From: a virus
Virus record (IMG/VR): IMGVR_UViG_3300045988_179398
Location: 32,001 to 96,000 of that record
Length of the DNA stretch: 64,000 bases
Strand: one strand, 5' to 3'
Shown here: piece after piece, positions 1 to 64,000 of the stretch
How the letters are laid out: each line of letters opens with the position of its first letter
How positions within the stretch are numbered: the first letter of the stretch is position 1
The notes under the pieces: generated by a model
Told to the model about the DNA's origin: nothing
Databases searched by the model: none
The model's input: the letters and a program-made list of their open reading frames with translations, nothing else
Made by a program: the position numbers and the translations under genes

Positions 1-1
1 A

Positions 2-1297
2 CAAAAGGCTACTTATAAAAATAGAACCGAAGAGGAAAAGTCGGAGACGATTGAAAAACGCAAAAATACCTGTATGGATAGATTTGGTGCGAATAATCCC
101 TTGCGTTCAGAAGATATAAAAGAAAAAGCGTTTGCTACTAATATAGAAAGATATGGATATAAAACATCAATTCAAAATCCAGAAATTCGTAAAAAAGCGG
201 AAGATACTTTATTTGATCGGTTTGGAGTCAGGAACCCGTCTTTAGTTCCCGAGTTTAAACAAAAAAGAGAAAACACCATGCGAGAAAGATTTGGTGTTTG
301 TAATTACGGAGAGATTGTCTTATCGGAAGATATTAGGAATTTACTTAACGATAAAGATAAATTCAAAAAATATGTTTTAGATAATAAGTTATCGACGACG
401 TATGATATTGCGGAAAGTATAGGATGTTCAATTACAACTATTACAAACAGAATTCACGAATATAATTTAGAAGATTTGGTGAATAGGTCACAATCGCATT
501 TTGAGACGGAAGTCAATCGTATTCTGACCGATTGGAATGTTAGACATTATAAAACAAGACAAATTTTAAGCAGTAAGCAAGAAATAGATTTTTATTGTCC
601 GAATGAAGCGGTTGGTTTTGAATTTAATGGTAACTGGCCTCATTGTTCGATTAATAAAGATAAAAAATACCACATGGACAAATCATTGGAAGCGCAAGAA
701 AAGAATGTAAGATTTGTCCACATATATGAATACGAATGGTGTAATCCTCAAAAACAGCCAATAATATTATCTTTAATGCGTGGAGCGCTTGGTCTTTTTG
801 ATAAAAAAATATATGCAAGGAATTGTAAAATAAAAGAGGTTGGGACAAAAGAGTATTTCGACTTCTGTAATCAAAATCATACACAGGGTTATAGGCAAGC
901 AAGGATTATTTATGGGCTTTATTTCAATGATGAATTAGTTCAGATAATGAGTTTTTCTCATAATGATAAATATGAATGGGAGATAATTCGTGAATGTTCT
1001 AAAATTAATACTCAAGTAATTGGCGGTAACTCAAAGCTGTTTAAATATTTTATAAAAACGCAAAATCCAAACAGTATTTTTAGTTATTGCGATTTTAATA
1101 AATTTAATGGCAAAGGCTATGAGTTATTGGGTATGAAATTTATAGGATATACTGGTCCAGATATGAAATGGTATTTGAAAGGCAATATAGTTATAAATAG
1201 AAGTCCAAGTAAAAACAAAGAACTCAAAGAAAAAGCTATTGCCCAAATTTGGGGCGCTGGTTCTAAAAAGTATTTGTGGATAAAACCGCAAGAATAA
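2..1297 (+). CDS. Homing-endonuclease-like protein, 5' end outside window (tandem K-x3-T-x3-R-F/Y-G-x2-N-P repeats + Vsr/PD-(D/E)xK-like core + Hef-like C-terminal region)
   Basis: The frame is open from nt 2. Residues upstream of the ATG at 74 (KRKNTCMDRFGANNP) continue the ~22-aa repeat seen four more times downstream. The core SKQEIDFYCPNEAVGFEFNG resembles the nuclease core of ORF 43239-44861. Confidence 0.6.
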   Translation, partial: QKATYKNRTEEEKSETIEKRKNTCMDRFGANNPLRSEDIKEKAFATNIERYGYKTSIQNPEIRKKAEDTLFDRFGVRNPSLVPEFKQKRENTMRERFGVCNYGEIVLSEDIRNLLNDKDKFKKYVLDNKLSTTYDIAESIGCSITTITNRIHEYNLEDLVNRSQSHFETEVNRILTDWNVRHYKTRQILSSKQEIDFYCPNEAVGFEFNGNWPHCSINKDKKYHMDKSLEAQEKNVRFVHIYEYEWCNPQKQPIILSLMRGALGLFDKKIYARNCKIKEVGTKEYFDFCNQNHTQGYRQARIIYGLYFNDELVQIMSFSHNDKYEWEIIRECSKINTQVIGGNSKLFKYFIKTQNPNSIFSYCDFNKFNGKGYELLGMKFIGYTGPDMKWYLKGNIVINRSPSKNKELKEKAIAQIWGAGSKKYLWIKPQE

Positions 1298-1358
1298 GTT
1301 AAAACAAACGTTGCGTAAGCGGCGTTTTGTATGATAAAAGTAGTAAAAGGAGAAAATT

Positions 1359-2051
1359 ATGACAACAACAACCAAAAAAGAAGCCATTGAAGAAGTGGTA
1401 AAAGAAACAAAACCCGCGGAAACCAAGGTAACAAAGAACGATAGTCTTGACACAAAAATGGCAAACTTGACTGACCTTATGTCACAGTTTGTTCAGGCGA
1501 TGATGGCAAATCAAGCTGCTCGCACAGAGGTTAGAACGCCCGAAGACAAAATTGTAATTGTTCATTTGGCACAGACCGACCCCCAACTTGGAACCACAAT
1601 TCACCTTTCCAACACAGAAATTGGAATGACCGAATTCGGCGAAGAAAGACAGCTTACGATACAGCAGTTCGAAGAATTGCTTTCGAAATACAGAAGCTGG
1701 TTTGCTAAGGGACTTTTGTGTGTGGCGGACGGCTACGAAGAGGCGGCTAAAAAATATGGCGTAACAACTGCGGGTTCTTGTCCCATAGATAAAACGTTCA
1801 TAAAGGGTCTCGGAGATATACCGATGAGTAAAATCGAAGAGGTTTACGCTAGACTTCCAGAATACGGAAAAGAGAACCTTGTAAGTTACTGGATTAGGTG
1901 TGCTTATGACGGAAATCCGAAATTCACCGATATGCGTAAATTAAGACAGCTTAACGATATAACGGGCGGCAAGTTCGACAATGTAATTATCGAGTTTGAC
2001 GGAAGAAAAGATACGACCGAAATCAATAGACCAAACATTGTAAGATACTAA
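1359..2051 (+). CDS. Hypothetical late-operon protein
   Basis: 230-aa ORF with AAAGGAG upstream of the ATG. Lys/Glu-rich N-terminus. No motif recognised. Confidence 0.6.
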   Translation: MTTTTKKEAIEEVVKETKPAETKVTKNDSLDTKMANLTDLMSQFVQAMMANQAARTEVRTPEDKIVIVHLAQTDPQLGTTIHLSNTEIGMTEFGEERQLTIQQFEELLSKYRSWFAKGLLCVADGYEEAAKKYGVTTAGSCPIDKTFIKGLGDIPMSKIEEVYARLPEYGKENLVSYWIRCAYDGNPKFTDMRKLRQLNDITGGKFDNVIIEFDGRKDTTEINRPNIVRY

Positions 2052-2066
2052 TTTAATCAAACAAAT

Positions 2067-2106
2067 AAAAGCCCCATTTTATTGCATGATAATTTGGGGC
2101 TTTTTA
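2067..2106 (+). terminator. Rho-independent terminator-like hairpin
   Basis: AAAAGCCCCA (2067-2076) pairs with TGGGGCTTTT (2095-2104) and is followed by a T-run. Confidence 0.6.
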
Positions 2107-2134
2107 ATAAAAAAAATAACGGAGGGGAACACCA

Positions 2135-2845
2135 ATGATTCAGTTCTCAGATATTTACGAGCGGACGGTTAATCTTATTGATGACCCCGATATCAACAGA
2201 GCATATTTAACAAACACAATTGAATTTCAGAAAATAATGTACAATTTCCTCATCAACGGTTTAAGTTACTTTTCCAACCCGATAAAAGTATCCGACGCGC
2301 TTGCACAGTACGACAAACCGACTGGCGAGACAGAAGTCGGAAAGTGCGAAGCTGGGAAGCAGACTTACAATGTCACGATGGACATACCCAAAGACGCGGA
2401 AATTGTATTTTACATAGACACGCCGAATAAAAAAGGCGTGTTAATCAAACACCAAACGGAAGCGACTTATAACGCGGCCGCTAAAACCGTCGAGTTCGCG
2501 AACCCCGTGAACGATGGCGAACAATATGAAATCGAGTGGTATAAAGCAGGCGCATTTACGGCGGATTTTGTCGCCGCAGGGAAAGCAATCGGCGATTCTA
2601 TGACGAAACGTGTAACGGAAATACTCGCAAGAACAACGGTAATCGCGTGGGCAGAAAAAGAGCAAAATTTCTTGCTCGACATTCGCAACTTACTCAATGA
2701 TACCGACTTCAAGCTTCATTCCCCAGCGAACTCGTTAAAGACAAAAACCGACTGGGTAAAAGATTTGCAGTTCGAGATTTACTCGTTGCAAAACAAGCTT
2801 GATTGGGATTTACGGTGCAGGAGCGTGAGTTGGTATGGATACTAA
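2135..2845 (+). CDS. Hypothetical virion-module protein
   Basis: 236-aa ORF with GGAGGGG upstream. Overlaps the next ORF by 11 nt, which is operon-like coupling. Confidence 0.6.
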   Translation: MIQFSDIYERTVNLIDDPDINRAYLTNTIEFQKIMYNFLINGLSYFSNPIKVSDALAQYDKPTGETEVGKCEAGKQTYNVTMDIPKDAEIVFYIDTPNKKGVLIKHQTEATYNAAAKTVEFANPVNDGEQYEIEWYKAGAFTADFVAAGKAIGDSMTKRVTEILARTTVIAWAEKEQNFLLDIRNLLNDTDFKLHSPANSLKTKTDWVKDLQFEIYSLQNKLDWDLRCRSVSWYGY

Positions 2846-3185
2846 TACATTTGAGAACCGCATAATAATTTCCGACGCCGCAAAAAAGAAATTTCTCGAA
2901 AAACTTATCGGCAAGATGATAAAGATTTTGCACCTTGTTGAGGAGAGAGAAGAAACGGGAATTGACCCTCGTGATTTCATATACGGACAACTCGTCGAGT
3001 TAAACTCGGCTAACCAACTATTCGACAATGAACTGATTGAAATAATCGTAAAACTTAATGTGGTTTATCGCGATTTCAACCAAGTCGAATTTAAAGCAAT
3101 AAAAAAACAAATTTTCGAGATAAAGCGCAAAATCAATTATCTTATCGGTTTGATTGATGCTCGCGAGAAGGAGGCGGTGAAATGA
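2835..3185 (+). CDS. Hypothetical virion-module protein
   Basis: 116-aa ORF with overlapping stop/start at both ends (ATGA at 3182). Confidence 0.55.
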   Translation: MDTNTFENRIIISDAAKKKFLEKLIGKMIKILHLVEEREETGIDPRDFIYGQLVELNSANQLFDNELIEIIVKLNVVYRDFNQVEFKAIKKQIFEIKRKINYLIGLIDAREKEAVK

Positions 3186-4486
3186 GCAAAGTAATAAACA
3201 GCGCGTTTACCCCAACTTCTTACGTTTACGATCTTGAAAACAACGTCGGCGCTAATAACGGAGAACCTTATAAAACAATTTCCCAAACGCCGAAGAATTA
3301 TTCAAAATACAATTACTATTTGCACACGTTGCAGGACAAAATCGACGCCGATTGGAAATATCGTCCTAACAGAGTTGACGTCGAAGAACAAGAGATCGAA
3401 GATTGGGGTACTGATAAATACACCCCGATTGAGGTTGTTATTCAGACGCTCAAAAACGATAAGGGCGAGAAACTTGCGGATGATTATAAGAAGCTCGTGT
3501 TCCGTGATATTCAACACAACAAACTTCTCGGAATGAAATACCGTTTCTCGTTCAACTTCGATCTCGAAGAAGATGACGTGGATAAGTTCTGCTGGCTCAT
3601 TACAAACCTAAACGAAACTGACCCGATGAGCGCGGTTGCAATAACTCGTTGCAACGGCACGATTGCCTCGGTTTTCAAGAACGCAGACGGTTATAACGAT
3701 GTTCATATCGAAGAGGTTATCGCAGGAACTGATTTGTCTGGAACTGGTTTTCATTTCAATGAAACGATTTTGACACAAAAAGACAGCATTGTGATGATTG
3801 TTCAAGCGAACGATTACACGCGTGGTTATTACGTAAACCAACGTTTCATCGTCGGTTACGACACGGTTTATAAAGTAACTAACATTGAAAATTACAACAG
3901 CAGAAGCACTTATAAAGCGAAGGATAACGGGTTAATCGTGTTATACGCGACCGTTGACCAAAAGAGCGAGCAAGACATCTTCGACAAAGAGGTTTACGGG
4001 AAAGAACACGTTTATCTCGCGTACAACAAAGCGGAAGACCAAATCACGGTTACGCCTCCCGACGTTAGCGAGGGTTATACGTTCAGATTCTACGAACCCG
4101 TTCCGATGCCGACCGAATTATACAGCGAACCGATTACGTTCAGAGTCGGTTTATTCCAAGGCGACGCGTTGGTCGAAGCGCCCGTCAATATCAGCATAAC
4201 GCTTGGTACGCTTGTGCCGTTTGCGGCTTATGACCCGAACACTTACGCGGGTTATGCGTTCCTTATCACGAAAGACGGAGAAGACTTCTACGTTGTCGAT
4301 ATGGCCGACTACGAAAAATACGTCGAAGTCGTTGATGACGACGATAAAGGTACGTTTACTCTTCGCAGACTGAAAGTTTACGCTCGCAAAGAACTCATCG
4401 TTATGGCTTATATATCGGCAGAAAACAGTCCGACAGGCAAAGAGATGAAACAATCGTTCGTTTTGAGCCTTCGTGGGCTTGAGTAA
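3182..4486 (+). CDS. Hypothetical large virion-module protein
   Basis: 434-aa ORF, translationally coupled to the upstream ORF. No motif recognised. Confidence 0.6.
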   Translation: MSKVINSAFTPTSYVYDLENNVGANNGEPYKTISQTPKNYSKYNYYLHTLQDKIDADWKYRPNRVDVEEQEIEDWGTDKYTPIEVVIQTLKNDKGEKLADDYKKLVFRDIQHNKLLGMKYRFSFNFDLEEDDVDKFCWLITNLNETDPMSAVAITRCNGTIASVFKNADGYNDVHIEEVIAGTDLSGTGFHFNETILTQKDSIVMIVQANDYTRGYYVNQRFIVGYDTVYKVTNIENYNSRSTYKAKDNGLIVLYATVDQKSEQDIFDKEVYGKEHVYLAYNKAEDQITVTPPDVSEGYTFRFYEPVPMPTELYSEPITFRVGLFQGDALVEAPVNISITLGTLVPFAAYDPNTYAGYAFLITKDGEDFYVVDMADYEKYVEVVDDDDKGTFTLRRLKVYARKELIVMAYISAENSPTGKEMKQSFVLSLRGLE

Positions 4487-4510
4487 AAGTGAGAAAAGGA
4501 GGAAACGAAC

Positions 4511-5185
4511 ATGGGGCTTCCTATGTATTTTGACGACAACGGGTATAACCGTTATAACGACCTCGATGGGTTGGAGTGGCGAATTATACACGCGTTAGTA
4601 AACAGCGATTCGAAATATGGCAAGTATTTGTGGAAGTTGCTGAAATATAACACGCCTGATTGTCTTATGAACGATGAACTCAACAACAAAGAGAAGTATA
4701 AAATGGTTTATCGTGACAATGGCGACGCAGGCAATTATAACGTATTTTTACTTCCGTTCATCGACGACGGTTGGACAAAGCAGGCTTCGAGGCTTGACGT
4801 TTACGTGAGCCGAATTGAGCCTTTTGATCAAGTCCGCTCGAAAGTTGATGTAACGCTTGAAATTATAGTTCATAACAAAATCAACAATGTTTACGGCGAC
4901 GCGGATGACGAAGAAAACCCGCTGACCAACCCGACTGAAACCGATGAAGATGGGGACATCTTAATCCCGACGAAGAGCCGCGCGACCACTATTTTGAAGT
5001 GCGTTTTGGCTATTTTAAACGGCTTATACGTCGATGGCGTCGGTACGTTGCAGTGCAACCAACTGACAAGCCCGTATTGCGGGGTAAAGAGTTACGTCTG
5101 GAACGACCGCTCGTATTTTGGTTATTCGGTTACATTCTCGACGGTTATGGCGCAAGAAACGGTTAACCCTGATTGCGGCTGGTGA
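4511..5185 (+). CDS. Hypothetical virion-module protein
   Basis: 224-aa ORF with AAGGAGGAAA upstream of the ATG. Confidence 0.6.
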   Translation: MGLPMYFDDNGYNRYNDLDGLEWRIIHALVNSDSKYGKYLWKLLKYNTPDCLMNDELNNKEKYKMVYRDNGDAGNYNVFLLPFIDDGWTKQASRLDVYVSRIEPFDQVRSKVDVTLEIIVHNKINNVYGDADDEENPLTNPTETDEDGDILIPTKSRATTILKCVLAILNGLYVDGVGTLQCNQLTSPYCGVKSYVWNDRSYFGYSVTFSTVMAQETVNPDCGW

Positions 5186-5198
5186 GGCGGTGATTTGA

Positions 5199-6200
5199 GT
5201 GAAAATTTATAACCCGAATTTACCGCAAAGTCTCGTTGATGAGCTTAATCGGCTTAATGCGACGTATTTTCAATTCGATGAGCCCGTTCCATTTAAAGAC
5301 GGTTTGACGTTATACCCGATAAACGTTCGGTATCATGATGAATTTTTAGCTGCGTCGGAGTGTCTAACACTTAATAAAGACGACGTGGAAGGGAACGAGG
5401 AGAAAACTAACCTCGAATATCTTTTGCTGAAGATGAGTGGAAAAGCCGACTCGCAAGACAAAGATGGACCGCTGAAAGGCGCGTTAGAAAAAGCCGCCGA
5501 AGAGAAAAAGGCTAAGGAAGAGCAGGCTCGAATTTCGCAGTATTTTATACGCATTTGCGAGTTGGTTTTTCATGTGAAATATGGTATTCGTTGTGCGAAG
5601 TGCGGAAAAGTTTACGATTATCAAGAGTTTTTAATAAAAGCGCTTGATAAAGAGCATCCATTCCATTGCGAGTGTTATAAAGGCGAAGAAGGTAAGGAGG
5701 AAGACTTCGATATAAACATAAAATATCGAATGAATCCCGAAACTAAAAAATACGAAATTTTGATTAACGGAATTACGATAACGTCGGAAGACTTCGACCG
5801 TTTGAGACAAATTGTAATGTATCAAAATTTACCCGATTTTAAGGATGACACTTGGGTTGATCCCGATATGAGAGCCGATCAAGCGGAGAAACAAAGGCTT
5901 TTGGCGAAGAAAAACAATGCTGGAACTGCGACGCTTGAAAGAAAGATTGTTTGCGTTTCGGCGAAATCGTGTTATAAAATCGGAGATATTTACAAATTAA
6001 CGATGAGAAAATTCTTGATTTTGTTGTCTGCGATTGACGACGCGATGAATTATGAATGCACACGTATCGGTTTAATGACTGGTATGGTGAGTATGAAAGA
6101 ACCAGTTGAACACTGGATTTATAAGAAAGAATCTGATGATTTGTATGGCGGAGAGGCGGTAAGCCTTGATGAAATGAAACAAACTTTGGGTTCTGAATAA
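5199..6200 (+). CDS. Hypothetical protein with central Cys-rich (zinc-ribbon-like) segment
   Basis: 333-aa ORF with a GTG start after GAGGCGG. Contains CAKCGK...HCEC. Confidence 0.55.
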   Translation: MKIYNPNLPQSLVDELNRLNATYFQFDEPVPFKDGLTLYPINVRYHDEFLAASECLTLNKDDVEGNEEKTNLEYLLLKMSGKADSQDKDGPLKGALEKAAEEKKAKEEQARISQYFIRICELVFHVKYGIRCAKCGKVYDYQEFLIKALDKEHPFHCECYKGEEGKEEDFDINIKYRMNPETKKYEILINGITITSEDFDRLRQIVMYQNLPDFKDDTWVDPDMRADQAEKQRLLAKKNNAGTATLERKIVCVSAKSCYKIGDIYKLTMRKFLILLSAIDDAMNYECTRIGLMTGMVSMKEPVEHWIYKKESDDLYGGEAVSLDEMKQTLGSE

Positions 6201-6306
6201 TTTACAAAAATTATGGCTTTAAAAACGTGGTTAATCCGCTGCGTTTTTTTATTGCTTGATTTTAATATATATAAATTTATATAAATTAAAAAAGGAGAAA
6301 ATTAAT

Positions 6307-7170
6307 ATGGCTAATTATATTCTTGGCGATGTTATGAAGGCGCAGGCTTTTATATCTGTTAAAGATAAGACTGGTGACAGTTATCATCTTGAACCTTATT
6401 TCACTGCCAATACGATGACTGAAAGTACCATAAATATATCGACGACCGCTGAGGAAGTTCGTGGTGGCTGGGGCAACCAGTTGCTTGGTAAAATATTCCA
6501 TGATTCCAATTTTGCGGTAAACCTTACCGAAGCAGAGTGGTCTCTTGATTATCTTGCAGCGCAAATTGGTAAAACCATTGACAAAAAAGCCAATGGTATT
6601 AATATTAAAACTGGCAGGGGAACGATAGCTAAAACGACTGGAATACTTACTTTCAAAGAGGGTCAAGGACCCGCAACTGGTGAAACTATTGCCACCATAT
6701 TTGCCAATGCCAGCTCTTTCTGTGATGTCTCGAATACTGCTATAATGTGGGCGAAAGATTGCAAAGATAATGTATACACGATTACTGTCGGAGCTAACGA
6801 AGGAAAACCTGTATATACTGTTGTTGGTGATGCACCCACAGCAGATATCGACGTGTGTGTAACGTACCCGTTGCAGCAAGCTGATTGTGAATCTCTTATT
6901 GTTGAAGCAGCTTATGAACCTGCTGAGTTCAGTCTTTTCTTGTATGGTAAGATATTCAAAGGAAACGGCTGTCAGAAGTCTAAGACCAATAAGGTTGGAT
7001 ATTTTACGATTGAAATCCCGAGATTCCAGCTTGATGGTACAGTTGATCTTGCGATGAACCCGAGCTCTGCTGCTACTACTGGTCTTAATGGTTCTGCTCT
7101 TGCATATGGTTGTACTTGTGGCGGCGAACCCGAATATGCAAAAATTACTGTTGTTCTTGACAAAGAATAA
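6307..7170 (+). CDS. Candidate abundant structural protein (major tail/tube-like or capsid-like); function unresolved
   Basis: Start chosen at MANYILGD because of the strong AAAAGGAG site; the track's 6256 start lies in an AT-rich leader. It sits between a hairpin upstream and a strong terminator downstream, which is typical of highly expressed structural genes. Confidence 0.4.
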   Translation: MANYILGDVMKAQAFISVKDKTGDSYHLEPYFTANTMTESTINISTTAEEVRGGWGNQLLGKIFHDSNFAVNLTEAEWSLDYLAAQIGKTIDKKANGINIKTGRGTIAKTTGILTFKEGQGPATGETIATIFANASSFCDVSNTAIMWAKDCKDNVYTITVGANEGKPVYTVVGDAPTADIDVCVTYPLQQADCESLIVEAAYEPAEFSLFLYGKIFKGNGCQKSKTNKVGYFTIEIPRFQLDGTVDLAMNPSSAATTGLNGSALAYGCTCGGEPEYAKITVVLDKE

Positions 7171-7355
7171 TGGCTTGTAAATTTGCTATTGATAAAAATG
7201 GGCCAGTTCAAATAGCTTGTAGTAAATTACATAATATGAATTGTCCTTATCAATATTGGTGTACGACTTTTCATCGTTTTAATAGTACCGCCACTAAAGA
7301 TAAATGTAAATATTACGAAGAAGCCGAGAACTCGGAACAACTGAATAAAAAATAA
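7170..7355 (+). CDS. Small Cys-rich protein (61 aa)
   Basis: TAATG stop/start overlap with the upstream gene. Six Cys residues. The terminator follows immediately. Confidence 0.4.
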   Translation: MACKFAIDKNGPVQIACSKLHNMNCPYQYWCTTFHRFNSTATKDKCKYYEEAENSEQLNKK

Positions 7356-7362
7356 ATAAATT

Positions 7363-7409
7363 AGAACCCGTTGAATGTGTTATGCGATACGTTCGCGGGT
7401 TCTTTTTTA
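7363..7409 (+). terminator. Rho-independent terminator
   Basis: AGAACCCG (7363-7370) pairs with CGGGTTCT (7396-7403) and is followed by TTTTTT. Confidence 0.7.
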
Positions 7410-7524
7410 TCTATCGTGCAATAAAACAAAACTTTTATTCAACGAAAATAGTAAAAAAGAGAGATAAAAGATAAGAAAAGAGGAATAATAACATAAAAAA
7501 TCTAAAATTATAAGGAGGTTTATT

Positions 7525-8427
7525 ATGTATTACTTAGACTATGCTAAAAAAGTAGACGATAGATATATACTTAACTTTTTCGCGGATTCCGCCGAGGATC
7601 TTAAAGACGTCCCCACGGATAAACCGTATATAACCCGTAACGGCACGAATTACGGTATACCGCTTGAAACGTCCGTTGTTACGATAATCGAGAAAGGCAC
7701 GAAGGTGAATTACGTGTTACAGAACGGCGCGTATATCGCTGGTGGAGATGTTGCACCCGTTGTTGGCACGCTCGAAGCTACCGAAAACAAAACTTATCTT
7801 GCGAAAGATGCCAACCTTGACGGTTATAGCCAAGTTGTGGTCAACGTTCAACCCACACTTCAGGAAAAATCGGCAACCCCGACGAAGGTGCAACAGGTTG
7901 TTACCCCCGAAGAAGGGTTTTATGGTTTGTCCAAAGTAACGGTCGCGAAAATACCTGATAACTACGTAATTCCGACTGGCGCGGTAGAAATTACGACTAA
8001 CGGCACTCACGACGTATCGGGAAAAGCGAGCGCGACGGTAAATGTTCAACCTAAATTACAGGAGAAGACCGCGACTGCTAACGGCGAAGTAACTCCAGAT
8101 GCTGCGTATGAAGGTTTGAGTAAGGTTACGATAAATGTTCAACCGAAACTCCAAGAAAAGAGCGTTACGGCGAATGGTGCGGTTACGCCCGACAGCGGTT
8201 TCCAAGGTTTGAGCAAAGTGACGGTCAACGTTCCCGCAACCCCGACCGAAGAAAAGACGGTTGAGTTAGCTCTCGCGAGTGGCAACCAAGTGATAACCCC
8301 GACCGCTGGGAAAAACATATCGAAAGTTACGATTACAAAGCCCGCGGAATTGCTTCCTGAAAACATCAAAAAAGGTGTGACGATCGCTGGCGTTGTAGGA
8401 ACTTATGAGGCAGCGCCGCAGGCTTAA
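7525..8427 (+). CDS. Virion surface/fibre-like protein with 32-aa tandem repeats; N-terminal domain paralogous to ORF 29536
   Basis: AAGGAGG upstream. The N-terminus MYYLDYAKK..ILNFFADSAEDL..NGTNYGIP parallels MLYLNYAKP..ILNFFADSEKDL..NGTDYGVP of ORF 29536. Repeats are of the form VNVQPxLQEKxxTxxGxVTPDxxxxGLSKVT. Confidence 0.6.
   Translation: MYYLDYAKKVDDRYILNFFADSAEDLKDVPTDKPYITRNGTNYGIPLETSVVTIIEKGTKVNYVLQNGAYIAGGDVAPVVGTLEATENKTYLAKDANLDGYSQVVVNVQPTLQEKSATPTKVQQVVTPEEGFYGLSKVTVAKIPDNYVIPTGAVEITTNGTHDVSGKASATVNVQPKLQEKTATANGEVTPDAAYEGLSKVTINVQPKLQEKSVTANGAVTPDSGFQGLSKVTVNVPATPTEEKTVELALASGNQVITPTAGKNISKVTITKPAELLPENIKKGVTIAGVVGTYEAAPQA
7840..8226 (+). repeat. Three degenerate ~96-nt (32-aa) coding repeats
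   Basis: GTnAAyGTTCAACCnAAAyTnCAGGAnAAr... recurs at about 7840, 8038 and 8134, inside ORF 7525-8427. Confidence 0.7.
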
Positions 8428-8465
8428 AGGCGTCGCTTAATTTAGATAAATAATCGAGGTACAAT

Positions 8466-8792
8466 ATGATTTCAATCAAAACATTTTACGCTTATGGTAA
8501 AGAAAAGCCAATTACAGGCGAGAGTTCTGTTATTTTTAACAATTCTGCGGAAACCCTCACTATGCAAGTTGACGAACTAGCGGGTAGTGTTGAGTTATAT
8601 GGTACCGCAGATTTCGATTCAAATATTTTTTACAAACTCACGGGCAATAATTTGTCTTTTGAGTTAGTAAACAAAATCACAACCGACGGGATTTACCACT
8701 TTTCAATTGAAGGCATTGCAAAAATCAAATTCGAGGTCGAAAATACCAATAAAGATTTGATTGTATTTTGCCGAATGACAAAGGGGGTATAA
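8466..8792 (+). CDS. Hypothetical small virion-module protein
   Basis: 108-aa ORF with GAGG upstream, tightly packed before the fibre gene. Confidence 0.5.
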   Translation: MISIKTFYAYGKEKPITGESSVIFNNSAETLTMQVDELAGSVELYGTADFDSNIFYKLTGNNLSFELVNKITTDGIYHFSIEGIAKIKFEVENTNKDLIVFCRMTKGV

Positions 8793-8796
8793 TCTT

Positions 8797-11043
8797 ATGA
8801 CGGATAAATTAGCGAGAGATTTAGCATTAAGCGCTTTAGACAGAGTAAACAAAACAGTCGAAGGTGTTCCGAGAGATTATGTCGATGAGCATTTGTCGAG
8901 AAAAGTAGATAAGATAGAAAGTTCGTCCGCAAACCCACGGTTATACGGGGTTAGCGAGGCGGGGTCTCAAACTAGTTATTTCGCCACCCAAACTGCCAAC
9001 GCGCATACAATTCCGATAAGAGACGCGAGTGGCAGGTTCCAAGTAGAAAGCGGGTTGGCTCCGAAACAAGCCGTGAATAAAGAGCAGCTCGATGCTGCGA
9101 TAGAGGCGACTGCGAAGTTGTCGGAGCCCAATGCTTTTACGGAACAAAACACATTCACATCGGAAGTAAAGTTTTACGGAACCGTCGAACACACGTCCAA
9201 CGTGAACATAACAAATGGTTTTCTGAAAATATTAAATGGCAACGACAAAGATTACGTTACGACGTATAACGTCGACAATATTAAAGTTGAGGAAAACGGA
9301 AATGAATACACTTTGGCGTTTCCGACCCAATCTGGAACGTTGGCGTTGATGGGTGACATTACCACGAAGATAAATGAAAAAGTCGGGTTTAAGCATTCCG
9401 AGCTTAAAAACGAAGATGTGTTAAATAACGGCGTAATTCAAAAAGAGGATGTTTGGAAGACGGGGGATCCCGATGTGTCGTTAGTTGTTCAACACTCCGA
9501 TAGTACCAACCAATCAGGGTTGAATATCTCAAAGGCATTTGCGGAGATGGGCGTTCACGCTTTTGCGGGACAATCAACGGAAGCCGCGCAGATAATGATG
9601 ACGCCGAGCAGCATCAACATAACGAGTACAAAAAGCTCAGACACTTATACGACGGTTATCATAACCCCTGACGGAGCGACGCTGAATGGCGATCAGATTG
9701 CGACCGAAAAGACGGTTGACGCGAAAGTTGCGCGTATTCCCGAGGGTGTTGAATTAAGCGAACCCGAAAGCGCGATGCAGGGAAATTTGACGGAAGAGCA
9801 GCTCGGGAAACTCCAATTCAACAAAGCGAATTACATCCTTTTTGCGGGAAAGAAATACGACTTACGGAACGAGCGGGAGCAGAAAGACTCGCTGTCTTAC
9901 GTTTATAACGATTATTTGAACAACCGTTGCGTCCAAGATGTTATAACGATCACGGTTTCGAACCGTTCGTGGGTACGCAACTCATGCACGTTAGTAACAA
10001 ACAAAGATTATGGAGATGGGACAGCTGGCGCCGTGTCGATAAAGAAAGATTTTTCGGACGGGTTGGAAATAGCGACGACAGACGGGAATTTAAGCATATA
10101 CGGCGCAATTGACGCGGATATAGCGGGCAGGAACTCGAAACGACCGATTACAGCGACAAATCTCAATAAGGCGGTTTTAGCGGCGCTGACCGACGCGAGG
10201 AAAGTTGAACCGACCGAGCAGCAGAAGAGCGCTTTTAAGTCGGCATGGGGAATTATCGATGCGGCAAATCTGCTTGACGCTGAAATGTCTGATGAAAGCA
10301 CTAACGCGGTTCAAAACAAGGTTATCAAAGCGGAATTGGACAACCGCGTTAAGTGTTGTACGAACGTTCAAAGTGGGCAGGTAAAGGTTTACTGCGCGAC
10401 GCAGAATAATCCCAACGACGTTTGTTTGGTTTCGAGTTCGGGGACGCAAAGCTCGATTGCCCGATATACGTCGACGGGGCAGCTCGCCGTTGGAAGAGAG
10501 CCGAGTGGCGATATGGAAATTGCGAATAAGAAGTTCGTGGAGGGGATTGTCCCAAAGTACGGGGCGCAACTTCCCGATCCGACGAACGGCGCATATAAAG
10601 TTGGGTGTTCGTTCTTGAACACGACAACGGGTGGTTTGTACGTTTTGGTTACTTCTGGGAGCGCGAACAACCGCTCTTGGCAGTTACAAACTACGATTGA
10701 AAAGCCAAAATGGAGAAATACGTTACCGCACGTAAACGACACACAAATGGTGGACGAGGCGAAGGTTTTGTTCACGAAAGTCACGATAACGACGACCGAT
10801 AGCACGAACTTCCCTGGAATGAGTGGAAAGTCTGTAACGGTTCAAGGATTGAGTCTCGACGGGTTCGCGGCTGGCACGATTGTGTGTGATGAGACGACTG
10901 GCGACATAAAATATAGCCCTTGTTTTGTCGGTTCGATTACTTCGAGTAGGGCGTCTGGAATTCTGATAAAGGGTTCGAACGCGGTCGCAATCGTGAGCGC
11001 CGACAACCCGAGCGTGACGTTTACTTATGAATATTTGTGGTAA
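8797..11043 (+). CDS. Tail fibre protein
   Basis: 748 aa. The motif [TS][IV]P.R...G...V....(A)xNK...[LFV] occurs twice (HTIPIRDASGRFQVESGLAPKQAVNKEQL and SIARYTSTGQLAVGREPSGDMEIANKKFV) and again in ORF 11447. This motif is typical of fibre N-terminal/shaft modules. Confidence 0.6.
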   Translation: MTDKLARDLALSALDRVNKTVEGVPRDYVDEHLSRKVDKIESSSANPRLYGVSEAGSQTSYFATQTANAHTIPIRDASGRFQVESGLAPKQAVNKEQLDAAIEATAKLSEPNAFTEQNTFTSEVKFYGTVEHTSNVNITNGFLKILNGNDKDYVTTYNVDNIKVEENGNEYTLAFPTQSGTLALMGDITTKINEKVGFKHSELKNEDVLNNGVIQKEDVWKTGDPDVSLVVQHSDSTNQSGLNISKAFAEMGVHAFAGQSTEAAQIMMTPSSINITSTKSSDTYTTVIITPDGATLNGDQIATEKTVDAKVARIPEGVELSEPESAMQGNLTEEQLGKLQFNKANYILFAGKKYDLRNEREQKDSLSYVYNDYLNNRCVQDVITITVSNRSWVRNSCTLVTNKDYGDGTAGAVSIKKDFSDGLEIATTDGNLSIYGAIDADIAGRNSKRPITATNLNKAVLAALTDARKVEPTEQQKSAFKSAWGIIDAANLLDAEMSDESTNAVQNKVIKAELDNRVKCCTNVQSGQVKVYCATQNNPNDVCLVSSSGTQSSIARYTSTGQLAVGREPSGDMEIANKKFVEGIVPKYGAQLPDPTNGAYKVGCSFLNTTTGGLYVLVTSGSANNRSWQLQTTIEKPKWRNTLPHVNDTQMVDEAKVLFTKVTITTTDSTNFPGMSGKSVTVQGLSLDGFAAGTIVCDETTGDIKYSPCFVGSITSSRASGILIKGSNAVAIVSADNPSVTFTYEYLW

Positions 11044-11108
11044 TCAAAATATAAAAAAATGTTTCCCCTAGCCCCGAAAGGGGTTGGGGGAGAATAACGG
11101 AGGGAAAT

Positions 11109-11444
11109 ATGAATATAGATACGATTGTTTTATACGCGATAATTGGCATAATAGCCGTTTGCTTGCTTGTTTTTGTAATTACGTGGATTGTGAAATTCTG
11201 CAAAATGAGCAAAGAAGAAAAAATAAAAACGCTGAAAACTTATCTCAAAGGGCTTGTTTCGCTCGCGGAGCAGGAGATAGTCGGAAGCAAAATGGGCGAA
11301 GAAAAGCTCGCAATGGTCGAGGCATACTTTAACAAAAAAGCCCCGATAATATATAAAATCATACTTTCGTTGCTTGGGAAAGACAACCTGAAAGAATTCA
11401 TAGAGGAAGCTCTTAAAGAAATCAAAGAATCGTTCGGAGGTTAA
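11109..11444 (+). CDS. Holin-like membrane protein (LL-H-type architecture)
   Basis: One N-terminal transmembrane segment (IVLYAIIGIIAVCLLVFVITWIV) followed by an amphipathic helical part with LVSLAEQEIVGSKMGEEKL. GGAGGG upstream. Confidence 0.5.
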   Translation: MNIDTIVLYAIIGIIAVCLLVFVITWIVKFCKMSKEEKIKTLKTYLKGLVSLAEQEIVGSKMGEEKLAMVEAYFNKKAPIIYKIILSLLGKDNLKEFIEEALKEIKESFGG

Positions 11445-11446
11445 TC

Positions 11447-11935
11447 ATGGCTGAATATCTTTCTACCCACACTGGGTTACGTGTCGACGAGGCGATCGCA
11501 AAAATCCCCGCTGGTAATCCAGGTGATAAATCGGTTATAGTCGTTAACACGGACGGAAAGCCTGAATACGCCCCTGCGACAACGGGGGTTGCCCCAAACA
11601 CGGTTCCAATTAGAGATACGGCGGGGAGAATTCAGGTTGCTGATGGCGTGAGCGATAGTGACGCGGCAAATTATGGACAGATCAAGAAATACGCTGACGA
11701 TAATTTTGTAAAAGCAAGAACAAATGTCACTGGCGAAAGTTTTGTATTATATGGAGCAAGTGCTGGTAATCCTAGCGATGGCGTTGAAATGGCTTTAACG
11801 GCAATTCCGTATACCGTTCCTCGAAGAGTTGCAAATGGGCAGATTTTTGTCGGAACACCTACCGAAGATTTACACGCCGTAAACAAGCAATACTTTGACA
11901 CAAATGTAACCACTTTCTCCGTGGAGGTGTGGTAA
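11447..11935 (+). CDS. Tail fibre-associated protein (two copies of the fibre motif)
   Basis: NTVPIRDTAGRIQVADGVSDSDAANYGQI and YTVPRRVANGQIFVGTPTEDLHAVNKQYF. Confidence 0.55.
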   Translation: MAEYLSTHTGLRVDEAIAKIPAGNPGDKSVIVVNTDGKPEYAPATTGVAPNTVPIRDTAGRIQVADGVSDSDAANYGQIKKYADDNFVKARTNVTGESFVLYGASAGNPSDGVEMALTAIPYTVPRRVANGQIFVGTPTEDLHAVNKQYFDTNVTTFSVEVW

Positions 11936-13308
11936 TGAAATTAAAAGTTAGTAATGTTTGTCAGTTGTTGGATAAGAGTAAATATCCTGCAACGATTACA
12001 AACAGCGGAGTTACTTTTACAAACAATGGCGATGGTACAATCACCCTAAATGGTACTAATACGGGTGGTAGTGAGAATTTATATAGTTTTATGCTTGTTT
12101 CTGTTAAGGCAGGACATTATTACTATATTTATTCGGGTCAGGAAGGAAGGTGGGAAAATTGTATGTTCACCGTTAATTACAGTATAAGTGCAATCAACGT
12201 CGATGGAAATATCGGTTTTCAAAATAAGTCTTTTGATAATTGTGTGGTATATTTATACATTGGTGCGGGAGCAACATTTAATAATTATATTGTAAAACCA
12301 CAGTTTTTCGACCTAACCGAAATGTATGGAGCAGGACACGAGCCTACCACGGTTGAACAATTCCGTCAAGACTTCCCGAACGAGATGTATGATTACAGTC
12401 CTGAGTGTTGGAAAAGGTTAAAAGAGTTGAGATATAGGACTGAAACGAAGAACTTATTTGATATAAGTAAAGCGGATATTACTCAACATAATGGGTATTG
12501 GACATCAAATGCTAATTATACGGAGCATTTTTATACACAAATTGTTGAGCCTGGTAAAGCTTATAGAGTGAGTTATGAATGCTACAACCCTTTAGCAGGA
12601 CTTGATGCTTTGAGTTTAGGTGTACAGACGGGTAATGGGTTTGGTGATGGCACGGCTTTATATATAGGATTAATAGGTGATGCCCACTATAAATGGGTTA
12701 AACAATATAGAGATTTCACAATTCCAAACGGTATAACACAAATAACTTTTTCGGCTTTTACAGAGACGATGTTTCGTAATCTACAATTCGAAGAAGGCTC
12801 AACAGGAACTCCCTATCAACCTTACGGTTATCTCCCATTAAGACGGGGGAAGTTTAGAACTGAGACGAGGAATTTACTACAACTAAATGACTTTTCAAAT
12901 AGTTGGCTTACTATAAAGGGTAATGCTATAAGGATAAAGAAGACAAACGATGTCCAAGTATATGATGACCAAGTAGGCTTTTCTCCAATTTCAAGTCAAT
13001 TAAAAGCAGGGAAGTATTATCGAATAAGTGCAAAAGTCATTGGAGAGTTTACGGGTAGATTGTACCGAATGTTTGGCGATAGTTTATACAGTAATGAAAT
13101 TGTAGACAGTCATTGGCAGAAAACATTTACCACCGATACGGTTACAGATAAGTATGGTCTTTATATTGCTCAAAATAACACAACTTCAATTGGTATGACC
13201 TTGATTAGCGATGAAGTTGTTATTTACGATATAATGCTTGAAGAAAGCGATACCGCATTCACGGGTATTGCTCAATATCAACCCTATAAACACGTATCTT
13301 TCCATTAA
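11935..13308 (+). CDS. Receptor-binding-type protein with three tandem beta-sandwich-like modules
   Basis: Start taken at the ATG in GGAGGTGTGGTAATG. Module ends are marked by RTET[KR]NL linkers and by ..FEEGSTGTPYQPYGY / ..QYQPYKHVSF, a pattern common in phage receptor-binding domains. Confidence 0.5.
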   Translation: MKLKVSNVCQLLDKSKYPATITNSGVTFTNNGDGTITLNGTNTGGSENLYSFMLVSVKAGHYYYIYSGQEGRWENCMFTVNYSISAINVDGNIGFQNKSFDNCVVYLYIGAGATFNNYIVKPQFFDLTEMYGAGHEPTTVEQFRQDFPNEMYDYSPECWKRLKELRYRTETKNLFDISKADITQHNGYWTSNANYTEHFYTQIVEPGKAYRVSYECYNPLAGLDALSLGVQTGNGFGDGTALYIGLIGDAHYKWVKQYRDFTIPNGITQITFSAFTETMFRNLQFEEGSTGTPYQPYGYLPLRRGKFRTETRNLLQLNDFSNSWLTIKGNAIRIKKTNDVQVYDDQVGFSPISSQLKAGKYYRISAKVIGEFTGRLYRMFGDSLYSNEIVDSHWQKTFTTDTVTDKYGLYIAQNNTTSIGMTLISDEVVIYDIMLEESDTAFTGIAQYQPYKHVSFH

Positions 13309-13319
13309 GGAGGTAAAAG

Positions 13320-13619
13320 ATGGCAGAAACAAATATAAAAGATGTAAAATTAAAAATCGGCACGGAAGCTCAGTTTCAAGACAAACTGAAAGACTTACCG
13401 TTAAACACATTAGTCGGAGTTACCGACCCGATACAAGAGGGCGAGTTGGACACTTCGATTATAAACAAGTTGGACAAGGCGGAAAATGCGCTACCCAAAC
13501 CGACGAATGACAGTACGGGAACTGATGGGCAGGTTCTTACTAAAACCGCAGCGGGGAGCGTGTGGAAAACCCCAATCACCGCTACGCTCGACGGCACCGT
13601 TCTGACCTTGACGATATAA
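13320..13619 (+). CDS. Small fibre/adaptor-like protein
   Basis: 99 aa with AGGAGG upstream. The N-terminus VKLKIGTEAQFQDKL..LPLNTLVGVTD resembles the N-terminal module seen in HylP-like/fibre proteins. Confidence 0.45.
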   Translation: MAETNIKDVKLKIGTEAQFQDKLKDLPLNTLVGVTDPIQEGELDTSIINKLDKAENALPKPTNDSTGTDGQVLTKTAAGSVWKTPITATLDGTVLTLTI

Positions 13620-13629
13620 GGGGTGGGCT

Positions 13630-15183
13630 ATGAGCATAATGATAAATGGGACCGAGGTCACGGGCGTTATCGTGAATAAAGACGGTGTGCAAACCGACGT
13701 GACTGAAGTCCGTGTTAAAACGCAAGGAAGTACGTCCTACACGGTCGTTTTTACGAGCGCGTTACCCACTCCGACGAGTTATCGTGTTGATACACTCACA
13801 GAGATGATGGAGAACGAGGAATACGTCGATTACGGGGTTGTCCCGTTCCAAGACATCGATAGTTTAAAGGAAAGTCTTTTTAGAAACCAAAAAACGATTT
13901 TCTACTTACTCGATCCGTTGAACGCACACTACAATTACAATGGCGTGGCTTTCGCGAACGATTACCCACAGGTCGCAGACGTTTACAAGGATGCAACAGC
14001 TTCTACACCGCTGAACTTCGTCCCGACAGCTGCGGATGGTCAAGCGGTTTATACGACGTTCCAGATAGTCGACGCGCAGTTGAGCACGCCGAGTTTGGAG
14101 GCTTATAACAATTATACAAATTTGAGCTTTGGTTTTGCGTTGCGTTACGGGTTGACGCTTAGAGATAATCTTTTTGAAATTCCAGCAGATGATGTTTTGC
14201 AGGCTTTCCACCGAATAACCGATATGGTGACCGACAGAGGGGATGATATTATCGTTATTTATTTAAATGACAGAATGACGCCTGAACGTCTTCAATATAC
14301 GTTCTCGAAAGGGTTTGGTGCTTATGTCGATACTTACGGTTCGGCTGTTGATCAGCAAAAGCGCAAAATCGCCGTGTTATTAGTCGGAGACAAGACGATA
14401 ACCGAGTTCACGAATTATCAAGAAATCATCGGTAATGCTTTCGCGCAGTCAGGAATTGCGGAGAACGCGGGTATGGACGCTAATTTATTATCTGATTACG
14501 CTCAATGGAATGACACGCTTACCAACATACTAATTAACCCGTCTTCCCAGTTGTCTCACTCTCAGGTTTATACCATCCCTATTCCAGCCACAACAAGTTA
14601 TGTGAATGCGCAAGGTTGGGTTGGTTGGGATAGCGGCGAGGTAGATAAATATCTTTATGATACATTGGGACAAATTTGGAGTAACGGGGTAAGTGATTTT
14701 AATAAAGCGATTATCAGATTCGACGATAATATTTCGAGCAGCCTAGACGGGCAAGTTAATCAATCTTTCACTATGTCGACAGATCCGAATTATTACGTCC
14801 CGCCTTATATATATGACCTTATACATGTATCGACGCTCACTTTTGAATTGCCAGCAGCAACGTTATTCGTTGATGAATTAAATTATAATTATACCAACAT
14901 AGATAAATTAGTTGGAAATTTTTCCACTATTTGTTTCGGGCTTCGGCTGTGGCCGATTTTTTATTCAAGTTTAGGCGGAGGCGGAGACACGACAGGGAGC
15001 AATTGGAATTCGTTAATGCGGCACATTGTTCGCACCGAAAGAAAACGATTGAATATTCCATCGGATGTTACAAACGAAGAACTTTTAAGCTACTTTAGTT
15101 CGATGTATGGAAGCATCTCGGAAAAGATAACATCTAGCAACGTCAAGAATTGCGGTGACAATTATATAGTCGGGCTTAAATAA
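13630..15183 (+). CDS. Hypothetical large fibre-cluster protein
   Basis: 517-aa ORF, GGGGTGGG upstream, no motif recognised. Confidence 0.5.
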   Translation: MSIMINGTEVTGVIVNKDGVQTDVTEVRVKTQGSTSYTVVFTSALPTPTSYRVDTLTEMMENEEYVDYGVVPFQDIDSLKESLFRNQKTIFYLLDPLNAHYNYNGVAFANDYPQVADVYKDATASTPLNFVPTAADGQAVYTTFQIVDAQLSTPSLEAYNNYTNLSFGFALRYGLTLRDNLFEIPADDVLQAFHRITDMVTDRGDDIIVIYLNDRMTPERLQYTFSKGFGAYVDTYGSAVDQQKRKIAVLLVGDKTITEFTNYQEIIGNAFAQSGIAENAGMDANLLSDYAQWNDTLTNILINPSSQLSHSQVYTIPIPATTSYVNAQGWVGWDSGEVDKYLYDTLGQIWSNGVSDFNKAIIRFDDNISSSLDGQVNQSFTMSTDPNYYVPPYIYDLIHVSTLTFELPAATLFVDELNYNYTNIDKLVGNFSTICFGLRLWPIFYSSLGGGGDTTGSNWNSLMRHIVRTERKRLNIPSDVTNEELLSYFSSMYGSISEKITSSNVKNCGDNYIVGLK

Positions 15184-15200
15184 TTTCAAAGGAGAGAATT

Positions 15201-15551
15201 ATGGGTCTTTTTAAGGAAAATTACGAGAGTAAAAAATTGGGCATTACGCTGCCGAAAGCGTATGCGTATATAACCGATTTTAAGCTCAAAGAAACGGCTG
15301 GCAAAACTTACGGCAGAGCCATATTTGCAGTTCAGACTTCGAGGGAGGCGTGCGTGAACAAAGCACCCATTGAGGAAGTTATACTCGAAAGCATCGAACT
15401 CGATAGAAGCAAAAATGTGCTTAAACAGGTTTACGACAAAATGAAAGAGGGAGAAACCCACGAAATCATAAATCCCGAAACGGGTAAAAAAGAAACGGTT
15501 GAATTTGGAATGCCGTTTTACGGTTGGTCGGATGATATTACAGCCGAATAA
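15201..15551 (+). CDS. Hypothetical protein
   Basis: 116-aa ORF with AAGGAGAG upstream. Confidence 0.5.
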   Translation: MGLFKENYESKKLGITLPKAYAYITDFKLKETAGKTYGRAIFAVQTSREACVNKAPIEEVILESIELDRSKNVLKQVYDKMKEGETHEIINPETGKKETVEFGMPFYGWSDDITAE

Positions 15552-15595
15552 TAAACCACAATTTTTTAAAAATAATATCTAGGAGGATCTGCCTT

Positions 15596-16636
15596 ATGGC
15601 AAGAACGACGGTTTATAACGAAGATTTGTCAAAAGAATGGCAGGTCGTCAATCCAAAAAACCAAAAATTATTGCGGGAGTTTGTGCGTTATTGCGTCGCG
15701 AACGATAAAAGCCCGCACACTTGTAATCAATACGAATCGCAGCTCAAAATCTTTTTCTGCTGGAATTACAGAGAAAACGCCGACAAGTTTTTTATCGACG
15801 TTAAGAAGCGCGATTTGGTCAACTTTTTCGGCTGGGGGAGAGAAATCGGATGGAGCCCGTGTCGGCTCGCCTCTCTCCGCGCCGTGTTGAGCTCGTTCAG
15901 CAATTACATCGAACGAATACTCGACGAAGATTACCCCACGTTTAGGAATCTTGTAAAGGTTCTCGAGCCGATCCATCTCGAAGCCGTCCGCGAAAAGACG
16001 ATTATCGAGAAAGACGATATAATGGCGGGGATTGAGCGATTGGTCGCACTTGGCGAGTACCAATACGCGTGTTTTCTCTCGCTTCTCTTTTCATCTGGAA
16101 TGCGCAAGTCCGAAGCGGTGCAAATGAAGGTTTCGTTTTTCACGACCGAAAGACAAGATGCTCTCGGTGGGCTCGCTTATATGACCCCAAAAATCAGGAC
16201 GAAAGGACACGGAGCGCGGGGCAAACAAGTTCAAAGGTACGTTTTTAAGGAAACCTTTGACAAATACTTTGACTTATGGATGAAGGAGCGCGAAAAGCTT
16301 GGCGTGAAAACCGACGCGCTTTTTGTTATAAAAGGCGGGTATGAAGATTACCAACCCGCGAAATCGCAAAATTTCTCCCATTGGGCGCAGAAAATCGGCG
16401 AGCTGATAGGCGTTGAATCGTTATATTGCCACAGCCTGCGACACGCGTTCACCACGTACTTAAAGCGTAACGGAACGCCAACCGACGTGGTACAAAAACT
16501 CCAATCTTGGGGAAGTGCGGATATGGTTGCGAGATATGACGATCGAAGCGAAAGCGAAGAGTTGGACGAGTTCTTCTCGACGCTTTCTGGTGAAAAAACA
16601 ACGGTTAAGGAGGAATGTGATTTATGGCAGAAGTAA
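15596..16636 (+). CDS. Tyrosine recombinase / integrase
   Basis: N-terminal SAM-like core-binding region. Catalytic signature SGMRKSEA (Arg), HSLRHAFTTY (His-x-x-Arg) and a C-terminal ..SADMVARYDD (Tyr). AGGAGG upstream. Confidence 0.85.
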   Translation: MARTTVYNEDLSKEWQVVNPKNQKLLREFVRYCVANDKSPHTCNQYESQLKIFFCWNYRENADKFFIDVKKRDLVNFFGWGREIGWSPCRLASLRAVLSSFSNYIERILDEDYPTFRNLVKVLEPIHLEAVREKTIIEKDDIMAGIERLVALGEYQYACFLSLLFSSGMRKSEAVQMKVSFFTTERQDALGGLAYMTPKIRTKGHGARGKQVQRYVFKETFDKYFDLWMKEREKLGVKTDALFVIKGGYEDYQPAKSQNFSHWAQKIGELIGVESLYCHSLRHAFTTYLKRNGTPTDVVQKLQSWGSADMVARYDDRSESEELDEFFSTLSGEKTTVKEECDLWQK

Positions 16637-17724
16637 TAGGCGATAACACCATACCGAACGGGTTATCGGCAAACGTAATGCGCGAGTTGTTACAGAGCAA
16701 AAATATGCTCAAAAACAAAGGCGATATGTATATAGGTACTGGAATACAGGAAAACGGAGTATATAAAACGGGAATTTTATCTGGCCCGAGCAAAGGCGGT
16801 TTGGTTTTAGCGGGGACAAATGCGGGAAGTGGTGTCGATGTTCAATACAAATCAGCACTTGATATTTTAAATGAAGATTTAACCATTGGTGATTCCGATG
16901 GAATACACATAGGTAAAAGTGCCGAGACGTCTAATGGAGGCGTAGCGATTGGCGTGTTCGCAGAAGCTAAAAATGATGGGACCACCTCATATGGAAATTA
17001 TGCAAAAAGCCTTGGCAAATATTCGGCTGCCATTGGTAATTTGGCAAATGCAACTGCTGAATACGCATACCAATTAGGGCCTGGAGAGAACAGTGTTGCA
17101 AATTCATTAAAATTCATAAATACACAAATTGTGGACGGGACGGGGAACGTAAATGCCACAAAAATAAACGGAGTGTTGAGCACGGAGATTTTTGAAAGTG
17201 ATGGGAAGACGGCAAAAAATAGTACGTTGGCGCAAAGTGTTGTTAATGGCTCTATTATAAAAGATTCATTCAAAACTCCTAAGCAATTGGTTTCGCATTC
17301 AATTTGCATTAAAGCATCGAATTTCTCAATGGAAGTTGCGGTCCTCTGTGTTAATAATAGTGACCCTTATGGTAATAACTTTTTAAATTTTTGCAAAGAC
17401 TATGAGACCACTGCGGTCGTTCGTGCGGAGCATTTGATGGTTTGTGGATACATAAATAGGGAAAGCGATGGAAGCGGCTTATCTATAAATATTAAACCAG
17501 TGATGAAGATGTGGAGAATATCGGCGGGTCAGGTTTTTCAATATGAAATTAATTTTACTGGAGTAGAGTATAATTCGACCACAAATCGTACAGAACAAAC
17601 GTCCTTATCTTTATATATACGAAATGGAGACGATGGAACCAAGGCTTATAAATATATAGAACCGACTTCTGGCGAACCAGTTTATACCATGTATGACTTG
17701 GCTTATTCGGTAACTGGGGTATAA
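16624..17724 (+). CDS. Fibre-like/receptor-binding candidate
   Basis: 366 aa, overlaps the integrase stop by 13 nt. Gly/Asn/Ser-rich repetitive middle part. Last gene before a strong terminator. Confidence 0.45.
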   Translation: MAEVIGDNTIPNGLSANVMRELLQSKNMLKNKGDMYIGTGIQENGVYKTGILSGPSKGGLVLAGTNAGSGVDVQYKSALDILNEDLTIGDSDGIHIGKSAETSNGGVAIGVFAEAKNDGTTSYGNYAKSLGKYSAAIGNLANATAEYAYQLGPGENSVANSLKFINTQIVDGTGNVNATKINGVLSTEIFESDGKTAKNSTLAQSVVNGSIIKDSFKTPKQLVSHSICIKASNFSMEVAVLCVNNSDPYGNNFLNFCKDYETTAVVRAEHLMVCGYINRESDGSGLSINIKPVMKMWRISAGQVFQYEINFTGVEYNSTTNRTEQTSLSLYIRNGDDGTKAYKYIEPTSGEPVYTMYDLAYSVTGV

Positions 17725-17836
17725 TATCTTTTATGTCGATAATTTATGTAATAATATAAATAAAGATAGTTGCAATTAAATAAAACCCTCGTTTTATTAC
17801 AAGGAAAAAATTTAGGATATTTTTTTTGGTAAAATT

Positions 17837-17869
17837 AGAGACTTCGCTACGCGCGAGGTCTCTTTTTTA
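17837..17869 (+). terminator. Rho-independent terminator
   Basis: AGAGACTTCGC (17837-17847) pairs with GCGAGGTCTCT (17853-17863), 11 bp including one G-U, followed by TTTTTT. Confidence 0.75.
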
Positions 17870-17926
17870 CTATATTTTTTGGAATTTAGGAACTTTAAAT
17901 TAGAAAATAATCACAGGAGGAATGAT

Positions 17927-18370
17927 ATGTTTGAATTAAAAGAAAAAATGCTGGAGATTTATAACGAAGGCGACAAAAAAATACCGTTAGAACGTTATCG
18001 TTCCGAGGGTGTTAGATATATACAAGACAATATTCGGAGCGTTGCGTATGATTCAATCACGCGAACGTATTCGGAGAGCGGAAATAGACGACTAATTGAT
18101 TTACCTGATTTATTTAATTCGGTCAGGTTTAATCAACTCGACCAATGGAATTTTGATATGATGATTGACAAATCGTTAATTTACGAGAAGCAAAATCGAT
18201 TACGGCAAAACGAAGAGGTTTACGGAATGTCGAGTTTGATATATCGAGACGCGACGGAATTTAGCGAGAATGATTTAATCAGAATGCAAGTTCGATTGGA
18301 AAACGATGTAGAAAAATTTATAGATACGAATTTTACGGAATATTTAGGTAAATTGGTTAGGAGGAAATAA
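17927..18370 (+). CDS. Hypothetical protein upstream of tape measure (possible tail assembly chaperone by position only)
   Basis: Start set at MFELKEK after CAGGAGG; the track's 17879 start lies inside the AT-rich leader. Confidence 0.45.
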   Translation: MFELKEKMLEIYNEGDKKIPLERYRSEGVRYIQDNIRSVAYDSITRTYSESGNRRLIDLPDLFNSVRFNQLDQWNFDMMIDKSLIYEKQNRLRQNEEVYGMSSLIYRDATEFSENDLIRMQVRLENDVEKFIDTNFTEYLGKLVRRK

Positions 18371-18375
18371 AGTTT

Positions 18376-21300
18376 ATGATAATGAATCGTGCTGAATTAG
18401 ATAAATATTTGGCTAATAATATAGTTTATACTGGCGAATATCTCGAAGCTATGTCTGCGAAAGACTTTGCAACTTTAAACGAAGCCGCGAAAAAGAAGGT
18501 TCAAGAAATGGCTAAGCGCGGAAGAGAAGAGAGTGCGATGAAAGGGTCTTTGGCGGATATGGAAGCAAAGGCTAAAAGTCTTGGATATGATGTTGCGTAC
18601 AATGTAAACAAAAAAACTAATGAAATAGAAGTCATCTTGGTTGAAAAAGGGCAAGATGTAAAGAAAAATTATGAAAAAGTTGCGGCTGAAGCACCGACCT
18701 TCAAACTTTCTATCGGCGAAGGAACTCGTGGCGGAAAGGGAAGAATGGCTGCGCCAAAATCTTACGCACCACACGTTAGCAAAAGCGGCAAAGGGACTGT
18801 TTTACTCACACAGGTGGAAGAAACTATAAATAGTGTTACTGACGCTTTGTCAAAGCTCGACAGCAGAAAAACAAGACCCGACAAAGGATATGTTAAACAT
18901 GAAGTGAAGAAAGCACAGCGGTTGGCAGAACAATCTATCGTTACGACCGAGGGCTATTCGGTTGTTGATGAAGATAAATTCATGGAAGAAATGAAAAGAG
19001 AAACCTCGAATGCAAGAGGACAATTTGTTCGAACTAGTATGAGAGTAGGCGGCTTAATTGGCGAAGTTATTAAAAAAAGCAATTTTACCAAAAATATAAC
19101 AGCTGCTCAGAGATTAACACAGGACGAACTTAAAGCTCTTAATCAAAAGGCGGACGCGGTTGTAACGAAATACCTTGCGATTTATGCACAAGAAGGAGAA
19201 AAAGCAGCCGATAATTATTTTAAAGCCACCAAGGTCTTAAAAGACGATTTTAAATTGAGTGAAGATGATATTAAAGCTCAATTAGAAGCGGTTAAATCTG
19301 GATTTGGTGACTTTTTATATTTGCCGTCTTCCTTTGGTTTGAGCGGTGATAACGCTTTAAATACGAAAAAATTTTCCTATGTAGGCGATAGAGATTTAGC
19401 ATTCCGTCCATCCACGAGAACTGGTAGACATACGTCGCAAACAAGGAATTATCTCGAACGTAGCCAAAGAGCAAAATCAAGAGTCAAAAAAAGAGCCACG
19501 GAACGTTTTATTCCTGATGTTGATAAAGCAGATACTTCTTATTATAAAGAAATGGGGCATCAATTATATAAGCGTGGCTTGGTTTCTGGTGGGACTAAGG
19601 ATGGGATTGAATATACTCCGCAGATGTTGGTCACTAAAGCATATGAAGATGCTGCGGCTGCTTATATTGAAGAGAAGGTAAAAAAACTCAAAGAGAGCAA
19701 AAAATATAATAAAGCTTCCGACGCTCGTAAAGCAAAAATGGAAGAAGAATTGCGAGATAATATTCAAAAATCGCTTCCGACGATAGCTCAACTTGGCATT
19801 ATGGAAGATGCTGGTTTAATGAGTGAATCCGCCGCTCGTGAATTCGAATCGAGCAGAATGGTGACGACGACTATTTCTGAAAATGAATACGACAAATTGC
19901 AAAAAGAAGCCAAAGAAAAATACGAAAAACTTTCTGAAAAAGCTAAGAAGGCTGTAAATTTATCGGATTTTACCGATCGATTTATCGCTAAAAAAGCACT
20001 TAAACGCAGTAAACTTTCTGACGTAGATATTTTTCGTAATGGAGCGGAGGGTGCTTTTTCTATATCTGCAACGGAAACAGTTGGTGGAAATAGAGCTAAA
20101 TTGCTTTCGAGATATACTGGCGCTCGTGAAACAGACGTTGCCGTTCCTGATTTTATTTTCAATAGGATGGCAAAAGAGCTTAAGATTGAAGGCGCCGACA
20201 TAATTAGTGCGGCGAAAAAGTTTAAAGCGGAGGAAATTCCTGGGTATTTTCAAGGATTATTAGGTGCTTCTATATCGCAACGAACAGCAGGCAAAAACCA
20301 AGATGAAATAGAAAAAACACTTAAAGATACGGTTGCCGCTTTAAATTCAATCGGCTTTAAAGCTTCACTTGGTGAGAATGGAGAAATTTTTATAGATAAT
20401 TCTGACGAAGCAGTGTCACAGATTAAGTGGGATAAAGCATTGGGTTATCTTGAAAGTCTCAATATTCTTAAGCAAATCGATGGCGGTTTTGAATTTGTAA
20501 ATCCAGCAACAATTATAGAAGATGTTATTAATCAAGCGGATACATACGATCCGTCGAAAAAGGTTAAAACAAGCCCAAAAGAGTATTCAAGTGTAAAACG
20601 TGATATCGCCGAGGCGATGGCTGCCTCTGGAGATAAGAGCAAATTCAAATCTTTGGCGGCAGATGTCGATAGAATGTATGATCCAACCACTGGAGCGTTC
20701 GGCGCCGAAGCCAAAAAGGCATCGGTTGACATAGATGCCATATTGAATAAAAAAACGGGGTCTATAGTAAAAACTTATCAAACGACCATAAGTGGGAAAG
20801 ACAGAATAAAAGACGTCACTTCTCTTAAGAGAAAAAGTTATAAAGGGAAGATGAAAAATAAAAAGGGTGCTCACTATATAATATCCGTTGGGCGTGGTTC
20901 TGGGTACACCATTGACGCCTCTCAGTTAGAAATGGCAGCAATCAATTATCAAGAGGCTGGCGGTTTGCTTACTCGTGAAGATTATGAAAACACAGTTCTT
21001 GGTACAATTAATAAAGTCAAGTCGGAAATACTCACGAATGATACAACTGCCTCGGTAGATGTCATGATCGATCCTGGCACTGATTTTGGATTTGGTATGT
21101 CGTTCGATGGAGAAAACGCCTCGGAAGGAGCAACTGGAAGATTTTTGGTTTTGCCAAATGTTGAAATAGACACTGTGCAAAAGGATGGCGAAACATTATA
21201 TAGTTTGCCAAGTTACAACAAAGAGATTCATTCTCTCATTGGTTCGATTAAATCGGGGCAAGGGGATAGCGGTAAAATAGCACAAGAGTTAAATAAGAAA

Positions 21301-24300
21301 ATGTTTGATGCCGCACATTCAAGCAAAGGGACGTTGTGGCAAAAGGCGCATACTAAGCGACAGGGCGGATCAACGAGTGGTCACATTACTGGCATATCTC
21401 AAGATGCGATTGATAAAGCGTTAGCTGAAGGCGATATCGAAAAAGCAAAGAGATTGGCTTCCGATATCTGGGTAAGCGAAAAAGCAATGATGGAAATGCT
21501 TTCCAGCAAAACCCCTTATACAAGCGCAGATGGTGTTTATAATGTTTCCGAACATCAAAATTTTTTAACAGAAGCGGTGAAGCACTTATATAAAGACGAA
21601 GCTGGTGGTATACTCGATGGTTTAAGTGGTTCCGATGACGAAAAAAATAAAATATTATCCAGAGCAATTGCTCAAAGAATAGCAGATGATAAATTTACTG
21701 GCGCAAAAGAAGGGTTGGCGGGCATAATGAACCGTTTCCCGTCGATTGCACAATTATCAGCTGTTTTCAGTAGTTACCATGTTTCTTCCCAATTACAAGG
21801 GAAAGATATAATGGTTGGTGCCGCAATTGCAAAATTTGTAAACGGCGACTATGACGGAGATACTTTGCAACTTGTATTGGGGTTGATGAGCAGCGGAAAA
21901 TCGTTTGAAGAAGCCGATGAAATGGTCGAAAGGCAGCGAGAGAAAAACCTTAATCTTTATAAACAGATGTTCTCGAAAGGAAAAGGTGAGCCGCTCGATA
22001 AAACTGTCGCAACTCTAACAGATGCGCAAAAATTATCAGACCCGAAATATATGGGATTGTCTGCGTTGGCGGCTAAATTCAATAAACCTTATACGGGAAT
22101 GTTTTCTAATATTTCCACGCGTATAAGAGAAGGGTTGAAATTTACTGGTTTTGATGTTATCGATGAGCAAGGCAATCCAAGAGAATTATCTTCGGTTAAT
22201 GATTATATCGACGTAATAAGAGGTAAATTAGTTGCTGGCGTTGGGCAAATATTGGAACAAGATAGTATTTCTTCTAAAAAGGTCGAAAAGCGTTTAGATG
22301 AAGCAAGGAAAGCGAAAGGAAGAGATTTAACATCCGAAGAAGAAGAGGCAGAGCAACTTAAAGTTTTGCAAGAGTTTGAAGATTTGTATAATATGATGAG
22401 GGATCCGAAATCCTCATATTCCGATATTATAGGAAGAATGTCCGAAATGGGATTATTCGGTTCAGACGTCACTCAAATTTCAAGCACTTTAAGCTCAAAT
22501 ATTTTAGGATTGTTAAAAGGCGTATCTGGCGAAGATAGAAATATAATTCTTTCGAGACTCGGAATTTCTGAAGACGATTTAACGAAAGGTGCTTTATCAT
22601 CAGATGTTTATAAAAATGCTGGGAATGCTTTGGAAAACCAACTTGTTGATCCAACCACAGGAAAGCGGCTCAAAATATTCGCAGGCGAGTATGGAACTGG
22701 TTTAGCAACCTCGAGATCTTTCACCCCTTATATGAAGCAGGATACCTATGAGCTTCTTAGGTTTTTAAAATCATTGGAAGATGTTAATAGCGTATTAAAA
22801 AAGACTGGCGAAATAATTGATGAAAATGGTAACAAATTCAATCAGTATGGTGAGAGAATTAAAGAAGCGAAATCTTCGTTGGCGGCAGAAGCAGGGCAAG
22901 AATCTGCAAAAGTTGTTATTGCTGCTAAAGAAGGAAAGACGATAGAAAGGAATGTTGATATTTACCAGAAATTATCTGAAAAATTAAAGACGGCTGGTAA
23001 TAATTATAACGAGATTAACCGTTTATCGACTTCTGAGCTAAAAAGCAGATTACTTCCTTACGGCGGAGAACAAACGACTGGAATCGACGAGAAAACTTTA
23101 AATAGCGTTTATCGAAAAATCAAAGCTGGCAAAACGTTTACAAAAGCAGAACTCGCTACGCAATTTGGTGTCGAGGACGAAAAGGCGTTAAACTCATTAT
23201 TCCTTGGTAATTTAAGTACCGTTCGTGGTAATTATATCCATAACTTATCGCAGGGAGATGTTAAAGGCGCAAGGAAAGAAAAACTGAAACTTCAAAAAAT
23301 GTTTGGAGTTTTGGGGTATTCAGATGAGCAAATCGCAAGCACGTTTGATACATATAAGGCTGGCGCCAAAAACGTAAAGGCTATAACTAAACAATACGGC
23401 AGGTCTTTGGGCTCAGAAATTCCTTTTATCGGAATGACGAGTGATGGGCAATACGTTGTCAATGCTCGAGGAGACGAATTTTTCGTTGGCGAGCGTGCAA
23501 ATCCGTTTTATGATAAAGACTTTAAAGATCCAAATCAAAAGAAGATGCAAAGGGTCTTTACCGCTGTTGATTATAAAACACATACAAGTGGGAAACTCGA
23601 AGACTCTGATATTGTTCAAGGTGTAATATACAAAACATTTCTTGAAGATTTACAGACACGTTTAAAGAGTATAAAAGGCGACGTAGATATTGATTCTTTC
23701 CGTGCCGAAGTTAGTAAAGGTATGAAATATACCTCGAAAACAGAAGAAAGAGAAGCTTTGCTTGCTAAAATTACACCAGATCTTATTAAAAACCTGAAAG
23801 AATCAGATGTTGTTCAAACAGAAATTATTGTTGTAAATCCCTCAACTGGTTCTGCTCAAGCATATTCCGTTGGGGCTGATAAAGATAAATTCAAAGTAGC
23901 ACGTGATATAATTCTTAGTGGCGATACTTCTCCTTTAACATCGGAAGAGAAGACTTCGGTAAAAAGCGTAGCGAAGAAAAGGACTGACGCAAGATACTTT
24001 AAACCAGGCGAACAACAAGAAGGGATTGGAAGTATAGAGGATAAACTCAAACAAAGTGGTGGTGTTACCGCTGAGCAAAAGAACGAATCTCAAAAAGAGT
24101 ATAACACTCTCGTTTCAGAAGAGTTTAAACTCAAAAAAGAAATCGCTGCTCTCGATAAAGAACGCTGGAAGTTGACCAATATTGAAGGCAAAAAGAGCAC
24201 CGACTATACAGTTCAAAATCTCGATGCGGAAAAACAATGGCGCCAAGACGAGTTAAAACGTATGCAAGATCGCAAAGCCGAACTTGAGGGTTTGGGTGCG

Positions 24301-24974
24301 GTTGAAAGTAAAGCGACAACGGCTTCGAATGAAGAAAAAATGACCGCGTATTTGACGCGATTAGGCGTCGGCGCAGATGGGAAAATGGCTTTAACACCCG
24401 AAGAACAGGCAGATTACTGGTCTCAATACGAGCGTGCGCTTGACAAACAGGCTCGCGCGGAAGAAGAGATTTTCGGTATTCGAAATAAAGCGCAGACAAG
24501 TTACGGAACAGAGAAAAACTTACTTTATCAAATTGCAGACGAGAAAGAAAAAGCGCTGGTAACGGATAAAGCAAATGTCGCAATGCTCGAAAAGATTGTT
24601 GGCAAACTTGATCCGACCCGTCTTGCGAACATCAAAGAACAGGTTGCACTTAACCAACAGCTTTATAAACTGCAAGCACTCAAACAAACCCGTGGCGCGA
24701 CCTCTATTTGGGACGTTATGGCGAACGATATTCGTCGTGCGACCATGCGTATTGCAGACTTCGGAATTGCTGCGAAGGTTTTAAACAAGATTCCGCAGGA
24801 TATACAGAAGGTAATTCAGTATACGAAAGAGTTAGACGCGGCGATGACGAATATCAGAATCGTTAGCGGAAAATCGATGGAAGAAGCGCAGGAATTTATG
24901 CGCGGATTACAACAAATAGCACAAAAAACAGGTACAACTTTAAGCGAGTTGGCGAGTGCTGCCAACGAGTGGCT
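18376..24974 (+). CDS. Giant tail protein, exon 1: N-terminal two-barrel RNA-polymerase-like module + coiled-coil region + start of TP901-type tape-measure core
   Basis: AGGAGG upstream. Residues 1119-1162 (NRFPS...GK-x12-NGDYDGD) align with the RNAP beta-prime active-site barrel. KGKMKNKKG...VDVMIDPGTDFGFGMS is beta-like. The C-terminal ...SGKSMEEAQEFMRGLQQIAQKTGTTLSELASAANEWL is the canonical start of the tape-measure core. The apparent stop at 25008 lies inside the intron. Confidence 0.8.
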
Positions 24975-25281
24975 TGACGATTGTCTGGGTCACTATAAAC
25001 TCCTTTAATTGCTGGAACCCCCTTAGAACCATATAGCTACAACATAACGATGAAATATGCGCAAGTGTGATAGTTGAAAATATATGGATTGGGAAATCAG
25101 CAGCCAAGCCTCGAATAGAGGAAGGTTCAACGAATATGTTCCACGAGTGTGGATAATGGGGAGCTCTACATAGAGAAATCTATGCGAAAGATATATTCTG
25201 AACTTCTGGGGAAACTCAGAGAAAATTCTATTATAGAATCTTTTAAATGATAAACTAAATTTAAAAGTAACACAATTACAG
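24975..25281 (+). ncRNA. Group I intron (ORF-less) interrupting the tape-measure gene
   Basis: All four conserved elements occur in the correct order: P AATTGCTGGAA (25007-17), Q AATCAGCAGCC (25095-105), R GTTCAACGAATAT (25125-37) and S AAGATATATTC (25188-98). P4 TGCTG/CAGCA and P7 GAATAT/ATATTC pair perfectly. P1 pairs exon AGTGGCTT (24968-75) with GGGTCACT (24987-94), placing a U-G wobble at the splice site. G25281 serves as omega-G. P10 pairs ACAA (25282-85) with TTGT (24981-84). Boundaries are +/-1 nt. Confidence 0.85.
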
Positions 25282-28200
25282 ACAAGGTTATGAAAGCACT
25301 GAGGAGATAGAAGAACTTCTCGACGCTTCGACAAAATTAAGTAAGCTTGGTATGATACCCGCAAGCGAAAGCGTTAAACTCTTAACGTCGAGCTTAAAAG
25401 GTATGAAGTTATCCGCGAACGAAGCGATTTCCGTCGTTGATAAGTTGACAAAACTTGACATGAAGAGTGCTACGAGTGCGCAGGAACTCGCCCAAGCTTT
25501 AAGCAAGGTTGCAAACTCGGCGCGTCTCGCGAAAGTGTCTCAAGACGAAATTTTGGGTATTCTCAGTGTCGGTATTGAAACGACGCAACAGAGTGGTGAT
25601 GTTATCGGCACGGCTGTCAGAAGTCTTTTGGCAAGGTTCTCAAACGTTAAAGCTTCGAAATTTGGCGGAAGTGGAGAAGAAACCGAGGGAACGTTGAACG
25701 ATACGGAAGCCGTTCTTTCTAAGATTGGAATTCGTATAAGAAGTGCGTCGGGCGAAATGCGCTCGTTTATAGACGTTCTCGATGATGTCGCAGAAAAGTG
25801 GGATACTCTCGATGATGTTTCCCGTAATGCCATCAGTACCGCCATGGCAGGCACTAGACAAAAGGAGATCTTCGCATCAATCATTGAAAATTACGATCGC
25901 GTAAGAGAATTGATAAACGAATCTGCCAATGCCGCAGGAACCGCTGACGAGAAATACACCGCTTACATGGACTCTATGGAGGCGGCGACGAAGCGGCTCC
26001 AAAACGCGTGGGAAGGATTTACTCAATCGCTCGAAACGAGCACGGTAATGAAATCTATTACAAATACGGCTGCGTTTTTTGTCGAAAATGCTGATAAACT
26101 CAAGTATCTTGTGACTTATATAGCAGCCGCTGGTTCAGTAAAATTTTTTAACTTCTTGACCAACAAAGGCGAAACGGGCGGCTGGAAAGGTTTGGTTGCC
26201 AATATCCCGTTTGTAGGCAGAGGAACGAAGACTAACAATATCCTCGAAAGTATTGACAAAAAAGTCGGCAACATCGAGAGAGGTGTCGGAGCGGATTCGT
26301 TAGCAAATCAAACAAAGAATGGTGGTTTCTTTAAAAGGCTTGGCGGTTTCTTAAAAACTGGCTTTGGATTTGGGGATATTTATGATCCAGAAACTGGGAA
26401 GAGTATTTCTTATAGAGAAGCAAAGGCATATGGCAAACTTTTAAAATCGACTACTGGGGGGACCGCAGTAACCGATCCACAAATGAACCAATATGTAAAA
26501 CTCCTTAAACAGCGTAAAATCGGTAATGTCGCGATGGGTGCAACTTCTGCCGTTTTAACTAATCTGTTTACTACGAAACAAGTCGGCGGAAGCGGATTTG
26601 GGAAGCTGGTTAATACAACCAATCAAACCGTAGAAGAAACTACTGGCGATAAAATCGGGAGGACGGTTCTTTCTGGTGCCCTTGCTGGGCTCGGAGGATA
26701 CGTTTTAGGTCCTTTTGGAGCTATAATTGGGCAAACTCTAGGCGAAAATTTTGCAGGAATGTTCTCGACTTGGTTCCATCGTGACGAGCTTGCGATGAAG
26801 CAGCGCGTCGCTGAAGCCAAAGAGAATCTTGCAGCGCTGAAAAACTTGGATACGACCTTAGACAGTATAAATCTTGCAGAAGAAGGCAGCGCTGATGAGT
26901 TCGCGAATAAATTGAGAGATTATTTCACAGATAACCCCGATTTGTTCAAGCCCTTAATAGGATCATTAAACGATAGTAAAGCGATACAGGGAATAGATAG
27001 AATTTCTCAATTAGTGAACTTAGTTAAGAACAATAACACGGCCGACAACGAGAAGATTTTACAGGCGTTGAAAGTCGCTATTCCCAAAGGGAAAATCGGG
27101 GAGATATACGACTCTCAAGAAGAAGAACGCGCGAAAATTATAAAAGAAGAACAATCGGTTATTTATAGTGTTTCACAGTTACGTGATATTTTAGACCGTG
27201 TTAGTCAGGTCGATAAGAGTGTAGATTGGAGCCCCATAATAGGTGGAGATTGGGGCACCATAGAGGGAAGACTGGCCATTTTCGAAAAGCTCCGAGATAT
27301 AAATAGTGAAAATCTTAAGGATATTCTGCCTGATGAGTACATTGATTATTATATAAACAAAGTGAAACCCCTTGCTATAAAAATGCAAGCGCTGGATGAC
27401 GAGATTCTTACCCCGATTGCGCAATTCGGTTTTAATAAGTCTAATATTGCCAATCTTTCGGGGTATGAATTGACCGATCTCGGTGTTGAGGGGGCTGTCA
27501 AAAAGGTTGCAGATACACTGCAAGACGCGGGTTATAATGTCATGACTAACGGTCTGATACATAGGGATATATATGACCAGATTATGAATCAAATTAAAAA
27601 ATCTGATATATATAAGAGTTTGCAGTATGGTACAAAGACCATAGGGGAACTCGACCTAAACAAGGAACAAGATTTAAAGAGATTTGAACAGTTCGCTCAC
27701 GCGTTTGGTATTTCTATAGACAAAGCCGAAAAATTAAAAGAAGAATTCGGAGATTTATCTACTGCGATGGCTTATATGACGCCGCAAGAAGTGCTTGATT
27801 ATTATAATAATTTATCGTCCATATTCAACGATTTGGCTACTAACGCCGCAGTTTCGGCTGAAAACATCGAAAAAATATTAACCGACGAAAATTATAAGAG
27901 TCTTATTCCTTATTTAACCAAAGGGAACGAAGCACTTCAAGCCAACCTTTATAAAAGGTTGTTGGGCGGAGAGAAGGACTTTGTTTATGAGGCATCTTTA
28001 TTTTCTTCGTTAATGTCCAACAAGGATATTTTTGAGAGTTTCACAGATAAGCTCGAAGACGAAGGTTTGAAGAAGAGAATTAGCGAATTAGGCTACACGT
28101 CTTTCCAATCCATTATTTCTGCCGTTCAGGACGGGACCATTAAAGAGAGTGATGAAATTGTTCAAAAGGCAAAAGAAGAAATCGAAGCTTGGAACGTAGA

Positions 28201-29467
28201 ATACAAGAAAGACTTGGAGGGGACCAATAAACTTATTTCTTATCAAACGTCCCTTTTAGACAAACAAATCACTAACCTTAACGACCAAAAATCGGCGTTA
28301 AAAGATGTTAACAATGAGCGCGAAAAAGAGCTTAATCTCATAAAGGCGAGACAAGCACTTGAAGACGCACGGAAAGAAAAGAAGAGGGTTTATCGTGCGG
28401 GTGTCGGGTTTGTTATGGAAAGTAACGAAGAAGCAATAAATTCCGCTCAGAAAGCGCTCGACGATCTTGACGTTGAAAAGAGGCAGGAGGAAATCCAACT
28501 TCGAATAGACGCCCTACAGCAAGAAAAAGATATTCTAGAAAATTTGCCCAAAGAAGAAGAAATGGCGCAGCTTTCGAAGATATATGCTCAATGGGCTGGC
28601 GATGGCGAAGGCAGCATGAACTCTGTTTCCAAGGCAACCGCCGATTTGGTTGCAAAATACAAAGATTCAATCGGGGCGCTGGATGCTTATAAAAAGTTCG
28701 TCGATGAACTTAGGATTGAAAAGCCCAAAGATAATACCCCGCCGTCTTCCAACAACAACACTTTAGGTGCTCGACGTATCAATGTGGGTAGTATTGAGGG
28801 TGTAGATGACGATAAGTATAAGAAAAATTATAGGGGTTACGACGGGATGTCGATCACATTCGACGGAACAACGTATGAAGTGTTAACGTCGAATAAGAAA
28901 GATGATATTAGAGAGCAAGAATTTATCAAAGCCAAGTATAAAGAATTATATAAAAATCCCAAAACAGGAGAAGTTGACGATCCTAAAACAGGAGATGTCG
29001 TCTCCTATGGTGGGAACTATTATGTTTACCACGAAAGTAATACAACTTGGGAAAAAATTCTTAATGAAAGAGATGGCGAAGAGTTAATTAAAGCTTTCCG
29101 TGACAAGGGATATTCTTCTGGAACAACTTCCTTCCAAGGTGGCAGAGCTCTTGTCAATGAGCTCGGAACCGAGGCGGTCATTACTCCAGGCGGCACGCTT
29201 ACCGCGCTTCCTTCGAAGACGGGTATCGTCCCTGCGGACATAACCCGAAATGTTTGGGCACTCGGCGAAGTTGCTCCGACGCTGGTTGCGCAGCTTAGTT
29301 CGCTTAATCAAAAAGCGCTCACTGGCAACGCTGGAAACACGACTTATGAAGAAGGTCAATACATCGATAATCTTACCATGAACGTTTATCCGACAAAGGA
29401 TTACGATATGGATAAGTTGCTTTCCGAGGCGCGTGCCAAGGCGAAGCTCACAAGGCACAACAATTAA
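25282..29467 (+). CDS. Giant tail protein, exon 2: remainder of the tape-measure protein
   Basis: The frame is open upstream of the track's ATG (25352) back to 25271. Splicing gives ...AANEWL-QGYEATEEIEELLDASTKLSKLGMIPASE..., restoring the tape-measure core. The C-terminal ...LVNELGTEAVITPGGTLTALPSKTGIVPA motif is typical of tape measures. Confidence 0.85.
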
Positions 29468-29535
29468 ATAAAGGTGGGGATAAGGCGGGGTAAAACCCGC
29501 CGATATCCGCACTAAATAGAAATAAGGAGAGAATT

Positions 29536-30336
29536 ATGTTATATTTAAATTATGCAAAGCCCATACAGGGCGGAAACATCTTGAACTTCTTCGCAGACTC
29601 TGAAAAAGACCTCGAAGCGGTGAGCGGCGGCAAAAAGTTCATAGCGAATAACGGAACGGATTATGGCGTGCCCGCCGATAGTTCTACGGTGATAATCACG
29701 CTGCCCGATAAGACTAAAAAGACATATATGTTGAGTGGCGGCGAGTGGATTGAAAACCCTGGAATAGAGAGTTTTATTAATACAGAGTTAAATCCGACAA
29801 AGATGAGTTTGCCATTGATTGATGCAATTGGAACTTTAGCAAAAAAACCTGCTGATTATTGTCTCGCGCCACAATATGATGAAAAAACTGGGTTTGTATT
29901 TGGAAATGAGTTTATAGAACTACAAACTAATACTCATTTTAATGGAGATGAAACTGGCGCATCAAAACCTATGCCTGGGGAGTTATATATAGTGTTTCTT
30001 CCCGACATAAATGACTTTGGGAGTATAATGACCTCGACAGACCGTGATATTCAATGTGAAACTCCCACCACATATATCTGCAAGGTTGTGGAAACAACAA
30101 ATCAAGATTATTTTTTAATAAATTATGATTGTACTTTGGAAACCCCTGAAGATTATTCTAATTTTTACCAGTATTTGATGAGTGAATTTAACGGTGTTTA
30201 TGACGAGAGATACTCTTCGGTAAAATTTGCCTGTCCATATAATTCATCTGGAGAAATAAGTTTTGCTCTCGGCGGTTTCATAACAAGAGAAAAACGTCTT
30301 AAGTCGATGACTTTTTCGATGATAAGAATTAAATAA
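29536..30336 (+). CDS. Tail-associated protein; N-terminal domain paralogous to ORF 7525
   Basis: AAGGAGAG upstream. Shares a ~70-aa N-terminal domain with ORF 7525-8427 and lies immediately after the tape measure. Confidence 0.55.
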   Translation: MLYLNYAKPIQGGNILNFFADSEKDLEAVSGGKKFIANNGTDYGVPADSSTVIITLPDKTKKTYMLSGGEWIENPGIESFINTELNPTKMSLPLIDAIGTLAKKPADYCLAPQYDEKTGFVFGNEFIELQTNTHFNGDETGASKPMPGELYIVFLPDINDFGSIMTSTDRDIQCETPTTYICKVVETTNQDYFLINYDCTLETPEDYSNFYQYLMSEFNGVYDERYSSVKFACPYNSSGEISFALGGFITREKRLKSMTFSMIRIK

Positions 30337-30453
30337 AATAATGGTTTTATCGCGTTTCCATTAAAAAACGCGTTACCATTAGTTTGGGTGTGGCGGTTGA
30401 GAAAACCTCCCGCCCGCCACGACTCAATAAAAAAATAAAGAGGAGGAAAAATC

Positions 30454-33400
30454 ATGGCGGTTTATAAACCAAGTAATTGCGTCCCGTTTTTATCTTGTTG
30501 GGATTTGACGCAGCCCCAATACATTAGCGGAGAATTGAACACTTCGAATGAAACCGTGACGGGGTATAAAGTTAGAGTTTTAGATAGTGAAAATAACACA
30601 ATTTTTGAAGGGAGCGAGTTTAACCCAATAAACTTTTCAGACAAAGTAATAAACAGCGGTCTCAACGGCTCAATTTTAACTCTTCCCTTAATTGTTTCGG
30701 TTGATAACTTGGAGACTGCGGATGCGCAGTATAATTTTATATATTATCAGAAAGGGCAAAATAAGTGGTATGGTTTTGCCAAAAACTCTTTTTACGAAAT
30801 CTCCAATTTTTCGAACAATTATCCCGACCAGCCATACAAATGGCAGATAACGCTCGCACAGGGTCAGCAAAACATAGATGGTGTTCTTGAACAGCAACCC
30901 TCCGACGAATACTTCGATATGGTAATCGACGAAGCAAAAATTCTCGGCTCGACTGGAAACCGTATTCAGAGTTGGTTGTCGGAAAATATATACAAAGATT
31001 ATTACATTCAATTATACGACGCAAGTAACAACGAACTCGGCGTGAGAACGCGCATCTCGAGTTACGATCATTCTTATGGTTTCATATACCCGCAAGAAAA
31101 TACGATTTCGCAAGAATTGGTCGATAGTGCGAGTTACTTTAAAATCTTCAAAGACACGAATGACCCGCAATACGTTTCAACGGCGAGGTTGATTAATTAC
31201 AGGTTAAAGACCGATATAGACAAGGTTGTGCTTGATGGTAAATTCCCGATAAATACTGAAAGTTTCGATGGTAGATTTAAACCTTCGGGAGATCCTTCTG
31301 TAGTTTCAAACCCTTATTTTACGCAGGTTTATGACGGGGATGTAACGAGTAATGTTACTTACGGAGCTTATACAAGGACAGAGAATACCACACCCCTCGC
31401 GGAAGGTACGACGTTTTTACTTATGTATCAAGGCGATACAAATACCGAACCAAACCCTACTTATAATAAATATAATGGTGTGTTTGCTTTCCAGTCGGCA
31501 GAGTTTAAAGATGGGAAAACCACGATTAAATGGTTACGCCCCGCTAACTTCAACAAATACTCCGATTTTCTTAATCGGTTGATTTGCGTTCAAAGCGAAA
31601 ACACAAATTACAGCACGAGCGCGACGGCAGAAAATCTCGGTACGATTAACCAAACCGAATTGATGTTCTACGACGAAACCGCGATAGGGTTATACCCCGT
31701 TTACGAAGACGGAACCAAGACTCTGAAAGTCGCGGAGGTAACGCTCGCCAATTCCGCGATAGGGAAGCCGCAAAATTTTGAGGGCGGCATCATTTCGTCG
31801 GTAAAGGTCAAAGCTCAACTAACGGGGGTAACCTTAACTGCGATTTGTCTTGGCGGTAATAAGTATGTTGTTAAAGCGCCAGATACATATACAGGAACGG
31901 CAACCGTAAATATCACCTATATGGAAGATAAAGGTGAAGTTTTCAAAAATACGGCGGGAAAGGCGTATATACGCCCGTTTATTGGAATTCATGCGGGCGA
32001 TAAACTTTTTTATGGGAAGGACTTTGCTTCAAGCGTTACAATCGATTATATCGATGACGTCGGTAATTCGAAGAACAAATTTAGCCCGACGTGGTATATC
32101 GAATACAACTCCGCCGAGAAGAAGTTGGACCTCGACGATAAATATTCGATTCGTTCGTTCTTCAAAACAAGCGACGAAAACCCGTTTTACGCAAAAGCTT
32201 CGCCCGTTTTAACCATCGATTGCGATCAATGGGAGAAAGATAGCGAAGATAAATATTACAAAAACGAGTACGGTTATTGCGTATGCAAAAGAAGATATGT
32301 AACATTTAAAGGCACAATTACCAATCGCAACTGGGTTAATTATCAATGGGTATTAACAGACCTTACGACCAACAACACCCAGATTTCCGAGAAAATTTAT
32401 CGCGGTAGTACGGAATGCACTTTTTACGGATTACAAAACGACCATTATTACGAAATATCTTGGATAGTTGAAGACGAGTTTGGCGGCATTTTTACCTGCG
32501 AGCAAGTCTTTTTCTTAGACGTATCCATCAACGACAGCCCGTTCCCGTTCGAAGCGAAATATGAGTGCGAAACGCAATCGGTGCTCATCAACTTCGCCAG
32601 AGATGGCGTAATTATCCCCGATCCTGCATTATATAGTTACGATACGTTTATGGTGAGGGTGGAAGAAGGTTCTAATATTTATCAGCCTTACATTGTGAAA
32701 GGGGAGAAAAATCTCAAGTATACTTATAGGGTTTTGGCTGAAAATAACTTTGACCCCGATAAGGCCGATTACACGATAGAATACGTTGACACCGATACGG
32801 ACAATGGTTATCTTCAATTAGGCGACATACAACCCGAAACTCCGTCCCCCGACCTTACTTATCTTATGAGTTATACGATGACGCAGATAGGAGACTCTGA
32901 ATCGGCAACGGGTGAAATCCCCGCGCCAACATCGGATGATTTTGCGCTCAATTCACAGCACGTTCTTAACGCGAATTTTGTCGGCGATGTGATAACTTAC
33001 GAAATTGACATCGAAGATTTTAACGATTTGCCTGCGCACATAGGGTTAGCGGTAGAATTATTGCCTCCGTCTAAAACTAATGCGGAAGGAGAGGTTGAGG
33101 CAGAAGAAAACCGCAACAAGATAAAGTTGAATTGTTATAAAAAAATCAACAACGGGGCGCCTTTGAATAAATATGAAATCTTTTTCAACATTTTCAAAAA
33201 AGATGGCGGCGGCAAATGGGTAAAAGATGAGAGCGGAAAATGGCAAGAAGAAAATCCCGTTGTCTCAGCATGGATACCCGACAAGGGTTATACGGCAAAA
33301 GACAACCGCGATTATATTCCCACAACACACCCATACGTTTGGGACGGTACGAAACAAGCTCCCGACAATAATTACTTAAACATCACGGGCGAGGGCGCGC

Positions 33401-33795
33401 TAAACAGCAGTTCTTCCGTAATTGTTAATCCGCTCGGCATCACCGATTCGACTGCGAAAAAAGACCGCAGGAGAGTTTGGTATGATAGAAAGACGGAACT
33501 CGTTCAACAAACCGCAGAAGGCGATCAAATCAACGCTTTCAAAGCGGGCGAAGACGGTTATTGGAAATGGCCGAGTGAAAACGAGGGAGATTTTACCTGG
33601 GAAGACGAAGAAGGTACGGAACCCAGCACCATATACTCGCAGACAGAGCTCGTTGGACACACTGGTCGCCAAAACGTCGTTAATTACAAAATGACGTTCA
33701 ACATCGTTGTTAAAAATTACAAAACGTTAAGCGCGAATAAAGATATCGTTTGGCAAGAAAGCATTATCGCTAACGCGTTTATCGAAAAAATATAA
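30454..33795 (+). CDS. Large distal-tail/baseplate-region protein (function unresolved)
   Basis: 1113-aa ORF with GAGGAGG upstream. Its position after the tape measure is where tail-tip/hub proteins usually lie. Confidence 0.5.
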   Translation: MAVYKPSNCVPFLSCWDLTQPQYISGELNTSNETVTGYKVRVLDSENNTIFEGSEFNPINFSDKVINSGLNGSILTLPLIVSVDNLETADAQYNFIYYQKGQNKWYGFAKNSFYEISNFSNNYPDQPYKWQITLAQGQQNIDGVLEQQPSDEYFDMVIDEAKILGSTGNRIQSWLSENIYKDYYIQLYDASNNELGVRTRISSYDHSYGFIYPQENTISQELVDSASYFKIFKDTNDPQYVSTARLINYRLKTDIDKVVLDGKFPINTESFDGRFKPSGDPSVVSNPYFTQVYDGDVTSNVTYGAYTRTENTTPLAEGTTFLLMYQGDTNTEPNPTYNKYNGVFAFQSAEFKDGKTTIKWLRPANFNKYSDFLNRLICVQSENTNYSTSATAENLGTINQTELMFYDETAIGLYPVYEDGTKTLKVAEVTLANSAIGKPQNFEGGIISSVKVKAQLTGVTLTAICLGGNKYVVKAPDTYTGTATVNITYMEDKGEVFKNTAGKAYIRPFIGIHAGDKLFYGKDFASSVTIDYIDDVGNSKNKFSPTWYIEYNSAEKKLDLDDKYSIRSFFKTSDENPFYAKASPVLTIDCDQWEKDSEDKYYKNEYGYCVCKRRYVTFKGTITNRNWVNYQWVLTDLTTNNTQISEKIYRGSTECTFYGLQNDHYYEISWIVEDEFGGIFTCEQVFFLDVSINDSPFPFEAKYECETQSVLINFARDGVIIPDPALYSYDTFMVRVEEGSNIYQPYIVKGEKNLKYTYRVLAENNFDPDKADYTIEYVDTDTDNGYLQLGDIQPETPSPDLTYLMSYTMTQIGDSESATGEIPAPTSDDFALNSQHVLNANFVGDVITYEIDIEDFNDLPAHIGLAVELLPPSKTNAEGEVEAEENRNKIKLNCYKKINNGAPLNKYEIFFNIFKKDGGGKWVKDESGKWQEENPVVSAWIPDKGYTAKDNRDYIPTTHPYVWDGTKQAPDNNYLNITGEGALNSSSSVIVNPLGITDSTAKKDRRRVWYDRKTELVQQTAEGDQINAFKAGEDGYWKWPSENEGDFTWEDEEGTEPSTIYSQTELVGHTGRQNVVNYKMTFNIVVKNYKTLSANKDIVWQESIIANAFIEKI

Positions 33796-33810
33796 AGGAG
33801 GTCGGAAGCA

Positions 33811-34884
33811 ATGGCTAATTCGATGAGAGTATATTTGTCGAAGTACGACAAAGATAAACAAGTAAAAACCATAGGGCAAAAAGTTTATTTCATTAACGTC
33901 TTAAACGGCACGGCTGCCGATCTTGACGCGTCGCAACAAGAGGTAGTGGCTCCGCCGCAAAAGAAGTCTTACCCGTCTAACCCTGCGCAAGCACCCGAAA
34001 TAGTGTGTTTGATAAATTACCAAAAATATTACGACGAGCAAACGGGCAGGCGGTATCTCGAAGAACAAGGTTTCAGCCCGATTACCAAGAGTAATGACGA
34101 TTCTTATTCGGCGATATTTAAACAAGAGATACGCGACACGGGAAGAGTTGACGAAAAGGGCGTCCCTGTATACGAAGAGCTTACGCCGTTAATTCCCGTT
34201 GACACGCAAATAACAAATTTCAAATTCCGAGATTTCAACGTCTCGAATAACAGGACTTATAGGTATATTTTGTACCCGTATGAACAGGCGCCGAAACAGT
34301 CCATTTATAATCTGCAAAAATCGGTTAAAGAACCGATCGGCGTGAATTGGCAAGGGTGGAGTATAACAGAGCTCCACCCCGTCGACGGCTCCAACAAGAA
34401 ATTTACTGCAAGCCCCGACGACGTTTGGGTGTTCAATCTTAACGTTGACACGGGCGAACAGACGCAGAATATTTCGAGACAGGAGCAACAGACGCTCGGA
34501 CAATTCAACCGTTATTCGCAAGGAAGACTCAATTACGTTAGCGGGTCTGTCAACTGCTTACTTGGAAGCGACGTTTTGCCCGCGAGTTACGTTATCAAAA
34601 ATGGCAAAACGGTTAACGAGGGCGGTTATCAAGAAATCAGAAAAACCAACAAAGCCCCGACGTCGAACGAACGCGTCGATATGTTGTTGGCGTGGAGAAG
34701 GCTTGTTATGTCCTCTAACCCGAAACTGCTCAAAGACCGCGCGGGGCAATCATTCCTTGTCACGATAAACAGCTCGACGAATAAACCGATGGACGCAGTG
34801 TATAGACAGCCGAATACGATTAGCTTTACTTGGACGCAAATCGGCACAACTGACGGGCTTCAAATTGTCGGTGTATACGAATAA
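33811..34884 (+). CDS. Hypothetical tail/baseplate-region protein
   Basis: 357-aa ORF with AAGGAGG upstream. Confidence 0.5.
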   Translation: MANSMRVYLSKYDKDKQVKTIGQKVYFINVLNGTAADLDASQQEVVAPPQKKSYPSNPAQAPEIVCLINYQKYYDEQTGRRYLEEQGFSPITKSNDDSYSAIFKQEIRDTGRVDEKGVPVYEELTPLIPVDTQITNFKFRDFNVSNNRTYRYILYPYEQAPKQSIYNLQKSVKEPIGVNWQGWSITELHPVDGSNKKFTASPDDVWVFNLNVDTGEQTQNISRQEQQTLGQFNRYSQGRLNYVSGSVNCLLGSDVLPASYVIKNGKTVNEGGYQEIRKTNKAPTSNERVDMLLAWRRLVMSSNPKLLKDRAGQSFLVTINSSTNKPMDAVYRQPNTISFTWTQIGTTDGLQIVGVYE

Positions 34885-34895
34885 GGGGTGATAAT

Positions 34896-36131
34896 ATGTA
34901 TAGAGTAAAAAATACGGCGAGCGGAGACATCTTGTCATATTATTCCGCTTCCTCTTCGGAAGTGTCAATCCCTCAAATCAAACAAGAGATAGACACTTCC
35001 CCAGTTATAAAGCCGCGTTATAGAATACACATTCTCAATCCAGACGAAACGGTGCGGGAAGATATTCCCGAAGAAGACATTGTTGTAGGTGGTTCGTATA
35101 GCGAGAATTACCAAAATGGGCAGCGTAGAAGTTTGTCTTTTTCGTTGTATAATTTTCACAGAAAATACACACCTTCAATCAATGGGTTGTGGGCGGGCGT
35201 TAAATTGAGCTTGGAACTCGGCATCGAAATCAACGGCGTGGTTGTATGGTTCCCGAAAGGGGTTTACGTTATAAATAATATTTCAGCCACCCGCCAACAA
35301 GGACAGAACGCAGTGTCCGTGGAAGCCAGCGACAAATTCTCAATTCTTGAAGGAGCGGACGGAACGCTTGAAACTTCTTATTCAGTCCCAGTCGGGATGG
35401 AGATTTCCGAGATTATACGCGATTTATTGCGCACTCCAAAGGGGAACGGCGATCCAATAGACCCTCTCGGCATTATATACCACAGTTCGTTCAAAGGCAA
35501 GACCACACAAGCCACGATAACGAAAGAAGTTGGAGACAACATTGGTTCGATAATACTTGATCTTGCGACACAGCTTAACGCCGAAGTGTTTTATGACATC
35601 GAAGGTAGACTAAACGTTGTTCCGATAAATTCGGTTACAGACGACCAAGACAAAGCGATTATTTATCATTTTTACGAAGAGATCGGCGGAGTGGCTGGGC
35701 TCGATTTGTCATTCGATTTGAACAGTATAGTTAATCGGGTTATAGTTATCGGTTCGACGAATAATGGCGAGACATATCGTGCAGTCGTAGTAAACGATAA
35801 CCCTGCTTCGCCGTTGTGTTATCAGAGAATTGGGTATCGCACGGCAAGCCCGATTAGTGACAGCAATATAACGTCGGATATTTTGGCGCGAGAAAGAGCC
35901 GAATACGAGTTACGGCAAAAGCTAATCTTAAAGTCGTCTTCTTCGATTACGGTTCGATATAACCCGCTGCTTCTCGTAAACAACCTTATAACGATTACCG
36001 ATGATTTTTACGGGCTTAATCAGGTGCGGTTTTTAGTTCAGGGAATTTCGTGTTCGTTGGATTATAGCGGTACAATGAGTTTAACGATTTCGAACATACA
36101 GAACTTCACGTTCTTAACAACGGGCAGGTGA
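34896..36131 (+). CDS. Hypothetical tail/baseplate-region protein
   Basis: 411-aa ORF with GGGGTG upstream, coupled to the following small ORF. Confidence 0.5.
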   Translation: MYRVKNTASGDILSYYSASSSEVSIPQIKQEIDTSPVIKPRYRIHILNPDETVREDIPEEDIVVGGSYSENYQNGQRRSLSFSLYNFHRKYTPSINGLWAGVKLSLELGIEINGVVVWFPKGVYVINNISATRQQGQNAVSVEASDKFSILEGADGTLETSYSVPVGMEISEIIRDLLRTPKGNGDPIDPLGIIYHSSFKGKTTQATITKEVGDNIGSIILDLATQLNAEVFYDIEGRLNVVPINSVTDDQDKAIIYHFYEEIGGVAGLDLSFDLNSIVNRVIVIGSTNNGETYRAVVVNDNPASPLCYQRIGYRTASPISDSNITSDILARERAEYELRQKLILKSSSSITVRYNPLLLVNNLITITDDFYGLNQVRFLVQGISCSLDYSGTMSLTISNIQNFTFLTTGR

Positions 36132-36136
36132 TTATT

Positions 36137-36418
36137 ATGACAACAAATGCAGAGCAATTAGTGGATTTGATCCGAGAGATTGTAAAAGAAGAAGTAAAGA
36201 AACAAGACAATACGGTTCCGTGCATAGTTGATTCGATCAATGACGATGGAACGGTAAATTTGTGCATTTTACCCGATTTGGATACAATAGTTAGTCGAAT
36301 ACTTAATCCCAATCATGTCGATTGTCGAGAGGGCGATACGGTTTTATTATATAAAGTTAAAAATCAAATAAATAACTCTTTTATAATTATAAATTATTCT
36401 AGGAGAAGTAATAACTAA
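36137..36418 (+). CDS. Small tail/baseplate-region protein
   Basis: About 93 aa. An alternative GTG start at 36128 overlaps the upstream stop. Last gene of the late operon. Confidence 0.45.
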   Translation: MTTNAEQLVDLIREIVKEEVKKQDNTVPCIVDSINDDGTVNLCILPDLDTIVSRILNPNHVDCREGDTVLLYKVKNQINNSFIIINYSRRSNN

Positions 36419-36485
36419 GTGTTAAGAGTAAAGAATTGTTAGAATTATATAGAAAAGTAAAGAAAGAATGATTTATAATTTTCCC

Positions 36486-36531
36486 AAAAAGGAATATTGG
36501 ATTTCAATAGATTTCCAGTATTCCTTTTTTT
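36486..36531. terminator. Long hairpin terminator closing the late operon (A-run/T-run on both sides, potentially bidirectional)
   Basis: AAAAAGGAATATTGGATTTC...GATTTCCAGTATTCCTTTTTTT. Confidence 0.65.
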
Positions 36532-36561
36532 ATCCGAAAATTTTTTACAGAAACATCGCCT

Positions 36562-36596
36562 AAACGCTTGACAAATCGTTTTCGGTGTGTTATAAT
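36562..36596 (+). promoter_or_regulatory. Consensus phage promoter copy 1 (AAACGC-TTGACA-17-TGnTATAAT)
   Basis: -35 TTGACA at 36568-73, 17-nt spacer, TGTTATAAT with -10 at 36591-96. Confidence 0.8.
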
Positions 36597-36628
36597 GACG
36601 CAGAAGAATGAATTTGGGAGGTAATATT

Positions 36629-36946
36629 ATGGCAAAACAAAGACTTAATACGATGGCTGTAAAAGTAGAAGAGATTTTGAGAGACAGGGTTAAAGCGCGT
36701 GACGACGATAATGTTTTATACGCGTATTTTCTCAATTCGCTCGGTATTTCGGTTCACAAAGCCTCGTTTTGGGAAATCACGCGCCGTGTTGTGAACGGCG
36801 ATTTGCCGTCGATGGAAAGCGTGGGGCGCGTTCGCCGCAAAGTGCAAGAACTCAACCCCGAACTCGTCGGCACGGCAGAGAAAAGAAAAATAAGATATAA
36901 GGCGATAGACGATTATAAGGAATTCGCTCGCCAAAAGGAGATTTGA
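36629..36946 (+). CDS. Hypothetical early protein
   Basis: Start at MAKQRLN after GGGAGG. First gene after promoter 1. Confidence 0.55.
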   Translation: MAKQRLNTMAVKVEEILRDRVKARDDDNVLYAYFLNSLGISVHKASFWEITRRVVNGDLPSMESVGRVRRKVQELNPELVGTAEKRKIRYKAIDDYKEFARQKEI

Positions 36947-36947
36947 T

Positions 36948-37313
36948 ATGGAAGAAAAAGAGGTTTTCAAAGTTCCCCCGAAGGAAGTTCAGCAGGCGGT
37001 TATCGACCGCGTTTTAATGCGGATAGAGGCGCGCCGTTCGAGTTTTACTCGCGAAGACGTAATCGGTTTTGCGAAAGAGGCGAAAATCCCGACCGTATAT
37101 GCGGAGGCGGTTAGCCCCGCCGTTATCGAGGATTTGAGCGGGAGGATCTTCTCTCGGTTACTTGTTAACGGGATGATAATCCCCGTGAAAGGAACGAACT
37201 ATTACAGAAAAATCACCGAGGAAGAGATGGAGGCGGCAAAGAAAGCGTATTTGGCGGCGCAAGAAGAGGCAGAGCAGGAGGCACAAAATGGCGAAAAAAC
37301 CGTACTTAACTAA
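36948..37313 (+). CDS. Hypothetical early protein
   Basis: 121-aa ORF with AAGGAG upstream. Confidence 0.55.
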   Translation: MEEKEVFKVPPKEVQQAVIDRVLMRIEARRSSFTREDVIGFAKEAKIPTVYAEAVSPAVIEDLSGRIFSRLLVNGMIIPVKGTNYYRKITEEEMEAAKKAYLAAQEEAEQEAQNGEKTVLN

Positions 37314-37644
37314 AGAGCAGTTCGTAGAATACATCGGGCGGATAAAGGCGACGTGCGACAAAGACGATATGTTATCAGAAGCGGTAGAGAAAGCGTGTAA
37401 CGACGATTGCCGAGTAATCGGCTTATACGGCGCTGAATGCTCGACGATGGTCGATTTGCTCTCGCTCGCAATGGGTTCGGAAGTTGGGACTTGCGACGGG
37501 AATGAGATTGAGTATTTCATATACGACCTGAACTTCGGGAAAGATTACAATGAAGGATGTTTCACCGAAATGGACGGAACGCCGATAGATATTTCAACGG
37601 CAGAAAAGTTATACGATTATATTGCGTCGGAGGTAGAGGAATGA
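37288..37644 (+). CDS. Hypothetical early protein
   Basis: 118-aa ORF that overlaps the upstream gene by 26 nt. Confidence 0.5.
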   Translation: MAKKPYLTKEQFVEYIGRIKATCDKDDMLSEAVEKACNDDCRVIGLYGAECSTMVDLLSLAMGSEVGTCDGNEIEYFIYDLNFGKDYNEGCFTEMDGTPIDISTAEKLYDYIASEVEE

Positions 37645-38006
37645 TTACGATGTATGACGCGCCTAAAAAAGTCAAGCTCGCCGAGTTGTTCCCCGATTCT
37701 AATCGCAAGTATTATATCAAAACGTTTGAATATGGAACTTACGACAATTTCGTAGTGGCTCTCATATATGCAACGTGCCTCGTTATAGACGATTATTCGC
37801 TCAATTCAAAATTGGTAAAAGACGGAAAATATTCCGCGTGTTTGGCAACGACTTTTATTCCTATCGACGAAGCCGAAAAAATGGGCGGGAATTTTATAAA
37901 CAGTAACCGCAAGTTTGTCGGTTATGGAAACGACCTGAAAATAAGTAAACTCGAAGATTTGACCGATTTCGAGGTTACGGTAAATGGAGAATGGACGAGA
38001 GGCTGA
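37641..38006 (+). CDS. Hypothetical early protein
   Basis: Start taken at the ATGA overlap after GGAGGTAGAGG. Confidence 0.5.
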   Translation: MITMYDAPKKVKLAELFPDSNRKYYIKTFEYGTYDNFVVALIYATCLVIDDYSLNSKLVKDGKYSACLATTFIPIDEAEKMGGNFINSNRKFVGYGNDLKISKLEDLTDFEVTVNGEWTRG

Positions 38007-38007
38007 A

Positions 38008-39057
38008 ATGCTCAAAGACATAAAGGAAAAACTCATAACCAACGCGGACGCGCTCATCGAATTACTCGAAGAATTCGGATTTGAAAAAATTACCCCGCGA
38101 GTAAGCGAAATTCGGTGCGCTCGTGACGCTGATGGCGGTGGGAATAGCATTCAAATTCGTCTTAATAATAACGACGGCGCGTATGTTACCGATTACGCAC
38201 GCGGGACGAAAGGCGAAGATATAATTGCTTATATAATGCGCGAGAAAGGCGTTGATTTCCGCACAGTTGTTGGGAAAATTCAGAAGATTCTCGGTTTGTC
38301 GGACGATTGGGCGAAGCAGAAACAATTGCCGTTATTTGGCGGGTTTTACAATCAAATCGGGCGAAAGAACGCGGAAATCGAGGTAAAGACCTACCCTGAA
38401 AGTGTACTCGACCAATACGATATGACGCCGAATGAACGCTGGATTAAAGACGGAATTACGATCGAGGCACAGCGGTTTTATGGCGTCGGGTATGACGTCG
38501 AAAGCCAAAGGATAATTTTCCCGATTAGAAGCGCGGAAACAGGCGAGATACAGGGAGTAAAGGGACGTGCCAACTTCGACGATTACGATGAATACACGCC
38601 GAAATATATTTACGTTTTACCGACCCCGATGTCGACGACGCTTTTTAATTACTCGGAAAGTTACGGCGATTTATACGGGAACGAAGTTTGGGTTGTAGAG
38701 AGCGAAAAGACATGTATGATTGGTTACGGGTTTGGCGTAAAAAACATTGTCGCGCTCGGTTCGCACTCGTTGTCTGAAAAACAGGCGCAACTGATTTTAC
38801 AGCTTAACCCAAAACGCGTGATTATGGCACTCGACGAAGGGCTGGATTTTGAAGCGACCGAAACGAATCTGAAATTATTGAAGTCGTTTTCGGCGTTACG
38901 CGATCTTGAATTATGGTACTGGGACACGACGCTCGACCCGACGATCAAAGGGGCGAAGTGCGGTCCGTGTGACAACGGCGCGGAGTATTTCGAAAAGGTA
39001 AAAACCGAACAGTTGAAAAGGTGGAATTATGGCAAAGAGAAAGACGAAAAAGTTTAA
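38008..39057 (+). CDS. DNA primase (DnaG-like TOPRIM catalytic core)
   Basis: RIIFPIRSAETGEIQGVKGR...PKYIYV...VWVVESEKTCMIGYGFG..NIVALGSHSLSEKQ...VIMALDEGLD matches the DnaG RNA-polymerase/TOPRIM pattern. Confidence 0.8.
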   Translation: MLKDIKEKLITNADALIELLEEFGFEKITPRVSEIRCARDADGGGNSIQIRLNNNDGAYVTDYARGTKGEDIIAYIMREKGVDFRTVVGKIQKILGLSDDWAKQKQLPLFGGFYNQIGRKNAEIEVKTYPESVLDQYDMTPNERWIKDGITIEAQRFYGVGYDVESQRIIFPIRSAETGEIQGVKGRANFDDYDEYTPKYIYVLPTPMSTTLFNYSESYGDLYGNEVWVVESEKTCMIGYGFGVKNIVALGSHSLSEKQAQLILQLNPKRVIMALDEGLDFEATETNLKLLKSFSALRDLELWYWDTTLDPTIKGAKCGPCDNGAEYFEKVKTEQLKRWNYGKEKDEKV

Positions 39058-39337
39058 AGGGTTTCACAATTTATCGGTGGGGCTTTTTGGTTATCGCGGT
39101 TGGCATTGGTATAAAAATATCGGCGATTTCTGGATTTTGATTAAACGTGTGTTTTTTACCTTAAATCATGGTTACGCGCCGCAGGCATTATGGGAAACCG
39201 ATAGTTGGTTTATCGGGGTTATGCGAGAAATTCTAACGGATTATCGTAATAATCGAAATTTTGTCGGTATCAAGTTTGGCATGGTGGCGGCGAATATGAT
39301 GGGCAAGAAGTATGTTCGAAACATTATACCCAATTAA
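39029..39337 (+). CDS. Hypothetical protein
   Basis: 102-aa ORF that overlaps the primase end. Trp-rich, no motif recognised. Confidence 0.4.
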   Translation: MAKRKTKKFKGFHNLSVGLFGYRGWHWYKNIGDFWILIKRVFFTLNHGYAPQALWETDSWFIGVMREILTDYRNNRNFVGIKFGMVAANMMGKKYVRNIIPN

Positions 39338-39354
39338 GAAACAAGGGTAAAATT

Positions 39355-40053
39355 TTGGATTCAGCTCCTGCACCACATATTAATGTAGAAGATAGAGTTT
39401 GTGATGTTTGCGGTTCAACACATCATGTGATTTATCATAACGGAAGATACTATTGTTTAAGGCACTATTCGCAAATTAAAAACCTCGGTGGTTTACGCCC
39501 GATAACAGTTTTCGATAGAAATGAATATGATACAGACGGCGATATAACTTATATTTATATTAGAAATGGTAAGAATGAACGCGTCGCCACTTGTAAAATA
39601 GATACAGAAGATCTTGATGGGATAATTAAGCATAAGTGGAGTTTAGGAACATGGGGCTATGCTTCGACTATGCTTGACGGCAACAGTATAATGATGCAAC
39701 GTTATGTACTTGGTGTGTATGACAAAAAAGATATTGTAGATCATATAAATAGGGACCCGCTTGATAATAGAAAGAGTAATTTGAGGATAGTAAATAAATC
39801 TTTAAACTCAATAAATGCAGGGTTGCGAGCGAATAATGTAAGCGGTGTGACTGGTGTTAGTTGGAGTAATTCATTATCCCATTGGCGTGCTTATATAAAT
39901 TATGACGGAAAAAGAATAGAACTAGGATACTTTAATTCATTCGAAGATGCGGTTACCGCTCGTTTAATGGCCGAAAATAAATATTATGCTGGGTTGCAAC
40001 CCCAAATAGAATTATTTGAGAAATACGGAGTTAAAATAGAAAATGGGCAATAA
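39355..40053 (+). CDS. HNH homing endonuclease with AP2 DNA-binding domain
   Basis: DHINRDPLDNRKSNLRIV (HNH) followed by GVTGVSWSNSLSHWRAYINYDGKRIELGYFNSFEDAVTARL (AP2). TTG start. Wedged between the primase and the polymerase. Confidence 0.8.
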   Translation: MDSAPAPHINVEDRVCDVCGSTHHVIYHNGRYYCLRHYSQIKNLGGLRPITVFDRNEYDTDGDITYIYIRNGKNERVATCKIDTEDLDGIIKHKWSLGTWGYASTMLDGNSIMMQRYVLGVYDKKDIVDHINRDPLDNRKSNLRIVNKSLNSINAGLRANNVSGVTGVSWSNSLSHWRAYINYDGKRIELGYFNSFEDAVTARLMAENKYYAGLQPQIELFEKYGVKIENGQ

Positions 40054-43000
40054 AAATTATGTTTGTTATCACCTCCATACCGAAGATAGTCTTCTCGATA
40101 GTTGTACAAACCATAAACTCTATTCTGACAAAGCAAAAGAGTTGGGGCAAACCGCCATTGGTTTCTCAGAGCACGGAAATTGTTATAACTGGATTGAAAA
40201 GAAGGAATATTGTGAATCTCTCGGGCTAAAATATATTCACGGCATAGAAATATACCTCACAGAAAATCTCGAACCAAAGGTGCGTGACAACTATCACACC
40301 ATACTTATTGCGAAAGACTATGAGGGGGTAAAAACAATCAACTCTCTTTTTAGTTTATCAACCGATGATGCTCATTTTTATTATAAGCCGCGTTTATCGT
40401 TTGACGAATTCAAAAATATATCGTCAGAACATGTGATTAGGATAAGCGCTTGCCTTGCATCGCCACTCAACAAATTGCGTGATGAGAGTCTTATTCAGTA
40501 TTACGATTATTTAGAGGTTCAACCTCACATAAATAGCGAAGTACAGAAAGAGTATAATTTGTGGCTGTGTGATATGGCGCAAAAATATCACAAACCGCTT
40601 ATCGCTGGAACTGATACTCATAGTATCAATCAATATAAAGCCGAGTGCCGTTCGGTTTTGCAGACCGCTAAAAAAATCGAATTTACAAACGAAGATGAAT
40701 TTGATTTAACATATAAAAGTTATGAAGAGCTTTGCAATATGTTCAAAACTCAGGGTGTATTATCCGAACAAACATATCTTGAAGCGATTGAAAACACCAA
40801 CGTGATGGCGGCGTCCATAGAAGAATTTAAACTTGATAAGACATTCAAATACGCAAAATGTTATGAAGACGACGAACTTGAACTTAAACGTAGGTGCAAT
40901 GAACGATATAAAGATAAAATTGCTCGTGGGGTTATCAAGCCCAATAAACAATATATCGAAAATGTGAGAGAAGAATTCCGTGTTTTCAAAAAAATTGGTA
41001 TGCTCGGGTTTATGTTGTTTATGTCAGACCTTGTAAGTTGGTGTTGGCAAAATGGCATTCCGATTGGCTTTTGTCGTGGGAGTTGTGGGGGATCCACGAT
41101 TGCATATCTTATAGATATTATTGACGTAGATCCCGTAGTCTGGCATACGGTATTCTCACGTTTTGCCAATGAAAACCGTACAGAATTGGGCGATATCGAT
41201 ATCGATATAAGCCCCACGCAGCGAGAACTTGTTTATAAGCATATAATTGATACTTACGGCGTCGATTATACTGGTTATATACTTGCTATCGGTACAATCT
41301 CTGATAAAGGAACTATCGATGAAATTGGAAGGGCGTTGCAAACTCGTTGGGAACGTTCTGATAAGGGATATTTGAAACTTGTATCTTATTATGAAAATAA
41401 AGGACAAAAACCCGTAATTGATAATGAGTTTATTCCTTATTACGACGAAAAAAGAAAGGCTGAATTATTACGTAAATATATCGACGATAAGTCGCCGTTC
41501 TGCTTAAATCGTATTGCCCAAATTAAAGACGAATATGACCAAAATCCCGAGGGCACAAAGAAAAAATATCCCGACTTATTTTATTATTTTGACGGATTAT
41601 TAAATACGGCAATATCACAATCCATGCATCCCGCTGGAATTATTGTAAGCCCTATAACGTTACAAGATAATTACGGAATGTTCTGGTCTGATGGTAAAAG
41701 AATTCTTCAAATTAATATGGAAGAATGTCATGAGGTATCACTTAATAAGTACGACTTATTAGGTTTGAAGAACGTTGAAATCATTAAAGATACTTGTATG
41801 TTTGCTGGCATACCGTATCCAAAATCTTATCAAATCAACTGGGAAGACCAAGCGGTATGGAAAGATATGCTTACTTCTCCCGCAGGAATATTTCAGTTCG
41901 AAGGAAAATACGCCTTCGATATGTTAAAACAGTTTGTTCCGTCTAAAATAAACCACTTGAGTTTGGTAAACGCCGCCCTTCGCCCGTCGGGCGCTTCGTA
42001 TCGAGATCGTCTTATGGCACACGAAATCAATAAAAACCCATCGCCAATTATCGACGATTTGCTTAAAGATAACAATGGTTTTCTTGTTTTCCAAGAAGAT
42101 ACAATTGCTTTTCTTCAAAAGATTTGTGGATTAAGCGGTGGCGACGCAGATAATGTTCGCCGAGCGATCGGTCGTAAACAAAAAGATAGACTTGATGCAG
42201 CTCTTCCTCAAATACTCGAAGGCTATTGCTCGAAGTCTGATAAACCTCGCGCAGAAGCAGAAAAAGAGGCAAAAGCATTTTTGCAAATTATTGAGGACTC
42301 TGCGAATTATCAATTTGGATTTAATCATTCCACAGGTTACAGTATGATTGGTTATACTTGTGCATTCTTGCGTTATTATTACCCAACTGAATTTATTGCG
42401 GCGTACTTGAATAATGCGAACAATGATGACGATATTCAAATGGGGACACAATTGGCAGAATTTAAACATATCCCGATTTTGCCACCTAAATTCAGACATT
42501 CAAAAGATGTTTATGTACCCGATGCAAAAGAGAAAAAGATATACAAAGGGTTGAGTTCGATTAAGTTTTTATCGTCTGATATTGCTTCTCAACTTTACGA
42601 AATGCGAGATATGGAATTTGATTCGTTTGTTGATTTTCTTAAGGTTAGTCCTTTGAATTCTAAACAATTGTATATTCTTACGGTTTTAGATTTCTTTTCG
42701 GAGTTTGGTGATGTTGGCAAACTTCTTACGATCATCGATATTTACAATACTTATTCAGGCAAAAAACTTCTCAAAAAAGAGACCTGCACCATTCCTCGCG
42801 AGACGGTTCTCCAATTCGCAACCGAGACCGAAAAGCAGTATCGCGTAACCGATTCCGCTGCGCTCGTTTCTTACCTCTGCGAGAACGCCAAACCAAAGGA
42901 ATTCACACTTTCCGAGCGGTTGGCTTCCGAATTGGAATATTTGGGATATATCAGTTTTAAAGATTCTTCGAAGCGTTTTTGGGGTTATGTCATTGATGTC

Positions 43001-43246
43001 CCATCTACGAAATTTAGCCCTCGTGTAAGTGTTTATGATATATCGACTGGGCAACAAAAAATCATAAAGTGTTATAAAAACGCATTTGCAGAACAGCCAT
43101 TGAGTAAAGGAATGGTTATAATATATGCAACTGAATCAAAACAAAAAAGTAGAATGAATCCAGAAACGAAGAAATTCGAAAAAATAAACGGAGAATATGA
43201 AGATTGGTTTCGTTTTTGGACTATAAAAGAGAATCCTTATGCCTAA
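40043..43246 (+). CDS. dnaE: DNA polymerase III alpha subunit (DnaE-type, PHP domain)
   Basis: N-terminal PHP motif YHLHTEDSLLDS..FSEHGN. Palm motif CRGSCGGSTIAYLIDIIDVDP...FSRFANENRTELGDIDIDIS. Confidence 0.9.
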   Translation: MGNKNYVCYHLHTEDSLLDSCTNHKLYSDKAKELGQTAIGFSEHGNCYNWIEKKEYCESLGLKYIHGIEIYLTENLEPKVRDNYHTILIAKDYEGVKTINSLFSLSTDDAHFYYKPRLSFDEFKNISSEHVIRISACLASPLNKLRDESLIQYYDYLEVQPHINSEVQKEYNLWLCDMAQKYHKPLIAGTDTHSINQYKAECRSVLQTAKKIEFTNEDEFDLTYKSYEELCNMFKTQGVLSEQTYLEAIENTNVMAASIEEFKLDKTFKYAKCYEDDELELKRRCNERYKDKIARGVIKPNKQYIENVREEFRVFKKIGMLGFMLFMSDLVSWCWQNGIPIGFCRGSCGGSTIAYLIDIIDVDPVVWHTVFSRFANENRTELGDIDIDISPTQRELVYKHIIDTYGVDYTGYILAIGTISDKGTIDEIGRALQTRWERSDKGYLKLVSYYENKGQKPVIDNEFIPYYDEKRKAELLRKYIDDKSPFCLNRIAQIKDEYDQNPEGTKKKYPDLFYYFDGLLNTAISQSMHPAGIIVSPITLQDNYGMFWSDGKRILQINMEECHEVSLNKYDLLGLKNVEIIKDTCMFAGIPYPKSYQINWEDQAVWKDMLTSPAGIFQFEGKYAFDMLKQFVPSKINHLSLVNAALRPSGASYRDRLMAHEINKNPSPIIDDLLKDNNGFLVFQEDTIAFLQKICGLSGGDADNVRRAIGRKQKDRLDAALPQILEGYCSKSDKPRAEAEKEAKAFLQIIEDSANYQFGFNHSTGYSMIGYTCAFLRYYYPTEFIAAYLNNANNDDDIQMGTQLAEFKHIPILPPKFRHSKDVYVPDAKEKKIYKGLSSIKFLSSDIASQLYEMRDMEFDSFVDFLKVSPLNSKQLYILTVLDFFSEFGDVGKLLTIIDIYNTYSGKKLLKKETCTIPRETVLQFATETEKQYRVTDSAALVSYLCENAKPKEFTLSERLASELEYLGYISFKDSSKRFWGYVIDVPSTKFSPRVSVYDISTGQQKIIKCYKNAFAEQPLSKGMVIIYATESKQKSRMNPETKKFEKINGEYEDWFRFWTIKENPYA

Positions 43247-44861
43247 AGCAAAAACAGAACAAGAATATAAAAATGAAATAGTGAAATTTAATGTAGAGCT
43301 TTTAGAGCCGTATAAAAATAACCATACGGCTCTAAGACATAGATGCTTGTCTTGTGGAAATGAATGGATGATTACACCGCACAACATTTTAAGTGGGCAC
43401 GGTTGCCCAAAATGTTCGCATAAAAAATCGAAAGAAGAAATGGAAATGCTCAAAAATAATTTCATAAATTCTCTTTCTGAACAGAAGAGACAGACTATAG
43501 AATTAATGGAAGAATTTAAAGGCGTTGAACATCCAATTCTTTTTAGATGTAAAATATGTGGGAACACATGGAAACGGCGCCCGCTTGAAATTAAAAGCAG
43601 AAAATATCCATGTATACATTGCGAATTAAATAGACGCAAACAATTAAGACAGAAAACAAAACAAGATAACAAAAAGATAAATGAAAAAAGATTAGAGGAA
43701 AAATTAAAGGAAAGGGCAATTGCTGCCGAACAAAAATTTATTAAAAGGATATCGACTTTAAATCCCAATGTAGAGTATATAAGTGATTTTCAATTGGGAG
43801 CCAAGAAAGCTAAATTTAAATGTAAAACGTGCGGATATATTTGGTGTGCTTTGAAGGGTAATATTTTAAAAGGAAGCGGATGCCCAAAATGTAAGAAAAG
43901 ATACAAATTGACTACTGAGGAATATGCCGAAAAAATTAAAAATTCGAACATAACACCCATAGAAGATTTTATTGGTCGTCATACGAAAATTAAATATCGT
44001 TGTGGTGTTTGTGGGTATGAATGGAGTGCTTATCCTGGTAATATTTTAAAAGGGAGTTGCTGTCCAGTGTGCAGGAAAGCTAATGCAAAGAACTCAAAAC
44101 TAAAATCGCACGAAAAATATGTTCAAGATGCGAGTCAAAAAAATAGTACAGTCGATGTGATCGGAACGTATGTTAACACCAAAACAAAAATTTTACATCG
44201 ATGCAAGATATGCGGTAAGGAATTTTATATAGCACCAAGCAGCGTTTTGCGTGGGTGTGGTTGTAAAGAGTGTGGATATAAGCGGGTTATTCAGAAAAAA
44301 ATAGATTTGAATTTACCTGGATGCCCGAAACCGAAAGAAAAGTATATTGAACAATTAGCGATTAAAAACCCAAGCGTGAAGCTGGTTGGAGATTATACAA
44401 AACAAAGTGCCTATGCAACCTTTCGATGTATTAAATGTGGACATATATGGAGCGCGTTGGCAGGGAATGTTTTAGGGGGTTGTGGATGCCCAAAATGTAA
44501 TGTCTCTAAAGGAGAAGAAAAGATCAAAGCATATTTATCTTTGAAAAATATTAGTTTTGAAGTACAAAAAACATTCAACGGTTGCCAAAAGAAACGATTA
44601 ATGAAGTTTGATTTTTATCTTCCAGATTATAATTTGTGTATAGAGTACGACGGGGAGCAACATTTTAAACCATTAAAGCATTTTGGTGGTGAAAAAGACT
44701 TGACAGAAAGGCAAGAAAATGATAAAATAAAAACAAACTATTGTTTAGAAAATAAAATTTCATTATTGCGCATTCGATATGATGAGGATATTGAACAGGC
44801 TCTAGATTTATTTTTTCTAAATTCTAATATTAAAGAACTTCCGCCGAAGGAGACAAAATAA
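43239..44861 (+). CDS. Homing-endonuclease-like protein: six zinc-ribbon repeats + Vsr/PD-(D/E)xK-like nuclease core
   Basis: Six repeats of C-x2-CG-x-x-W-x8-10-G-x-GCP-x-C, then SKGEEKIKAYL...KFDFYLPDYNLCIEYDGEQHF. Inserted between dnaE and the exonuclease gene. Confidence 0.55.
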   Translation: MPKAKTEQEYKNEIVKFNVELLEPYKNNHTALRHRCLSCGNEWMITPHNILSGHGCPKCSHKKSKEEMEMLKNNFINSLSEQKRQTIELMEEFKGVEHPILFRCKICGNTWKRRPLEIKSRKYPCIHCELNRRKQLRQKTKQDNKKINEKRLEEKLKERAIAAEQKFIKRISTLNPNVEYISDFQLGAKKAKFKCKTCGYIWCALKGNILKGSGCPKCKKRYKLTTEEYAEKIKNSNITPIEDFIGRHTKIKYRCGVCGYEWSAYPGNILKGSCCPVCRKANAKNSKLKSHEKYVQDASQKNSTVDVIGTYVNTKTKILHRCKICGKEFYIAPSSVLRGCGCKECGYKRVIQKKIDLNLPGCPKPKEKYIEQLAIKNPSVKLVGDYTKQSAYATFRCIKCGHIWSALAGNVLGGCGCPKCNVSKGEEKIKAYLSLKNISFEVQKTFNGCQKKRLMKFDFYLPDYNLCIEYDGEQHFKPLKHFGGEKDLTERQENDKIKTNYCLENKISLLRIRYDEDIEQALDLFFLNSNIKELPPKETK

Positions 44862-45871
44862 TGGCAGTTAAAAAACCAACAAGATTTTCATATAGCAGAT
44901 TAAACCAAATGGAGAATTGTCCGTTTGCTTATTACTTAAAATACGAGCAAAAACACTTCCCTAAAGACAGTGCTTTAACGATGGAATACGGCAATTTGTG
45001 CCATTATATTCTCGAAACAATTGGTAATTGTATAAAAGACGGCAAAGAAATTCCATACGAAAAACTTACCGAAGACTTTTGGAACATCGAATTACACACC
45101 CAAGAAAACGGGAAGAAAAAAGAAGATATCCTCGGGGCTAATCTTCTCGCCGAGAAATATCCAGAAGCGTGGGTAAAGCCCAGCCGCGCAGGGAAAACTT
45201 ACGCAGAAAAGGCGAAATACTTCGCGGCGATTGGAATGTATCGTTTGGAATGGTATATGCAAGACCACCCCGAACTTGAAATCGTTGGTTGCGAAGTTCC
45301 ATTCGAGTTTAAATATAACGATAATTACGCCTTTTTCGGATATATTGACCGTTTGCTTAAAGTTAAAGGGCAAAATAAATTCGTAATTCACGACATAAAA
45401 ACCAAAGACAAAGAATTCCGAAAAGAAGATTTGGCGACACCGTTACAGTTCGTGATTTACGTTTTATCGCAGCAAAAGGTTTATGGCGAGGACGCGGAGT
45501 TTGAATGTTGCTACGATTTGCCTTTCGCAGGGGAAGATGGCGTTTGGCAATCGGCATTGACAAAGGGCGGAATGAAGCGCGGGCTTGCAAAAATCGACAA
45601 ACTTTTTGCGAAAATCGAAAACAAAGAGTGGAAGCCGTCGCCGAGCATTTTGTGTGCTTGGTGCCCGTTTAGCGCAAACAACCCCGATCAGCCCGAAGAT
45701 TGTAAGGATTTGTGTTGTTATTATAACCTTTCCACGCAAGACGAGTTCGATACTTATCACGTTAAGATGGAATGGAAGGGAATGGACAAGCATTTCATCC
45801 AGATGAAGAAATTCACGGCGTTGCAAGCGATTGATGAAGCGGTTGACGATGATGATCTCGAGATTTTATGA
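44861..45871 (+). CDS. PD-(D/E)xK exonuclease, Cas4/RecB-like with Cys cluster
   Basis: N-terminal ..NCPFAYYLKY, core GYIDRLLKV...FVIHDIKT, and a C-terminal CAWCPF...C..LCC four-Cys pattern. Confidence 0.7.
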   Translation: MAVKKPTRFSYSRLNQMENCPFAYYLKYEQKHFPKDSALTMEYGNLCHYILETIGNCIKDGKEIPYEKLTEDFWNIELHTQENGKKKEDILGANLLAEKYPEAWVKPSRAGKTYAEKAKYFAAIGMYRLEWYMQDHPELEIVGCEVPFEFKYNDNYAFFGYIDRLLKVKGQNKFVIHDIKTKDKEFRKEDLATPLQFVIYVLSQQKVYGEDAEFECCYDLPFAGEDGVWQSALTKGGMKRGLAKIDKLFAKIENKEWKPSPSILCAWCPFSANNPDQPEDCKDLCCYYNLSTQDEFDTYHVKMEWKGMDKHFIQMKKFTALQAIDEAVDDDDLEIL

Positions 45872-46116
45872 CAAAAATTGATTATAAGAAAGTGAAGTGC
45901 CCGAAATCGTATTTTCGCGTAAAAGAAAACAAAGGTCTCGATATGTCTCTTGTTTTCATAACAAAACCCGACCCGATAAACGCGCCGCAGATTTTCGTAA
46001 AACTTACCGAATCAAAAGCGAAAGAGTTGGCAGAACTTTTCGAAAGGACGAACGAGAAGAATGACGGGCTGAGAATTACGATAGAAATTTTTAAAATGAG
46101 CGACGAAAACGCTTGA
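45868..46116 (+). CDS. Hypothetical protein
   Basis: 82-aa ORF with an ATGA overlap with the upstream gene. Confidence 0.5.
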   Translation: MTKIDYKKVKCPKSYFRVKENKGLDMSLVFITKPDPINAPQIFVKLTESKAKELAELFERTNEKNDGLRITIEIFKMSDENA

Positions 46117-46141
46117 CATTCGCCTTCGATTATGTTATAAT
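46107..46141 (+). promoter_or_regulatory. Consensus phage promoter copy 2
   Basis: AAACGC, TTGACA at 46113-18, 17-nt spacer, TGTTATAAT with -10 at 46136-41. Confidence 0.8.
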
Positions 46142-46164
46142 AAACGCGTAATCGGAGGTTTGTT

Positions 46165-46419
46165 ATGGAAAGAATAGAACCGACACATAAAGAAATAATG
46201 GCAGAATTGGATTGTTGTTATTACAGTCGCTGGCATAAAGGCATTTGCGAGTGTAAAAGCCCGAACCAATTCAAGAGTTGTTACGAGGCGGCGAAAAAGC
46301 GACTGACAAGAACAGTTTTAACCGAAGAAGAGATAAAGAAAGGGCAGGAAGCAAACGCTAAGGCAATGTTGGATATAGAAAGAGCGTTAGCAATATTGAG
46401 CGGGGATATAGAAAAATGA
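46165..46419 (+). CDS. Hypothetical protein (Cys-rich N-terminus)
   Basis: 84-aa ORF with GGAGG upstream. Confidence 0.5.
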   Translation: MERIEPTHKEIMAELDCCYYSRWHKGICECKSPNQFKSCYEAAKKRLTRTVLTEEEIKKGQEANAKAMLDIERALAILSGDIEK

Positions 46420-46835
46420 AACAACCGAGTAAATTCAAAAAATGGTTTTTAGGTCTTTTTGGCGGCGTGCCGAAGAGCGATTACGATATTATCGCTGAGC
46501 AATACGATTTCGTCGCTGAGCAAAGAGATAATTTTATCGGCATTTTGAAAATCAACGATTCACAGATTAAAAGTCTGGAACGAGAAAACGAACTCCTCAA
46601 AAAACAAATCGCCCACGACCCGATGGCGCCCGTTAGAATCGTGACGAAAAACGTTAAACTCAAAGAAATCAAAAAGGTCGAGTCAATCGGCTCGATGCCG
46701 TTAGAACAAACCGAGCTTTGTTTGCGCGACGCGGTTTTGATGGAAGCCGCGCCGTTTGTAAAAATCGAGTATCAACCGTATCAGATGACGATGACCGCGA
46801 CGTTGCTGCTTGCGGAGGTAGAAGAATGTGGGTGA
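46416..46835 (+). CDS. Hypothetical protein
   Basis: 139-aa ORF with an ATGA overlap. Confidence 0.5.
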   Translation: MKQPSKFKKWFLGLFGGVPKSDYDIIAEQYDFVAEQRDNFIGILKINDSQIKSLERENELLKKQIAHDPMAPVRIVTKNVKLKEIKKVESIGSMPLEQTELCLRDAVLMEAAPFVKIEYQPYQMTMTATLLLAEVEECG

Positions 46836-47005
46836 CAGATATATTGCATATATTGGAAACATACACCGAATCGTTGAAGAGTTATTTACGTGAGGCGGGA
46901 TACGAAGAGTGGTTGCAGGAAGGAACTTGTCGATTAGAGAATATCGAAGAGGCAATTGACATGATAGCCGAAGATTATTTTAAGGATGAGCTGAATCGTG
47001 ATTAA
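46826..47005 (+). CDS. Hypothetical small protein
   Basis: Start chosen at MWVTDIL after GGAGGTAGAAG. The longer track ORF (46718) would overlap the previous gene heavily. Confidence 0.4.
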   Translation: MWVTDILHILETYTESLKSYLREAGYEEWLQEGTCRLENIEEAIDMIAEDYFKDELNRD

Positions 47006-47660
47006 ATTTCAAAAACCGTTATCGGAAATCGATTATATAATTAGCTTCGACCTCGCGCTTTACAAAACAGGCGTCTCGATTTACGACATTTCTCAAAAGT
47101 CAATCGTCCGAACCGACAAAATCGAAGTCTCGCACACCGATGAAACGCCCGTCGCGACGCTTTATACAAAACTCAAAGAATACCTGACCTCGGCAGTCGA
47201 GAAATACGGCAATTTGCTGATGATCGTCAAAGAGGCGATGCCCGCGCAAGCAGGTCGATTCACGACCATCGCGACGCTCCAAACGCTCGCAAAGGCGCAC
47301 GCGGCGCTCGACATCGCGGTTGCGAAGGTGGACGGAGTAGATTTTTACGACGACGTGGGCGTTCACGCGGTCTCGGTCAAAGCGCTTTTCAAAACCGACG
47401 AAACGCCGAAGCCGACGAAGACCGACATCAAAAAAGCAGTTTGCGCCCATTATGGGCTGAAAGCGGGCGATTTGACGGACGATGAAAGCGATTCGGTCGC
47501 GGTGATTTACACGCTCATAAAGAAGAAGTGGAACGCGGATTTGAAGGACGAGATAAAGCGCGTTAAAAAAGAGATGAAAGGCTTAAAACAAGAACGAGCA
47601 ATCGCCGCTCACGAGAAGAGAATCGAGGAATTACAGGCGATGATTTTGGAGGTAGAATAA
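46998..47660 (+). CDS. RuvC-like Holliday junction resolvase
   Basis: IISFDLALYKTGVSIYD (first catalytic Asp), VKEAMP (Glu), DDESDSVAVIYT (C-terminal acidic pair). GTG start. Confidence 0.6.
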   Translation: MIKFQKPLSEIDYIISFDLALYKTGVSIYDISQKSIVRTDKIEVSHTDETPVATLYTKLKEYLTSAVEKYGNLLMIVKEAMPAQAGRFTTIATLQTLAKAHAALDIAVAKVDGVDFYDDVGVHAVSVKALFKTDETPKPTKTDIKKAVCAHYGLKAGDLTDDESDSVAVIYTLIKKKWNADLKDEIKRVKKEMKGLKQERAIAAHEKRIEELQAMILEVE

Positions 47661-48223
47661 TGGGAATGAATACGGGAGTTCTAACGAGCAACCGAACAAT
47701 CGAAGGTGACGAGCAATACACTCCTTTCTATGCATGCGAACCGATTGTGAAATACGTTCCAAAGAATTGGACGATTTGGTGCCCGTGTGACGAAGAATGG
47801 TCGGCTTATGTGCAGTTATTTAGAGAGCGCGGCTATAAAGTGATTTTGAGTTCTTTATCTGGTGGAAAAGATTTCTTGAAATATGAACCTGACGAACATT
47901 ATGACGTTATAATTACCAATTTACCGTTTTCATTAAAAACCAAAATGCTTAAAAGACTCGATGAGCTTGGAAAGCCATTCGCGGTTTTGTTGCCGTTAAA
48001 CAGCTTACAGGGGCAAGATAGGTTTGAGGTTTTCAGTCACGGGATTCAGTTACTCGCGTTCGATAAAAGAATCGGGTTCCACTCGCCGAAAAGTATGAAT
48101 AAGACAGTTGAAGGCTCACCGTTCGCAAGTGCGTATTTTTGTAGAGAAGTTTTACCGAGAGATTTGATTTTGGAAGAGTTGGTAAAATACGAAAGACCGC
48201 TAATAAAGGAGAAGACATTATGA
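47660..48223 (+). CDS. Putative DNA N6-adenine methyltransferase
   Basis: YDVIITNLPFS resembles the (D/N)PP(F/Y) catalytic motif. Small single-domain phage-type methyltransferase architecture. Confidence 0.45.
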   Translation: MGMNTGVLTSNRTIEGDEQYTPFYACEPIVKYVPKNWTIWCPCDEEWSAYVQLFRERGYKVILSSLSGGKDFLKYEPDEHYDVIITNLPFSLKTKMLKRLDELGKPFAVLLPLNSLQGQDRFEVFSHGIQLLAFDKRIGFHSPKSMNKTVEGSPFASAYFCREVLPRDLILEELVKYERPLIKEKTL

Positions 48224-48669
48224 AGTGTATAGACGAATATTACGCATCATACCATTTATCTGTTGAAGAACTTAACAATATTAACGTCCATCTCGCTAGT
48301 GGGCTCGTTAAAATCGATGGTTTAAAAAAGGGGAGCGGTCAAGCGAGGTTTTGGTGCAAAGATGGTTTTATAATTGTTATGTGCCATCATCAAGATTGTT
48401 GCGAAGGCGTATGGATTGAAGATGTTGACAGCGAAGAAAACAATAGCGATATATACACAGATTGCAAATGGTGTAAATTAGAAGAAGTAATCTCTGACAA
48501 TAATCCCCCATTAGACAAATGGGACGAAAGTTATACTTGGACTTTTTATAAGATAACCACAAATAAAGGGTATGATACCATTCGTTGGTATGGCACATCA
48601 AATGGTTATTATAGCGAGTCTGTTGATTTTGAACTCTGGCAGTATGAAGATTACGATCTCGTAGAATAA
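48220..48669 (+). CDS. Hypothetical protein
   Basis: 149-aa ORF with an ATGA overlap. Confidence 0.5.
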   Translation: MKCIDEYYASYHLSVEELNNINVHLASGLVKIDGLKKGSGQARFWCKDGFIIVMCHHQDCCEGVWIEDVDSEENNSDIYTDCKWCKLEEVISDNNPPLDKWDESYTWTFYKITTNKGYDTIRWYGTSNGYYSESVDFELWQYEDYDLVE

Positions 48670-48710
48670 AAGACCAGTTTTATTACACGATTTTTTTAAA
48701 AACTTCGTTC

Positions 48711-48745
48711 AAACGCTTGACAATGTGGGGGTGTTGTGGTATAAT
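48711..48745 (+). promoter_or_regulatory. Consensus phage promoter copy 3
   Basis: AAACGC, TTGACA at 48717-22, 17-nt spacer, TGGTATAAT with -10 at 48740-45. Confidence 0.8.
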
Positions 48746-48768
48746 AAAGCCACAATCGGAGGTGGATT

Positions 48769-48969
48769 ATGAAAAGACTTAACGCGAAAGGTATGGAAAA
48801 ACTCAACGAAATCTCGACCAAATATCGTTTTAAATCGACGTTCGAGATAGAGCAAGAAGAAGTTTACGATTTTTGCAACGACATTTTAAAAGCAGCTTAT
48901 CTCGGGCTCGATCTCGACCCCGAAGATTTAAACTGGATTACCGAAGTTAGAGACGCGATGTGCGAGTAA
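48769..48969 (+). CDS. Hypothetical protein
   Basis: 66-aa ORF with GGAGGTGG upstream. Confidence 0.5.
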   Translation: MKRLNAKGMEKLNEISTKYRFKSTFEIEQEEVYDFCNDILKAAYLGLDLDPEDLNWITEVRDAMCE

Positions 48970-48979
48970 GGAGCAGATT

Positions 48980-49378
48980 ATGAGAACAAAAAATAAAGAC
49001 ATTTTAATGATTTGTAAGTTGTGGTTTATAACAAAAGACAGTTGTTACGACCGAGAATCTGCATTGTGTGATTATCTTAAATCGCGTATAATGTGTCCTG
49101 AAATTACCGACGAAAGTATATTACATCACTTAACAGCGGCGGTTGGAGAATTTGTGGATAAACCTACATTGCTTATGACGATGAAGGATTTTGCGACAGA
49201 CGAATTCCATCAGATAGACAACCCCGTGAGGTTTTTGATAAGAACTTATATATCGATGTTGTGCGATGTCAGCATTGAAAACATCGATATAAGTGATTAC
49301 GACAAAATTCGCGAATATATAACCAAAAACAAAACAGACAGAACGGTTCCCCAATGGTGGAACGCAACAATATTGTAA
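48980..49378 (+). CDS. Hypothetical protein
   Basis: 132-aa ORF with AAGGAG upstream. Confidence 0.5.
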   Translation: MRTKNKDILMICKLWFITKDSCYDRESALCDYLKSRIMCPEITDESILHHLTAAVGEFVDKPTLLMTMKDFATDEFHQIDNPVRFLIRTYISMLCDVSIENIDISDYDKIREYITKNKTDRTVPQWWNATIL

Positions 49379-49379
49379 T

Positions 49380-49820
49380 ATGAGACTGTGGCATACTGAT
49401 TTAATTCCGTATCTTCCAAAATCGCAGTTACTTGCGCAATGGCGCGAACTCAACTCGATATACGCAAAACGAGACAAACACATTCTAATCAATTATATAT
49501 ACGATTACAACCGTCATTATCTCAAAGCGTATTCAGATAAGGTAATTGCTGAAATGCAGCGGCGTGAAATAAAGATTCACGATTTGTCGAAATACGACGC
49601 TTATTTTTCTGGAATGCAGAACGGGTTTGCGGGGAAAGAAATCGTCGGGTTAGAATCGGGTTTGCGGTTCAAAGAACACGACGACGAATATTTACTGATT
49701 TGTTATTATAATCTCAAAGAGAAATATATGCGCGGGCAGAAAGATTTTGATGACCCGACATGGCTGAAATTATACTATTTTTGTAAAAATATTTTAGAAA
49801 AGGAGAAAACCAATGGCTGA
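49380..49820 (+). CDS. Pyrimidine-dimer DNA glycosylase family (DenV/TIGR02328-like)
   Basis: The N-terminus MRLWHTDLIPYLPKSQLLAQWRELNSIY matches the family hallmark MRLWH..LI..LP..QLLGQ(H/W)RE. Confidence 0.65.
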   Translation: MRLWHTDLIPYLPKSQLLAQWRELNSIYAKRDKHILINYIYDYNRHYLKAYSDKVIAEMQRREIKIHDLSKYDAYFSGMQNGFAGKEIVGLESGLRFKEHDDEYLLICYYNLKEKYMRGQKDFDDPTWLKLYYFCKNILEKEKTNG

Positions 49821-50301
49821 ATTTCCAAAGGTGTTATGCAAGGATTTTGACCACAATCGACAAGTGATTTCGGATTACGACATTTTGCGTTATCGCGAAG
49901 GCGACATCAAAAAACTCAAAAAGAAGTGCGCGACGCGAGCCGAGTTCGCCGAAGAACTTCGCAAAGAATTTATGTGGTGGTTTTGGTCGAAAGCTGAACA
50001 TGAACTCATCATAAGCAGAACCGAAGACGGGAAAATTTTACTCACGCCGTGGTGCGGCTGCCGCGATGACGAAAAGGCGACAATCGACGTAACGAACGAT
50101 TACTCGCAGCTCGATTGGGGAAAGTTTGCCGATTACCATATCAACCATCAGATTTTTAAAACCGAGGCAAAAATCGACGTTTACGACCAAATTATGTTTG
50201 GCGACAGATTTGAAAAGTTGGTTGACACGTTATGGACAACGCGATTCAGATACGAGCGCGATAATCCCAAATTTCACGACCAAGACAAGGAGACAAAGTA
50301 A
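49813..50301 (+). CDS. Hypothetical protein
   Basis: 162-aa ORF with AAGGAG upstream. Confidence 0.5.
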   Translation: MAEFPKVLCKDFDHNRQVISDYDILRYREGDIKKLKKKCATRAEFAEELRKEFMWWFWSKAEHELIISRTEDGKILLTPWCGCRDDEKATIDVTNDYSQLDWGKFADYHINHQIFKTEAKIDVYDQIMFGDRFEKLVDTLWTTRFRYERDNPKFHDQDKETK

Positions 50302-50813
50302 TGAGTTGGAACAGGCAATCGGTTAGAGAATTCAACCGCAAACACAAAACAAATTATACAAAAGCGGAACTCGAAGCGCTCGACTTCGCGATAAAATTCC
50401 GCGCAGGAAACGCGAACGTTCAATCGATGAGTGATCTTGCGCTTAATCCGTTTATCAACATTGAACTCGAAGAGCCAATCCCCGAAGGAACGGAAGTAAA
50501 GCTTAATTACGAGATTATAAAAAGCCGCCCGACTTATCCGAGGTTGTCGCAGAAATATAAAGATTTCATCGAGGCGAACAAAGATATGATTTTACACACG
50601 ACGGACGAGAACGCGAAAAAGGGTTACGTTTGTCTCGCGGAAGACCCAGATAAGTTGTGGTTGTGGACGCCGCTTTTCGACCTTTTGTATCGGAACGAAG
50701 CGGGTGAGTTTGTGGAATACGGTGACTCGATTTTGGCGCCGAAAGACGAAGAGAAAGAGGGAGAGGAAGAAAATGTATCAGACAAAGCTGACGAAAGAAC
50801 AGCTGGCGTATAA
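50301..50813 (+). CDS. Hypothetical protein
   Basis: 170-aa ORF with a TAATG overlap. Confidence 0.5.
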   Translation: MSWNRQSVREFNRKHKTNYTKAELEALDFAIKFRAGNANVQSMSDLALNPFINIELEEPIPEGTEVKLNYEIIKSRPTYPRLSQKYKDFIEANKDMILHTTDENAKKGYVCLAEDPDKLWLWTPLFDLLYRNEAGEFVEYGDSILAPKDEEKEGEEENVSDKADERTAGV

Positions 50814-50931
50814 TATTGCGTATCATCTCGAAAAAGAAACTGACAAACCGATACACGAAGTTATTCTCGAAACATTGACAGCATACGAAGAAAATTTAAA
50901 AAAGGTATCAAAAACGCTTGACAAAGAATGA
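50773..50931 (+). CDS. Hypothetical small protein
   Basis: Start at MYQTKL after GAGGGAGAGGAAG. Confidence 0.4.
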   Translation: MYQTKLTKEQLAYNIAYHLEKETDKPIHEVILETLTAYEENLKKVSKTLDKE

Positions 50932-50946
50932 AGAGCGTGTTATAAT
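50912..50946 (+). promoter_or_regulatory. Consensus phage promoter copy 4
   Basis: AAACGC, TTGACA at 50918-23, 17-nt spacer, TGTTATAAT with -10 at 50941-46. Confidence 0.8.
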
Positions 50947-50978
50947 GAAGAAAAAGTGATTAAAAGGAGCAAAAATTA

Positions 50979-52205
50979 ATGGCAGTTTTTTTTGACGCGG
51001 TGGGAACAATTCATCCCATCAAGGAAACAGAAAAGTTTAAAGCGGTTGAATATCGCAGATTCGATTCAGGTTGGGCGAAAAAAGTTCTTCGTTTCAACTT
51101 CCGCACCGACACAGGTTCGATAACGAATATGGAGATTTCGGCGTTTTATAGGGCAAACGAAGACGGAACGCCCGCAGACGACAACAGAATGTTCGATAAA
51201 AAGGAAGGTTGGATCGAATATCCCGAAAGAAAAGAGCATTCGGGGAAAGGCAAATTTATGACGAGTTTTCTCGATAAATCGCCATATAAGGTTGCAAATA
51301 TTCTTAAAGCGTATGACGAGGGGAATCTCTCGACTTATGACGCGGACAAATACGACCTTCATTCCGACGAAGATTACGAAGAATTGAGTAAAAAATATAA
51401 CAGTTGCGTAAAGCGTTTCCTTTTCGAGATCGATTTTATCAATTACTTCGAAAGAATTTTGGCGAATTACGACAAGTTCCTCAAAGGCAAACTCATGAAG
51501 GTAAGCGGCGAATGGACGTTTGAATATTCGACGCAGAAAGACGCAATTTACAAGAAATTTGTGCCCAGCCGCATTGAATATTGCCACGATGAAGACTCCA
51601 TTCAGGTCATCGCGCTTAAAGTCCCGTTTATTTTCAAGGGCAAAAACCCGATTGCGGTCGGCAAAGGCAATAAAAAGGTGCTTAAAGGTTACACGAATTA
51701 CTATGTGAAAGAATTTAAGAACGAAGAATTCAAAGGTAAATACCTTGCCCCGATTGAAATCGTTATTCCCGAAAATCTCGAAAAGTCGATTTCTAACAGG
51801 TTCGATAAAGAAGACCCGACCGTAACATCGGATTACAAGTTATGGAATTTGAATTGTGCTTATATCAACGGCGCAGAAAAGAAAGATATCGAAGAAGACG
51901 ATTTGTCTCCCGACGAGAAGTTCGATATCGAGTGTGGTTTCAGAACGCTCGAAGAAATCAGAGCTGAACACGCGAAAGCCGATAAAGGCGAGGACGGAAA
52001 GGGCAAATACGACTCGACCAAAGTTTACGGCGATAGAATTACCGAAATCAGACTTATAAAGTGCGGCGAAAAAGGTAATCCCGAAAACGCCGAATATGAC
52101 GACAGGCAAACCGAAAGTCCGTCGCACGACATGCCCGAAGAAGTAAAACAGGCGGTCGGCGCGGCAAGCGATGATGACGATATTTTTGAGATTAATTGGA
52201 GGTAA
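50979..52205 (+). CDS. Hypothetical protein, possible non-canonical ssDNA-binding protein
   Basis: 408 aa, directly upstream of erf. Near-C-terminal acidic tail ..AASDDDDIFEINWR is reminiscent of SSB DDDIPF tails. The call rests on position and tail only. Confidence 0.3.
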   Translation: MAVFFDAVGTIHPIKETEKFKAVEYRRFDSGWAKKVLRFNFRTDTGSITNMEISAFYRANEDGTPADDNRMFDKKEGWIEYPERKEHSGKGKFMTSFLDKSPYKVANILKAYDEGNLSTYDADKYDLHSDEDYEELSKKYNSCVKRFLFEIDFINYFERILANYDKFLKGKLMKVSGEWTFEYSTQKDAIYKKFVPSRIEYCHDEDSIQVIALKVPFIFKGKNPIAVGKGNKKVLKGYTNYYVKEFKNEEFKGKYLAPIEIVIPENLEKSISNRFDKEDPTVTSDYKLWNLNCAYINGAEKKDIEEDDLSPDEKFDIECGFRTLEEIRAEHAKADKGEDGKGKYDSTKVYGDRITEIRLIKCGEKGNPENAEYDDRQTESPSHDMPEEVKQAVGAASDDDDIFEINWR

Positions 52206-52208
52206 GAT

Positions 52209-52907
52209 ATGAATATTTTTGAGAAAATTCAAGCGGTGAGAGTTGAACTCCGCCACACAAAACTTAAAATGAGCGGCAAAAACAAGTTCGCGAATTACGA
52301 ATATATGGAACTCGACGACTTTCTTCCCACACTCAACGAACTTATGTATAAGTATAAAATAACGGCGATCGCTTCGTTTACGAGAGAGAAAGCAACTCTC
52401 ACGGCAATCGACTGCGAAAAGCCCGAAGATAGATATACGATTGAATCACCGTTCGGAACAGCCGACCTTAAAGGCTGTCACGAAGTTCAGTGTATCGGCG
52501 CGGTCGAAACTTATCAGCGTCGTTACCTTTATCAGGCGATGTTCGACATCGCAGAAAGCGACGGTTTGAACAAGTCGCAGGGCGACCCGAGCAAACCCAC
52601 TCCGAAGAAGACGGCTGAATTCCCGAGCCATACGGAAGAAGAGCCGCTTCCTGGTGAAGAAAAGCCCTCTGCAAAACCTGTGAAACCCGTTGACGAAAAA
52701 GACCCGAATGGCGCGGAAAGATGCGCAAAAATAAAGGAAGTTTTCAACGCGAAGAGAAAGGCGAAAGAACTGACGACCGATACGCAGAAGGCGATTAAAA
52801 AGTTGTTAGTTGAAAATAGTGAAGACGGCGCGGGAATGTTGAACGAGAATTACTCGGTGAAGGTTTACGACCAACTCGAAGAATTACTCGGAATGGGTGA
52901 GGTATAG
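52209..52907 (+). CDS. erf: ERF-family single-strand annealing recombinase
   Basis: KFANYEYMELDDFLPTLNELMYKYKI...IGAVETYQRRYLYQAMFDIAESD matches the ERF core. Confidence 0.85.
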   Translation: MNIFEKIQAVRVELRHTKLKMSGKNKFANYEYMELDDFLPTLNELMYKYKITAIASFTREKATLTAIDCEKPEDRYTIESPFGTADLKGCHEVQCIGAVETYQRRYLYQAMFDIAESDGLNKSQGDPSKPTPKKTAEFPSHTEEEPLPGEEKPSAKPVKPVDEKDPNGAERCAKIKEVFNAKRKAKELTTDTQKAIKKLLVENSEDGAGMLNENYSVKVYDQLEELLGMGEV

Positions 52908-52990
52908 GTTTGCAACTTCATTAGTTAAAACTGATAGGTTAAGAGCTTCAGTGAAGAGAGAATATATAATCAGAAGGAGGTGATAAGTAA

Positions 52991-54103
52991 ATGTTAAAAG
53001 CGTATAAATACAGATTGTATCCAAACAAACAACAAGAAGAACAAATTCATAAAACTTTTGGCTGTTGCAGATTTGTGTATAATCAAATACTTGCTTATAG
53101 AAAAGAGAAATATAAGCAAGATAAACAACATATGAATAAAATTTCTTGTAATAATTACTGTAATCAAGTTCTTAAAAAAGAATATGAATGGCTGAAAGAG
53201 GTAGACAAATTTGCATTAACAAATTCAATTTATAATATGGATTCAGCATATCAAAAATTCTTCAAAGAACACGCGGGTTACCCTAAATTTAAGAGTAAGA
53301 AAAATCCTAAAAGAAGTTATACTACTAATCTTACGGGTAGAAATATAGAAGTTTCTTTTAACAATAATAAAATCAAACTTCCGAAACTTAAATGGGTAAA
53401 AGCAAAAGTCCACAGAGAGTTTCAAGGACAAATTAAGTCTGCAACTATATCGCAAATACCTTCTGGAAAATATTTTGTATCTGTATTGGTAGAAACAAGA
53501 CATATTCCAATGGATTCAACTGGAAATATGATTGGATTAGATCTAGGTATTAAAGATTTGCTTATTACTTCTGATGGTAAAAAGTATGGTAATATTCGTG
53601 CTACTAAGAAATATGAGAAGAAGTTAGTAAAAGAACAAAGAAAATTATCTCATAAAGTAAAAGGTAGCAACAACTGGAATAGGCAAAGAATTAAAGTGGC
53701 GCGTATCCATGAGAAAATTCATAACACAAGAATTGATAACTTACATAAAATTTCGCATAAACTTATTCAGGAAAACCAACTAATAGTTAGTGAAGATTTA
53801 TCTGTAAATAATATGATGAAGAATCATAATCTTGCAAAAGCAATTTCAGATTGTGGGTGGTATGAATTAACAACACAGTTGGGTTATAAGAGTGATTGGA
53901 ACAATCGACGGTATATTAAGATTGGAAGATTTACCAAGAGTAGTCAATCCTGTAATGTGTGCGGTTATATCAATACAGATACAAAAGACTTATCTGTTAG
54001 AGAATGGATATGTCCTCAATGTAATACAAAGCACAATAGAGATATAAACGCTGCGATTAATATACTCAACGAAGGGTTACGATTGCTTAATGAGGTAGCC
54101 TAA
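52991..54103 (+). CDS. tnpB: TnpB (IS200/IS605-family RNA-guided endonuclease), copy 1
   Basis: MLKAYKYRLYPNKQQEEQIHKTFGCCRFVYNQ. RuvC triad intact (GLDLGIKD, IVSEDLSVNNM, HNRDINAAINI). Zinc finger CNVCGY...CPQCN. No tnpA adjacent. Confidence 0.9.
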   Translation: MLKAYKYRLYPNKQQEEQIHKTFGCCRFVYNQILAYRKEKYKQDKQHMNKISCNNYCNQVLKKEYEWLKEVDKFALTNSIYNMDSAYQKFFKEHAGYPKFKSKKNPKRSYTTNLTGRNIEVSFNNNKIKLPKLKWVKAKVHREFQGQIKSATISQIPSGKYFVSVLVETRHIPMDSTGNMIGLDLGIKDLLITSDGKKYGNIRATKKYEKKLVKEQRKLSHKVKGSNNWNRQRIKVARIHEKIHNTRIDNLHKISHKLIQENQLIVSEDLSVNNMMKNHNLAKAISDCGWYELTTQLGYKSDWNNRRYIKIGRFTKSSQSCNVCGYINTDTKDLSVREWICPQCNTKHNRDINAAINILNEGLRLLNEVA

Positions 54104-54211
54104 AGATATTTAATAGGGTTGGAACAATCCAAATTTACGCTTGTGGAGTTAGTAGGTTACGAGGACGTTGAAACAAGAAACTCATCGAGTTTTAGTTCAT
54201 GGGTAGTTCAC
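54104..54211 (+). ncRNA. Omega-RNA (reRNA) 3' scaffold of TnpB-1 (approximate; the 5' part probably overlaps the end of the ORF)
   Basis: Hairpins TTGGA-ACAA-TCCAA and AAACTC-ATC-GAGTTT. Ends in GGGTAGTTCAC. Its position directly 3' of tnpB is as in characterised systems. Confidence 0.55.
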
Positions 54212-54242
54212 TAAGTTAAACTGCCATTTTTGTTTAGATATG

Positions 54243-54280
54243 GAAAAGCGTGGAAGGTGAAATTTCTGCGCTTTTCTCGC
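54243..54280 (+). terminator. Terminator-like hairpin
   Basis: GAAAAGCG (54243-50) pairs with CGCTTTTC (54269-76). Weak T-run. Confidence 0.4.
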
Positions 54281-54282
54281 TT

Positions 54283-54317
54283 AAACGCTTGACAAATGGG
54301 TTTTGGTGTGGTATAAT
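54283..54317 (+). promoter_or_regulatory. Consensus phage promoter copy 5
   Basis: AAACGC, TTGACA at 54289-94, 17-nt spacer, TGGTATAAT with -10 at 54312-17. Confidence 0.8.
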
Positions 54318-54342
54318 AAGTTCATAAAGTGGAGGTAAAGAT

Positions 54343-54546
54343 ATGACAAGCAAAGAAAAGTTTATAAAGTCTCTCAAAGCAGATATTCAAACACAAAAAG
54401 AGAAAAAGGAACTCGCGGAAAAACTCGCTGAAAGAATTAAGAACGAATTTTACATTCAATTCGACGAGATAATTCCGTCGATTATGGCGGATCAAATTGA
54501 CAAAATTGTGAAAGAAGTTCTCGATGAAGAGTTTTTTGGCAATTAA
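54343..54546 (+). CDS. Hypothetical small protein
   Basis: 67-aa ORF with GGAGG upstream. Confidence 0.5.
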   Translation: MTSKEKFIKSLKADIQTQKEKKELAEKLAERIKNEFYIQFDEIIPSIMADQIDKIVKEVLDEEFFGN

Positions 54547-54578
54547 AGGTCGTGAATTCGATGCCTTTGGAGGAATAA

Positions 54579-55115
54579 ATGCAAGTAAAATGTCAAATTT
54601 GCGGCAAATCAATCGACCGTTCAACTGCATATAAAGTCGTGGTCAGCGGCACGAACAAATATTTTTGCTCGGAAGAAGAATTCAACGCTGATAAAGCCCG
54701 CAAAGACCACGCGAAAGAAGTTCTCGAAACGATTGCGGAGTGTTATCAATATTGCTCTGGTTATGGGGAACCGCCTTATAACGTGGTTAAAAAAGAACTT
54801 AAAGAAAACCTCAAAACGGTCGATATCGAGACGATTTATCAATTCGTAAAAGAAAACCGCGAAAAACTCAAAAAGACGATTGAAAAGAAAATCGAACGAG
54901 ATGGACCGTTTTCGCAGGTTTATTTCTTGTTTAGGTATGTGAGTGGGATAATAAAACGGGAAATACTTGAACACGGTTGGAAGGCGGCACAAGTCGCGCC
55001 GACCATTCAAAAAACTGGGATTGATTTGAATTTTTATAATGTCAAACCGAACACAAATCAACTTAAAAAGAGACGCTCGTTAGATGAATTGGAGGATCAA
55101 CTACTCAGCCCTTAA
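54579..55115 (+). CDS. Hypothetical protein with N-terminal zinc-ribbon (CQICGK...YFCSEE)
   Basis: 178-aa ORF with GGAGGA upstream. Confidence 0.5.
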   Translation: MQVKCQICGKSIDRSTAYKVVVSGTNKYFCSEEEFNADKARKDHAKEVLETIAECYQYCSGYGEPPYNVVKKELKENLKTVDIETIYQFVKENREKLKKTIEKKIERDGPFSQVYFLFRYVSGIIKREILEHGWKAAQVAPTIQKTGIDLNFYNVKPNTNQLKKRRSLDELEDQLLSP

Positions 55116-55327
55116 AAAGGTGTGGGCTTGCCCACTAGTTGATCAGACTAAGTGTTAAGCTACGTTATCAAAGAATATATAGGCACCGTAGGATGTATTC
55201 TCCAGTCTTACGCTCTGCGGTATGTGATTAAACAGTTCTGATGAGTAGGAACAGTGTTGCATACGAAAACCTTTGAATAACATTGTCGTGGAGTAACCAC
55301 TCTAACATATAGGAGGCTATAAAAGCA
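55116..55327 (+). ncRNA. IscB-associated omega-RNA (HEARO-type) candidate
   Basis: 212-nt non-coding, comparatively GC-rich segment immediately 5' of iscB on the same strand, which is the known location of IscB omega-RNAs. Its 5' boundary and guide are undefined. Confidence 0.55.
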
Positions 55328-56608
55328 ATGGTATATGTATTAAATAAACAAGATGAACCAATAATGCCTTGCAAGGAAGCGAAAGCAAGAAAATTGCTTA
55401 AACAGAGTAAGGCAAAAATAGCAAAACACGAACCGTTTACAATTCAGTTATTGTTCGATTGTGAAAATCAGATACAAGAAGTAAATTTGGGAATTGATGC
55501 GGGAAGTAAACATATTGGTGTTTCGGCAACGACAGAAAAGCAGGTCTTATACGAGGCAGATGTTGAGCTGAGAAATGATATTGTTAATAAGTTATCTTCT
55601 CGTCGCGAGGCTCGTAGAACTCGTAGAAACAGATTAAGATACCGCCCCGTAAGGTTTAATAATCGAATTAAATCAAAATATAAAGAGTGGTTAGCTCCGA
55701 GTATTAAACAAAAGATAAACACGCATATTCAAGTTATAAAACACTTATACGAAATTTTGCCGATAACAAATCTCATTGTAGAAACCGCTCAATTTGATAT
55801 TCAAAAGATGAATAATTCCGAGATATCAGGTGAAGGATATCAACAAGGTGAACAATTGGGATTTTGGAATGTAAGAGAGTATGTGCTTTACCGCGACAAT
55901 CACGAATGTCAATATTGCCACGGTAAATCAAAAGACAATATATTAAATGTTCATCATATTGAAAGTCGGAAAACAGGCGGAAATGCACCAAATAATTTAA
56001 TTACTTTGTGTGAAACTTGTCATAAAGCTTATCATAAAGGCGAGATTAAATTAAATCTAAAGCGCGGTAAAAGCTATCGGGACGCGGCATTTATGGGTAT
56101 TATGCGTAAAACATTACTTAATCGATTACGCGTGTTATATCCAAATGTTTGCGAAACGTATGGCTATATAACCAAGAACGTTCGTATCGAAAATAACTTG
56201 CCAAAAGAACATTATATAGACGCTCGGTGTATAAGTGGTAATCCAAAAGCAAATCCATTAGATTATTACATTTATCAGAAATGTGTCAGAAGACAGAACA
56301 GACAAATTCATAAAAATAAAATTTTAAGCGGCAGCCGAAAGAGAAATAATCAAGCACCAAGATATGTTTTCGGGTTTAAACTCTTTGATCTTGTAAAATA
56401 TAATAAACAAAATTACTATGTTTTTAGCAGAAGAACAAGTGGCGCCTTTGATATAAGAAATCTTAATGGAGAAAAAATAAACAATGGTTCAATAAGTTAT
56501 AAGAAACTTAAAAAGATTAAACACAATTCAACAAAACTAATAGAAAGGAGGCGGCAATTCCTCTGCATCTCTAAAAGGGATGTGGTTTCTTTGCCGAAAA
56601 TTTTATGA
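55328..56608 (+). CDS. iscB: IscB (OMEGA RNA-guided nuclease; PLMP + split RuvC + HNH)
   Basis: PLMP domain VYVLNKQDEPIMPCKEAKARKLLKQSKAKI..PFTIQL. RuvC-I LGIDAGSKHIG. HNH CQYCHG...VHHIESRKTGG..NLITLCETCHKAYH. RuvC-III HYIDARC. Confidence 0.85.
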   Translation: MVYVLNKQDEPIMPCKEAKARKLLKQSKAKIAKHEPFTIQLLFDCENQIQEVNLGIDAGSKHIGVSATTEKQVLYEADVELRNDIVNKLSSRREARRTRRNRLRYRPVRFNNRIKSKYKEWLAPSIKQKINTHIQVIKHLYEILPITNLIVETAQFDIQKMNNSEISGEGYQQGEQLGFWNVREYVLYRDNHECQYCHGKSKDNILNVHHIESRKTGGNAPNNLITLCETCHKAYHKGEIKLNLKRGKSYRDAAFMGIMRKTLLNRLRVLYPNVCETYGYITKNVRIENNLPKEHYIDARCISGNPKANPLDYYIYQKCVRRQNRQIHKNKILSGSRKRNNQAPRYVFGFKLFDLVKYNKQNYYVFSRRTSGAFDIRNLNGEKINNGSISYKKLKKIKHNSTKLIERRRQFLCISKRDVVSLPKIL

Positions 56609-58185
56609 AGCAGATGGCTAACAAAGAGGCTTTTATTGCGGGAATATGTGACAAAATAGACGAAAGACTTCTTGAAGATCGCGTTACAATCGAAGGAAAT
56701 GCCGTCTCAATCTTTTTACAGGATTTGACGAATTACAACGATATCAACTATAAACCCGAAGATTTTCTAACGAAAGATGGTCGATTCCTTTTCTGCGTAG
56801 GGAAGTCGCTTCGTGATTTGGGGTATAATTACCTCGATGAAGTAACGATTATGTCAAAGTGTTCGCAGGAAATCAAAGACAGAATTTCCGCGCTTGGTGG
56901 GTATAAGACGATTCAACATCTTCTCGATGTCGTGAATGCCGAAAACGCTGACGCAATTCTCGATGATCTGACGAAGAGTAATATTCTGGTTAAACTTTAC
57001 AAAAGCGGGTTCAATCTTTTCGACGAAGTAACGCTCGATAACGGGAAACGTATTTCCCCATTTAAGTTGTTTAAGAATTTCACTTCGACGGAAGTTCTTG
57101 ATTGGTACGACGCGAAAATCAGCGGATTAAGCAAGGTCAATAATAACCAAATCATCTACGACGAATACGTCGATTTCGGCGAAAAATTCATCTCGGATTT
57201 GCAAAACAACGTCGATAGCGGTGTTTCGTTTGCGGACGCTGGCGAAGACATCAACGGCGAAAAAATCAGCGTCGCGCCCTTTTTGAGCAGTAATATACTC
57301 GGTCTCGCGCCTGGAACATTAAGCCTTTTCGGCGGGTTCAGCGGCGTTGGTAAGACGACTTATATGGTCGGCGTGATTATGGCGCTTATTTCGCAGGGTA
57401 AAAAGGTTCTTGTGCTCGAAAACGAGATTATGAAGAACAAACTTTATCTTATGATTTTCAGTTGGTTTATCTCCCGTTATATGGGTTATCAGAAACTGCC
57501 GAAGAAAAAACTCGAATCGGGTGTTTATACCGACGAAGAAAAGAAGGTAATCGCCGAGGCCGAAAAACAATGGAAAGAGAAGTTCGCAGACAAATTGCGT
57601 GTTGTCGGTTTATCGTCGGCAAACTCGAAGTTGAGTTCGCAAATCATCAAAAACGCAGTACTTCGTTCGGGGTTTGATGTGTTCATTGTGGATACATTCA
57701 AGCTCGACGATAGTGCAGACATAAACGGCGCGTTGTGGCAGGTTATGAAGAACAACATCAGCGAACTCGAAGGACTAACGAAGAAATACGGCGTTATCGG
57801 AATCGCGACCGTTCAGCTGACGAATAACGACTTAAAACGGTTATGGCTTGATTCAAGCTGTCTTGGAACATCGAAAGGCATTAAGGAAGTGTGTTCTAAC
57901 CTGATTTTGCTCAGAAAGCTTGGAGGAGATTTGGAGTTAATTAACGGCTCGGATATTTACTGTCGACCGTTCCGTTCAAAGAAAAACGAGCAGGGCGACT
58001 GGGTAGAAGAACCGTATGATGCCGACCCAAGCAAGGTTTGGAGAGTGCTTTTCATAGATAAATCTCGTTCTGGTCCCGACAGCGGCGATACGGGCGTAGC
58101 GTATTTGTTGAGATACGACGGCGATCACTGCTCATTTTATGAAACGGCGAAGTGTCGCCCTGTTAGAAAGATTATAAATGGTTGA
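56605..58185 (+). CDS. Replicative DNA helicase (DnaB-like)
   Basis: Walker A GGFSGVGKTTYM, Walker B FDVFIVDTFKLDD. ATGA overlap with the iscB stop and no Shine-Dalgarno site of its own. Confidence 0.7.
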   Translation: MKQMANKEAFIAGICDKIDERLLEDRVTIEGNAVSIFLQDLTNYNDINYKPEDFLTKDGRFLFCVGKSLRDLGYNYLDEVTIMSKCSQEIKDRISALGGYKTIQHLLDVVNAENADAILDDLTKSNILVKLYKSGFNLFDEVTLDNGKRISPFKLFKNFTSTEVLDWYDAKISGLSKVNNNQIIYDEYVDFGEKFISDLQNNVDSGVSFADAGEDINGEKISVAPFLSSNILGLAPGTLSLFGGFSGVGKTTYMVGVIMALISQGKKVLVLENEIMKNKLYLMIFSWFISRYMGYQKLPKKKLESGVYTDEEKKVIAEAEKQWKEKFADKLRVVGLSSANSKLSSQIIKNAVLRSGFDVFIVDTFKLDDSADINGALWQVMKNNISELEGLTKKYGVIGIATVQLTNNDLKRLWLDSSCLGTSKGIKEVCSNLILLRKLGGDLELINGSDIYCRPFRSKKNEQGDWVEEPYDADPSKVWRVLFIDKSRSGPDSGDTGVAYLLRYDGDHCSFYETAKCRPVRKIING

Positions 58186-58195
58186 GGAAGCGGAT

Positions 58196-59026
58196 ATGGA
58201 AACAAAAATTATGTACGGGCAGGAAGTTGCCCAAAATATGCTGAAAGATTTGACGTGGAACCCTCGGCACACCTTATATATTCTCTCGAATCAAGCCGAC
58301 CCCGCAAGCGCGGTGTATGTTCGAAATAAGAAAAAGAAGTGTGAAGAGGTCGGGGTTAGATGCGTCGTTTATGATATTTCAAGTTCTTGTATAGAGCAGA
58401 TTAACGATATTTTGTATAACGAAATCAGTCTCAGTTCGGAAAAATATTACGTCATCATTCAAAAGCCATTGCCCGTTCAACTTCGTGAATATGAAAAAGA
58501 GATTGACGCTTTTTTCAAAAAATTCCCCGATGCAGACATTGACGCATTTGGAGGCGATTTGTCAACTGAATTTAAGACGCCAGCAACCCCGCTCGGAGTT
58601 ATGAAAATGTTGGATTATTACGTCGGCACGAAAACACTCGATGGATTAAATACGGTTGTGCTCGGTCGTTCTGAAATCGTTGGAAAACCGATGGCGGGAT
58701 TGTTACTCAACGCAAACTGCACCGTGACTGTTTGCCATTCGCACACAAAAAATCTCAAAGATTACACGCGTAACGCCGACTTGATTGTTAGCGCGATTGG
58801 GAAACCGAAATTCATTACGAGCGATTATATAGGCGATAATCGTCCTATAATCGTGGATGTCGGGATTAACCGTGATGAAAACGGAAAATTGTGCGGCGAC
58901 GTCGACTTTGAAGACGTAAAAGAAAAATGCTCATTTATCAGCCCAGTACCAAAAGGCGTTGGCGTTTTGACTGTCGCGAGTTTGGTATATAAAATGGGTA
59001 AAAAAATTTTTAAAAAAATAACGTAA
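58196..59026 (+). CDS. folD: Bifunctional methylene-THF dehydrogenase/methenyl-THF cyclohydrolase
   Basis: GRSEIVGKPMAGLLLNANCTVTVCHSHTKNL...ADLIVSAIGKP...VDVGINR...GDVDF...SPVPKGVGVLTVASL. Start chosen after GAGGAAG. Confidence 0.9.
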   Translation: METKIMYGQEVAQNMLKDLTWNPRHTLYILSNQADPASAVYVRNKKKKCEEVGVRCVVYDISSSCIEQINDILYNEISLSSEKYYVIIQKPLPVQLREYEKEIDAFFKKFPDADIDAFGGDLSTEFKTPATPLGVMKMLDYYVGTKTLDGLNTVVLGRSEIVGKPMAGLLLNANCTVTVCHSHTKNLKDYTRNADLIVSAIGKPKFITSDYIGDNRPIIVDVGINRDENGKLCGDVDFEDVKEKCSFISPVPKGVGVLTVASLVYKMGKKIFKKIT

Positions 59027-59061
59027 AAACGCTTGACAAATAAATCTCGTTATGGTATAAT
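59027..59061 (+). promoter_or_regulatory. Consensus phage promoter copy 6
   Basis: AAACGC, TTGACA at 59033-38, 17-nt spacer, TGGTATAAT with -10 at 59056-61. Confidence 0.8.
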
Positions 59062-59086
59062 GTTCTCGTAAGTTGGAGGTAAGGTT

Positions 59087-59221
59087 GTGGTAAGTTTGTT
59101 TATAACAGATTTCTTTTTTACCGTCGGTGTCATTCTCGGAATAAAGATTCATATGAAAAGAACGGGCGACAGCTTCCAAGAAGTTTGTTTGAAAATAAAG
59201 GATGCAATTTTTCGCAAATAA
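59087..59221 (+). CDS. Possible 44-aa membrane peptide (not in ORF track)
   Basis: GTG start 8 nt after TGGAGG. Translation MVSLFITDFFFTVGVILGIKIHMKRTGDSFQEVCLKIKDAIFRK, with a hydrophobic N-terminus. Confidence 0.3.
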   Translation: MVSLFITDFFFTVGVILGIKIHMKRTGDSFQEVCLKIKDAIFRK

Positions 59222-59232
59222 GGAGGCATTAG

Positions 59233-59430
59233 ATGTTGACAGGTGATGTTAGAGAAAGAGTTGTTAAAGAGCAAAATGAACTGCGTGACAAAATAACGAA
59301 ACTCGCGTTGTTTATCTATTCCGAAAGAATTAACACGGTTTCCAAAAAGCACGCTGGTTTGCTCAAAGCACAACTTCATGCAATGGAAGAATACGACGAG
59401 ATTCTGACTGAAAGGTTGAAATCAGACTAA
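59233..59430 (+). CDS. Hypothetical small helical protein
   Basis: 65-aa ORF with AAGGAGG upstream. Confidence 0.55.
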   Translation: MLTGDVRERVVKEQNELRDKITKLALFIYSERINTVSKKHAGLLKAQLHAMEEYDEILTERLKSD

Positions 59431-59806
59431 AAACTCGGTGCCTAACGCCTTGAACGGTGGTGGTCCAAAGGTGGTTAAATTGGGAAGCGCCCAGCCGAGT
59501 AAACGTTCACTGCGGCGACTGCGGTATGTAAAAGTCGTAGGTATAGCGCCACCGTTAAACGCGCCAGTTATTGGGGTCAACTAAAGGCGGCGGATAGTTA
59601 ATCCGTGTAGCAACCCTTAGAGTTGGTGGTGTAAAAATCTCTTAAAACCACTTATGGGCGAAGTGAGTAGAATCAAATTGCCTCGCCGCTGACCAATATG
59701 CGGGATAAAAGTGGTTGGGTCGACAAGTATTAAAAACAGAGATAACTCGAACTGTTTTCCTATGGACGGTTTTCCCCAAAGTACACGGGGATAGGGTTAT
59801 TTATAT
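59431..59806 (+). ncRNA. Large structured non-coding RNA candidate (segment A, may extend to 60160)
   Basis: No ORF with an RBS. GC is higher than in neighbouring intergenic DNA. Long-range pairings ACTCGG (59433-38)/CCGAGT (59495-500) and AACGGTGG (59453-60)/CCACCGTT (59549-56). Local hairpin CGGAT-AGTTA-ATCCG (59591-605). Confidence 0.5.
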
Positions 59807-59877
59807 GCCCAAGTAGCTTTACGGCAAAGTAATAAGAAGCTTCTTATTAGCTATTGGTTCGACTCCAATCTTGGGAT
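59807..59877 (+). ncRNA. tRNA-like element 1 (aberrant anticodon arm, no encoded CCA)
   Basis: Acceptor stem 6/7 bp. D-arm GCTT-TACGGCA-AAGT. T-arm ATTGG-TTCGACT-CCAAT. The anticodon arm is the palindrome AATAAG-AAGCTT-CTTATT, so the loop is at most 6 nt. Confidence 0.45.
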
Positions 59878-60160
59878 CGGGTGAAGTTGAGGCAGTCATT
59901 CACTCCCTGAAAAAAAGAAGGCATGGTGTATTTGAGAAGGTCCTAATTATGACCTAAGTTATCCGAAGTCTTTTCTCAATAAAATGAGATTAAAGAATGT
60001 AGAGATAAGCTCATTAGGATGTTAACTAATGAGAGTGTAAACTAACTAGTCAGTTATCTATACTTTATTGACTTTAAAATAATGCCAAGGGGCTAGAGGC
60101 CGCACTAGTATAAAATTGTCGGATTTTCGCGAATGACGCCTCGGAAAGACGAGGATGCAT

Positions 60161-60232
60161 GCCCTCTGAAGACTGGGTGGACGGTTGCTTGATCACCAAT
60201 CGTGCGTAGTTCGAATCTGCGGGAGGGTGCCA
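60161..60232 (+). ncRNA. tRNA-like element 2 (encoded CCA, 9-nt anticodon-type loop, no clear D stem)
   Basis: Acceptor GCCCTCT/GGAGGGT (two G-U pairs). T-arm CGTAG-TTCGAAT-CTGCG. 3' tail GCCA. Central arm ACGGTTG-CTTGATCAC-CAATCGT. Confidence 0.45.
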
Positions 60233-60256
60233 ATAAAAAAAACGAAGGTGATTAAA

Positions 60257-60394
60257 ATGGGACTTTTAAGTTTTTTAGACAAAATATTCAGTCAGGGCTA
60301 TGAAAGCATAGAAGATTATTGTAATCAAAATGGGTTAAATTATACGGATTTGCCCGAACCCGATGATTACTATGATGATGACGATGATGATTAA
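60257..60394 (+). CDS. Small acidic protein (45 aa, poly-Asp C-terminus)
   Basis: ATG 7 nt after AAGGTG. Translation MGLLSFLDKIFSQGYESIEDYCNQNGLNYTDLPEPDDYYDDDDDD. Confidence 0.4.
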   Translation: MGLLSFLDKIFSQGYESIEDYCNQNGLNYTDLPEPDDYYDDDDDD

Positions 60395-60460
60395 AAAAAA
60401 CATAGGTTTGTAATTTTTCCTCCGAAGGCAGCAGGTTAATGTTAATTCGCGTCGCGTTCT

Positions 60461-60489
60461 TTGCGTTGTCCACAAAGTGTGCTATACTT
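60461..60489 (+). promoter_or_regulatory. Candidate extended -10 promoter for the second RNA unit
   Basis: TTGCGT (60461-66), 17-nt spacer, TGCTATACT with -10 at 60484-89. Confidence 0.4.
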
Positions 60490-60495
60490 AATTTA

Positions 60496-60807
60496 CCACA
60501 ATCAAGTATGGCGAAAGCCATCAAGTATTTGTTGGGTATGCTTTAAGGTTTCACCAACCAACCCAACTTTACGGAAGTTTACTCAATGTTGGCAAAGAGG
60601 ACGGTTTGCTAAACCGTTAGGTCTTCGTAAGAAGGCGAGCAGGATCGACACCTGCAACTTCCGCCAGTAACGTTGGGGAAGAAGAAGAGAAAGCGGGGTT
60701 TGAGAGCGCGCGCACGAGTCGTAACTCATCGAAGGCGATTACCTCGGTTAGACGTAAGATTGCTACGTTTTTTGCGAGTTTTTCGGTGAATAAAACTCGT
60801 ATTTTAT
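60496..60807 (+). ncRNA. Structured non-coding RNA candidate (segment B, leader of tRNA-Trp)
   Basis: No credible ORF. GNRA-capped hairpins ATGGC-GAAA-GCCAT (60508-21) and CTTC-GTAA-GAAG (60623-34). Hairpin ACGGTTT-GCT-AAACCGT (60601-17). Confidence 0.45.
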
Positions 60808-60882
60808 GCACCTTTAGTATAACGGTATTATCCTGGCCTCCAAAGCCATGGGAACTGAGTTCGAATCTTAGAGGGTGTGCCA
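60808..60882 (+). tRNA. tRNA-Trp (anticodon CCA), CCA end encoded
   Basis: 75-nt cloverleaf. Acceptor GCACCTT/AGGGTGT. D-loop AACGGTA. Anticodon loop CT-CCA-AA. T-arm CTGAG-TTCGAAT-CTTAG. One C-U mismatch at 27:43. Confidence 0.8.
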
Positions 60883-61010
60883 GAATCCTGCGGTAGGTAT
60901 ACATACGCGCAGTCCGAAGCTATTGGCGGATAGAGAATTGATGTATAGCTATCATCACACGCAGAGCTGGTCGTGCTCGACAGAAGAACCCAGCCCATTT
61001 ACTTGACAAA

Positions 61011-61046
61011 ATTGTCCACGCACGAATGTGCGTGGACAATTTTGAT
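61011..61046 (+). terminator. Rho-independent terminator
   Basis: ATTGTCCACGCAC-GAA-TGTGCGTGGACAAT followed by TTTT. Confidence 0.75.
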
Positions 61047-61073
61047 TGATATATATTTTAAAATATTAACAAT

Positions 61074-61108
61074 AAACGCTTGACAAAACTTGAAAAGTAT
61101 GTTATAAT
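61074..61108 (+). promoter_or_regulatory. Consensus phage promoter copy 7 (drives tnpB-2; probably a hybrid of phage -35 and element-borne -10)
   Basis: AAACGC, TTGACA at 61080-85, 17-nt spacer, TGTTATAAT with -10 at 61103-08. Confidence 0.8.
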
Positions 61109-61133
61109 GGCAATAGAAAAAGGAGTGACAAGT

Positions 61134-62234
61134 ATGGAAAAGTCTTATAAATTTAGGATATATCCAAATGAAAAACAGCGTGTGTTAATGGCGAAGACTT
61201 TTGGTTGCGCAAGGTTTGTGTATAATTATTACCTTGATAAAAAGATTAAAGTATATAAAGAAACGAAGCAATCGATAAGTTTTTATGCTTGCTGTTTAGA
61301 TTTAACGCTTCTTAAAAAAGAAGCCGAATGGCTTAAAGAGGTTGATAAGTTTTCATTGCAAAACTCATTACGAAATTTAGATGCCGCTTATCAGAAATTC
61401 TTTAAAGAACATTCTGGATATCCTAAATTTAAGTCTAAACACGATAATAGAAAATCATATAGGACAACGTTTACAAATAATAATATCGAATTTAAAGAAG
61501 GATATATAAAATTACCGAAACTTGGATTAGTGAAATTCCGAGACGAGCAAATTCCGCAAGGAAGAATATTAAATGCGACGATTTCTCAAGTTCCGAGTGG
61601 AAAATATTATTGTTCGATTTGTTGTACTGATGTTGTTATGGACGACTTACCCAAGACGGGTTGTGTTCTCGGAATAGATTTAGGGCTAAAAGACTTTTTA
61701 ATTACAAGTAATGGCGATAAAGTTTCTAATCCGAAGTATCTGTCTAAATCTTTAAACAAGCTTGCTAAATTACAAAGAGCGCTTTCGCGAAAACCAAACG
61801 GAAGCAATCGTAAAAATAAAGCAAGAATAAAGGTTACAAGACAGTATGAAAAGATTACAAACCAACGCCAAGACTTTTTGAAGAAATTATCGACTAAACT
61901 CATACAAGAAAACGATATTATCTGTTTAGAAGATTTGCAAGTCGAGAATATGGTTAAGAACCATAAACTTGCAAGATTGATAAACGATGTATCGTGGTTT
62001 GAATTTAGACGACAACTTGAATATAAAGCCAAATGGTACGATAAACGAGTTGTAGCCGTAGATAAGTTCTTCCCAAGTAGTCAAATTTGTAGCTGTTGTG
62101 GTTATGTCAATAAAGAAACAAAGGACTTAAAGGTTCGCAAGTGGGTGTGCTCTGAATGTGGAACAAAGCACGATAGAGATATAAATGCAGCGAAGAATAT
62201 CTTAAACGAGGGTTTAAGATTATTGAATTGTTAA
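61134..62234 (+). CDS. tnpB: TnpB, copy 2
   Basis: Start at [15 protein letters not shown] after AAAGGAG; the track's 61080 start runs through the promoter. RuvC triad intact ([30 protein letters not shown]). Zinc finger CSCCGY...CSECG. Confidence 0.9.
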
Positions 62235-62344
62235 TAATTTAAAATAGATAAGAACCGCAGGAACTGCGGGGATAGCTCGGTAAATATCCACACAGTAGTG
62301 TGGAGTTCCCGAGAAATGCGCGACTTTAGTCGTATGATGTTCAG
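62235..62344 (+). ncRNA. Omega-RNA 3' scaffold of TnpB-2 (approximate)
   Basis: Hairpins CCGCAG-GAA-CTGCGG, CCACAC-AGTA-GTGTGG and CGACT-TT-AGTCG, enclosed by CTCGG/CCGAG. Ends in GATGTTCAG. Confidence 0.55.
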
Positions 62345-62368
62345 ACGGTTTCTTTTTTGTGTTATAAT
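62345..62368 (+). promoter_or_regulatory. Orphaned spacer + extended -10 (TGTTATAAT) of a disrupted consensus promoter
   Basis: TATAAT at 62363-68 lies at normal distance from the kinase gene SD/ATG. The -35 position holds TTCAGA instead of AAACGCTTGACA. Confidence 0.6.
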
Positions 62369-62388
62369 AATTGTGCTTGGAGGTAATT

Positions 62389-63291
62389 ATGGGAAATTTC
62401 ATTTTAGTAATGGGTCTGTCTGGAAGCGGAAAATCACATTGGATAAGTGATATCGTCGAGGAAGGGAACACAATCATCTTATCGAGCGACGCGCTTCGGA
62501 AAGAATTTTACGGCGACGAAAGAATTCAGGACAACCCCGCCTTTATATTCGAGCAAATGCGTATAAGAACGTTACAGGCGTTAAAAGAAGGTAAAAGCGT
62601 TACTTACGACGCGACTAACCTCAGCTCGAAGCGTCGTAAGGCGTTGTTGAAGCAATTGCCCAAAGATGTTTATAAAATCTGTCATTGTATTATTACGCCC
62701 CTCGAAAAATGTATCGAGAACGATTCAAAAAGAGAAAGGCACGTTTCGGAGCGCGTAATTATGCGGCAGTTGGAGCAATTCGAGGTGCCGTGGTTTGATG
62801 AGGGTTGGGATACAATTTTCGTGATAAAACCATTTGGCGACGCCCCGTTAAAAGTCAATCTCAATGTAATGCACGATTGTTCGAAATATCACAAAAACGA
62901 CACGATCAATAATCATATCGCAAGGGTTATACAAGCGGTCGCATTGAAGCCGAATGTTGAAAAAGGCGATCGCGATGTTCTTCTCGAGGTAGCGTGGTTT
63001 CATGATATCGGGAAACCGTATACAAAAACCTTTTATGACAAAAAAGGAAAGCTCGGAGAAAACGCTCATTATTATAACCACGAAAACGTGGGTGCTTATT
63101 TATATATGGTTTCACATGTAGAAGGGGCGGCTTACGGAGATAGAGAAAATATGTATAACGACCTTTTTCTCGCGTGGCTTATCAATAACCATATGATTAT
63201 CTGGAATAATCAAAAAAGATATAATTCATTTAACGAACATATCAAACATTTACTTAAAATATTCAGTGAATGCGACAAGGAGGGTGCTTAA
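62389..63291 (+). CDS. P-loop polynucleotide-kinase-like domain fused to HD phosphohydrolase domain (RNA end-healing candidate)
   Basis: Start at MGNFILVMGLSGSGKSH (Walker A) after GGAGG. The C-terminal half carries H...WFHDIGKP...HENVGAY (HD domain). Confidence 0.6.
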   Translation: MGNFILVMGLSGSGKSHWISDIVEEGNTIILSSDALRKEFYGDERIQDNPAFIFEQMRIRTLQALKEGKSVTYDATNLSSKRRKALLKQLPKDVYKICHCIITPLEKCIENDSKRERHVSERVIMRQLEQFEVPWFDEGWDTIFVIKPFGDAPLKVNLNVMHDCSKYHKNDTINNHIARVIQAVALKPNVEKGDRDVLLEVAWFHDIGKPYTKTFYDKKGKLGENAHYYNHENVGAYLYMVSHVEGAAYGDRENMYNDLFLAWLINNHMIIWNNQKRYNSFNEHIKHLLKIFSECDKEGA

Positions 63292-63292
63292 A

Positions 63293-64000
63293 ATGTTAAA
63301 CAATCAAAATGAAAGAGAATTATGTTACGCCGTAAGAGTTACCGACGTTACGCCGATAGAAGGTGCGGATAAAGTCGAATTAGCGCATATAAACGGCTGG
63401 CATATAATGGTTAAAAAGGGTGATTATAAAGTTGGCGATTTGGCGATTTATTTCGAAATCGATTCATTATTGCCGATGACTGACCCCGCATTTGACTTTA
63501 TGGCGAGGTACAAATACAAAGTCAAAACACAACGTTTTATCAAGGGGACTGTTTTATCGCAGGGGCTTTTAATGCGCCCTGACGAACTCGGTTTAAAAGA
63601 CGTCAAAGAGGGAGATTTTTTGACAAAAAAGCTCGGCGTTACTTATTACGAAGCGGAGGATAACGCGCGTAAAGCAAGCAGCAAAGACCTGATTGAGACG
63701 AAGGTCGCAAAGAGAATGGGTGTTTGGAATAAAAGGCACAAATTCTTATCGCGCTTCAAATTCATTTGCGAACTTCGTAGAAAGTTGTTTGAGAAGCAAA
63801 TAAAAGGAGCCCAAAAGAAAAAGAAAACCAACTGGCCGTGTTGGGTAAAGAAGACCGACGAAGATAGATGTCAAAACTTACCCCAACTTTTCATGGAACC
63901 ACTTAACGAGACGCATTGGATTGCGACGGAAAAAATCGACGGGACGTCAACAACTTTCACAATGCTTCAGGCAAAGAAAAGGAAAAGACACGCGATTATA
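63293..64000 (+). CDS. RNA ligase (N-terminal OB-like module + nucleotidyltransferase, Rnl5/DRB0094-like), 3' end outside window
   Basis: The frame is open from ATG 63293 to the window end; it is absent from the track because no stop is reached. VTPIEGADKVELAHINGWHIMVKKGDYKVGDLAIYFEIDS, then the lysine nucleotidylation motif ATEKIDGTS. Confidence 0.65.
   Translation, partial: MLNNQNERELCYAVRVTDVTPIEGADKVELAHINGWHIMVKKGDYKVGDLAIYFEIDSLLPMTDPAFDFMARYKYKVKTQRFIKGTVLSQGLLMRPDELGLKDVKEGDFLTKKLGVTYYEAEDNARKASSKDLIETKVAKRMGVWNKRHKFLSRFKFICELRRKLFEKQIKGAQKKKKTNWPCWVKKTDEDRCQNLPQLFMEPLNETHWIATEKIDGTSTTFTMLQAKKRKRHAII

What the first reader, a model, noticed from the sequence alone, without database searches (positions are those of the whole stretch)
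18376..29467. Single-chain two-barrel RNA polymerase module fused to the N-terminus of a ~3,600-aa tape measure protein
Seen in sequence: residues 1119-1162 of ORF 18376 (nt 21730-21861) read NRFPSIAQLSAVFSSYHVSSQLQGKDIMVGAAIAKFVNGDYDGD. This lines up with the active-site double-psi beta-barrel of bacterial RNAP beta-prime (E. coli [41 protein letters not shown]). Both have NRxP[ST], then GK, exactly 12 residues, N-x-D-x-D-G-D; the NR-to-DxDGD spacing is 40 versus 37 residues. Further upstream, KGKMKNKKG (823-831, nt 20842-68) and VDVMIDPGTDFGFGMS (894-909, nt 21055-21102) resemble the beta-subunit barrel GDKMAGRHGNKG ... VDIVLNPLGVPSRMN. The gap between these two elements is longer than in beta, so this second match is weaker. 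The same frame continues through a Lys/Glu-rich coiled-coil-like region into the canonical TP901-type tape-measure core, which is completed by exon 2 after intron removal. The predicted product is 3,594 aa. Established knowledge: single-polypeptide two-barrel RNAPs exist in phages (YonO of SPbeta; the virion-packaged gp66 of crAss-like phage phi14:2), and tape measure proteins leave the virion ahead of the DNA. Inference: this phage may deliver a transcription enzyme into the cell as a covalent part of its tape measure. I do not know of a characterised RNAP-tape-measure fusion. The early region nevertheless has sigma-70-like promoters, so the RNAP's targets are unknown.
Basis: partly seen in the sequence, partly recalled or inferred. 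Interest (0 to 1): 0.9.

Follow-up and report, generated by a model that had tools for sequence, protein, structure and literature searches.

The report
RNA-polymerase-like domain fused to tape measure
A phage tail tape measure gene, split by a self-splicing intron, encodes a 3,594-residue protein whose front half carries a conserved RNA-polymerase catalytic domain; this resembles a fusion already shown to work in Thermus phage P23-45, but here it sits in an unrelated-looking lineage of large gut phages.

Summary
The sequence features are real. ORF 18376-25008 and ORF 25352-29467 are two exons joined by a 307-nt group I intron (24975-25281), giving a 3,594-aa protein.

Residues 1119-1162 (NRFPS...DYDGD) form a genuine beta-prime-type RNA polymerase catalytic barrel:
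- The motif is invariant in about 15 homologues down to 27% identity.
- A family profile hits only RNAP largest subunits in the PDB (phiKZ gp55, E 7e-7).
- A moderately confident AlphaFold model (pLDDT 74.5) has RNAP beta-prime-type largest-subunit chains as all of its top 50 Foldseek matches.

The C-terminal half is a TP901-type tape measure (TIGR01760, E 2e-31, one match across the splice junction). Six uninterrupted 3,600-4,000-aa homologues confirm the fusion.

KGKMKNKKG is not conserved, and neither profile comparison nor a second model with Foldseek finds a beta-type barrel.

The novelty claim is out of date. Thermus phage P23-45 gp96 is a characterised TMP-fused virion RNAP (Chaban et al., Nat Commun 2024).

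This family shows no detectable similarity to gp96 beyond the catalytic motif, and its barrel looks closer to jumbo-phage beta-prime. It is best read as a new variant of a known kind. Activity, presence in virions and transcription targets are untested.

The parts
18376..24974 (+). Exon 1 of the giant gene. It encodes residues 1-2199 plus the first two bases of codon 2200. It contains the N-terminal region of unknown fold (1-~700), the RNAP-like core (~680-1340), a variable Lys/Glu-rich region (~1340-2100) and the start of the tape measure core.
   Evidence: ORF listing and translation. Splice point from P1 pairing with U.G at 24974, supported by covariation in relative L005. Homologues are colinear over the whole length.
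24975..25281 (+). Group I intron, 307 nt, with no internal ORF. P1 pairs GUGGCU (24969-24974) with GGUCAC (24988-24993), with U24974.G24988 at the cleavage site. P10 pairs ACAA (25282-25285) with UUGU (24981-24984). The terminal G is at 25281.
   Evidence: Rfam RF00028, 47.2 bits (gathering score 50), E 1e-10 and E 7e-9 window-wide. Sequence read. A 95%-related phage (L005/L006) has the same intron at 93-98% identity, with an 867-nt DUF7487 ORF inserted after window position 25231. Its P1 shows compensatory changes (C-G to G-C, G.U to G-C).
25282..29467 (+). Exon 2. It supplies the last base of codon 2200 and residues 2201-3594 plus the stop codon: the rest of the tape measure core and the long C-terminal tape measure region.
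   Evidence: Pfam PhageMin_Tail E 1.5e-22, starting at profile position 54. 14 PHROG tape measure families hit. Colinear with homologues to the C-terminus.
21730..21861 (+). Catalytic motif of the beta-prime-type double-psi beta-barrel (DPBB-A): NRFPS (1119-1123) ... GK ... AK ... NGDYDGD (1156-1162).
   Evidence: R1120, P1122, S1123, G1148, D1158, D1160, G1161 and D1162 are identical in all 13 aligned sequences. N1119 and K1153 are identical in 12 of 13. Profile hits to the RNAP largest-subunit active site.
20413..22395 (+). Modelled RNAP-like core, residues 680-1340.
   Evidence: AlphaFold2 with an 11-sequence alignment: pLDDT 74.5, pTM 0.68. Foldseek against PDB: the top 50 are all RNAP beta-prime/Rpb1-type chains, about 300 aligned columns, E 4e-4 to 7e-3. 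Foldseek against BFVD: the best hit is a 'Minor tail protein' of Siphoviridae sp. ctnpt50 (E 4e-15), followed by viral RNAPs.
20872..21204 (+). Beta-rich domain, residues 833-943, with conserved G839, G841, Y844, I846, D899-P-G, G921-R922, N928 and Y942. It is a candidate for the second barrel, but that is unproven.
   Evidence: Strands predicted in both models. Conservation. No significant structural or profile match. 12 of the 50 weak Foldseek hits are RNAP largest subunits and none is a beta subunit.
22069..22293 (+). Most conserved stretch after the barrel, residues 1232-1306: AKFNKPYTGMFSNISTRIREGL ... GQILEQDSISSKKVEKR. It is predicted as long helices and may be the counterpart of the bridge helix and trigger loop (inference only).
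   Evidence: Invariant N1236, G1241, F1243, S1244, T1248, R1251, L1254, E1294, Q1295, D1296, I1298, K1301, K1302, V1303, R1306. Helices at model positions 558-578 and 595-619.
24802..26077 (+). TP901-type tape measure core, residues 2143-2465, interrupted by the intron.
   Evidence: NCBIfam TIGR01760 tape_meas_TP901: E 2e-31, 109 bits (cut-off 28.8), as a single stretch across the splice junction. Aligns without a break to uninterrupted homologues at 40-51% identity.

Best explanation
This is the tail tape measure gene of a large phage (relatives are about 146-159 kb, from human gut and other metagenomes). Its N-terminal ~1,350 residues carry an RNA-polymerase-type catalytic module.

Proposed mechanism:
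1. The gene is transcribed late with the other tail genes.
2. A 307-nt group I intron splices itself out of the tape measure core, and one 3,594-aa polypeptide is made.
3. The C-terminal ~1,450 residues act as a TP901-type tape measure inside the tail tube.
4. The N-terminal part is carried in the virion. It is expelled with the tape measure at infection, ahead of or alongside the DNA.
5. By analogy with Thermus phage P23-45 gp96, it then uses its DxDGD magnesium site to make RNA on the incoming genome. This would be pre-early transcription, possibly coupled to DNA entry. The replication-module genes seen in the window carry strong host-type promoters and are read by host RNAP.

Shown here: the exon structure, the fusion, the tape measure identity, and homology and strict conservation of the beta-prime-type catalytic barrel.

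Inferred: presence in virions, ejection, catalytic activity, template and targets, and whether a second barrel lies in the same chain.
For: - Fusion and intron.
- Six uninterrupted homologues of 3,609-4,008 aa, plus one 3,809-codon TAG-recoded orthologue, carry the same N-terminal module and tape measure core.
- Catalytic residues are invariant down to 27% identity.
- RNAP largest-subunit homology: phrog_2987 E 2.4e-5, with 9/11 members hitting it, best E 2.9e-7. Pfam RNA_pol_Rpb1_2 hit by 9/11 members, best E 4.2e-5, and LEF-9 at 5.9e-5. Profile against PDB: phiKZ gp55 6.9e-7, AR9 beta-prime 2.4e-4. Foldseek top 50 all RNAP beta-prime-type largest-subunit chains.
- Tape measure identity. The gene sits just upstream of tail genes.
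- The only hits among isolated phages are weak (tblastn E 1e-3 and 1e-2): a hypothetical protein of Bacillus jumbo phage Edson and a protein annotated 'virion structural protein' in phage WH1.
- Precedent for an active TMP-fused virion RNAP: PMC10770324.
Against: - No second (beta-like) barrel could be detected by conservation, profile or fold search. All known two-barrel RNAPs need one.
- No specific similarity to gp96 beyond about 23 columns around DFDGDT, so the analogy is architectural, not orthology.
- Seven near-identical host-type promoters (AAACGCTTGACA-N17-TGnTATAAT) drive the non-structural genes in the window. A phage RNAP is therefore not obviously needed for them.
- No second, non-virion RNAP was found in these 64 kb.
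- There are no proteomic or biochemical data.
- The AlphaFold models rest on only 11 sequences.
Confidence: 0.62

Rival explanations
1. The module is a beta-prime-only fragment, like the split beta-prime N-terminal subunits of phiKZ and AR9 RNAPs. It is not a self-sufficient single-chain polymerase. It would work only with a beta-like partner encoded elsewhere in the genome or in an unrecognised part of the same chain.
For: - The best sequence matches are the beta-prime N-terminal fragments of jumbo-phage multisubunit RNAPs: 7OGP_A at 6.9e-7 and 7S00_d at 2.6e-4.
- Foldseek aligns about 300 columns to beta-prime chains.
- In the model of residues 715-1025, 12 of the 50 weak hits are RNAP largest subunits and none is a beta subunit.
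- No beta-type family is hit.
Against: - No beta-like ORF was found among about 40 window ORFs scanned. Only 64 kb of a roughly 150-kb genome is visible, though.
- The 1,100 residues upstream of the barrel contain invariant Asp, Arg and His positions (D325, R351, H352, D478, R584, D899, R922) that could belong to a divergent second barrel.
- The DPBB-B of gp96 was also invisible to sequence methods until the crystal structure.
Confidence: 0.2
2. The polymerase-like module is catalytically active but is not a transcriptase for early genes. It could be a motor that pulls DNA into the cell, a primer-making enzyme, or an RNA-templated polymerase like the related eukaryotic RdRPs.
For: - The invariant metal-binding triad implies catalysis, but nothing here defines template or product.
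- The visible early/replication genes carry host-type promoters.
- Two-barrel enzymes include RdRPs and the DNA polymerase PolD (PMC10770324).
Against: - Sequence and fold matches are to DNA-dependent RNAP largest subunits. They are not to the RdRP family PF05183 or to PolD.
- The only characterised TMP fusion is a promoter-specific DNA-dependent RNAP.
Confidence: 0.1
3. There is no fusion. ORF1 (RNAP-like, 2,210 aa) and ORF2 (tape measure, 1,371 aa, starting at ATG 25352) are made as separate proteins, and the intervening sequence is a spacer or a dead intron.
For: - The Rfam score (47.2) is just under the gathering score (50).
- ORF2 has its own ATG.
- The canonical splice gives EWL|QGY, whereas all intron-less homologues read EWLRQGY, a one-residue discrepancy.
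Against: - Pfam PhageMin_Tail starts at profile position 54 in ORF2, and the missing N-terminal part of the core is in ORF1.
- TIGR01760 matches as one stretch across the junction.
- Uninterrupted homologues are colinear across it.
- P1 has the U.G pair, compensatory changes in a relative, P10 and a terminal G.
- The relative carries a DUF7487 ORF of unknown function inside the same intron. That layout is typical of mobile group I introns that carry a homing endonuclease.
Confidence: 0.05
4. The beta-prime resemblance is a chance motif in a low-complexity giant protein.
For: A single-sequence Pfam scan and phmmer against PDB found nothing.
Against: - The motif is invariant in about 15 homologues at 27-50% identity.
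- Independent libraries (PHROGs, Pfam, PDB sequences) and a fold search all converge on the RNAP largest-subunit active site.
Confidence: 0.02

Closest known systems
Thermus phage P23-45 gp96: TMP-fused virion RNA polymerase (Chaban et al., Nat Commun 2024, PMC10770324; PDB 8H2M, 8H2N)
   Same: - A giant tape measure protein with a polymerase module at the N-terminus and the tape measure at the C-terminus of one polypeptide.
- An RxP ... D[FY]DGDT catalytic motif with similar spacing. gp96 reads FRNPV-(37)-DFDGDTL; this protein reads NRFPS-(34)-DYDGDTL.
- The module is hard to detect by sequence.
   Different: - No detectable similarity beyond about 23 columns at the motif (hhalign E 0.043; blastp E 0.6). 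gp96 is in the PDB libraries, yet the family profiles do not hit it at E<=10 and it is not among the 50 best Foldseek matches listed.
- The motif is at residue 1158 rather than 779.
- The protein is 3,594 aa against 5,002 aa.
- No metallopeptidase domain was found.
- The host-type promoters and 40% GC point to a mesophilic host.
- This gene is interrupted by a group I intron.
- Activity, virion location, second barrel and a partner non-virion RNAP are shown for gp96 but not here.
Beta-prime N-terminal subunits of jumbo-phage multisubunit RNAPs (phiKZ nvRNAP gp55, PDB 7OGP; AR9 nvRNAP beta-prime, PDB 7S00/7S01) and cellular beta-prime/Rpb1
   Same: - They are the best sequence-profile and fold matches.
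- NR(x)P[ST] ... G ... N[AG]D[FY]DGD is in the same register as E. coli beta-prime 424-464.
   Different: - Those are subunits of multi-chain enzymes with separate beta-like partners and are not fused to structural proteins.
- Identity is only about 13-16% over the aligned fold.
- No partner subunit was found here.
Single-subunit two-barrel RNAPs of the YonO / QDE-1 / crAss-like phi14:2 gp66 clade
   Same: - They are phage-encoded single polypeptides with a DxDGD site.
- gp66 is a virion protein injected with the DNA (PMC10770324).
   Different: - No family member hits Pfam RdRP (PF05183).
- QDE-1 (2J7N) and gp66 (6VR4) are absent from the profile hits and from the top Foldseek hits.
- A second barrel has not been demonstrated here.
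TP901-1-type tail tape measure proteins (TIGR01760 / PF10145)
   Same: - The core domain matches well above the curated cut-offs.
- The gene lies in the tail module upstream of tail genes.
   Different: About 2,100 extra N-terminal residues carry a polymerase-like module, and there is an intron inside the core.
Mobile group I introns in phage genes
   Same: - RF00028 match, U.G at the 5' splice site, a terminal G, and P1 and P10 pairings.
- A close relative carries an ORF in a peripheral loop of the same intron.
   Different: - The copy in this window has no ORF.
- The Rfam score is 2.8 bits under the gathering score.

Membership tests
Two-barrel (double-psi beta-barrel) RNA polymerase superfamily | DPBB-A with the metal-binding DxDxD triad | tested here: met
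   DYDGD at 1158-1162 is invariant as D[YF]DGD in all homologues that span it. Profile and fold matches fall on this element.
Two-barrel (double-psi beta-barrel) RNA polymerase superfamily | Invariant R-x-P about 35-40 residues upstream of the triad (Rpb1 R446/P448; PMC2919709) | tested here: met
   R1120 and P1122 are invariant. They meet the [RK]xPx{20,100}DxDxD filter of PMC10770324.
Two-barrel (double-psi beta-barrel) RNA polymerase superfamily | Second barrel (DPBB-B) supplying two basic residues and one Asp to the active site | tested here: inconclusive
A beta-rich domain (833-943) with conserved D899 and R922 lies upstream of DPBB-A. No profile match to beta and no significant Foldseek match.
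Two-barrel (double-psi beta-barrel) RNA polymerase superfamily | Bridge helix and trigger loop after DPBB-A | tested here: inconclusive
   Highly conserved long helices at 1237-1257 and 1274-1298. Foldseek alignments to beta-prime span about 300 columns, but residue ranges were not returned, so the correspondence is unverified.
Two-barrel (double-psi beta-barrel) RNA polymerase superfamily | Template-dependent NTP polymerisation | not testable with these tools
   Needs biochemistry.
TMP-fused virion RNAP (P23-45 gp96 type) | RNAP module and tape measure in one polypeptide, with the RNAP at the N-terminus | tested here: met
   The spliced 3,594-aa product. Uninterrupted 3,609-4,008-aa homologues.
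TMP-fused virion RNAP (P23-45 gp96 type) | Sequence or structure homology to gp96 beyond the universal catalytic motif | tested here: not met
   hhalign aligns 23 columns, E 0.043. blastp E 0.6. gp96 chains are present in the library but absent from the profile hits at E<=10 and from the 50 Foldseek matches listed.
TMP-fused virion RNAP (P23-45 gp96 type) | Present in virions and transcribes pre-early genes from its own promoters | not testable with these tools
   Indirect only: a weak tblastn hit (E 1e-2) in Bacillus phage WH1 is annotated 'virion structural protein'. The only recurrent promoter motif in the window is host sigma-70/sigma-A-like.
YonO / eukaryotic RdRP family (Pfam PF05183) | Match to the RdRP family model | tested here: not met
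   0 of 11 members hit PF05183 at E<=10. 9 of 11 hit RNA_pol_Rpb1_2 instead.
TP901-type tail tape measure protein (TIGR01760 / PF10145) | Match above the curated cut-off | tested here: met
   TIGR01760: 109.3 bits against a cut-off of 28.8. PF10145: 80.9 bits against 33.2.
TP901-type tail tape measure protein (TIGR01760 / PF10145) | Position in the tail module | tested here: met
   The gene is followed by ORFs of 266, 1113, 357 and 411 aa, the last hitting 'tail protein' phrog_1887 at E 2e-41. The same gene order is seen in L004 and L005.
Group I intron (RF00028) | Covariance-model match | tested here: inconclusive
   47.2 bits against a gathering score of 50, with E 1e-10 locally and 7e-9 window-wide.
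Group I intron (RF00028) | U.G pair at the 5' splice site in P1, a terminal G, and in-frame exon ligation | tested here: met
   U24974.G24988 and G25281. P1 shows compensatory changes in L005. The ligated frame is open for 3,594 codons.
Group I intron (RF00028) | Self-splicing | not testable with these tools
   Needs RT-PCR or in-vitro splicing.

The most novel reading that the evidence does not exclude
Fusion of a polymerase to the tape measure arose independently at least twice. The Thermus-phage gp96 lineage belongs to the single-subunit (YonO/QDE-1-like) clade. In this gut-phage lineage, by contrast, a beta-prime-like module of the multisubunit/jumbo-phage type was captured by a TP901-type tape measure. 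It then works either with a second barrel too divergent to recognise or with none in the same chain. That would make delivery of a polymerase on the tape measure a recurrent, convergent infection strategy, present in abundant human-gut phages, some of which use TAG recoding.
Probability: 0.3. Interest if true: 0.75.

Novelty: new variant of a known kind. Interest (0 to 1): 0.55.

Why it matters
The only characterised tape-measure-fused RNA polymerase comes from a small group of Thermus phages and has been treated as an oddity of an extremely long-tailed thermophilic virus.

This family matters for four reasons:
- It is conserved. About 15 members were found among 1.8 billion representative proteins, 25 related IMG/VR loci and several contigs of 130-217 kb.
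- Its polymerase module looks different from gp96.
- It includes phages from human gut samples (a Hadza metagenome).
- Public databases label its members only as 'minor tail protein' or 'hypothetical'.

If the module is active, polymerase delivery on the tape measure is a more general solution to starting infection. It would also offer a mesophilic system in which to study how a polymerase passes through a tail tube. If the module lacks a second barrel in cis, that would bear on the minimal architecture of this enzyme superfamily.

Tried and rejected
- Word-indexed homologue search with residues 601-1500 found nothing, and with a profile found only two fragments. The exhaustive search was needed.
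- Single-sequence phmmer against PDB and single-sequence Pfam found nothing.
- DNA-level search of the phage collection found only a 112-bp match to Serratia/Pectobacterium jumbo phages, inside the intron region and at 79% identity. It was not followed further.
The first motif is not conserved, and hhalign does not pair these regions.
- I looked for the second barrel in residues 200-700 with a profile against PDB, E. coli beta and gp96. The only result was a spurious 38-residue match to a Vps9 CUE domain.
- I looked for a second RNAP in the window by motif and by Pfam/PHROG scans of about 40 ORFs. None was found.
- I considered alternative splice junctions that would restore the conserved Arg (EWLRQGY). 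Each needs a non-G intron end or a non-U 5' splice site, so the canonical junction was kept.
- I checked whether the truncation of homologue P0003 at the position equivalent to residue ~2390 is another intron. Rfam gave no hit, and the contig ends 367 nt later.
- The supplementary tables of PMC10770324 were searched for other TMP fusions, without useful result.

Full report
**1. What is in the sequence**

On the + strand, ORF 18376..25008 (2,210 aa) is followed by ORF 25352..29467 (1,371 aa), which lies in a different frame.

**2. The two ORFs are exons of one gene**

Rfam finds a group I intron at 24932-25221: 47.2 bits against a gathering score of 50, E 1e-10 locally and 7e-9 for the whole window.

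Reading the sequence:
- The last six exon bases, GUGGCU (24969-24974), pair with GGUCAC (24988-24993), giving the hallmark U.G pair at the cleavage site.
- The intron ends in G25281.
- The first exon-2 bases, ACAA, can pair with UUGU (24981-24984), forming P10.

Three independent checks support the join:
- A 95%-identical relative lies on about 159-kb contigs, one from a Hadza gut metagenome. It has the same intron at 93-98% identity, with an 867-nt DUF7487 ORF inserted after window position 25231. Its P1 shows compensatory changes, C-G to G-C and G.U to G-C.
- Six homologues of 3,609-4,008 aa are uninterrupted and colinear with the spliced product from end to end, including residues 2100-2500 at 40-51% identity.
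- TIGR01760 (tape_meas_TP901) matches residues 2143-2465 as a single stretch across the junction, at E 2e-31. ORF2 alone starts only at position 54 of the Pfam PhageMin_Tail model.

One detail is unexplained. The canonical junction gives EWL|QGY, whereas all intron-less homologues read EWLRQGY.

**3. The tape measure half**

Exon 2 hits PF10145 at E 1.5e-22 and 14 PHROG tape measure families. The gene is followed by four ORFs, the last of which is a PHROG tail protein. Gene order is conserved in the relatives.

**4. The polymerase-like module is real**

- A word-indexed search missed all homologues. An exhaustive phmmer against 1.84 billion representatives found 21.
- D[YF]DGD is present in every homologue that spans the site. 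R1120, P1122, S1123, G1148, D1158, D1160, G1161 and D1162 are identical in all 13 aligned sequences, down to 27% identity.
- A profile of residues 1085-1320 searched against all PDB sequences returned 41 hits. Forty are RNAP largest subunits, aligned at the NADFDGD barrel. The best are phiKZ non-virion RNAP gp55 (E 5.8e-5, or 6.9e-7 with the longer profile) and AR9 beta-prime (about 7e-5). These are followed by ASFV, Pol V, archaeal, poxvirus, Pol II and bacterial enzymes.
- Scanned one by one, 9 of 11 family members hit Pfam RNA_pol_Rpb1_2 (best E 4.2e-5), 2 hit baculovirus LEF-9, and 9 hit phrog_2987.
- An AlphaFold2 model of residues 680-1340 (pLDDT 74.5, pTM 0.68) has RNAP beta-prime/Rpb1-type chains as all 50 of its best Foldseek PDB matches. 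These align over about 300 columns, with E 4e-4 to 7e-3.
- In the viral structure library the best match is a 'Minor tail protein' of an uncultured gut siphovirus (E 4e-15), followed by viral RNAPs.

The resemblance is therefore homology, not chance.

**5. The second barrel is not shown**

- hhalign of residues 715-1025 and of residues 200-700 against E. coli beta gives nothing.
- No member hits any Rpb2 or beta family.
- A separate model of residues 715-1025 (pLDDT 77.5) contains a beta-rich domain at 833-943 with conserved D899 and R922. It has no significant Foldseek match (best E 0.22).
- Among that model's weak hits, 12 of 50 are again RNAP largest subunits and none is a beta subunit.

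So 'single-chain two-barrel' remains a hypothesis. There is one caveat: the second barrel of P23-45 gp96 was also invisible to sequence methods until its crystal structure.

**6. What is already known**

Chaban et al. (Nat Commun 2024, PMC10770324) reported the following for Thermus phage P23-45 gp96:
- It is a 5,002-aa tape measure protein.
- Its N-terminal residues 327-1124 (DFDGD at 779) form an active, clamp-less two-barrel RNAP.
- The RNAP is present in virions as part of the full-length protein.
- It transcribes pre-early genes from its own AT-rich promoters.
- Crystal structures are 8H2M and 8H2N.
- The paper names only close Thermus-phage relatives as carrying the fusion.

I found no other paper describing such a fusion.

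**7. Relation to gp96**

The architecture is the same, with the polymerase at the N-terminus and the tape measure at the C-terminus. Specific homology is not detectable:
- hhalign aligns only 23 columns around DFDGDT (E 0.043).
- blastp gives E 0.6.
- gp96 is in the PDB library. Even so, the family profiles do not hit it at E<=10, and it is not among the 50 Foldseek matches listed.

The catalytic barrel here looks closer to the multisubunit and jumbo-phage beta-prime type than to the gp96/YonO/QDE-1/gp66 clade. No member hits the RdRP Pfam family. This is compatible with an independent fusion event but does not prove one.

**8. Context and likely function**

- The window also encodes a DnaE-type DNA polymerase, a PD-(D/E)XK nuclease, a DnaB-like helicase and FolD.
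- Seven near-identical promoters, AAACGCTTGACA-N17-TGnTATAAT, lie on the + strand in the non-structural half.
- No other ORF in the window carries an RNAP signature.
- By analogy with gp96, the most likely role is transcription of a small pre-early gene set at the genome end that enters first. That end would lie outside this window.
- The only hits among isolated phages are weak: a 2,515-aa hypothetical protein of Bacillus jumbo phage Edson (tblastn E 1e-3) and a WH1 protein annotated as a virion structural protein (E 1e-2). The Edson protein keeps NRYPT...ADHDGD.
- Activity, packaging and targets are all inferred.

**9. Verdict**

| Claim | Status |
|---|---|
| Quoted motifs and ORFs at the stated coordinates | Confirmed |
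| Beta-prime-type catalytic barrel | Confirmed as homology |
| Intron and tape measure fusion | Confirmed |
| Beta-like second barrel | Not supported |
| Two-barrel, YonO-like reading | Unproven |
| Novelty claim | Superseded by P23-45 gp96 |

What remains new is a second, apparently unrelated and widespread lineage of tape-measure-fused polymerase modules in large mesophilic (gut) phages. That makes it a new variant of a known kind, of moderate interest.

Noticed in passing
L002 (ENA ERZ27295280 k141_135970, 146.5 kb), locus coordinates 6896-18292: The orthologue of the giant gene in this 34%-GC relative (62% identity) is a single 3,809-codon frame only if TAG is read as sense. It has 32 in-frame TAG codons and no TAA or TGA. 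The gene caller had split it into about 25 small ORFs. This relative apparently uses amber recoding.
   Followed up: partly
window 36564, 46109, 48713, 50914, 54285, 59029, 61076 (+ strand): Seven near-identical promoter-like sites, aaACGCTTGACa-N17-TGnTATAAT, each preceded by an A/T-rich tract and followed by a Shine-Dalgarno sequence and a start codon. All are in the non-structural half and none is on the minus strand. The form is sigma-70/sigma-A consensus, which argues against a Bacteroidota host even though the closest MAG hit is binned as Bacteroidaceae (L034).
   Followed up: partly
window 55096-55300 and 55328-56608: A HEARO RNA (RF02033, 119.6 bits) lies directly upstream of an ORF with RRXRR and HNH domains, the layout of an IscB-type element. 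It sits inside the phage replication module.
   Followed up: no
window 52991-54103 and 61080-62234: Two TnpB-type ORFs (OrfB_IS605 plus Cas12f1-like TNB domains). The second starts right after one of the conserved promoters.
   Followed up: no
window 74-1297; L005 16927-17793: A DUF7487 ORF occupies the intron of the tape measure gene in the 95%-related phage. Another DUF7487-containing ORF (407 aa) lies at the start of this window. Its function is unknown. Its position inside a group I intron suggests a homing endonuclease, but this was not tested.
   Followed up: partly
window 15596-16636; also L002 5118-6140, L004 5485-6540, L005 3889-4932: A tyrosine-recombinase (Phage_integrase) fold gene is conserved in the tail/structural module a few genes upstream of the giant gene in all relatives examined. 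That is an unusual place for an integrase.
   Followed up: no
homologues P0003, P0006 and P0016 (end near the position equivalent to residue ~2390) and P0002 (ends near ~2235): Several homologues stop inside the tape measure core at two other recurring positions, which suggests further interruption sites in relatives. For P0003 (L038) no intron was detected by Rfam, but the contig ends 367 nt after the stop.
   Followed up: partly
window 24974/25282 (splice junction): The canonical splice gives EWL-QGY (EWV-QGY in the close relative), one residue shorter than the EWLRQGY found in all intron-less homologues. No canonical alternative junction restores the Arg.
   Followed up: yes
window 24998-25109 (query positions 6623-6734): A 112-bp stretch of the intron matches unannotated DNA in Serratia and Pectobacterium jumbo phages (2050HW, Haymo, vB_ParM-25) at 79% identity. 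These are presumably related group I introns.
   Followed up: no
window 58178-59026, 60573-60666, 60808-60882, 62371-63291: The phage encodes a FolD-like methylenetetrahydrofolate dehydrogenase/cyclohydrolase, tRNA-Ser(GCU), tRNA-Trp(CCA), and an AAA_33 plus HD domain protein.
   Followed up: no
L001 2403-9950 (Bacillus phage Edson XXQ04534.1, 2,515 aa): This weakly matching (tblastn E 1e-3) jumbo-phage protein keeps NRYPT...ADHDGD. It ends in a hydrophobic segment and a poly-Pro tract instead of a tape measure. It lies between two other giant ORFs of more than 2,000 aa.
   Followed up: no

Follow-up and report, generated by a model that had tools for sequence, protein, structure and literature searches.

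An ORF-less group I intron of a known mobile type interrupts a phage tape-measure gene and has an atypical exon-defined 3' end

The window analysed here (the whole 64,000-nucleotide stretch of viral DNA) holds a genuine group I intron at 24975-25281, IA-like in architecture, with helices P1 to P9.2 and a P3/P7 pseudoknot. It is a mobile, ORF-less representative of an already known type. Taken together, the observations are very probably explained by a mobile intron that splits the tape-measure domain and is spliced out of the mRNA to give a single fusion protein. Its 3' end departs from the textbook, and the exact site of exon ligation is considered separately below.

Results

The intron lies in the most conserved motif of the tape-measure domain

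The ORF list confirmed a 2,210-aa ORF (18376..25008) and a downstream 1,371-aa ORF, which are one gene of ~3,595 codons. As the initial annotation had it, an in-frame TAA stands at 25006-08 and the downstream frame is open from 25271; the downstream peptide reads QGYESTEE, not QGYEATEE as given there. The insertion falls in W-L-R-Q-G-Y, the most conserved stretch of the tail tape-measure domain. The 5' exon terminates in GAG TGG CT, with the PF10145/TIGR01760 domain beginning in its final ~70 codons, and PF10145 on exon 2 alone begins at profile position 31. Removal of the intron restored one continuous match of PF10145 (108.5-110.9 bits; cut-off 33.2) or TIGR01760 (107.9-116.9 bits; cut-off 28.8) across the junction, bearing out the claim that the tape-measure core is split. 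In 106 phage tape-measure genes the alignment runs through the junction in one piece, and exon 2 matches 13 PHROG tape-measure families. The N-terminal part, described initially as RNAP-containing, shows weak resemblance to RNAP, in a phrog_2987 match (E 2e-5) and an NGDYDGD motif; this region had no match in Pfam, PDB sequences or phage tblastn, and one homolog among 5.8 billion proteins. The parts of the locus are as follows.

18376..24974, + strand: 5' exon, ~2,199 N-terminal codons of the giant ORF (from the ORF list)
24968..24976, + strand: P1 5' strand, exon AGUGGCU and the first two intron bases (compensatory changes)
24975..25278, + strand: intron as DNA insertion, 304 nt, U24975 to A25278, no ORF
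24981..24994, + strand: internal guide sequence (IGS) UUGUCUG-GGUCACU
25000..25005, + strand: P3 5' strand CUCCUU, pairing with 25158-25163 GGGGAG; pseudoknot with P7
25006..25008, + strand: in-frame TAA, 11 codons past the 5' splice site, which would end translation of unspliced mRNA
25009..25015, + strand: P4 5' strand UUGCUGG (P element), pairing with 25097-25103 UCAGCAG (Q element)
25029..25087, + strand: P5a-type extension, CCAUAUA 25029-35 with UAUAUGG 25081-87, enclosing another stem-loop
25109..25121, + strand: P6a hairpin CCUC / GAGG
25132..25137, + strand: P7 5' strand GAAUAU (R element), pairing with 25193-25198 AUAUUC
25140..25153, + strand: P7.1 hairpin UCCAC gagu GUGGA, between P7 and P3'
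25158..25163, + strand: P3 3' strand GGGGAG
25169..25184, + strand: P8 hairpin CAUAGA GAAA UCUAUG
25193..25198, + strand: P7 3' strand AUAUUC (S element)
25203..25221, + strand: P9 hairpin, GAAA tetraloop
25225..25239, + strand: P9.1 hairpin AUUCUA uua UAGAAU
25240..25267, + strand: P9.2 hairpin CUUUUAAAU ... AUUUAAAAG
25268..25278, + strand: 3' tail UAACACAAUUA
25279..25281, + strand: disputed CAG (exon homology; pairs with IGS 24985-87 in all copies)
25279..29467, + strand: 3' exon, remaining tape-measure protein including stop codon; C AGA CAA GGT = (L)RQGYES

Covariance-model match and group I core

The initial annotation had proposed Rfam RF00028 as a check, and its outcome depended on the threshold. 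At the Rfam gathering score of 50 bits the window copy, 2.8 bits under, gave no match; with an E-value threshold, 24932-25221 matched the full model (positions 1-253) at 47.2 bits, with E 7e-11 in a local search and 7e-9 over the whole 64-kb window, far beyond chance. A close copy (L012) scored 48.5 bits, slightly under the threshold, and two diverged copies at the same codon scored 83.4 (L007) and 78.7 bits (L302), both above 50. The same search found no match in the uninterrupted allele L011.

The core P3-P4-P5-P6-P7-P8-P9 is present in order, with its P/Q/R/S elements and the P3/P7 pseudoknot. The P (AATTGCTGGAA, 25007-17), Q (AATCAGCAGCC, 25095-105), R (GTTCAACGAATAT, 25125-37) and S (AAGATATATTC, 25188-98) elements lie where they were first placed, and the pairings of P4 (TGCTG/CAGCA), P7 (GAATAT/ATATTC) and P1 (AGTGGCTT, 24968-75, with GGGTCACT, 24987-94) were verified in the sequence. 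A P7.1 hairpin between P7 and P3' is a feature of subgroup IA. The IA-like assignment rests on the lack of P2, on P7.1 (25140-53) and on the P9.1/P9.2 extensions (25225-67), the hairpins being kept in both sub-lineages of the intron. No ORF longer than 33 aa was found on the + strand of the intron, in agreement with its description as ORF-less; a minus-strand ORF (25023..25364, 113 aa) was ruled out as an intron-encoded gene, as it crosses the intron-exon boundary.

Covariation indicates selection on the RNA fold

When the copies were aligned against the fold, 94.3% of cells were paired and 8 pairs had changed on both sides, a result matched by 0/500 shuffles; slid controls gave 33-45% paired. 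RNAalifold reported 14 compensatory pairs, and the fold was more stable than shuffled sequence (z = -3.4; 0/100 shuffles as stable). Between two sub-lineages only 70-77% identical no helix is lost, P3/P7, P8 and P9.1 included; the helix-by-helix verification covered six distinct sequences.

P1, formed by the 5' exon and the 3' part of the IGS (24988-94, extending to 24986), is 100% paired, with the U24974.G24988 wobble in every copy. It shows two compensatory changes (positions by their last two digits): in L012, G69>C in the exon is matched by C93>G in the IGS, and in L006/L009/L202, C73>G in the exon is matched by G89>C in the IGS; bases 24976-82 differ among copies. P3 differs from that of the L007-type copy by two compensatory changes. 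In L007-type copies the P5a-type strands are UUGUAUAA/UUAUACAA, with every pair retained, and P8 is replaced by an unrelated helix, GAAUAAAA/UUUUAUUC. P6a occurs elsewhere as CUCC/GGAG or CCCC/GGGG, and P9.2 has one compensatory A-U to G-C change. The third pair of P7 is A-U in the window copy and C-G in L007-type copies; window-type introns thus have A-U where the consensus has C-G. Compensatory change in every helix indicates selection on the RNA fold. Together with the full-model match and the diverged same-site copies above threshold, this covariation upholds the identification as a group I intron.

These data bear on the idea of a decayed, non-splicing relic, or of two adjacent genes translated separately with no exon ligation. 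The window copy falls under the Rfam gathering threshold and its exon-defined 3' end lacks a G, as might be expected of a relic. However, compensatory change maintains every helix across the sub-lineages, and the arrangement persists across many phage lineages. Moreover, a single conserved domain is cut amid its most conserved motif, and the first start codon of exon 2, Met 25352, already lies inside the domain. We therefore regard this explanation as very improbable.

Presence/absence and sequence identity point to a mobile intron

As the comparison with intron-less alleles proposed at the outset required, uninterrupted relatives lacking the segment 24975-25278 were found: L003, L005, L008, L011, L209, L220, L221 and others, one of which is 95% identical in protein (L011, by the exact-excision match below). 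Interruption at the same codon was seen in the window, L002/4, L006/9, L007, L012, L150, L158, L173, L202, L205 and L305, and same-site copies in 14 distinct sequences. Compared with the L012 copy, the intron shows 98.3% identity and the flanking exons 79.5% in nucleotides; compared with the L006 copy, the figures are 96-100% and 78%. The exon block flanking the intron, between -280 and +990 nt, resembles the L002/L205 lineage; further upstream the gene resembles L003.

Several siblings carry endonuclease-like ORFs in additional sequence, either within the P9.1 loop or in the 3' region. In L205, L173 and L006/L009 an ~867-nt insert with such an ORF sits in the P9.1 loop, at the position corresponding to 25231|25232; L002/L004 have an ~1,267-nt insert and L305 a ~2-kb insert. 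The ORFs match DUF7487 and, weakly, the DUF559/REase_MTES_1575 nuclease domains, and the DUF7487/PD-(D/E)XK-like ORF contains an E-x-D-G-x-x-H-D motif; from these weak domain matches, nuclease activity seems plausible. L205 and L173 represent ORF-bearing forms from the host-gene lineages to which the ORF-less window and L012 copies belong. The ORF-bearing siblings share with the window copy an identical insertion site, a ribozyme 96-100% identical outside the insert (L006) and the ...AAUUA[C/U]AGACAAGG 3' junction; they differ in carrying the DUF7487 ORF, the window copy being free of any ORF and uninterrupted in its P9.1 hairpin. Presence/absence polymorphism, an intron more conserved than its exons, and nuclease-like ORFs in siblings are traits of a mobile intron. 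The intron may spread at the DNA level by homing, with the endonuclease supplied in trans by ORF-bearing siblings during co-infection, and its ORF-less state would be one phase in the usual cycle of endonuclease gain and loss. Looking for the 3' junction in 185,579 bacterial and archaeal genomes yielded chance matches only and no clue to the host.

It had been suggested that the intron acts as a valve, splicing efficiency setting the ratio of the 2,210-aa RNAP-like protein without the tape measure to the full fusion. Unspliced mRNA would indeed terminate at 25006-08, and splicing could conceivably be partial if the 3' end were sub-optimal. Against this, the close relatives L011 and L003 lack the intron altogether, and early stops differ among copies, L007-type copies stopping after 2 codons; an early in-frame stop is ordinary. 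Relatives have an exon-1 ORF of no more than about 485-600 aa, so the truncated product is not conserved. The distribution is that of a selfish element, with 98% intron versus ~80% exon identity, ORF-bearing siblings and presence/absence polymorphism. The proposed product ratio was pure speculation for which we found no support, and a regulatory role of this kind is improbable.

The 3' end of the intron

As a DNA insertion the intron covers precisely the 304 nt of 24975-25278: excising it reproduces the uninterrupted L011 allele, TGGCT|CAGACAAGG. The splice junction first proposed (24974|24975 with 25281|25282) is in frame, but it deletes a conserved Arg codon, and the insertion ends at 25278. 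Uninterrupted alleles read EWL-R-QGY, and the proposed junction gives EWL-QGY. The Arg is invariant in aligned close relatives and Arg or Lys in L306 and L304 (31-37% identity); no Arg-less allele was seen among the uninterrupted tape-measure alleles compared. The last intron base defined by exon homology is A25278, an A in all 14 distinct copies. The tail UAACACAAUUA is identical in window-type, L007-type and L002-type introns and reads UAACGUAAAUUA in L305, all ending in A; four related introns have a normal G at the corresponding terminus. G25281 lies 3 nt past A25278 and is the only G whose use would yield an in-frame fusion, with the conserved Arg lost. At the DNA level, the intervening CAG (25279-25281) is exon, namely the third base of the Leu codon and the AG of the Arg codon AGA; it would be intron if G25281 were the canonical 3'-terminal G.

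In the canonical mechanism, the terminal G of the intron occupies the guanosine-binding site in P7 for exon ligation (PMC2588497). The expected guanosine-binding pair of the present intron, G25132-C25198, is conserved in both sub-lineages. The terminal nucleotide must reportedly fill this site, with a G-C pair specifying G, as is said to follow from the work of Michel et al. in 1989 and of Been and Perrotta in 1991, and no natural group I intron ending in a base other than G is known to us. On these chemical grounds we lean slightly towards RNA cleavage after G25281, with the Arg lost, in what is close to an even call.

A doubtful but possible course is ligation between A25278 and C25279, the excised intron being the 304-nt insertion itself and the mRNA reading ...TGG CTC AGA CAA... 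(EWLRQGY). The second step would then proceed with a 3'-terminal adenosine, perhaps inefficiently, which may be tolerable as few tape-measure copies are needed per virion. The 95%-identical allele is precisely the sequence left after removing 24975-25278, and the Arg codon is kept in all uninterrupted alleles. P10, formed by the 5' part of the IGS (24981/83-24987) with 25279-25285, is 5-7 bp long and contiguous with P1; this contiguity suggests C25279 as the first exon base, with A as the last intron base. In the related introns L111, L134 and L137, P10 likewise starts at the IGS base adjoining the wobble G, itself 6 nt upstream of TATAAAC; the same arrangement in the window copy would make C25279 the first exon base. 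For P10 at 24983-87 x 25279-83 the share of paired cells is 100%, with one compensatory change of G:C to A:U (G87:C79 covarying with A87:U79, by last digits). The 4-bp P10 (ACAA/TTGT) of the initial annotation exists in the window, but shrinks to 2-3 bp in most other copies and is 62.5% paired across copies. TIGR01760 scores 116.9 bits with the Arg versus 107.9 without; four canonical relatives have 6-7 nt of tail beyond the GUAAC motif, a length that aligns with A25278; and a P9.0 can form between U25276-U25277 and A25201-A25202 of J7/9. On the other side stand the guanosine-binding pair present in both sub-lineages, PF10145, which shows no preference for the Arg version (108.5 bits with Arg versus 110.9), and the L137 tail GUAACAUAAGUCUUG|, equal in length to GUAACACAAUUACAG| and so fitting G25281. 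That the intron lineage may ligate exons after a terminal A25278 despite a normal G-C guanosine-binding pair is accordingly a tentative proposal and rather unlikely.

A non-G terminus would cover three sub-types in several host-gene lineages, all of the form ...AAUUA|[C/U]AGACAAGG.

Other boundaries were rejected. G25267 as the 3' terminus either creates a junction stop (CTT|TAA) or puts exon 2 out of frame; G25286/87 deletes further residues (EWLYES, ECYES); and placing the 5' site after A24977, with G25281 as the terminus, keeps the length (L-E/K-Q) but lacks the U.G and introduces a P1 mismatch. The junction CTT|AGA (intron 24976-25279) keeps the Arg; the intron would then end in C, and in L007-type copies in U, U24975 is paired with A rather than G in those L007-type copies, and relatives put the wobble G at G24988, for which reasons CT|C was favoured over it. 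An altered P7 pocket does not account for the terminal A, as L007-type copies have a normal GACUAU/AUAGUC and the same terminal A, with no correlation between the two. A likeness of the tail to that of the L302 site-4 intron (GUAACAAAUUG|UAGAAC) is weak evidence, the remaining intron being unrelated (33.8 bits) and the tail giving blastn E 1.6. A 14-mer tail scan of IMG/VR returned almost only chance matches, its one useful yield being the canonical cold-shock-gene intron of L111.

The two outcomes predict different products. If the Arg is kept and the terminus is A, the spliced junction would read TGGCTCAGACAAGG, and trypsin would cut after the Arg so that the exon-2 peptide begins QGYESTEEIEELLDASTK. 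If G25281 is used and the Arg lost, the spliced junction would read TGGCTACAAGG, and a single junction-spanning tryptic peptide, ...ANEWLQGYESTEEIEELLDASTK, would be expected.

Discussion

Judging from its sequence, the intron would be transcribed as part of a late mRNA, in which the in-frame TAA at 25006 would halt ribosomes. In the folded RNA, exogenous G would attack after U24974, held in the U.G wobble with G24988, and exon ligation would yield a fusion of ~3,595 aa that joins the RNAP-like N-terminal region to the tape measure.

The classical self-splicing IA-type introns of phages are those of T4 td, nrdB and nrdD, SPO1 DNA polymerase, and Staphylococcus phage Twort orf142. Like the window intron, they are small introns in phage genes with an early in-frame stop past the 5' splice site, peripheral P7.1/P9.x elements, and an optional homing-endonuclease ORF in a peripheral loop. 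They differ in that their splicing is experimentally proven and their terminus is G, whereas the window intron is known from sequence and has an exon-defined terminal A.

Related cores occur in L111 (cold-shock protein gene), L137 (Walker-A ATPase gene), L134 and Streptococcus phage Str-PAP-1 (both tape-measure, at a ...NLKLG|YGG site), Serratia phage 2050HW (split RNAP beta gene), SPO1-like Bacillus phages and Vibrio phage ICP1. Their P3-P7 cores are ~72-79% identical to that of the window intron over ~140 nt, including TATAAACTCCTTTAATTGCTGG. Among these, boundaries were defined for L111, L134 and L137. These three share with the window intron the wobble G 6 nt before TATAAAC and a P10 contiguous with P1; they lie in other genes or at other sites, and exon homology gives them a normal terminal G, in contrast to the A found here.

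The nearest precedent by description comes from Bacillus cereus-group prophages, where Tourasse and Kolsto (2008) described the group I introns TMP-IVS1, TMP-IVS2 and TMP-IVS3 at three tape-measure sites (PMC2504315). As described there, they resemble the present system in being subgroup IA1/IA2 introns in conserved parts of the tape measure, in having several insertion sites per gene, in occurring with and without homing-endonuclease ORFs, in near-identity between different phages, and in a P1/P10 adapted to the site. They differ in host phage and in site, here the W-L-R-Q-G-Y motif of PF10145, and the text consulted mentions no 3'-terminus anomaly. The view that introns are much rarer in phage structural genes was therefore overstated, the more so as relatives of the window phage carry introns at four or more sites within this same gene. 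Mobile group I introns, whether or not they carry an endonuclease gene, have been on record in phage tape-measure genes since 2008, and the phenomenon is ordinary.

For annotation, the value of the finding is that the 2,210-aa and 1,371-aa ORFs form one gene, which gene callers will split. The departure from the textbook at the 3' end means either that a homing intron strips a conserved residue at each invasion, or that a group I intron works with no terminal G. If the latter were true, the A25278 terminus would give group I splicing a natural exception to its omega-G rule, perhaps permitted by strong docking through P10 and P9.0, or low efficiency might be bearable for a low-copy protein. Either outcome would be of interest to ribozyme and mobile-element specialists. 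In this family of gut-metagenome phages, the tape-measure gene has been colonised at at least four positions by several intron types, which makes it a good natural system for homing and for the gain and loss of endonuclease ORFs.

Group I intron in the tape-measure gene

The tape-measure gene is divided as follows, with the intron given as a DNA insertion.
18376–24974: exon 1, N-terminal part of the giant ORF
24975–25278: ORF-less group I intron, 304 nt
25279–29467: exon 2, rest of the tape measure

The window sequence contains the P, Q, R and S elements, P4, P7 and the 8-bp P1 helix where the initial annotation had placed them, and the ORF listing agreed that the 2,210-aa ORF stops at TAA 25006–25008 and that the downstream frame is open from 25271. 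Plus-strand ORFs within the intron are at most 33 aa, in line with its description as ORF-less. The proposed Rfam RF00028 search gave no group I intron in the window at the default gathering threshold (score 50); with an E-value threshold, however, the whole model aligned to 24932–25221 at 47.2 bits (E 7e-11 locally, 7e-9 for the full 64 kb). The L007-type copy, a diverged sub-lineage at the same codon, scored 83.4 and 78.7 bits, above the gathering score. The fold of the intron RNA beat 100 of 100 shuffles (z = -3.4). The two ribozyme sub-lineages are only 70–77% identical to each other, and P1, P3, P5a, P6a, P7, P7.1, P8, P9, P9.1 and P9.2 are all kept across both through compensatory changes or wholesale strand replacement. 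With a structure specified by hand, 94.3% of cells were paired and 8 pairs were altered on both sides, a covariation level reached by 0 of 500 shuffles; slid controls were 33–45% paired.

Relatives drawn from IMG/VR, ENA and JGI metagenomes include both interrupted and uninterrupted alleles, which settles the intron identity of the element.

State of the intron codon in the window and in related loci (L handles)
Uninterrupted: L003, L005, L008, L011, L209, L220, L221 and others
Interrupted at the exact same codon, about 304 nt: window, L012, L202
Same codon, about 326 nt: L007, L150, L158
Same codon, about 1,171 nt: L006/9, L173, L205
Same codon, about 1,571 nt: L002/4
Same codon, about 2 kb: L305

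At least three more interruptions of this tape-measure domain occur in related phages, at around residues 124, 200 and 278 of the fragment used, and none of them is present in the window. Exon homology gives canonical U...G boundaries for the L009, L300 and L302 introns, while those of L008 are ambiguous in placement.

Interruptions at the further sites
L009: 3588–5030
L008: 3804–5571
L300: 3863–4173
L302: 4435–4735

In the downstream ORF alone, the PF10145 match begins only at profile position 31. When the intervening sequence was removed, PF10145 and TIGR01760 (tape_meas_TP901) each gave one continuous match over the junction, and distant tape-measure genes in 106 phage records aligned over it as a single piece. 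Exon 2 matches 13 PHROG tape-measure families, and the two ORFs should be joined in annotation.

Related introns

The initial annotation had stressed the rarity of such introns in structural genes, an argument that adds no interest, since tape-measure group I introns have been known since 2008, when they were described at three sites in Bacillus cereus-group prophages, as IA1/IA2 types with or without endonuclease genes (PMC2504315). As the intron core also has relatives in 193 phage records, the window intron is an already known kind of element. In Streptococcus phage Str-PAP-1, an annotated tape-measure gene that is split and has two endonuclease genes contains a related core. The same core was also seen with canonical boundaries in a cold-shock-protein gene (...NGTVKWF|NDRGYGF...) of an unrelated viral contig (L111, about 1020–1400). 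In the jumbo Serratia phage vB_SmaM_2050HW, the annotation divides the RNAP beta-subunit gene into two CDSs that flank a 'putative endonuclease' (MF285618.1, about 95900–97330; locus L001, 2915–4344); an unannotated gap there holds a group I core ~77–79% identical to that of the window and is therefore probably an unannotated intron.

Position of the 3' splice site

Uninterrupted alleles read TGG-xTx-(A/C)GN-CAA-GGT (W-[L/M]-R-Q-G-Y), and removal of 24975–25278 from the window gives exactly the sequence of L011, a 95%-identical allele (GAG TGG CTC AGA CAA GGT). The junction first proposed (24974|24975 and 25281|25282; CT + A CAA) yields EWL-QGY and loses the Arg that these alleles keep; no Arg-less natural tape-measure allele was found among the alleles compared. 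Three same-core relatives, in the cold-shock gene (L111), at another tape-measure site (L134) and in a Walker-A ATPase gene (L137), share by exon homology a wobble G 6 nt upstream of TATAAAC, a P10 starting at the guide-sequence base next to the wobble G, and a G as last intron base; introns at sites 2, 3 and 4 of the same gene in relatives likewise end in G. Applied to the window, this rule makes U24974·G24988 the 5' splice site and C25279, which pairs with G24987, the first base of the 3' exon. The P10 formed by 24983–24987 and 25279–25283 is paired in 100% of cells, with one compensatory G:C to A:U change, versus 62.5% for the P10 originally drawn. TIGR01760 scored 9 bits higher with the Arg than without it; PF10145 did not discriminate between the two products.

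If Arg is retained, the last intron base would be A25278, and this base is A in 14 of 14 distinct copies. An A terminus is at odds with the P7 guanosine-binding pair, G25132–C25198, which is of the normal type; a G–C pair in the binding site was reportedly found by Michel in 1989 and by Been & Perrotta in 1991 to specify G. G25281 is the only G giving an in-frame fusion, and the 15-nt tail GUAACACAAUUACAG equals in length that of canonical L137. In the accepted mechanism, the terminal guanosine occupies the single G-binding site during exon ligation (PMC2588497). We give cleavage after G25281, with loss of Arg, about an even chance; cleavage after A25278, with Arg kept, is a tentative and rather unlikely alternative, and any other outcome is more doubtful still. 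This 3'-terminus anomaly is the sole unusual feature of what is a real mobile group I intron, ordinary in kind.

Mobility and proposed splicing

The window intron and its L012 copy are 98.3% identical in nucleotides, versus 79.5% for the flanking exons. Longer copies consist of the same ribozyme plus an insert, in the P9.1 loop (25231|25232) or after 25224. The insert ORFs match DUF7487 and, weakly, the DUF559/REase_MTES_1575 domains; their E-x-D-G-x-x-H-D motif we take, as a lead only, to resemble the PD-(D/E)XK 'EDxHD' homing endonucleases. L205 and the window share one host-gene lineage, as do L173 and L012, the first of each pair bearing the ORF and the second lacking it. Around the intron, exon sequence between -280 and +990 nt (~24695–26270) matches the L002/L205 lineage at ~90–91% nucleotide identity, and the gene further upstream (-885 to -111) matches L003 at 83%, a mosaic that is compatible with either a homing co-conversion tract or ordinary phage mosaicism.

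Beyond the anatomy, covariation, presence/absence polymorphism and identity patterns, which are observed, the intron would be transcribed as part of the late mRNA, with ribosomes halting at TAA 25006. The ribozyme would then fold, exogenous G would cut after U24974, and exon ligation would yield a ~3,595-aa protein. At the DNA level the intron may spread by homing, its ORF-bearing siblings supplying a putative endonuclease during co-infection. Splicing efficiency had been suggested to set the ratio of truncated to full product; relatives in which the intron is absent or the early stops differ speak against this, and the truncated product is not conserved.

Genomic context and the N-terminal region

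Elsewhere in the window, this phage carries a tRNA gene and, adjacent to each other, two OMEGA-type RNA-guided nuclease genes (52991–56608).
52991–54103: TnpB-like ORF (OrfB_IS605 and Cas12f1-like TNB)
55096–55300: HEARO RNA directly before the IscB-like ORF (RF02033, 119.6 bits)
55328–56608: IscB-like ORF (RRXRR, 214.6 bits, and HNH)
60808–60879, + strand: tRNA gene (RF00005, 47.4 bits)

The genes flanking the tape measure (16624–18370 and 29536–34884; 366, 163, 266, 1,113 and 357 aa) gave no PHROG match, and the 366-, 266- and 1,113-aa genes, scanned against Pfam, gave none; the tail module appears very poorly covered by annotated families. Close relatives have an ORF of only about 485–600 aa upstream of the junction. 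The N-terminal ~2,000 residues are almost an orphan: Pfam, PDB-sequence and phage tblastn searches found nothing, and a single homolog turned up among 5.8 billion proteins. A weak match to phrog_2987 'RNA polymerase beta subunit' (E 2e-5) and the motif FVNGDYDGDTLQLV, which resembles the catalytic NADFDGD loop seen in RNA polymerases, give the label 'RNAP-containing' some basis, though a thin one; the stretch of main interest is aa ~1091–1169 (about 21650–21880). The in-frame fusion of an RNAP-like domain to a tape measure would be of interest, tape measures being proteins that are ejected into the host.

Follow-up and report, generated by a model that had tools for sequence, protein, structure and literature searches.

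Positions 55096–56604 on the plus strand of the window (the whole 64,000-nt stretch of viral DNA that was analyzed) very probably constitute a transposase-less IS200/IS605-type IscB/ISC element, lodged in the replication operon of a gut phage, exactly between the Shine–Dalgarno (SD) sequence and the start region of the replicative helicase gene; its expression, its homing, and the coupling of helicase translation to it are proposals. The mobile element is 1509 bp long, comprises an omega-RNA scaffold, iscB, and a terminal hairpin without a transposase gene, and is absent in six relatives (L001–L006) whose helicases are 98–99% identical. In these relatives the flanks join precisely, window position 55095/55096 to 56605–56607. 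Target duplication is absent, and a 2-nt AT ambiguity at the boundary is common to the element start (ATCAA) and the TAM (ATGAA). The helicase ATG of the relatives lies 9 nt after a GGAGG (GGAGG-N9-ATG) within the end of the upstream gene, and the helicase begins with ATGGCT, ATGGTT, or ATGATT, with an in-frame TAG directly 5′ in L001, L002, and L006. The native helicase start corresponds to window position 56614 (ATGGCT; MANKE...), and this comparison with relatives lacking iscB identified the GGAGG that lies 9 nt 5′ of the start in those phages as the native ribosome-binding site (RBS). In the window, GGAGG (55091–55095) directly abuts the element and is 1.5 kb away from the helicase. Since the relatives keep GGAGG-N9-ATG and the window has GGAGG before the element, the insertion has split off the native helicase RBS.

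The upstream gene (54579–55115, plus strand; ORF list), which encodes 178 aa of unknown function with only a weak zinc-finger-like Pfam match, now has its final 20 nt, stop included, within the element; comparison of the junctions with L001–L006 showed that its C-terminus is ...EDEVDG* in the relatives and ...EDQLLSP* in the window. The downstream ORF (56605–58185, plus strand; 526 aa) was assigned as a DnaB-like replicative helicase from a weak DnaB_C match in Pfam and phage homologues named “replicative DNA helicase,” and an ERF-type recombinase (Pfam) is encoded 2.4 kb upstream in the same phage. A consensus sigma-70-type promoter (54289–54317, plus strand; TTGACA-17-TATAAT with TG, 12/12 consensus match), whose function is predicted, has a TTGACA(16–18)TATAAT counterpart at the equivalent place in 6/6 relatives and is the likely source of a read-through transcript carrying the guide, omega-RNA, iscB, and helicase. 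An Rfam scan of the window returned HEARO and one tRNA, with no intron at the locus. The identical IscB protein occurs in the same gene order on 15 contigs, six of which are from as many different ENA metagenome assemblies, including one with the label gut; this recurrence rules out an assembly artefact, and the arrangement is counted as viable.

The first-pass annotation had described a 426-aa ORF with full IscB architecture, preceded by an omega-RNA-like leader and without tnpA, in the replication operon, and each part of this description was borne out. The iscB gene (55328–56608, plus strand) appears in the ORF list, and its product matched RRXRR (PF14239; 1.2e−63, profile positions 1–174 of 174) and HNH (PF01844; 7.5e−10) in Pfam. 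In a phmmer search against the PDB, the best solved structure was OgeuIscB (7utn/7xht, about 1e−43 to 1e−42), with an alignment that takes in the PLMP, RuvC-I, bridge, RuvC-II, HNH, and RuvC-III segments. The motifs are EPIMPC at residue 10, GIDAGS at 55 (D57), IVETAQ at 150 (E152), NVHHIE at 207 (H209/H210), CETCH, and HYIDARC at 295 (D298). All of the RuvC (D, E, D) and HNH (H) catalytic residues are thus present and, as the earlier reading had assumed, align with the OgeuIscB motifs (D57, E152, H209/H210, and D298). A RuvC fold split by an HNH insertion follows an N-terminal PLMP/RRXRR region, as in IscB. The ORF is therefore an IscB, an OMEGA RNA-guided nuclease by its domains, residues, and omega-RNA, and is predicted to make RNA-guided, TAM-dependent double-strand cuts in DNA. 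Its SD, GGAGG (55312–55316, plus strand), lies 11 nt 5′ of the ATG, has a duplex energy of −10.2 kcal/mol, and is kept in related copies.

The 212-nt leader that separates the iscB ATG from the upstream stop (55115) had been proposed to encode an omega-RNA, and the search with HEARO (RF02033) upheld this: a match covering the full model (positions 1–211 of 211; 119.6 bits, gathering score 83; E-value 3.9e−24) spans 55096–55300 on the plus strand and ends 27 nt 5′ of the iscB ATG. In IS terms, this scaffold is the right-end side of the element. The hairpin GATCAACTA (55095–55103)/TAGTTGATC (55136–55144), at 55095–55144 on the plus strand, is the outermost helix P1 of HEARO according to the cmscan structure line, and the TAA stop of the upstream gene (55113–55115) sits in the segment that it encloses. 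It had been suspected of marking the left boundary or the guide region; the first suggestion was right in that the 5′ foot of P1 is the element boundary, but the guide is probably formed by the 16 nt that precede this boundary. This putative guide, TTAGATGAATTGGAGG (55080–55095, plus strand), lies directly 5′ of HEARO model position 1, and we take its 16-nt length from characterized IscBs. It is flanking phage DNA within the upstream gene and ends in the native helicase SD, GGAGG. Meers et al. (PMC10055086) reported that the IscB guide is 5′-adjacent, lies outside the element, and needs read-through transcription, and that the scaffold is the right end. For the present IscB and omega-RNA, activity, guide length, and processing are predicted by analogy with these systems.

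At the opposite end, the flank 3′ of the element, ATGAAG, agrees with the reverse complement of the GstIscB TAM, TTCAT (IS orientation), measured by Meers et al. (PMC10055086). The TAM ATGAA(G) (56605–56609, plus strand) pre-exists in the L005 empty site, and its ATG opens the helicase ORF while the TGA closes iscB. The ATG was invariant in 26/26 aligned ends and in 45/45 cellular sites, and occurred in 46/47 viral sites (the exception being ATAAAA). A two-tier terminal hairpin (56552–56596, plus strand; MFE −21.1 kcal/mol), in which CGGCAA ... TTGCCG encloses TCTGCATCTC/AGGGATGTGG and which is followed by AAAATTTT, showed compensatory changes in 10 of 12 pairs among 26 related elements; by analogy, it may be the left-end hairpin of an IS200/IS605-type element. 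Both subterminal ends are hence structured, with P1 and inner hairpins at the omega-RNA end and the covarying hairpin at the far end. The flanking TAM supplies the bases that complete the last sense codon and stop of iscB (TT|A TGA). Unlike in most relatives, the iscB reading frame in the window shifts by −1/+1 across the terminal hairpin, so that the stop codon usually found in the loop is absent and the C-terminus is 11 codons longer, which could be an adaptation or early decay.

The reported lack of tnpA also held, since tblastn with IS200 and IS608 TnpA found no match in the window or in 86 viral loci, and the same queries detected TnpA in one of 80 cellular loci (L104, E-value 2.5e−24) as a positive control. 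Without tnpA, the element is a non-autonomous member of the IS200/IS605-type elements, and this is the commonest state of iscB elements (Meers et al., PMC10055086). Movement is evident from pairs of elements that are 90–97.5% identical over 1.4–1.6 kb, at full length, between unrelated 300-bp flanks. Decayed copies also occur, with premature stops in L008, L009, and L013 and without the far end in L002. The discrete TAM-adjacent insertion, lack of target duplication, hairpin ends, and movement together place the element in the IS200/IS605 type (ISC).

The insertion bears directly on how the helicase is translated. As the first-pass annotation stated, ATGA at 56605–56608 overlaps the iscB stop (TGA, 56606–56608) with the ATG of the 526-aa helicase ORF, and the helicase has no SD of its own: the 18 nt upstream of the ATG at 56605 gave a duplex energy of +0.1 kcal/mol with ACCUCCUUU, whereas 76% of plus-strand window ORFs of at least 120 aa scored −6 or better. 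Read from the sequence alone, iscB and the helicase gene thus have the features of a coupled pair, namely a stop/start overlap and a distal gene without an SD. The overlap is no local accident, because the family TAM is ATGAA; the iscB frame stops on the TAM in eight other independent insertions (seven at ATGA and one, L016, at TAA on a mutated ATAAA flank), and the iscB stop lies at most 13 nt from the ATG in seven further insertions. We therefore infer translational coupling, in which, with ATGAA as the TAM, the element would always end directly before an ATG, the iscB frame would extend through the final base of the element and stop on the TGA of ATGA, and ribosomes ending IscB would restart on the helicase, whose own SD is lost. 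The only obvious routes to helicase translation would all pass through the element. The claim that the helicase depends on it stands insofar as comparison with the six relatives places the native RBS 1.5 kb away; the dependence itself is presumed.

A second, non-exclusive route would use the SD-like GGAGG in the iscB codons E-R-R (56547–56551, plus strand; duplex energy −11.9 kcal/mol), directly 5′ of the terminal hairpin, which is hypothesized to be a replacement RBS for the helicase; once the hairpin folds, no more than 8 nt would separate this motif from the ATG. In a stronger form, helicase translation is independent of IscB, this GGAGG and the folded hairpin act as a split RBS, and the ATGA overlap is incidental. 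We consider this doubtful, but it is the best of the alternatives. The motif reaches −11.9 and the hairpin −21.1 kcal/mol, the 3′ foot lies 8 nt from the ATG, and many relatives share the layout of SD-like motif, covarying hairpin, 5–11 nt, and ATG. Moreover, AGG is strongly over-used among the Arg codons at E-R-R in the family (65%, vs 16% elsewhere in IscB ORFs), and the motif is gone in a clade without the hairpin, where the direct ATGA overlap is used. Against this, the GGAGG also codes for the conserved E-R-R and can pair with CCTCC inside the hairpin in alternative folds, so that selection at the nucleotide level may favor structure over ribosome binding. In addition, ribosomes translating iscB in the window frame would melt the hairpin, and the hairpin is already accounted for as a putative transposase-binding end. 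A split RBS is also compatible with coupling rather than exclusive of it.

The empty sites of the relatives allow possible homing by the element to be considered. The site shows presence or absence of the element, and the guide and TAM are perfect for the empty allele of L005 (...TTGGAGG|ATGAAG; guide match 16/16, TAM intact), but not for the other five: L001, L002, and L006 have one guide mismatch with ACGAA at the TAM, and L003 and L004 have two mismatches with ACGAG. The TAM is thus changed in 5/6 known empty alleles, and such a change abolishes cleavage in published data; homing would therefore now work only on L005-type phages. From the rules of the family and the anatomy of the locus, we infer the following sequence of events. 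A transcript from the phage promoter at 54289 would read through the upstream gene into the element, and the 16 nt of phage DNA before the scaffold (TTAGATGAATTGGAGG) would become the guide. IscB with this RNA would recognize the uninterrupted site followed by the TAM ATGAA, that is, the empty allele of related phages, and its own locus would escape because the guide match there precedes ATCAA. A cut in the empty allele of a co-infecting or replicating genome, repaired from the occupied copy, would amount to homing, and homing would also restore the element after precise loss. Reaching new sites would need TnpA supplied in trans. The earlier suggestion that the element is hard to lose accordingly stands for imprecise loss and fails for precise loss, which restores the native RBS, though it recreates the IscB target.

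Alternatively, the element may be an inactive passenger, inserted once by host-supplied TnpA and kept without any cutting since imprecise removal would destroy helicase expression. The missing TnpA in the window, the TAM rule that leaves most known empty alleles uncleavable, the atypical frame of the IscB C-terminus, and the decayed copies in L008, L009, L013, and L002 are consistent with this idea. It is nevertheless improbable, given an intact ORF with complete catalytic residues, an omega-RNA well over the family cutoff across the whole model, a conserved iscB SD, and very similar elements that have moved recently. Least probable of all is that the phage co-opted the nuclease as a weapon to exclude competitors or as a regulator tuning replication-operon expression: its place in an early or replication operon, downstream of a promoter that is strong and conserved, a guide target found only in related phages, and phage-encoded nuclease-dead TnpB relatives known as transcription factors would fit, but the guide is simply flanking DNA, as throughout the family, patchy presence and moves between unrelated sites mark a selfish element, a single cut has both exclusion and homing as outcomes, and the intact catalytic residues mean that this IscB is not a dead-nuclease regulator.

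The element belongs to a known kind (IscB/ISC), here in a context not previously analyzed. Compared by published features, ISGst5 IscB of Geobacillus stearothermophilus (Meers et al. 2023, PMC10055086) belongs to the same family (D58/H209/H210 there, D57/H209/H210 here) and likewise carries the omega-RNA scaffold at the element end 5′ of iscB, takes its guide from outside on the 5′ side, uses the TAM TTCAT (ATGAA on the iscB strand), depends on read-through transcription, is co-oriented with the upstream gene, and usually lacks tnpA. ISGst5 differs in being a chromosomal IS present in many copies, whose genome also encodes the cognate TnpA, whereas the 64 kb around the phage copy showed none, and a term search of that paper found no statement of TAMs at start codons, iscB stops on the TAM, or the splitting of SD from ATG. 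OgeuIscB (7UTN, 7XHT) shows only moderate identity and is approximately 70 residues longer than the window IscB. The position upstream of an RRXRR/HNH ORF is canonical for HEARO RF02033 without substantive difference, except that the first helix here overlaps the end of a phage gene and provides its stop codon. The TAM of OgeuIscB is reportedly NWRRNA, unlike the ATGAA here. The free-standing homing endonucleases of phages (T4 Seg and Mob; PMC13565253) are also nuclease genes wedged between conserved genes and missing in close relatives, and similarly are expected to cut the allele of relatives and be copied by recombination in co-infection. In contrast to these, the target here would be read by RNA from flanking DNA rather than by protein, IS-type ends are defined, new sites would be reachable by transposition, and the insertion would, as in intron homing, be what separates self from non-self. 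IStrons (group I intron plus TnpB; PMC10690162, PMC4227781) are also OMEGA nuclease elements, often without TnpA, whose insertion is rendered harmless by a built-in device; that device is RNA splicing, whereas the one proposed here is placement before a start codon with translational coupling. The first-pass annotation had considered IscB in the replication modules of virulent-type phages to be seldom described, which is true of the literature, where one paper lists HEARO in virulent Staphylococcus phages, and of GenBank phages, where such genes occur in 34 of 50,697 records and bear the annotation HNH endonuclease or hypothetical; it does not hold for IMG/VR viral contigs, in which close relatives are abundant (195 confirmed matches).

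Members of this element family usually reside at gene starts, as judged from approximately 90 related insertions, of which approximately 70% have an ORF at the TAM ATG and 31–41% have an SD in the guide. Among viral sites, whose boundaries were partly hand-curated, an ORF of at least 50 codons started at the TAM ATG in 33 of 47 (background 27%, p = 8e−10), and an SD lay within the guide in 18 of 44 (background 6.5–9.6%, p = 4e−8). Cellular sites, obtained by an automated HMM procedure, gave 32 of 45 (background 31%, p = 3e−8) and 16 of 51 (background 7.5%, p = 5e−7), respectively. Survivorship alone may account for this enrichment, since insertions that fall within genes do not persist. We tentatively suggest, at somewhat less than even odds, that this IscB lineage is adapted to reside at the starts of genes within operons, its TAM being at once recognition motif, start codon, and iscB stop, with translation of the downstream gene handed on. 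In such a lineage, ATGAA would serve transposase and nuclease recognition, the Met-Lys/Asn start of the next gene, and the embedded TGA stop of iscB; since the TAM is the start codon of the downstream gene, the guide would be the RBS of the target gene. The element would replace the upstream cistron at an ATGA-type coupling junction, and downstream translation would be handed on through termination–reinitiation or through an element-borne SD bridged by the terminal hairpin. If this is true, phages would carry a nearly cost-free RNA-guided homing element, able to sit before genes as essential as the replicative helicase and re-instated after each precise loss.

The 426-aa ORF at 55328..56608 (+) contained every IscB motif named in the first-pass annotation. 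It matched the Pfam RRXRR domain over the whole profile (1.2e-63) as well as HNH, and its top matches among solved structures were those of OgeuIscB (7utn and 7xht, ~1e-42), with which the catalytic residues aligned: D57 of RuvC-I (GIDAGS), H209/H210 of HNH (NVHHIE), and D298 of RuvC-III (HYIDARC). The omega-RNA expected upstream of iscB was detected as a HEARO match (RF02033) at 55096-55300 (+), with 119.6 bits (cutoff 83), an E-value of 3.9e-24, and coverage of model positions 1-211 of 211; the hairpin at 55095-55103/55136-55144, previously suggested as a boundary or guide region, proved to be P1, the outermost helix of this model. At the gathering threshold, the Rfam scan of the whole window gave two matches, HEARO and one tRNA, and an intron-like (IStron) device was rejected because the same scan found no intron. 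The first-pass annotation is accordingly confirmed: of its stated grounds for refutation, neither a missing HEARO match nor misaligned catalytic residues was encountered.

No GenBank phage matched the surrounding 10-kb region by megablast. When IMG/VR was searched with the helicase protein, six contigs (L001-L006; 66-147 kb) with 98-99% identical helicases were obtained. DNA alignment showed that two blocks of the window were missing from all six relatives, a TnpB element (~52902-54211) and the IscB element (55096-56604), and that the flanks of the latter joined precisely, the empty-site junction being ...GTTAGATGAATTGGAGG|ATGAAGTGGATGGTTAAC... in L005 and ...GTTAGACGAATTGGAGG|ACGAAGTAGATGGCTAAC... 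in L002. In the relatives, the upstream gene ended in ...EDEVDG-TAA, and the helicase started at ATGGCT, ATGGTT, or ATGATT (corresponding to window 56614), with an in-frame TAG immediately 5' of this ATG in L001, L002, and L006. In the window, the upstream gene extended 20 nt into the element, ended in ...EDQLLSP, and stopped inside P1. The native helicase ribosome-binding site, which the first-pass annotation had proposed to look for in relatives lacking iscB, was a GGAGG 9 nt before the helicase ATG; in the window, GGAGG formed the final 5 nt ahead of the element, and the helicase ATG region lay 1509 bp further on. The junctions of the relatives, compared with the window, therefore place the insertion in the spacer between the helicase Shine-Dalgarno (SD) sequence and its start codon. 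The insertion was accompanied by no target duplication, the sole repeat being a 2-nt AT common to the element start (ATCAA) and the flank (ATGAA). The identical IscB protein and gene order occurred on 15 contigs, of which the six shown represent six assemblies, so the arrangement is viable in nature. The source samples were gut metagenomes, and the closest cellular homologues belonged to Bacillota.

In IscB elements, the scaffold is the transposon right end and the guide is 5'-adjacent DNA external to the element; production of the omega-RNA requires transcription that reads in from outside, co-orientation of the upstream genes is strong, and tnpA is missing from most iscB elements (Meers et al., PMC10055086). 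The short motif that the nuclease needs beside its target (TAM) is 5'-TTCAT-3' in the IS orientation for the Geobacillus IscB of ISGst5, and single-base changes in it abolish cleavage (PMC10055086). On the iscB strand, TTCAT reads ATGAA, the exact sequence 3' of the window element (ATGAAG, 56605-56610). As had been noted from the sequence, tblastn detected no TnpA in the window (64 kb of a genome of ~124 kb or larger), nor did it at 86 viral loci; among 80 cellular loci, the same queries matched TnpA in one (2.5e-24). At its far end, the element carried a two-tier hairpin (56552-56596, -21.1 kcal/mol), which by analogy would be the left-end hairpin; it was kept across 26 related elements, where 10 of its 12 pairs showed compensatory changes. 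Its inner stem (56563-56585) was not read as a terminator, because terminator-like calls were no more frequent than in shuffles (4 found, 4.5 expected) and the stem is nested inside the larger hairpin. The TAM match to ISGst5, the failure to find TnpA, and the hairpin at the far end together indicate that the window element is a typical non-autonomous representative of the IS200/IS605-type IscB family, with behaviour close to that of ISGst5. Movement of these elements is evident from pairs that are 90-97.5% identical over their whole length and sit between unrelated flanks.

The sole TnpA near the 166 IscB loci examined was located in Clostridium vitabionis (L104:6533-6919), on the opposite strand and 2.3 kb downstream of iscB, the orientation predicted for an iscB that is read against the transposon top strand. 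One clade of elements with 91-96% mutual identity (L016, L017, L018, L023, L025, L029, and L041) has lost the terminal hairpin, ends in ...GCAAGTAAATTT|ATGA, and is present at at least seven unrelated sites. Transposition should be blocked in this clade if the lost hairpin is the left end bound by the transposase; its members either use another upstream hairpin instead or move by a different route. A second IscB copy occurred at a different site in L002 (9936-11412, on a contig shared with L008). This copy was decayed, with premature stops and with the far end and 62 nt of flank deleted, and was for this reason rejected as another clean empty site; its empty site in relatives was GGGG|AAGAAGG, not ATGAA. 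For two further insertions (L056 and L077), searches by exact pattern located no empty site.

The guide-position sequence TTAGATGAATTGGAGG at 55080-55095, its length set from other IscBs, matched the L005 empty site at 16 of 16 positions, followed by an intact TAM, whereas the other five relatives had one or two mismatches and an altered TAM (ACGAA or ACGAG). In five of the six relatives (L001-L006, ~5985-5995), the Asp codon that forms the TAM was GAC instead of GAT, a synonymous change that converts ATGAA to ACGAA. Judged by the published TAM rule, GAC-type empty sites should be uncuttable, and the change could be either a chance polymorphism or an escape from the IscB element favoured by selection. 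A perfect extended sigma-70 consensus promoter (54289-54317, +; TTGACA, 17 nt, TG-TATAAT), conserved in all six relatives, lay between the TnpB and IscB elements; it probably drives transcription of the replication operon and, with it, of the omega-RNA. The operon transcript would yield the omega-RNA, with which IscB would cut L005-type empty alleles and spare its own locus, where ATCAA stands in place of ATGAA; repair from an occupied genome would then copy the element in, resulting in homing during co-infection and in restoration after precise loss. New sites would have to be reached by transposition with TnpA supplied in trans. An ERF-type annealing protein is encoded 2.4 kb upstream in the same phage.

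The second OMEGA element of this operon (52902-54211, +), also without tnpA, was the other block missing from all six relatives. Its tnpB ORF (52991-54103, +; 370 aa) had HTH_OrfB_IS605, OrfB_IS605, and Cas12f1-like TNB domains, and the element is inserted precisely at the ERF recombinase stop codon, the gene end reading GGT GAA TAA in the relatives and GGT GAG GTA TAG in the window. Its guide would be the right flank TAAGTTAAACTGCC, and on the left the element is flanked by GTGAR, the reverse complement of its final bases, TTCAC; the RNA of this element matched no Rfam family. Downstream of the helicase were genes for a FolD-type methylenetetrahydrofolate dehydrogenase/cyclohydrolase and a small Sequestin-domain protein, with a tRNA gene further on (jointly, window 58178-59026 and 60808-60879, and L087:6906-7103). 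The window had 45 long ORFs on the + strand and 4 on the other.

An SD sequence of -6 kcal/mol or better preceded 76% of the + strand ORFs of at least 120 aa in the window, compared with +0.1 kcal/mol for the helicase; the earlier observations that the helicase lacks an SD sequence of its own and that the two genes overlap by ATGA (56605-56608) were both correct. The iscB frame reaches the last base of the element and ends as TT|A TGA, in which A and TGA come from the TAM, and the TAM ATG shares the reading frame of the native helicase start (ATG AAG CAG ATG GCT). Because the helicase SD sequence is missing, iscB stops on the TAM, and the TAM ATG lies in the helicase frame, termination-reinitiation, as proposed in the first-pass annotation, would be the simplest route to helicase synthesis. 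A second possible route would use the GGAGG at 56547-56551, directly 5' of the terminal hairpin; 8 nt separate the 3' foot of this hairpin from the helicase ATG. The codons for the C-terminal E-R-R of IscB (window 56540-56551 and related elements) were almost always GAA AGG AGG/AGA, which creates a strong SD-like GGAGG just ahead of the hairpin; family-wide, AGG made up 65% of the Arg codons at this site and 16% elsewhere in IscB. This excess points to selection at the nucleotide level, although selection for structure could explain it equally well. The hairpin loop (CTAAAG) carries the iscB stop codon in most related elements, and the window iscB escapes this stop through a -1/+1 frame change. 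Promoter-like sites within iscB were no more frequent than in shuffled sequence.

IscB relatives with 55-91% amino acid identity were abundant in IMG/VR (195 confirmed matches). We compared 47 distinct viral insertion sites, with boundaries curated by eye from the sequences, and 80 cellular loci, mostly from Bacillota, processed by an automated HMM-based procedure. ATG, mostly as ATGAA, lay directly 3' of the element at 46 of the 47 viral sites, the exception being L016 (ATAAAA), and at all 45 cellular sites, with ATGAA at 38. An ORF of at least 50 codons began at the TAM ATG at 33 of 47 viral sites, compared with 27% of all ATGAA occurrences in these loci (p 8e-10), and at 32 of 45 cellular sites, against a background of 31% (p 3e-8). 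The guide, taken at the viral sites as the 18 nt that close the left flank, contained an SD sequence at 18 of 44 viral sites (p 4e-8; background 6.5% for randomly chosen positions and 9.6% ahead of any ATGAA) and at 16 of 51 cellular sites (background 7.5%, p 5e-7); at 16 viral sites, both features occurred together. The "first in-frame ATG" statistic did not separate real sites from background (18/31 vs. 48%) and was dropped, with ORF length and the shortness of the open stretch ahead of the ATG used in its place. When empty sites were reconstructed, the frame of the ATG proved open only over a short stretch before it, and a long ORF in another frame often terminated within a few codons, indicating that these sites are gene junctions. 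The iscB stop fell on the TAM at 9 of 47 viral sites (counting the mutated ATAAA remnant of L016), within 13 nt of the ATG at 7 more, and in the terminal-hairpin loop at ~20. The closest homologue in the cellular collection (86% amino acid identity; most other listed matches were from Bacillota) was on a 62-kb contig binned as "Bacteroidaceae bacterium" (L093, CAVKBM010000005.1), which may come from a phage and have been mis-binned; the element there was followed by ATGAAC and a 256-codon ORF. The viral and cellular counts therefore show that the window arrangement is the typical habitat of this IscB clade. The association with gene starts may reflect either adaptation of the element or the mere survival of harmless insertions; we suggest only tentatively that the ATGAA TAM, the frame that stops on it, and the hairpin-flanked SD sequence might form a device for living ahead of genes.

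In the literature searched, we found no report of IscB analysis in phages or of any connection of the TAM with start codons; HEARO and RAGATH-18 were listed for virulent Staphylococcus phages in one genome report, which did not analyse them further. Only 34 of 50,697 GenBank phage records contained an IscB homologue, annotated as "HNH endonuclease" or "hypothetical," which is a practical point for annotation.

Cas9 and Cas12 descend from the OMEGA nucleases IscB and TnpB, whose natural biology has only begun to be worked out. The window element offers a natural test case: its guide, its TAM, and the empty and occupied alleles are all known in sequence, and the homing model is directly testable in a phage, for which co-infection and recombination are normal. 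The coincidence of the TAM with start codons is a property of this IscB clade: approximately 70% of ~90 independent insertions sit exactly before a gene, and about a third split the SD sequence from the ATG. Such placement at start codons would explain how a 1.5-kb insertion is tolerated before an essential gene.
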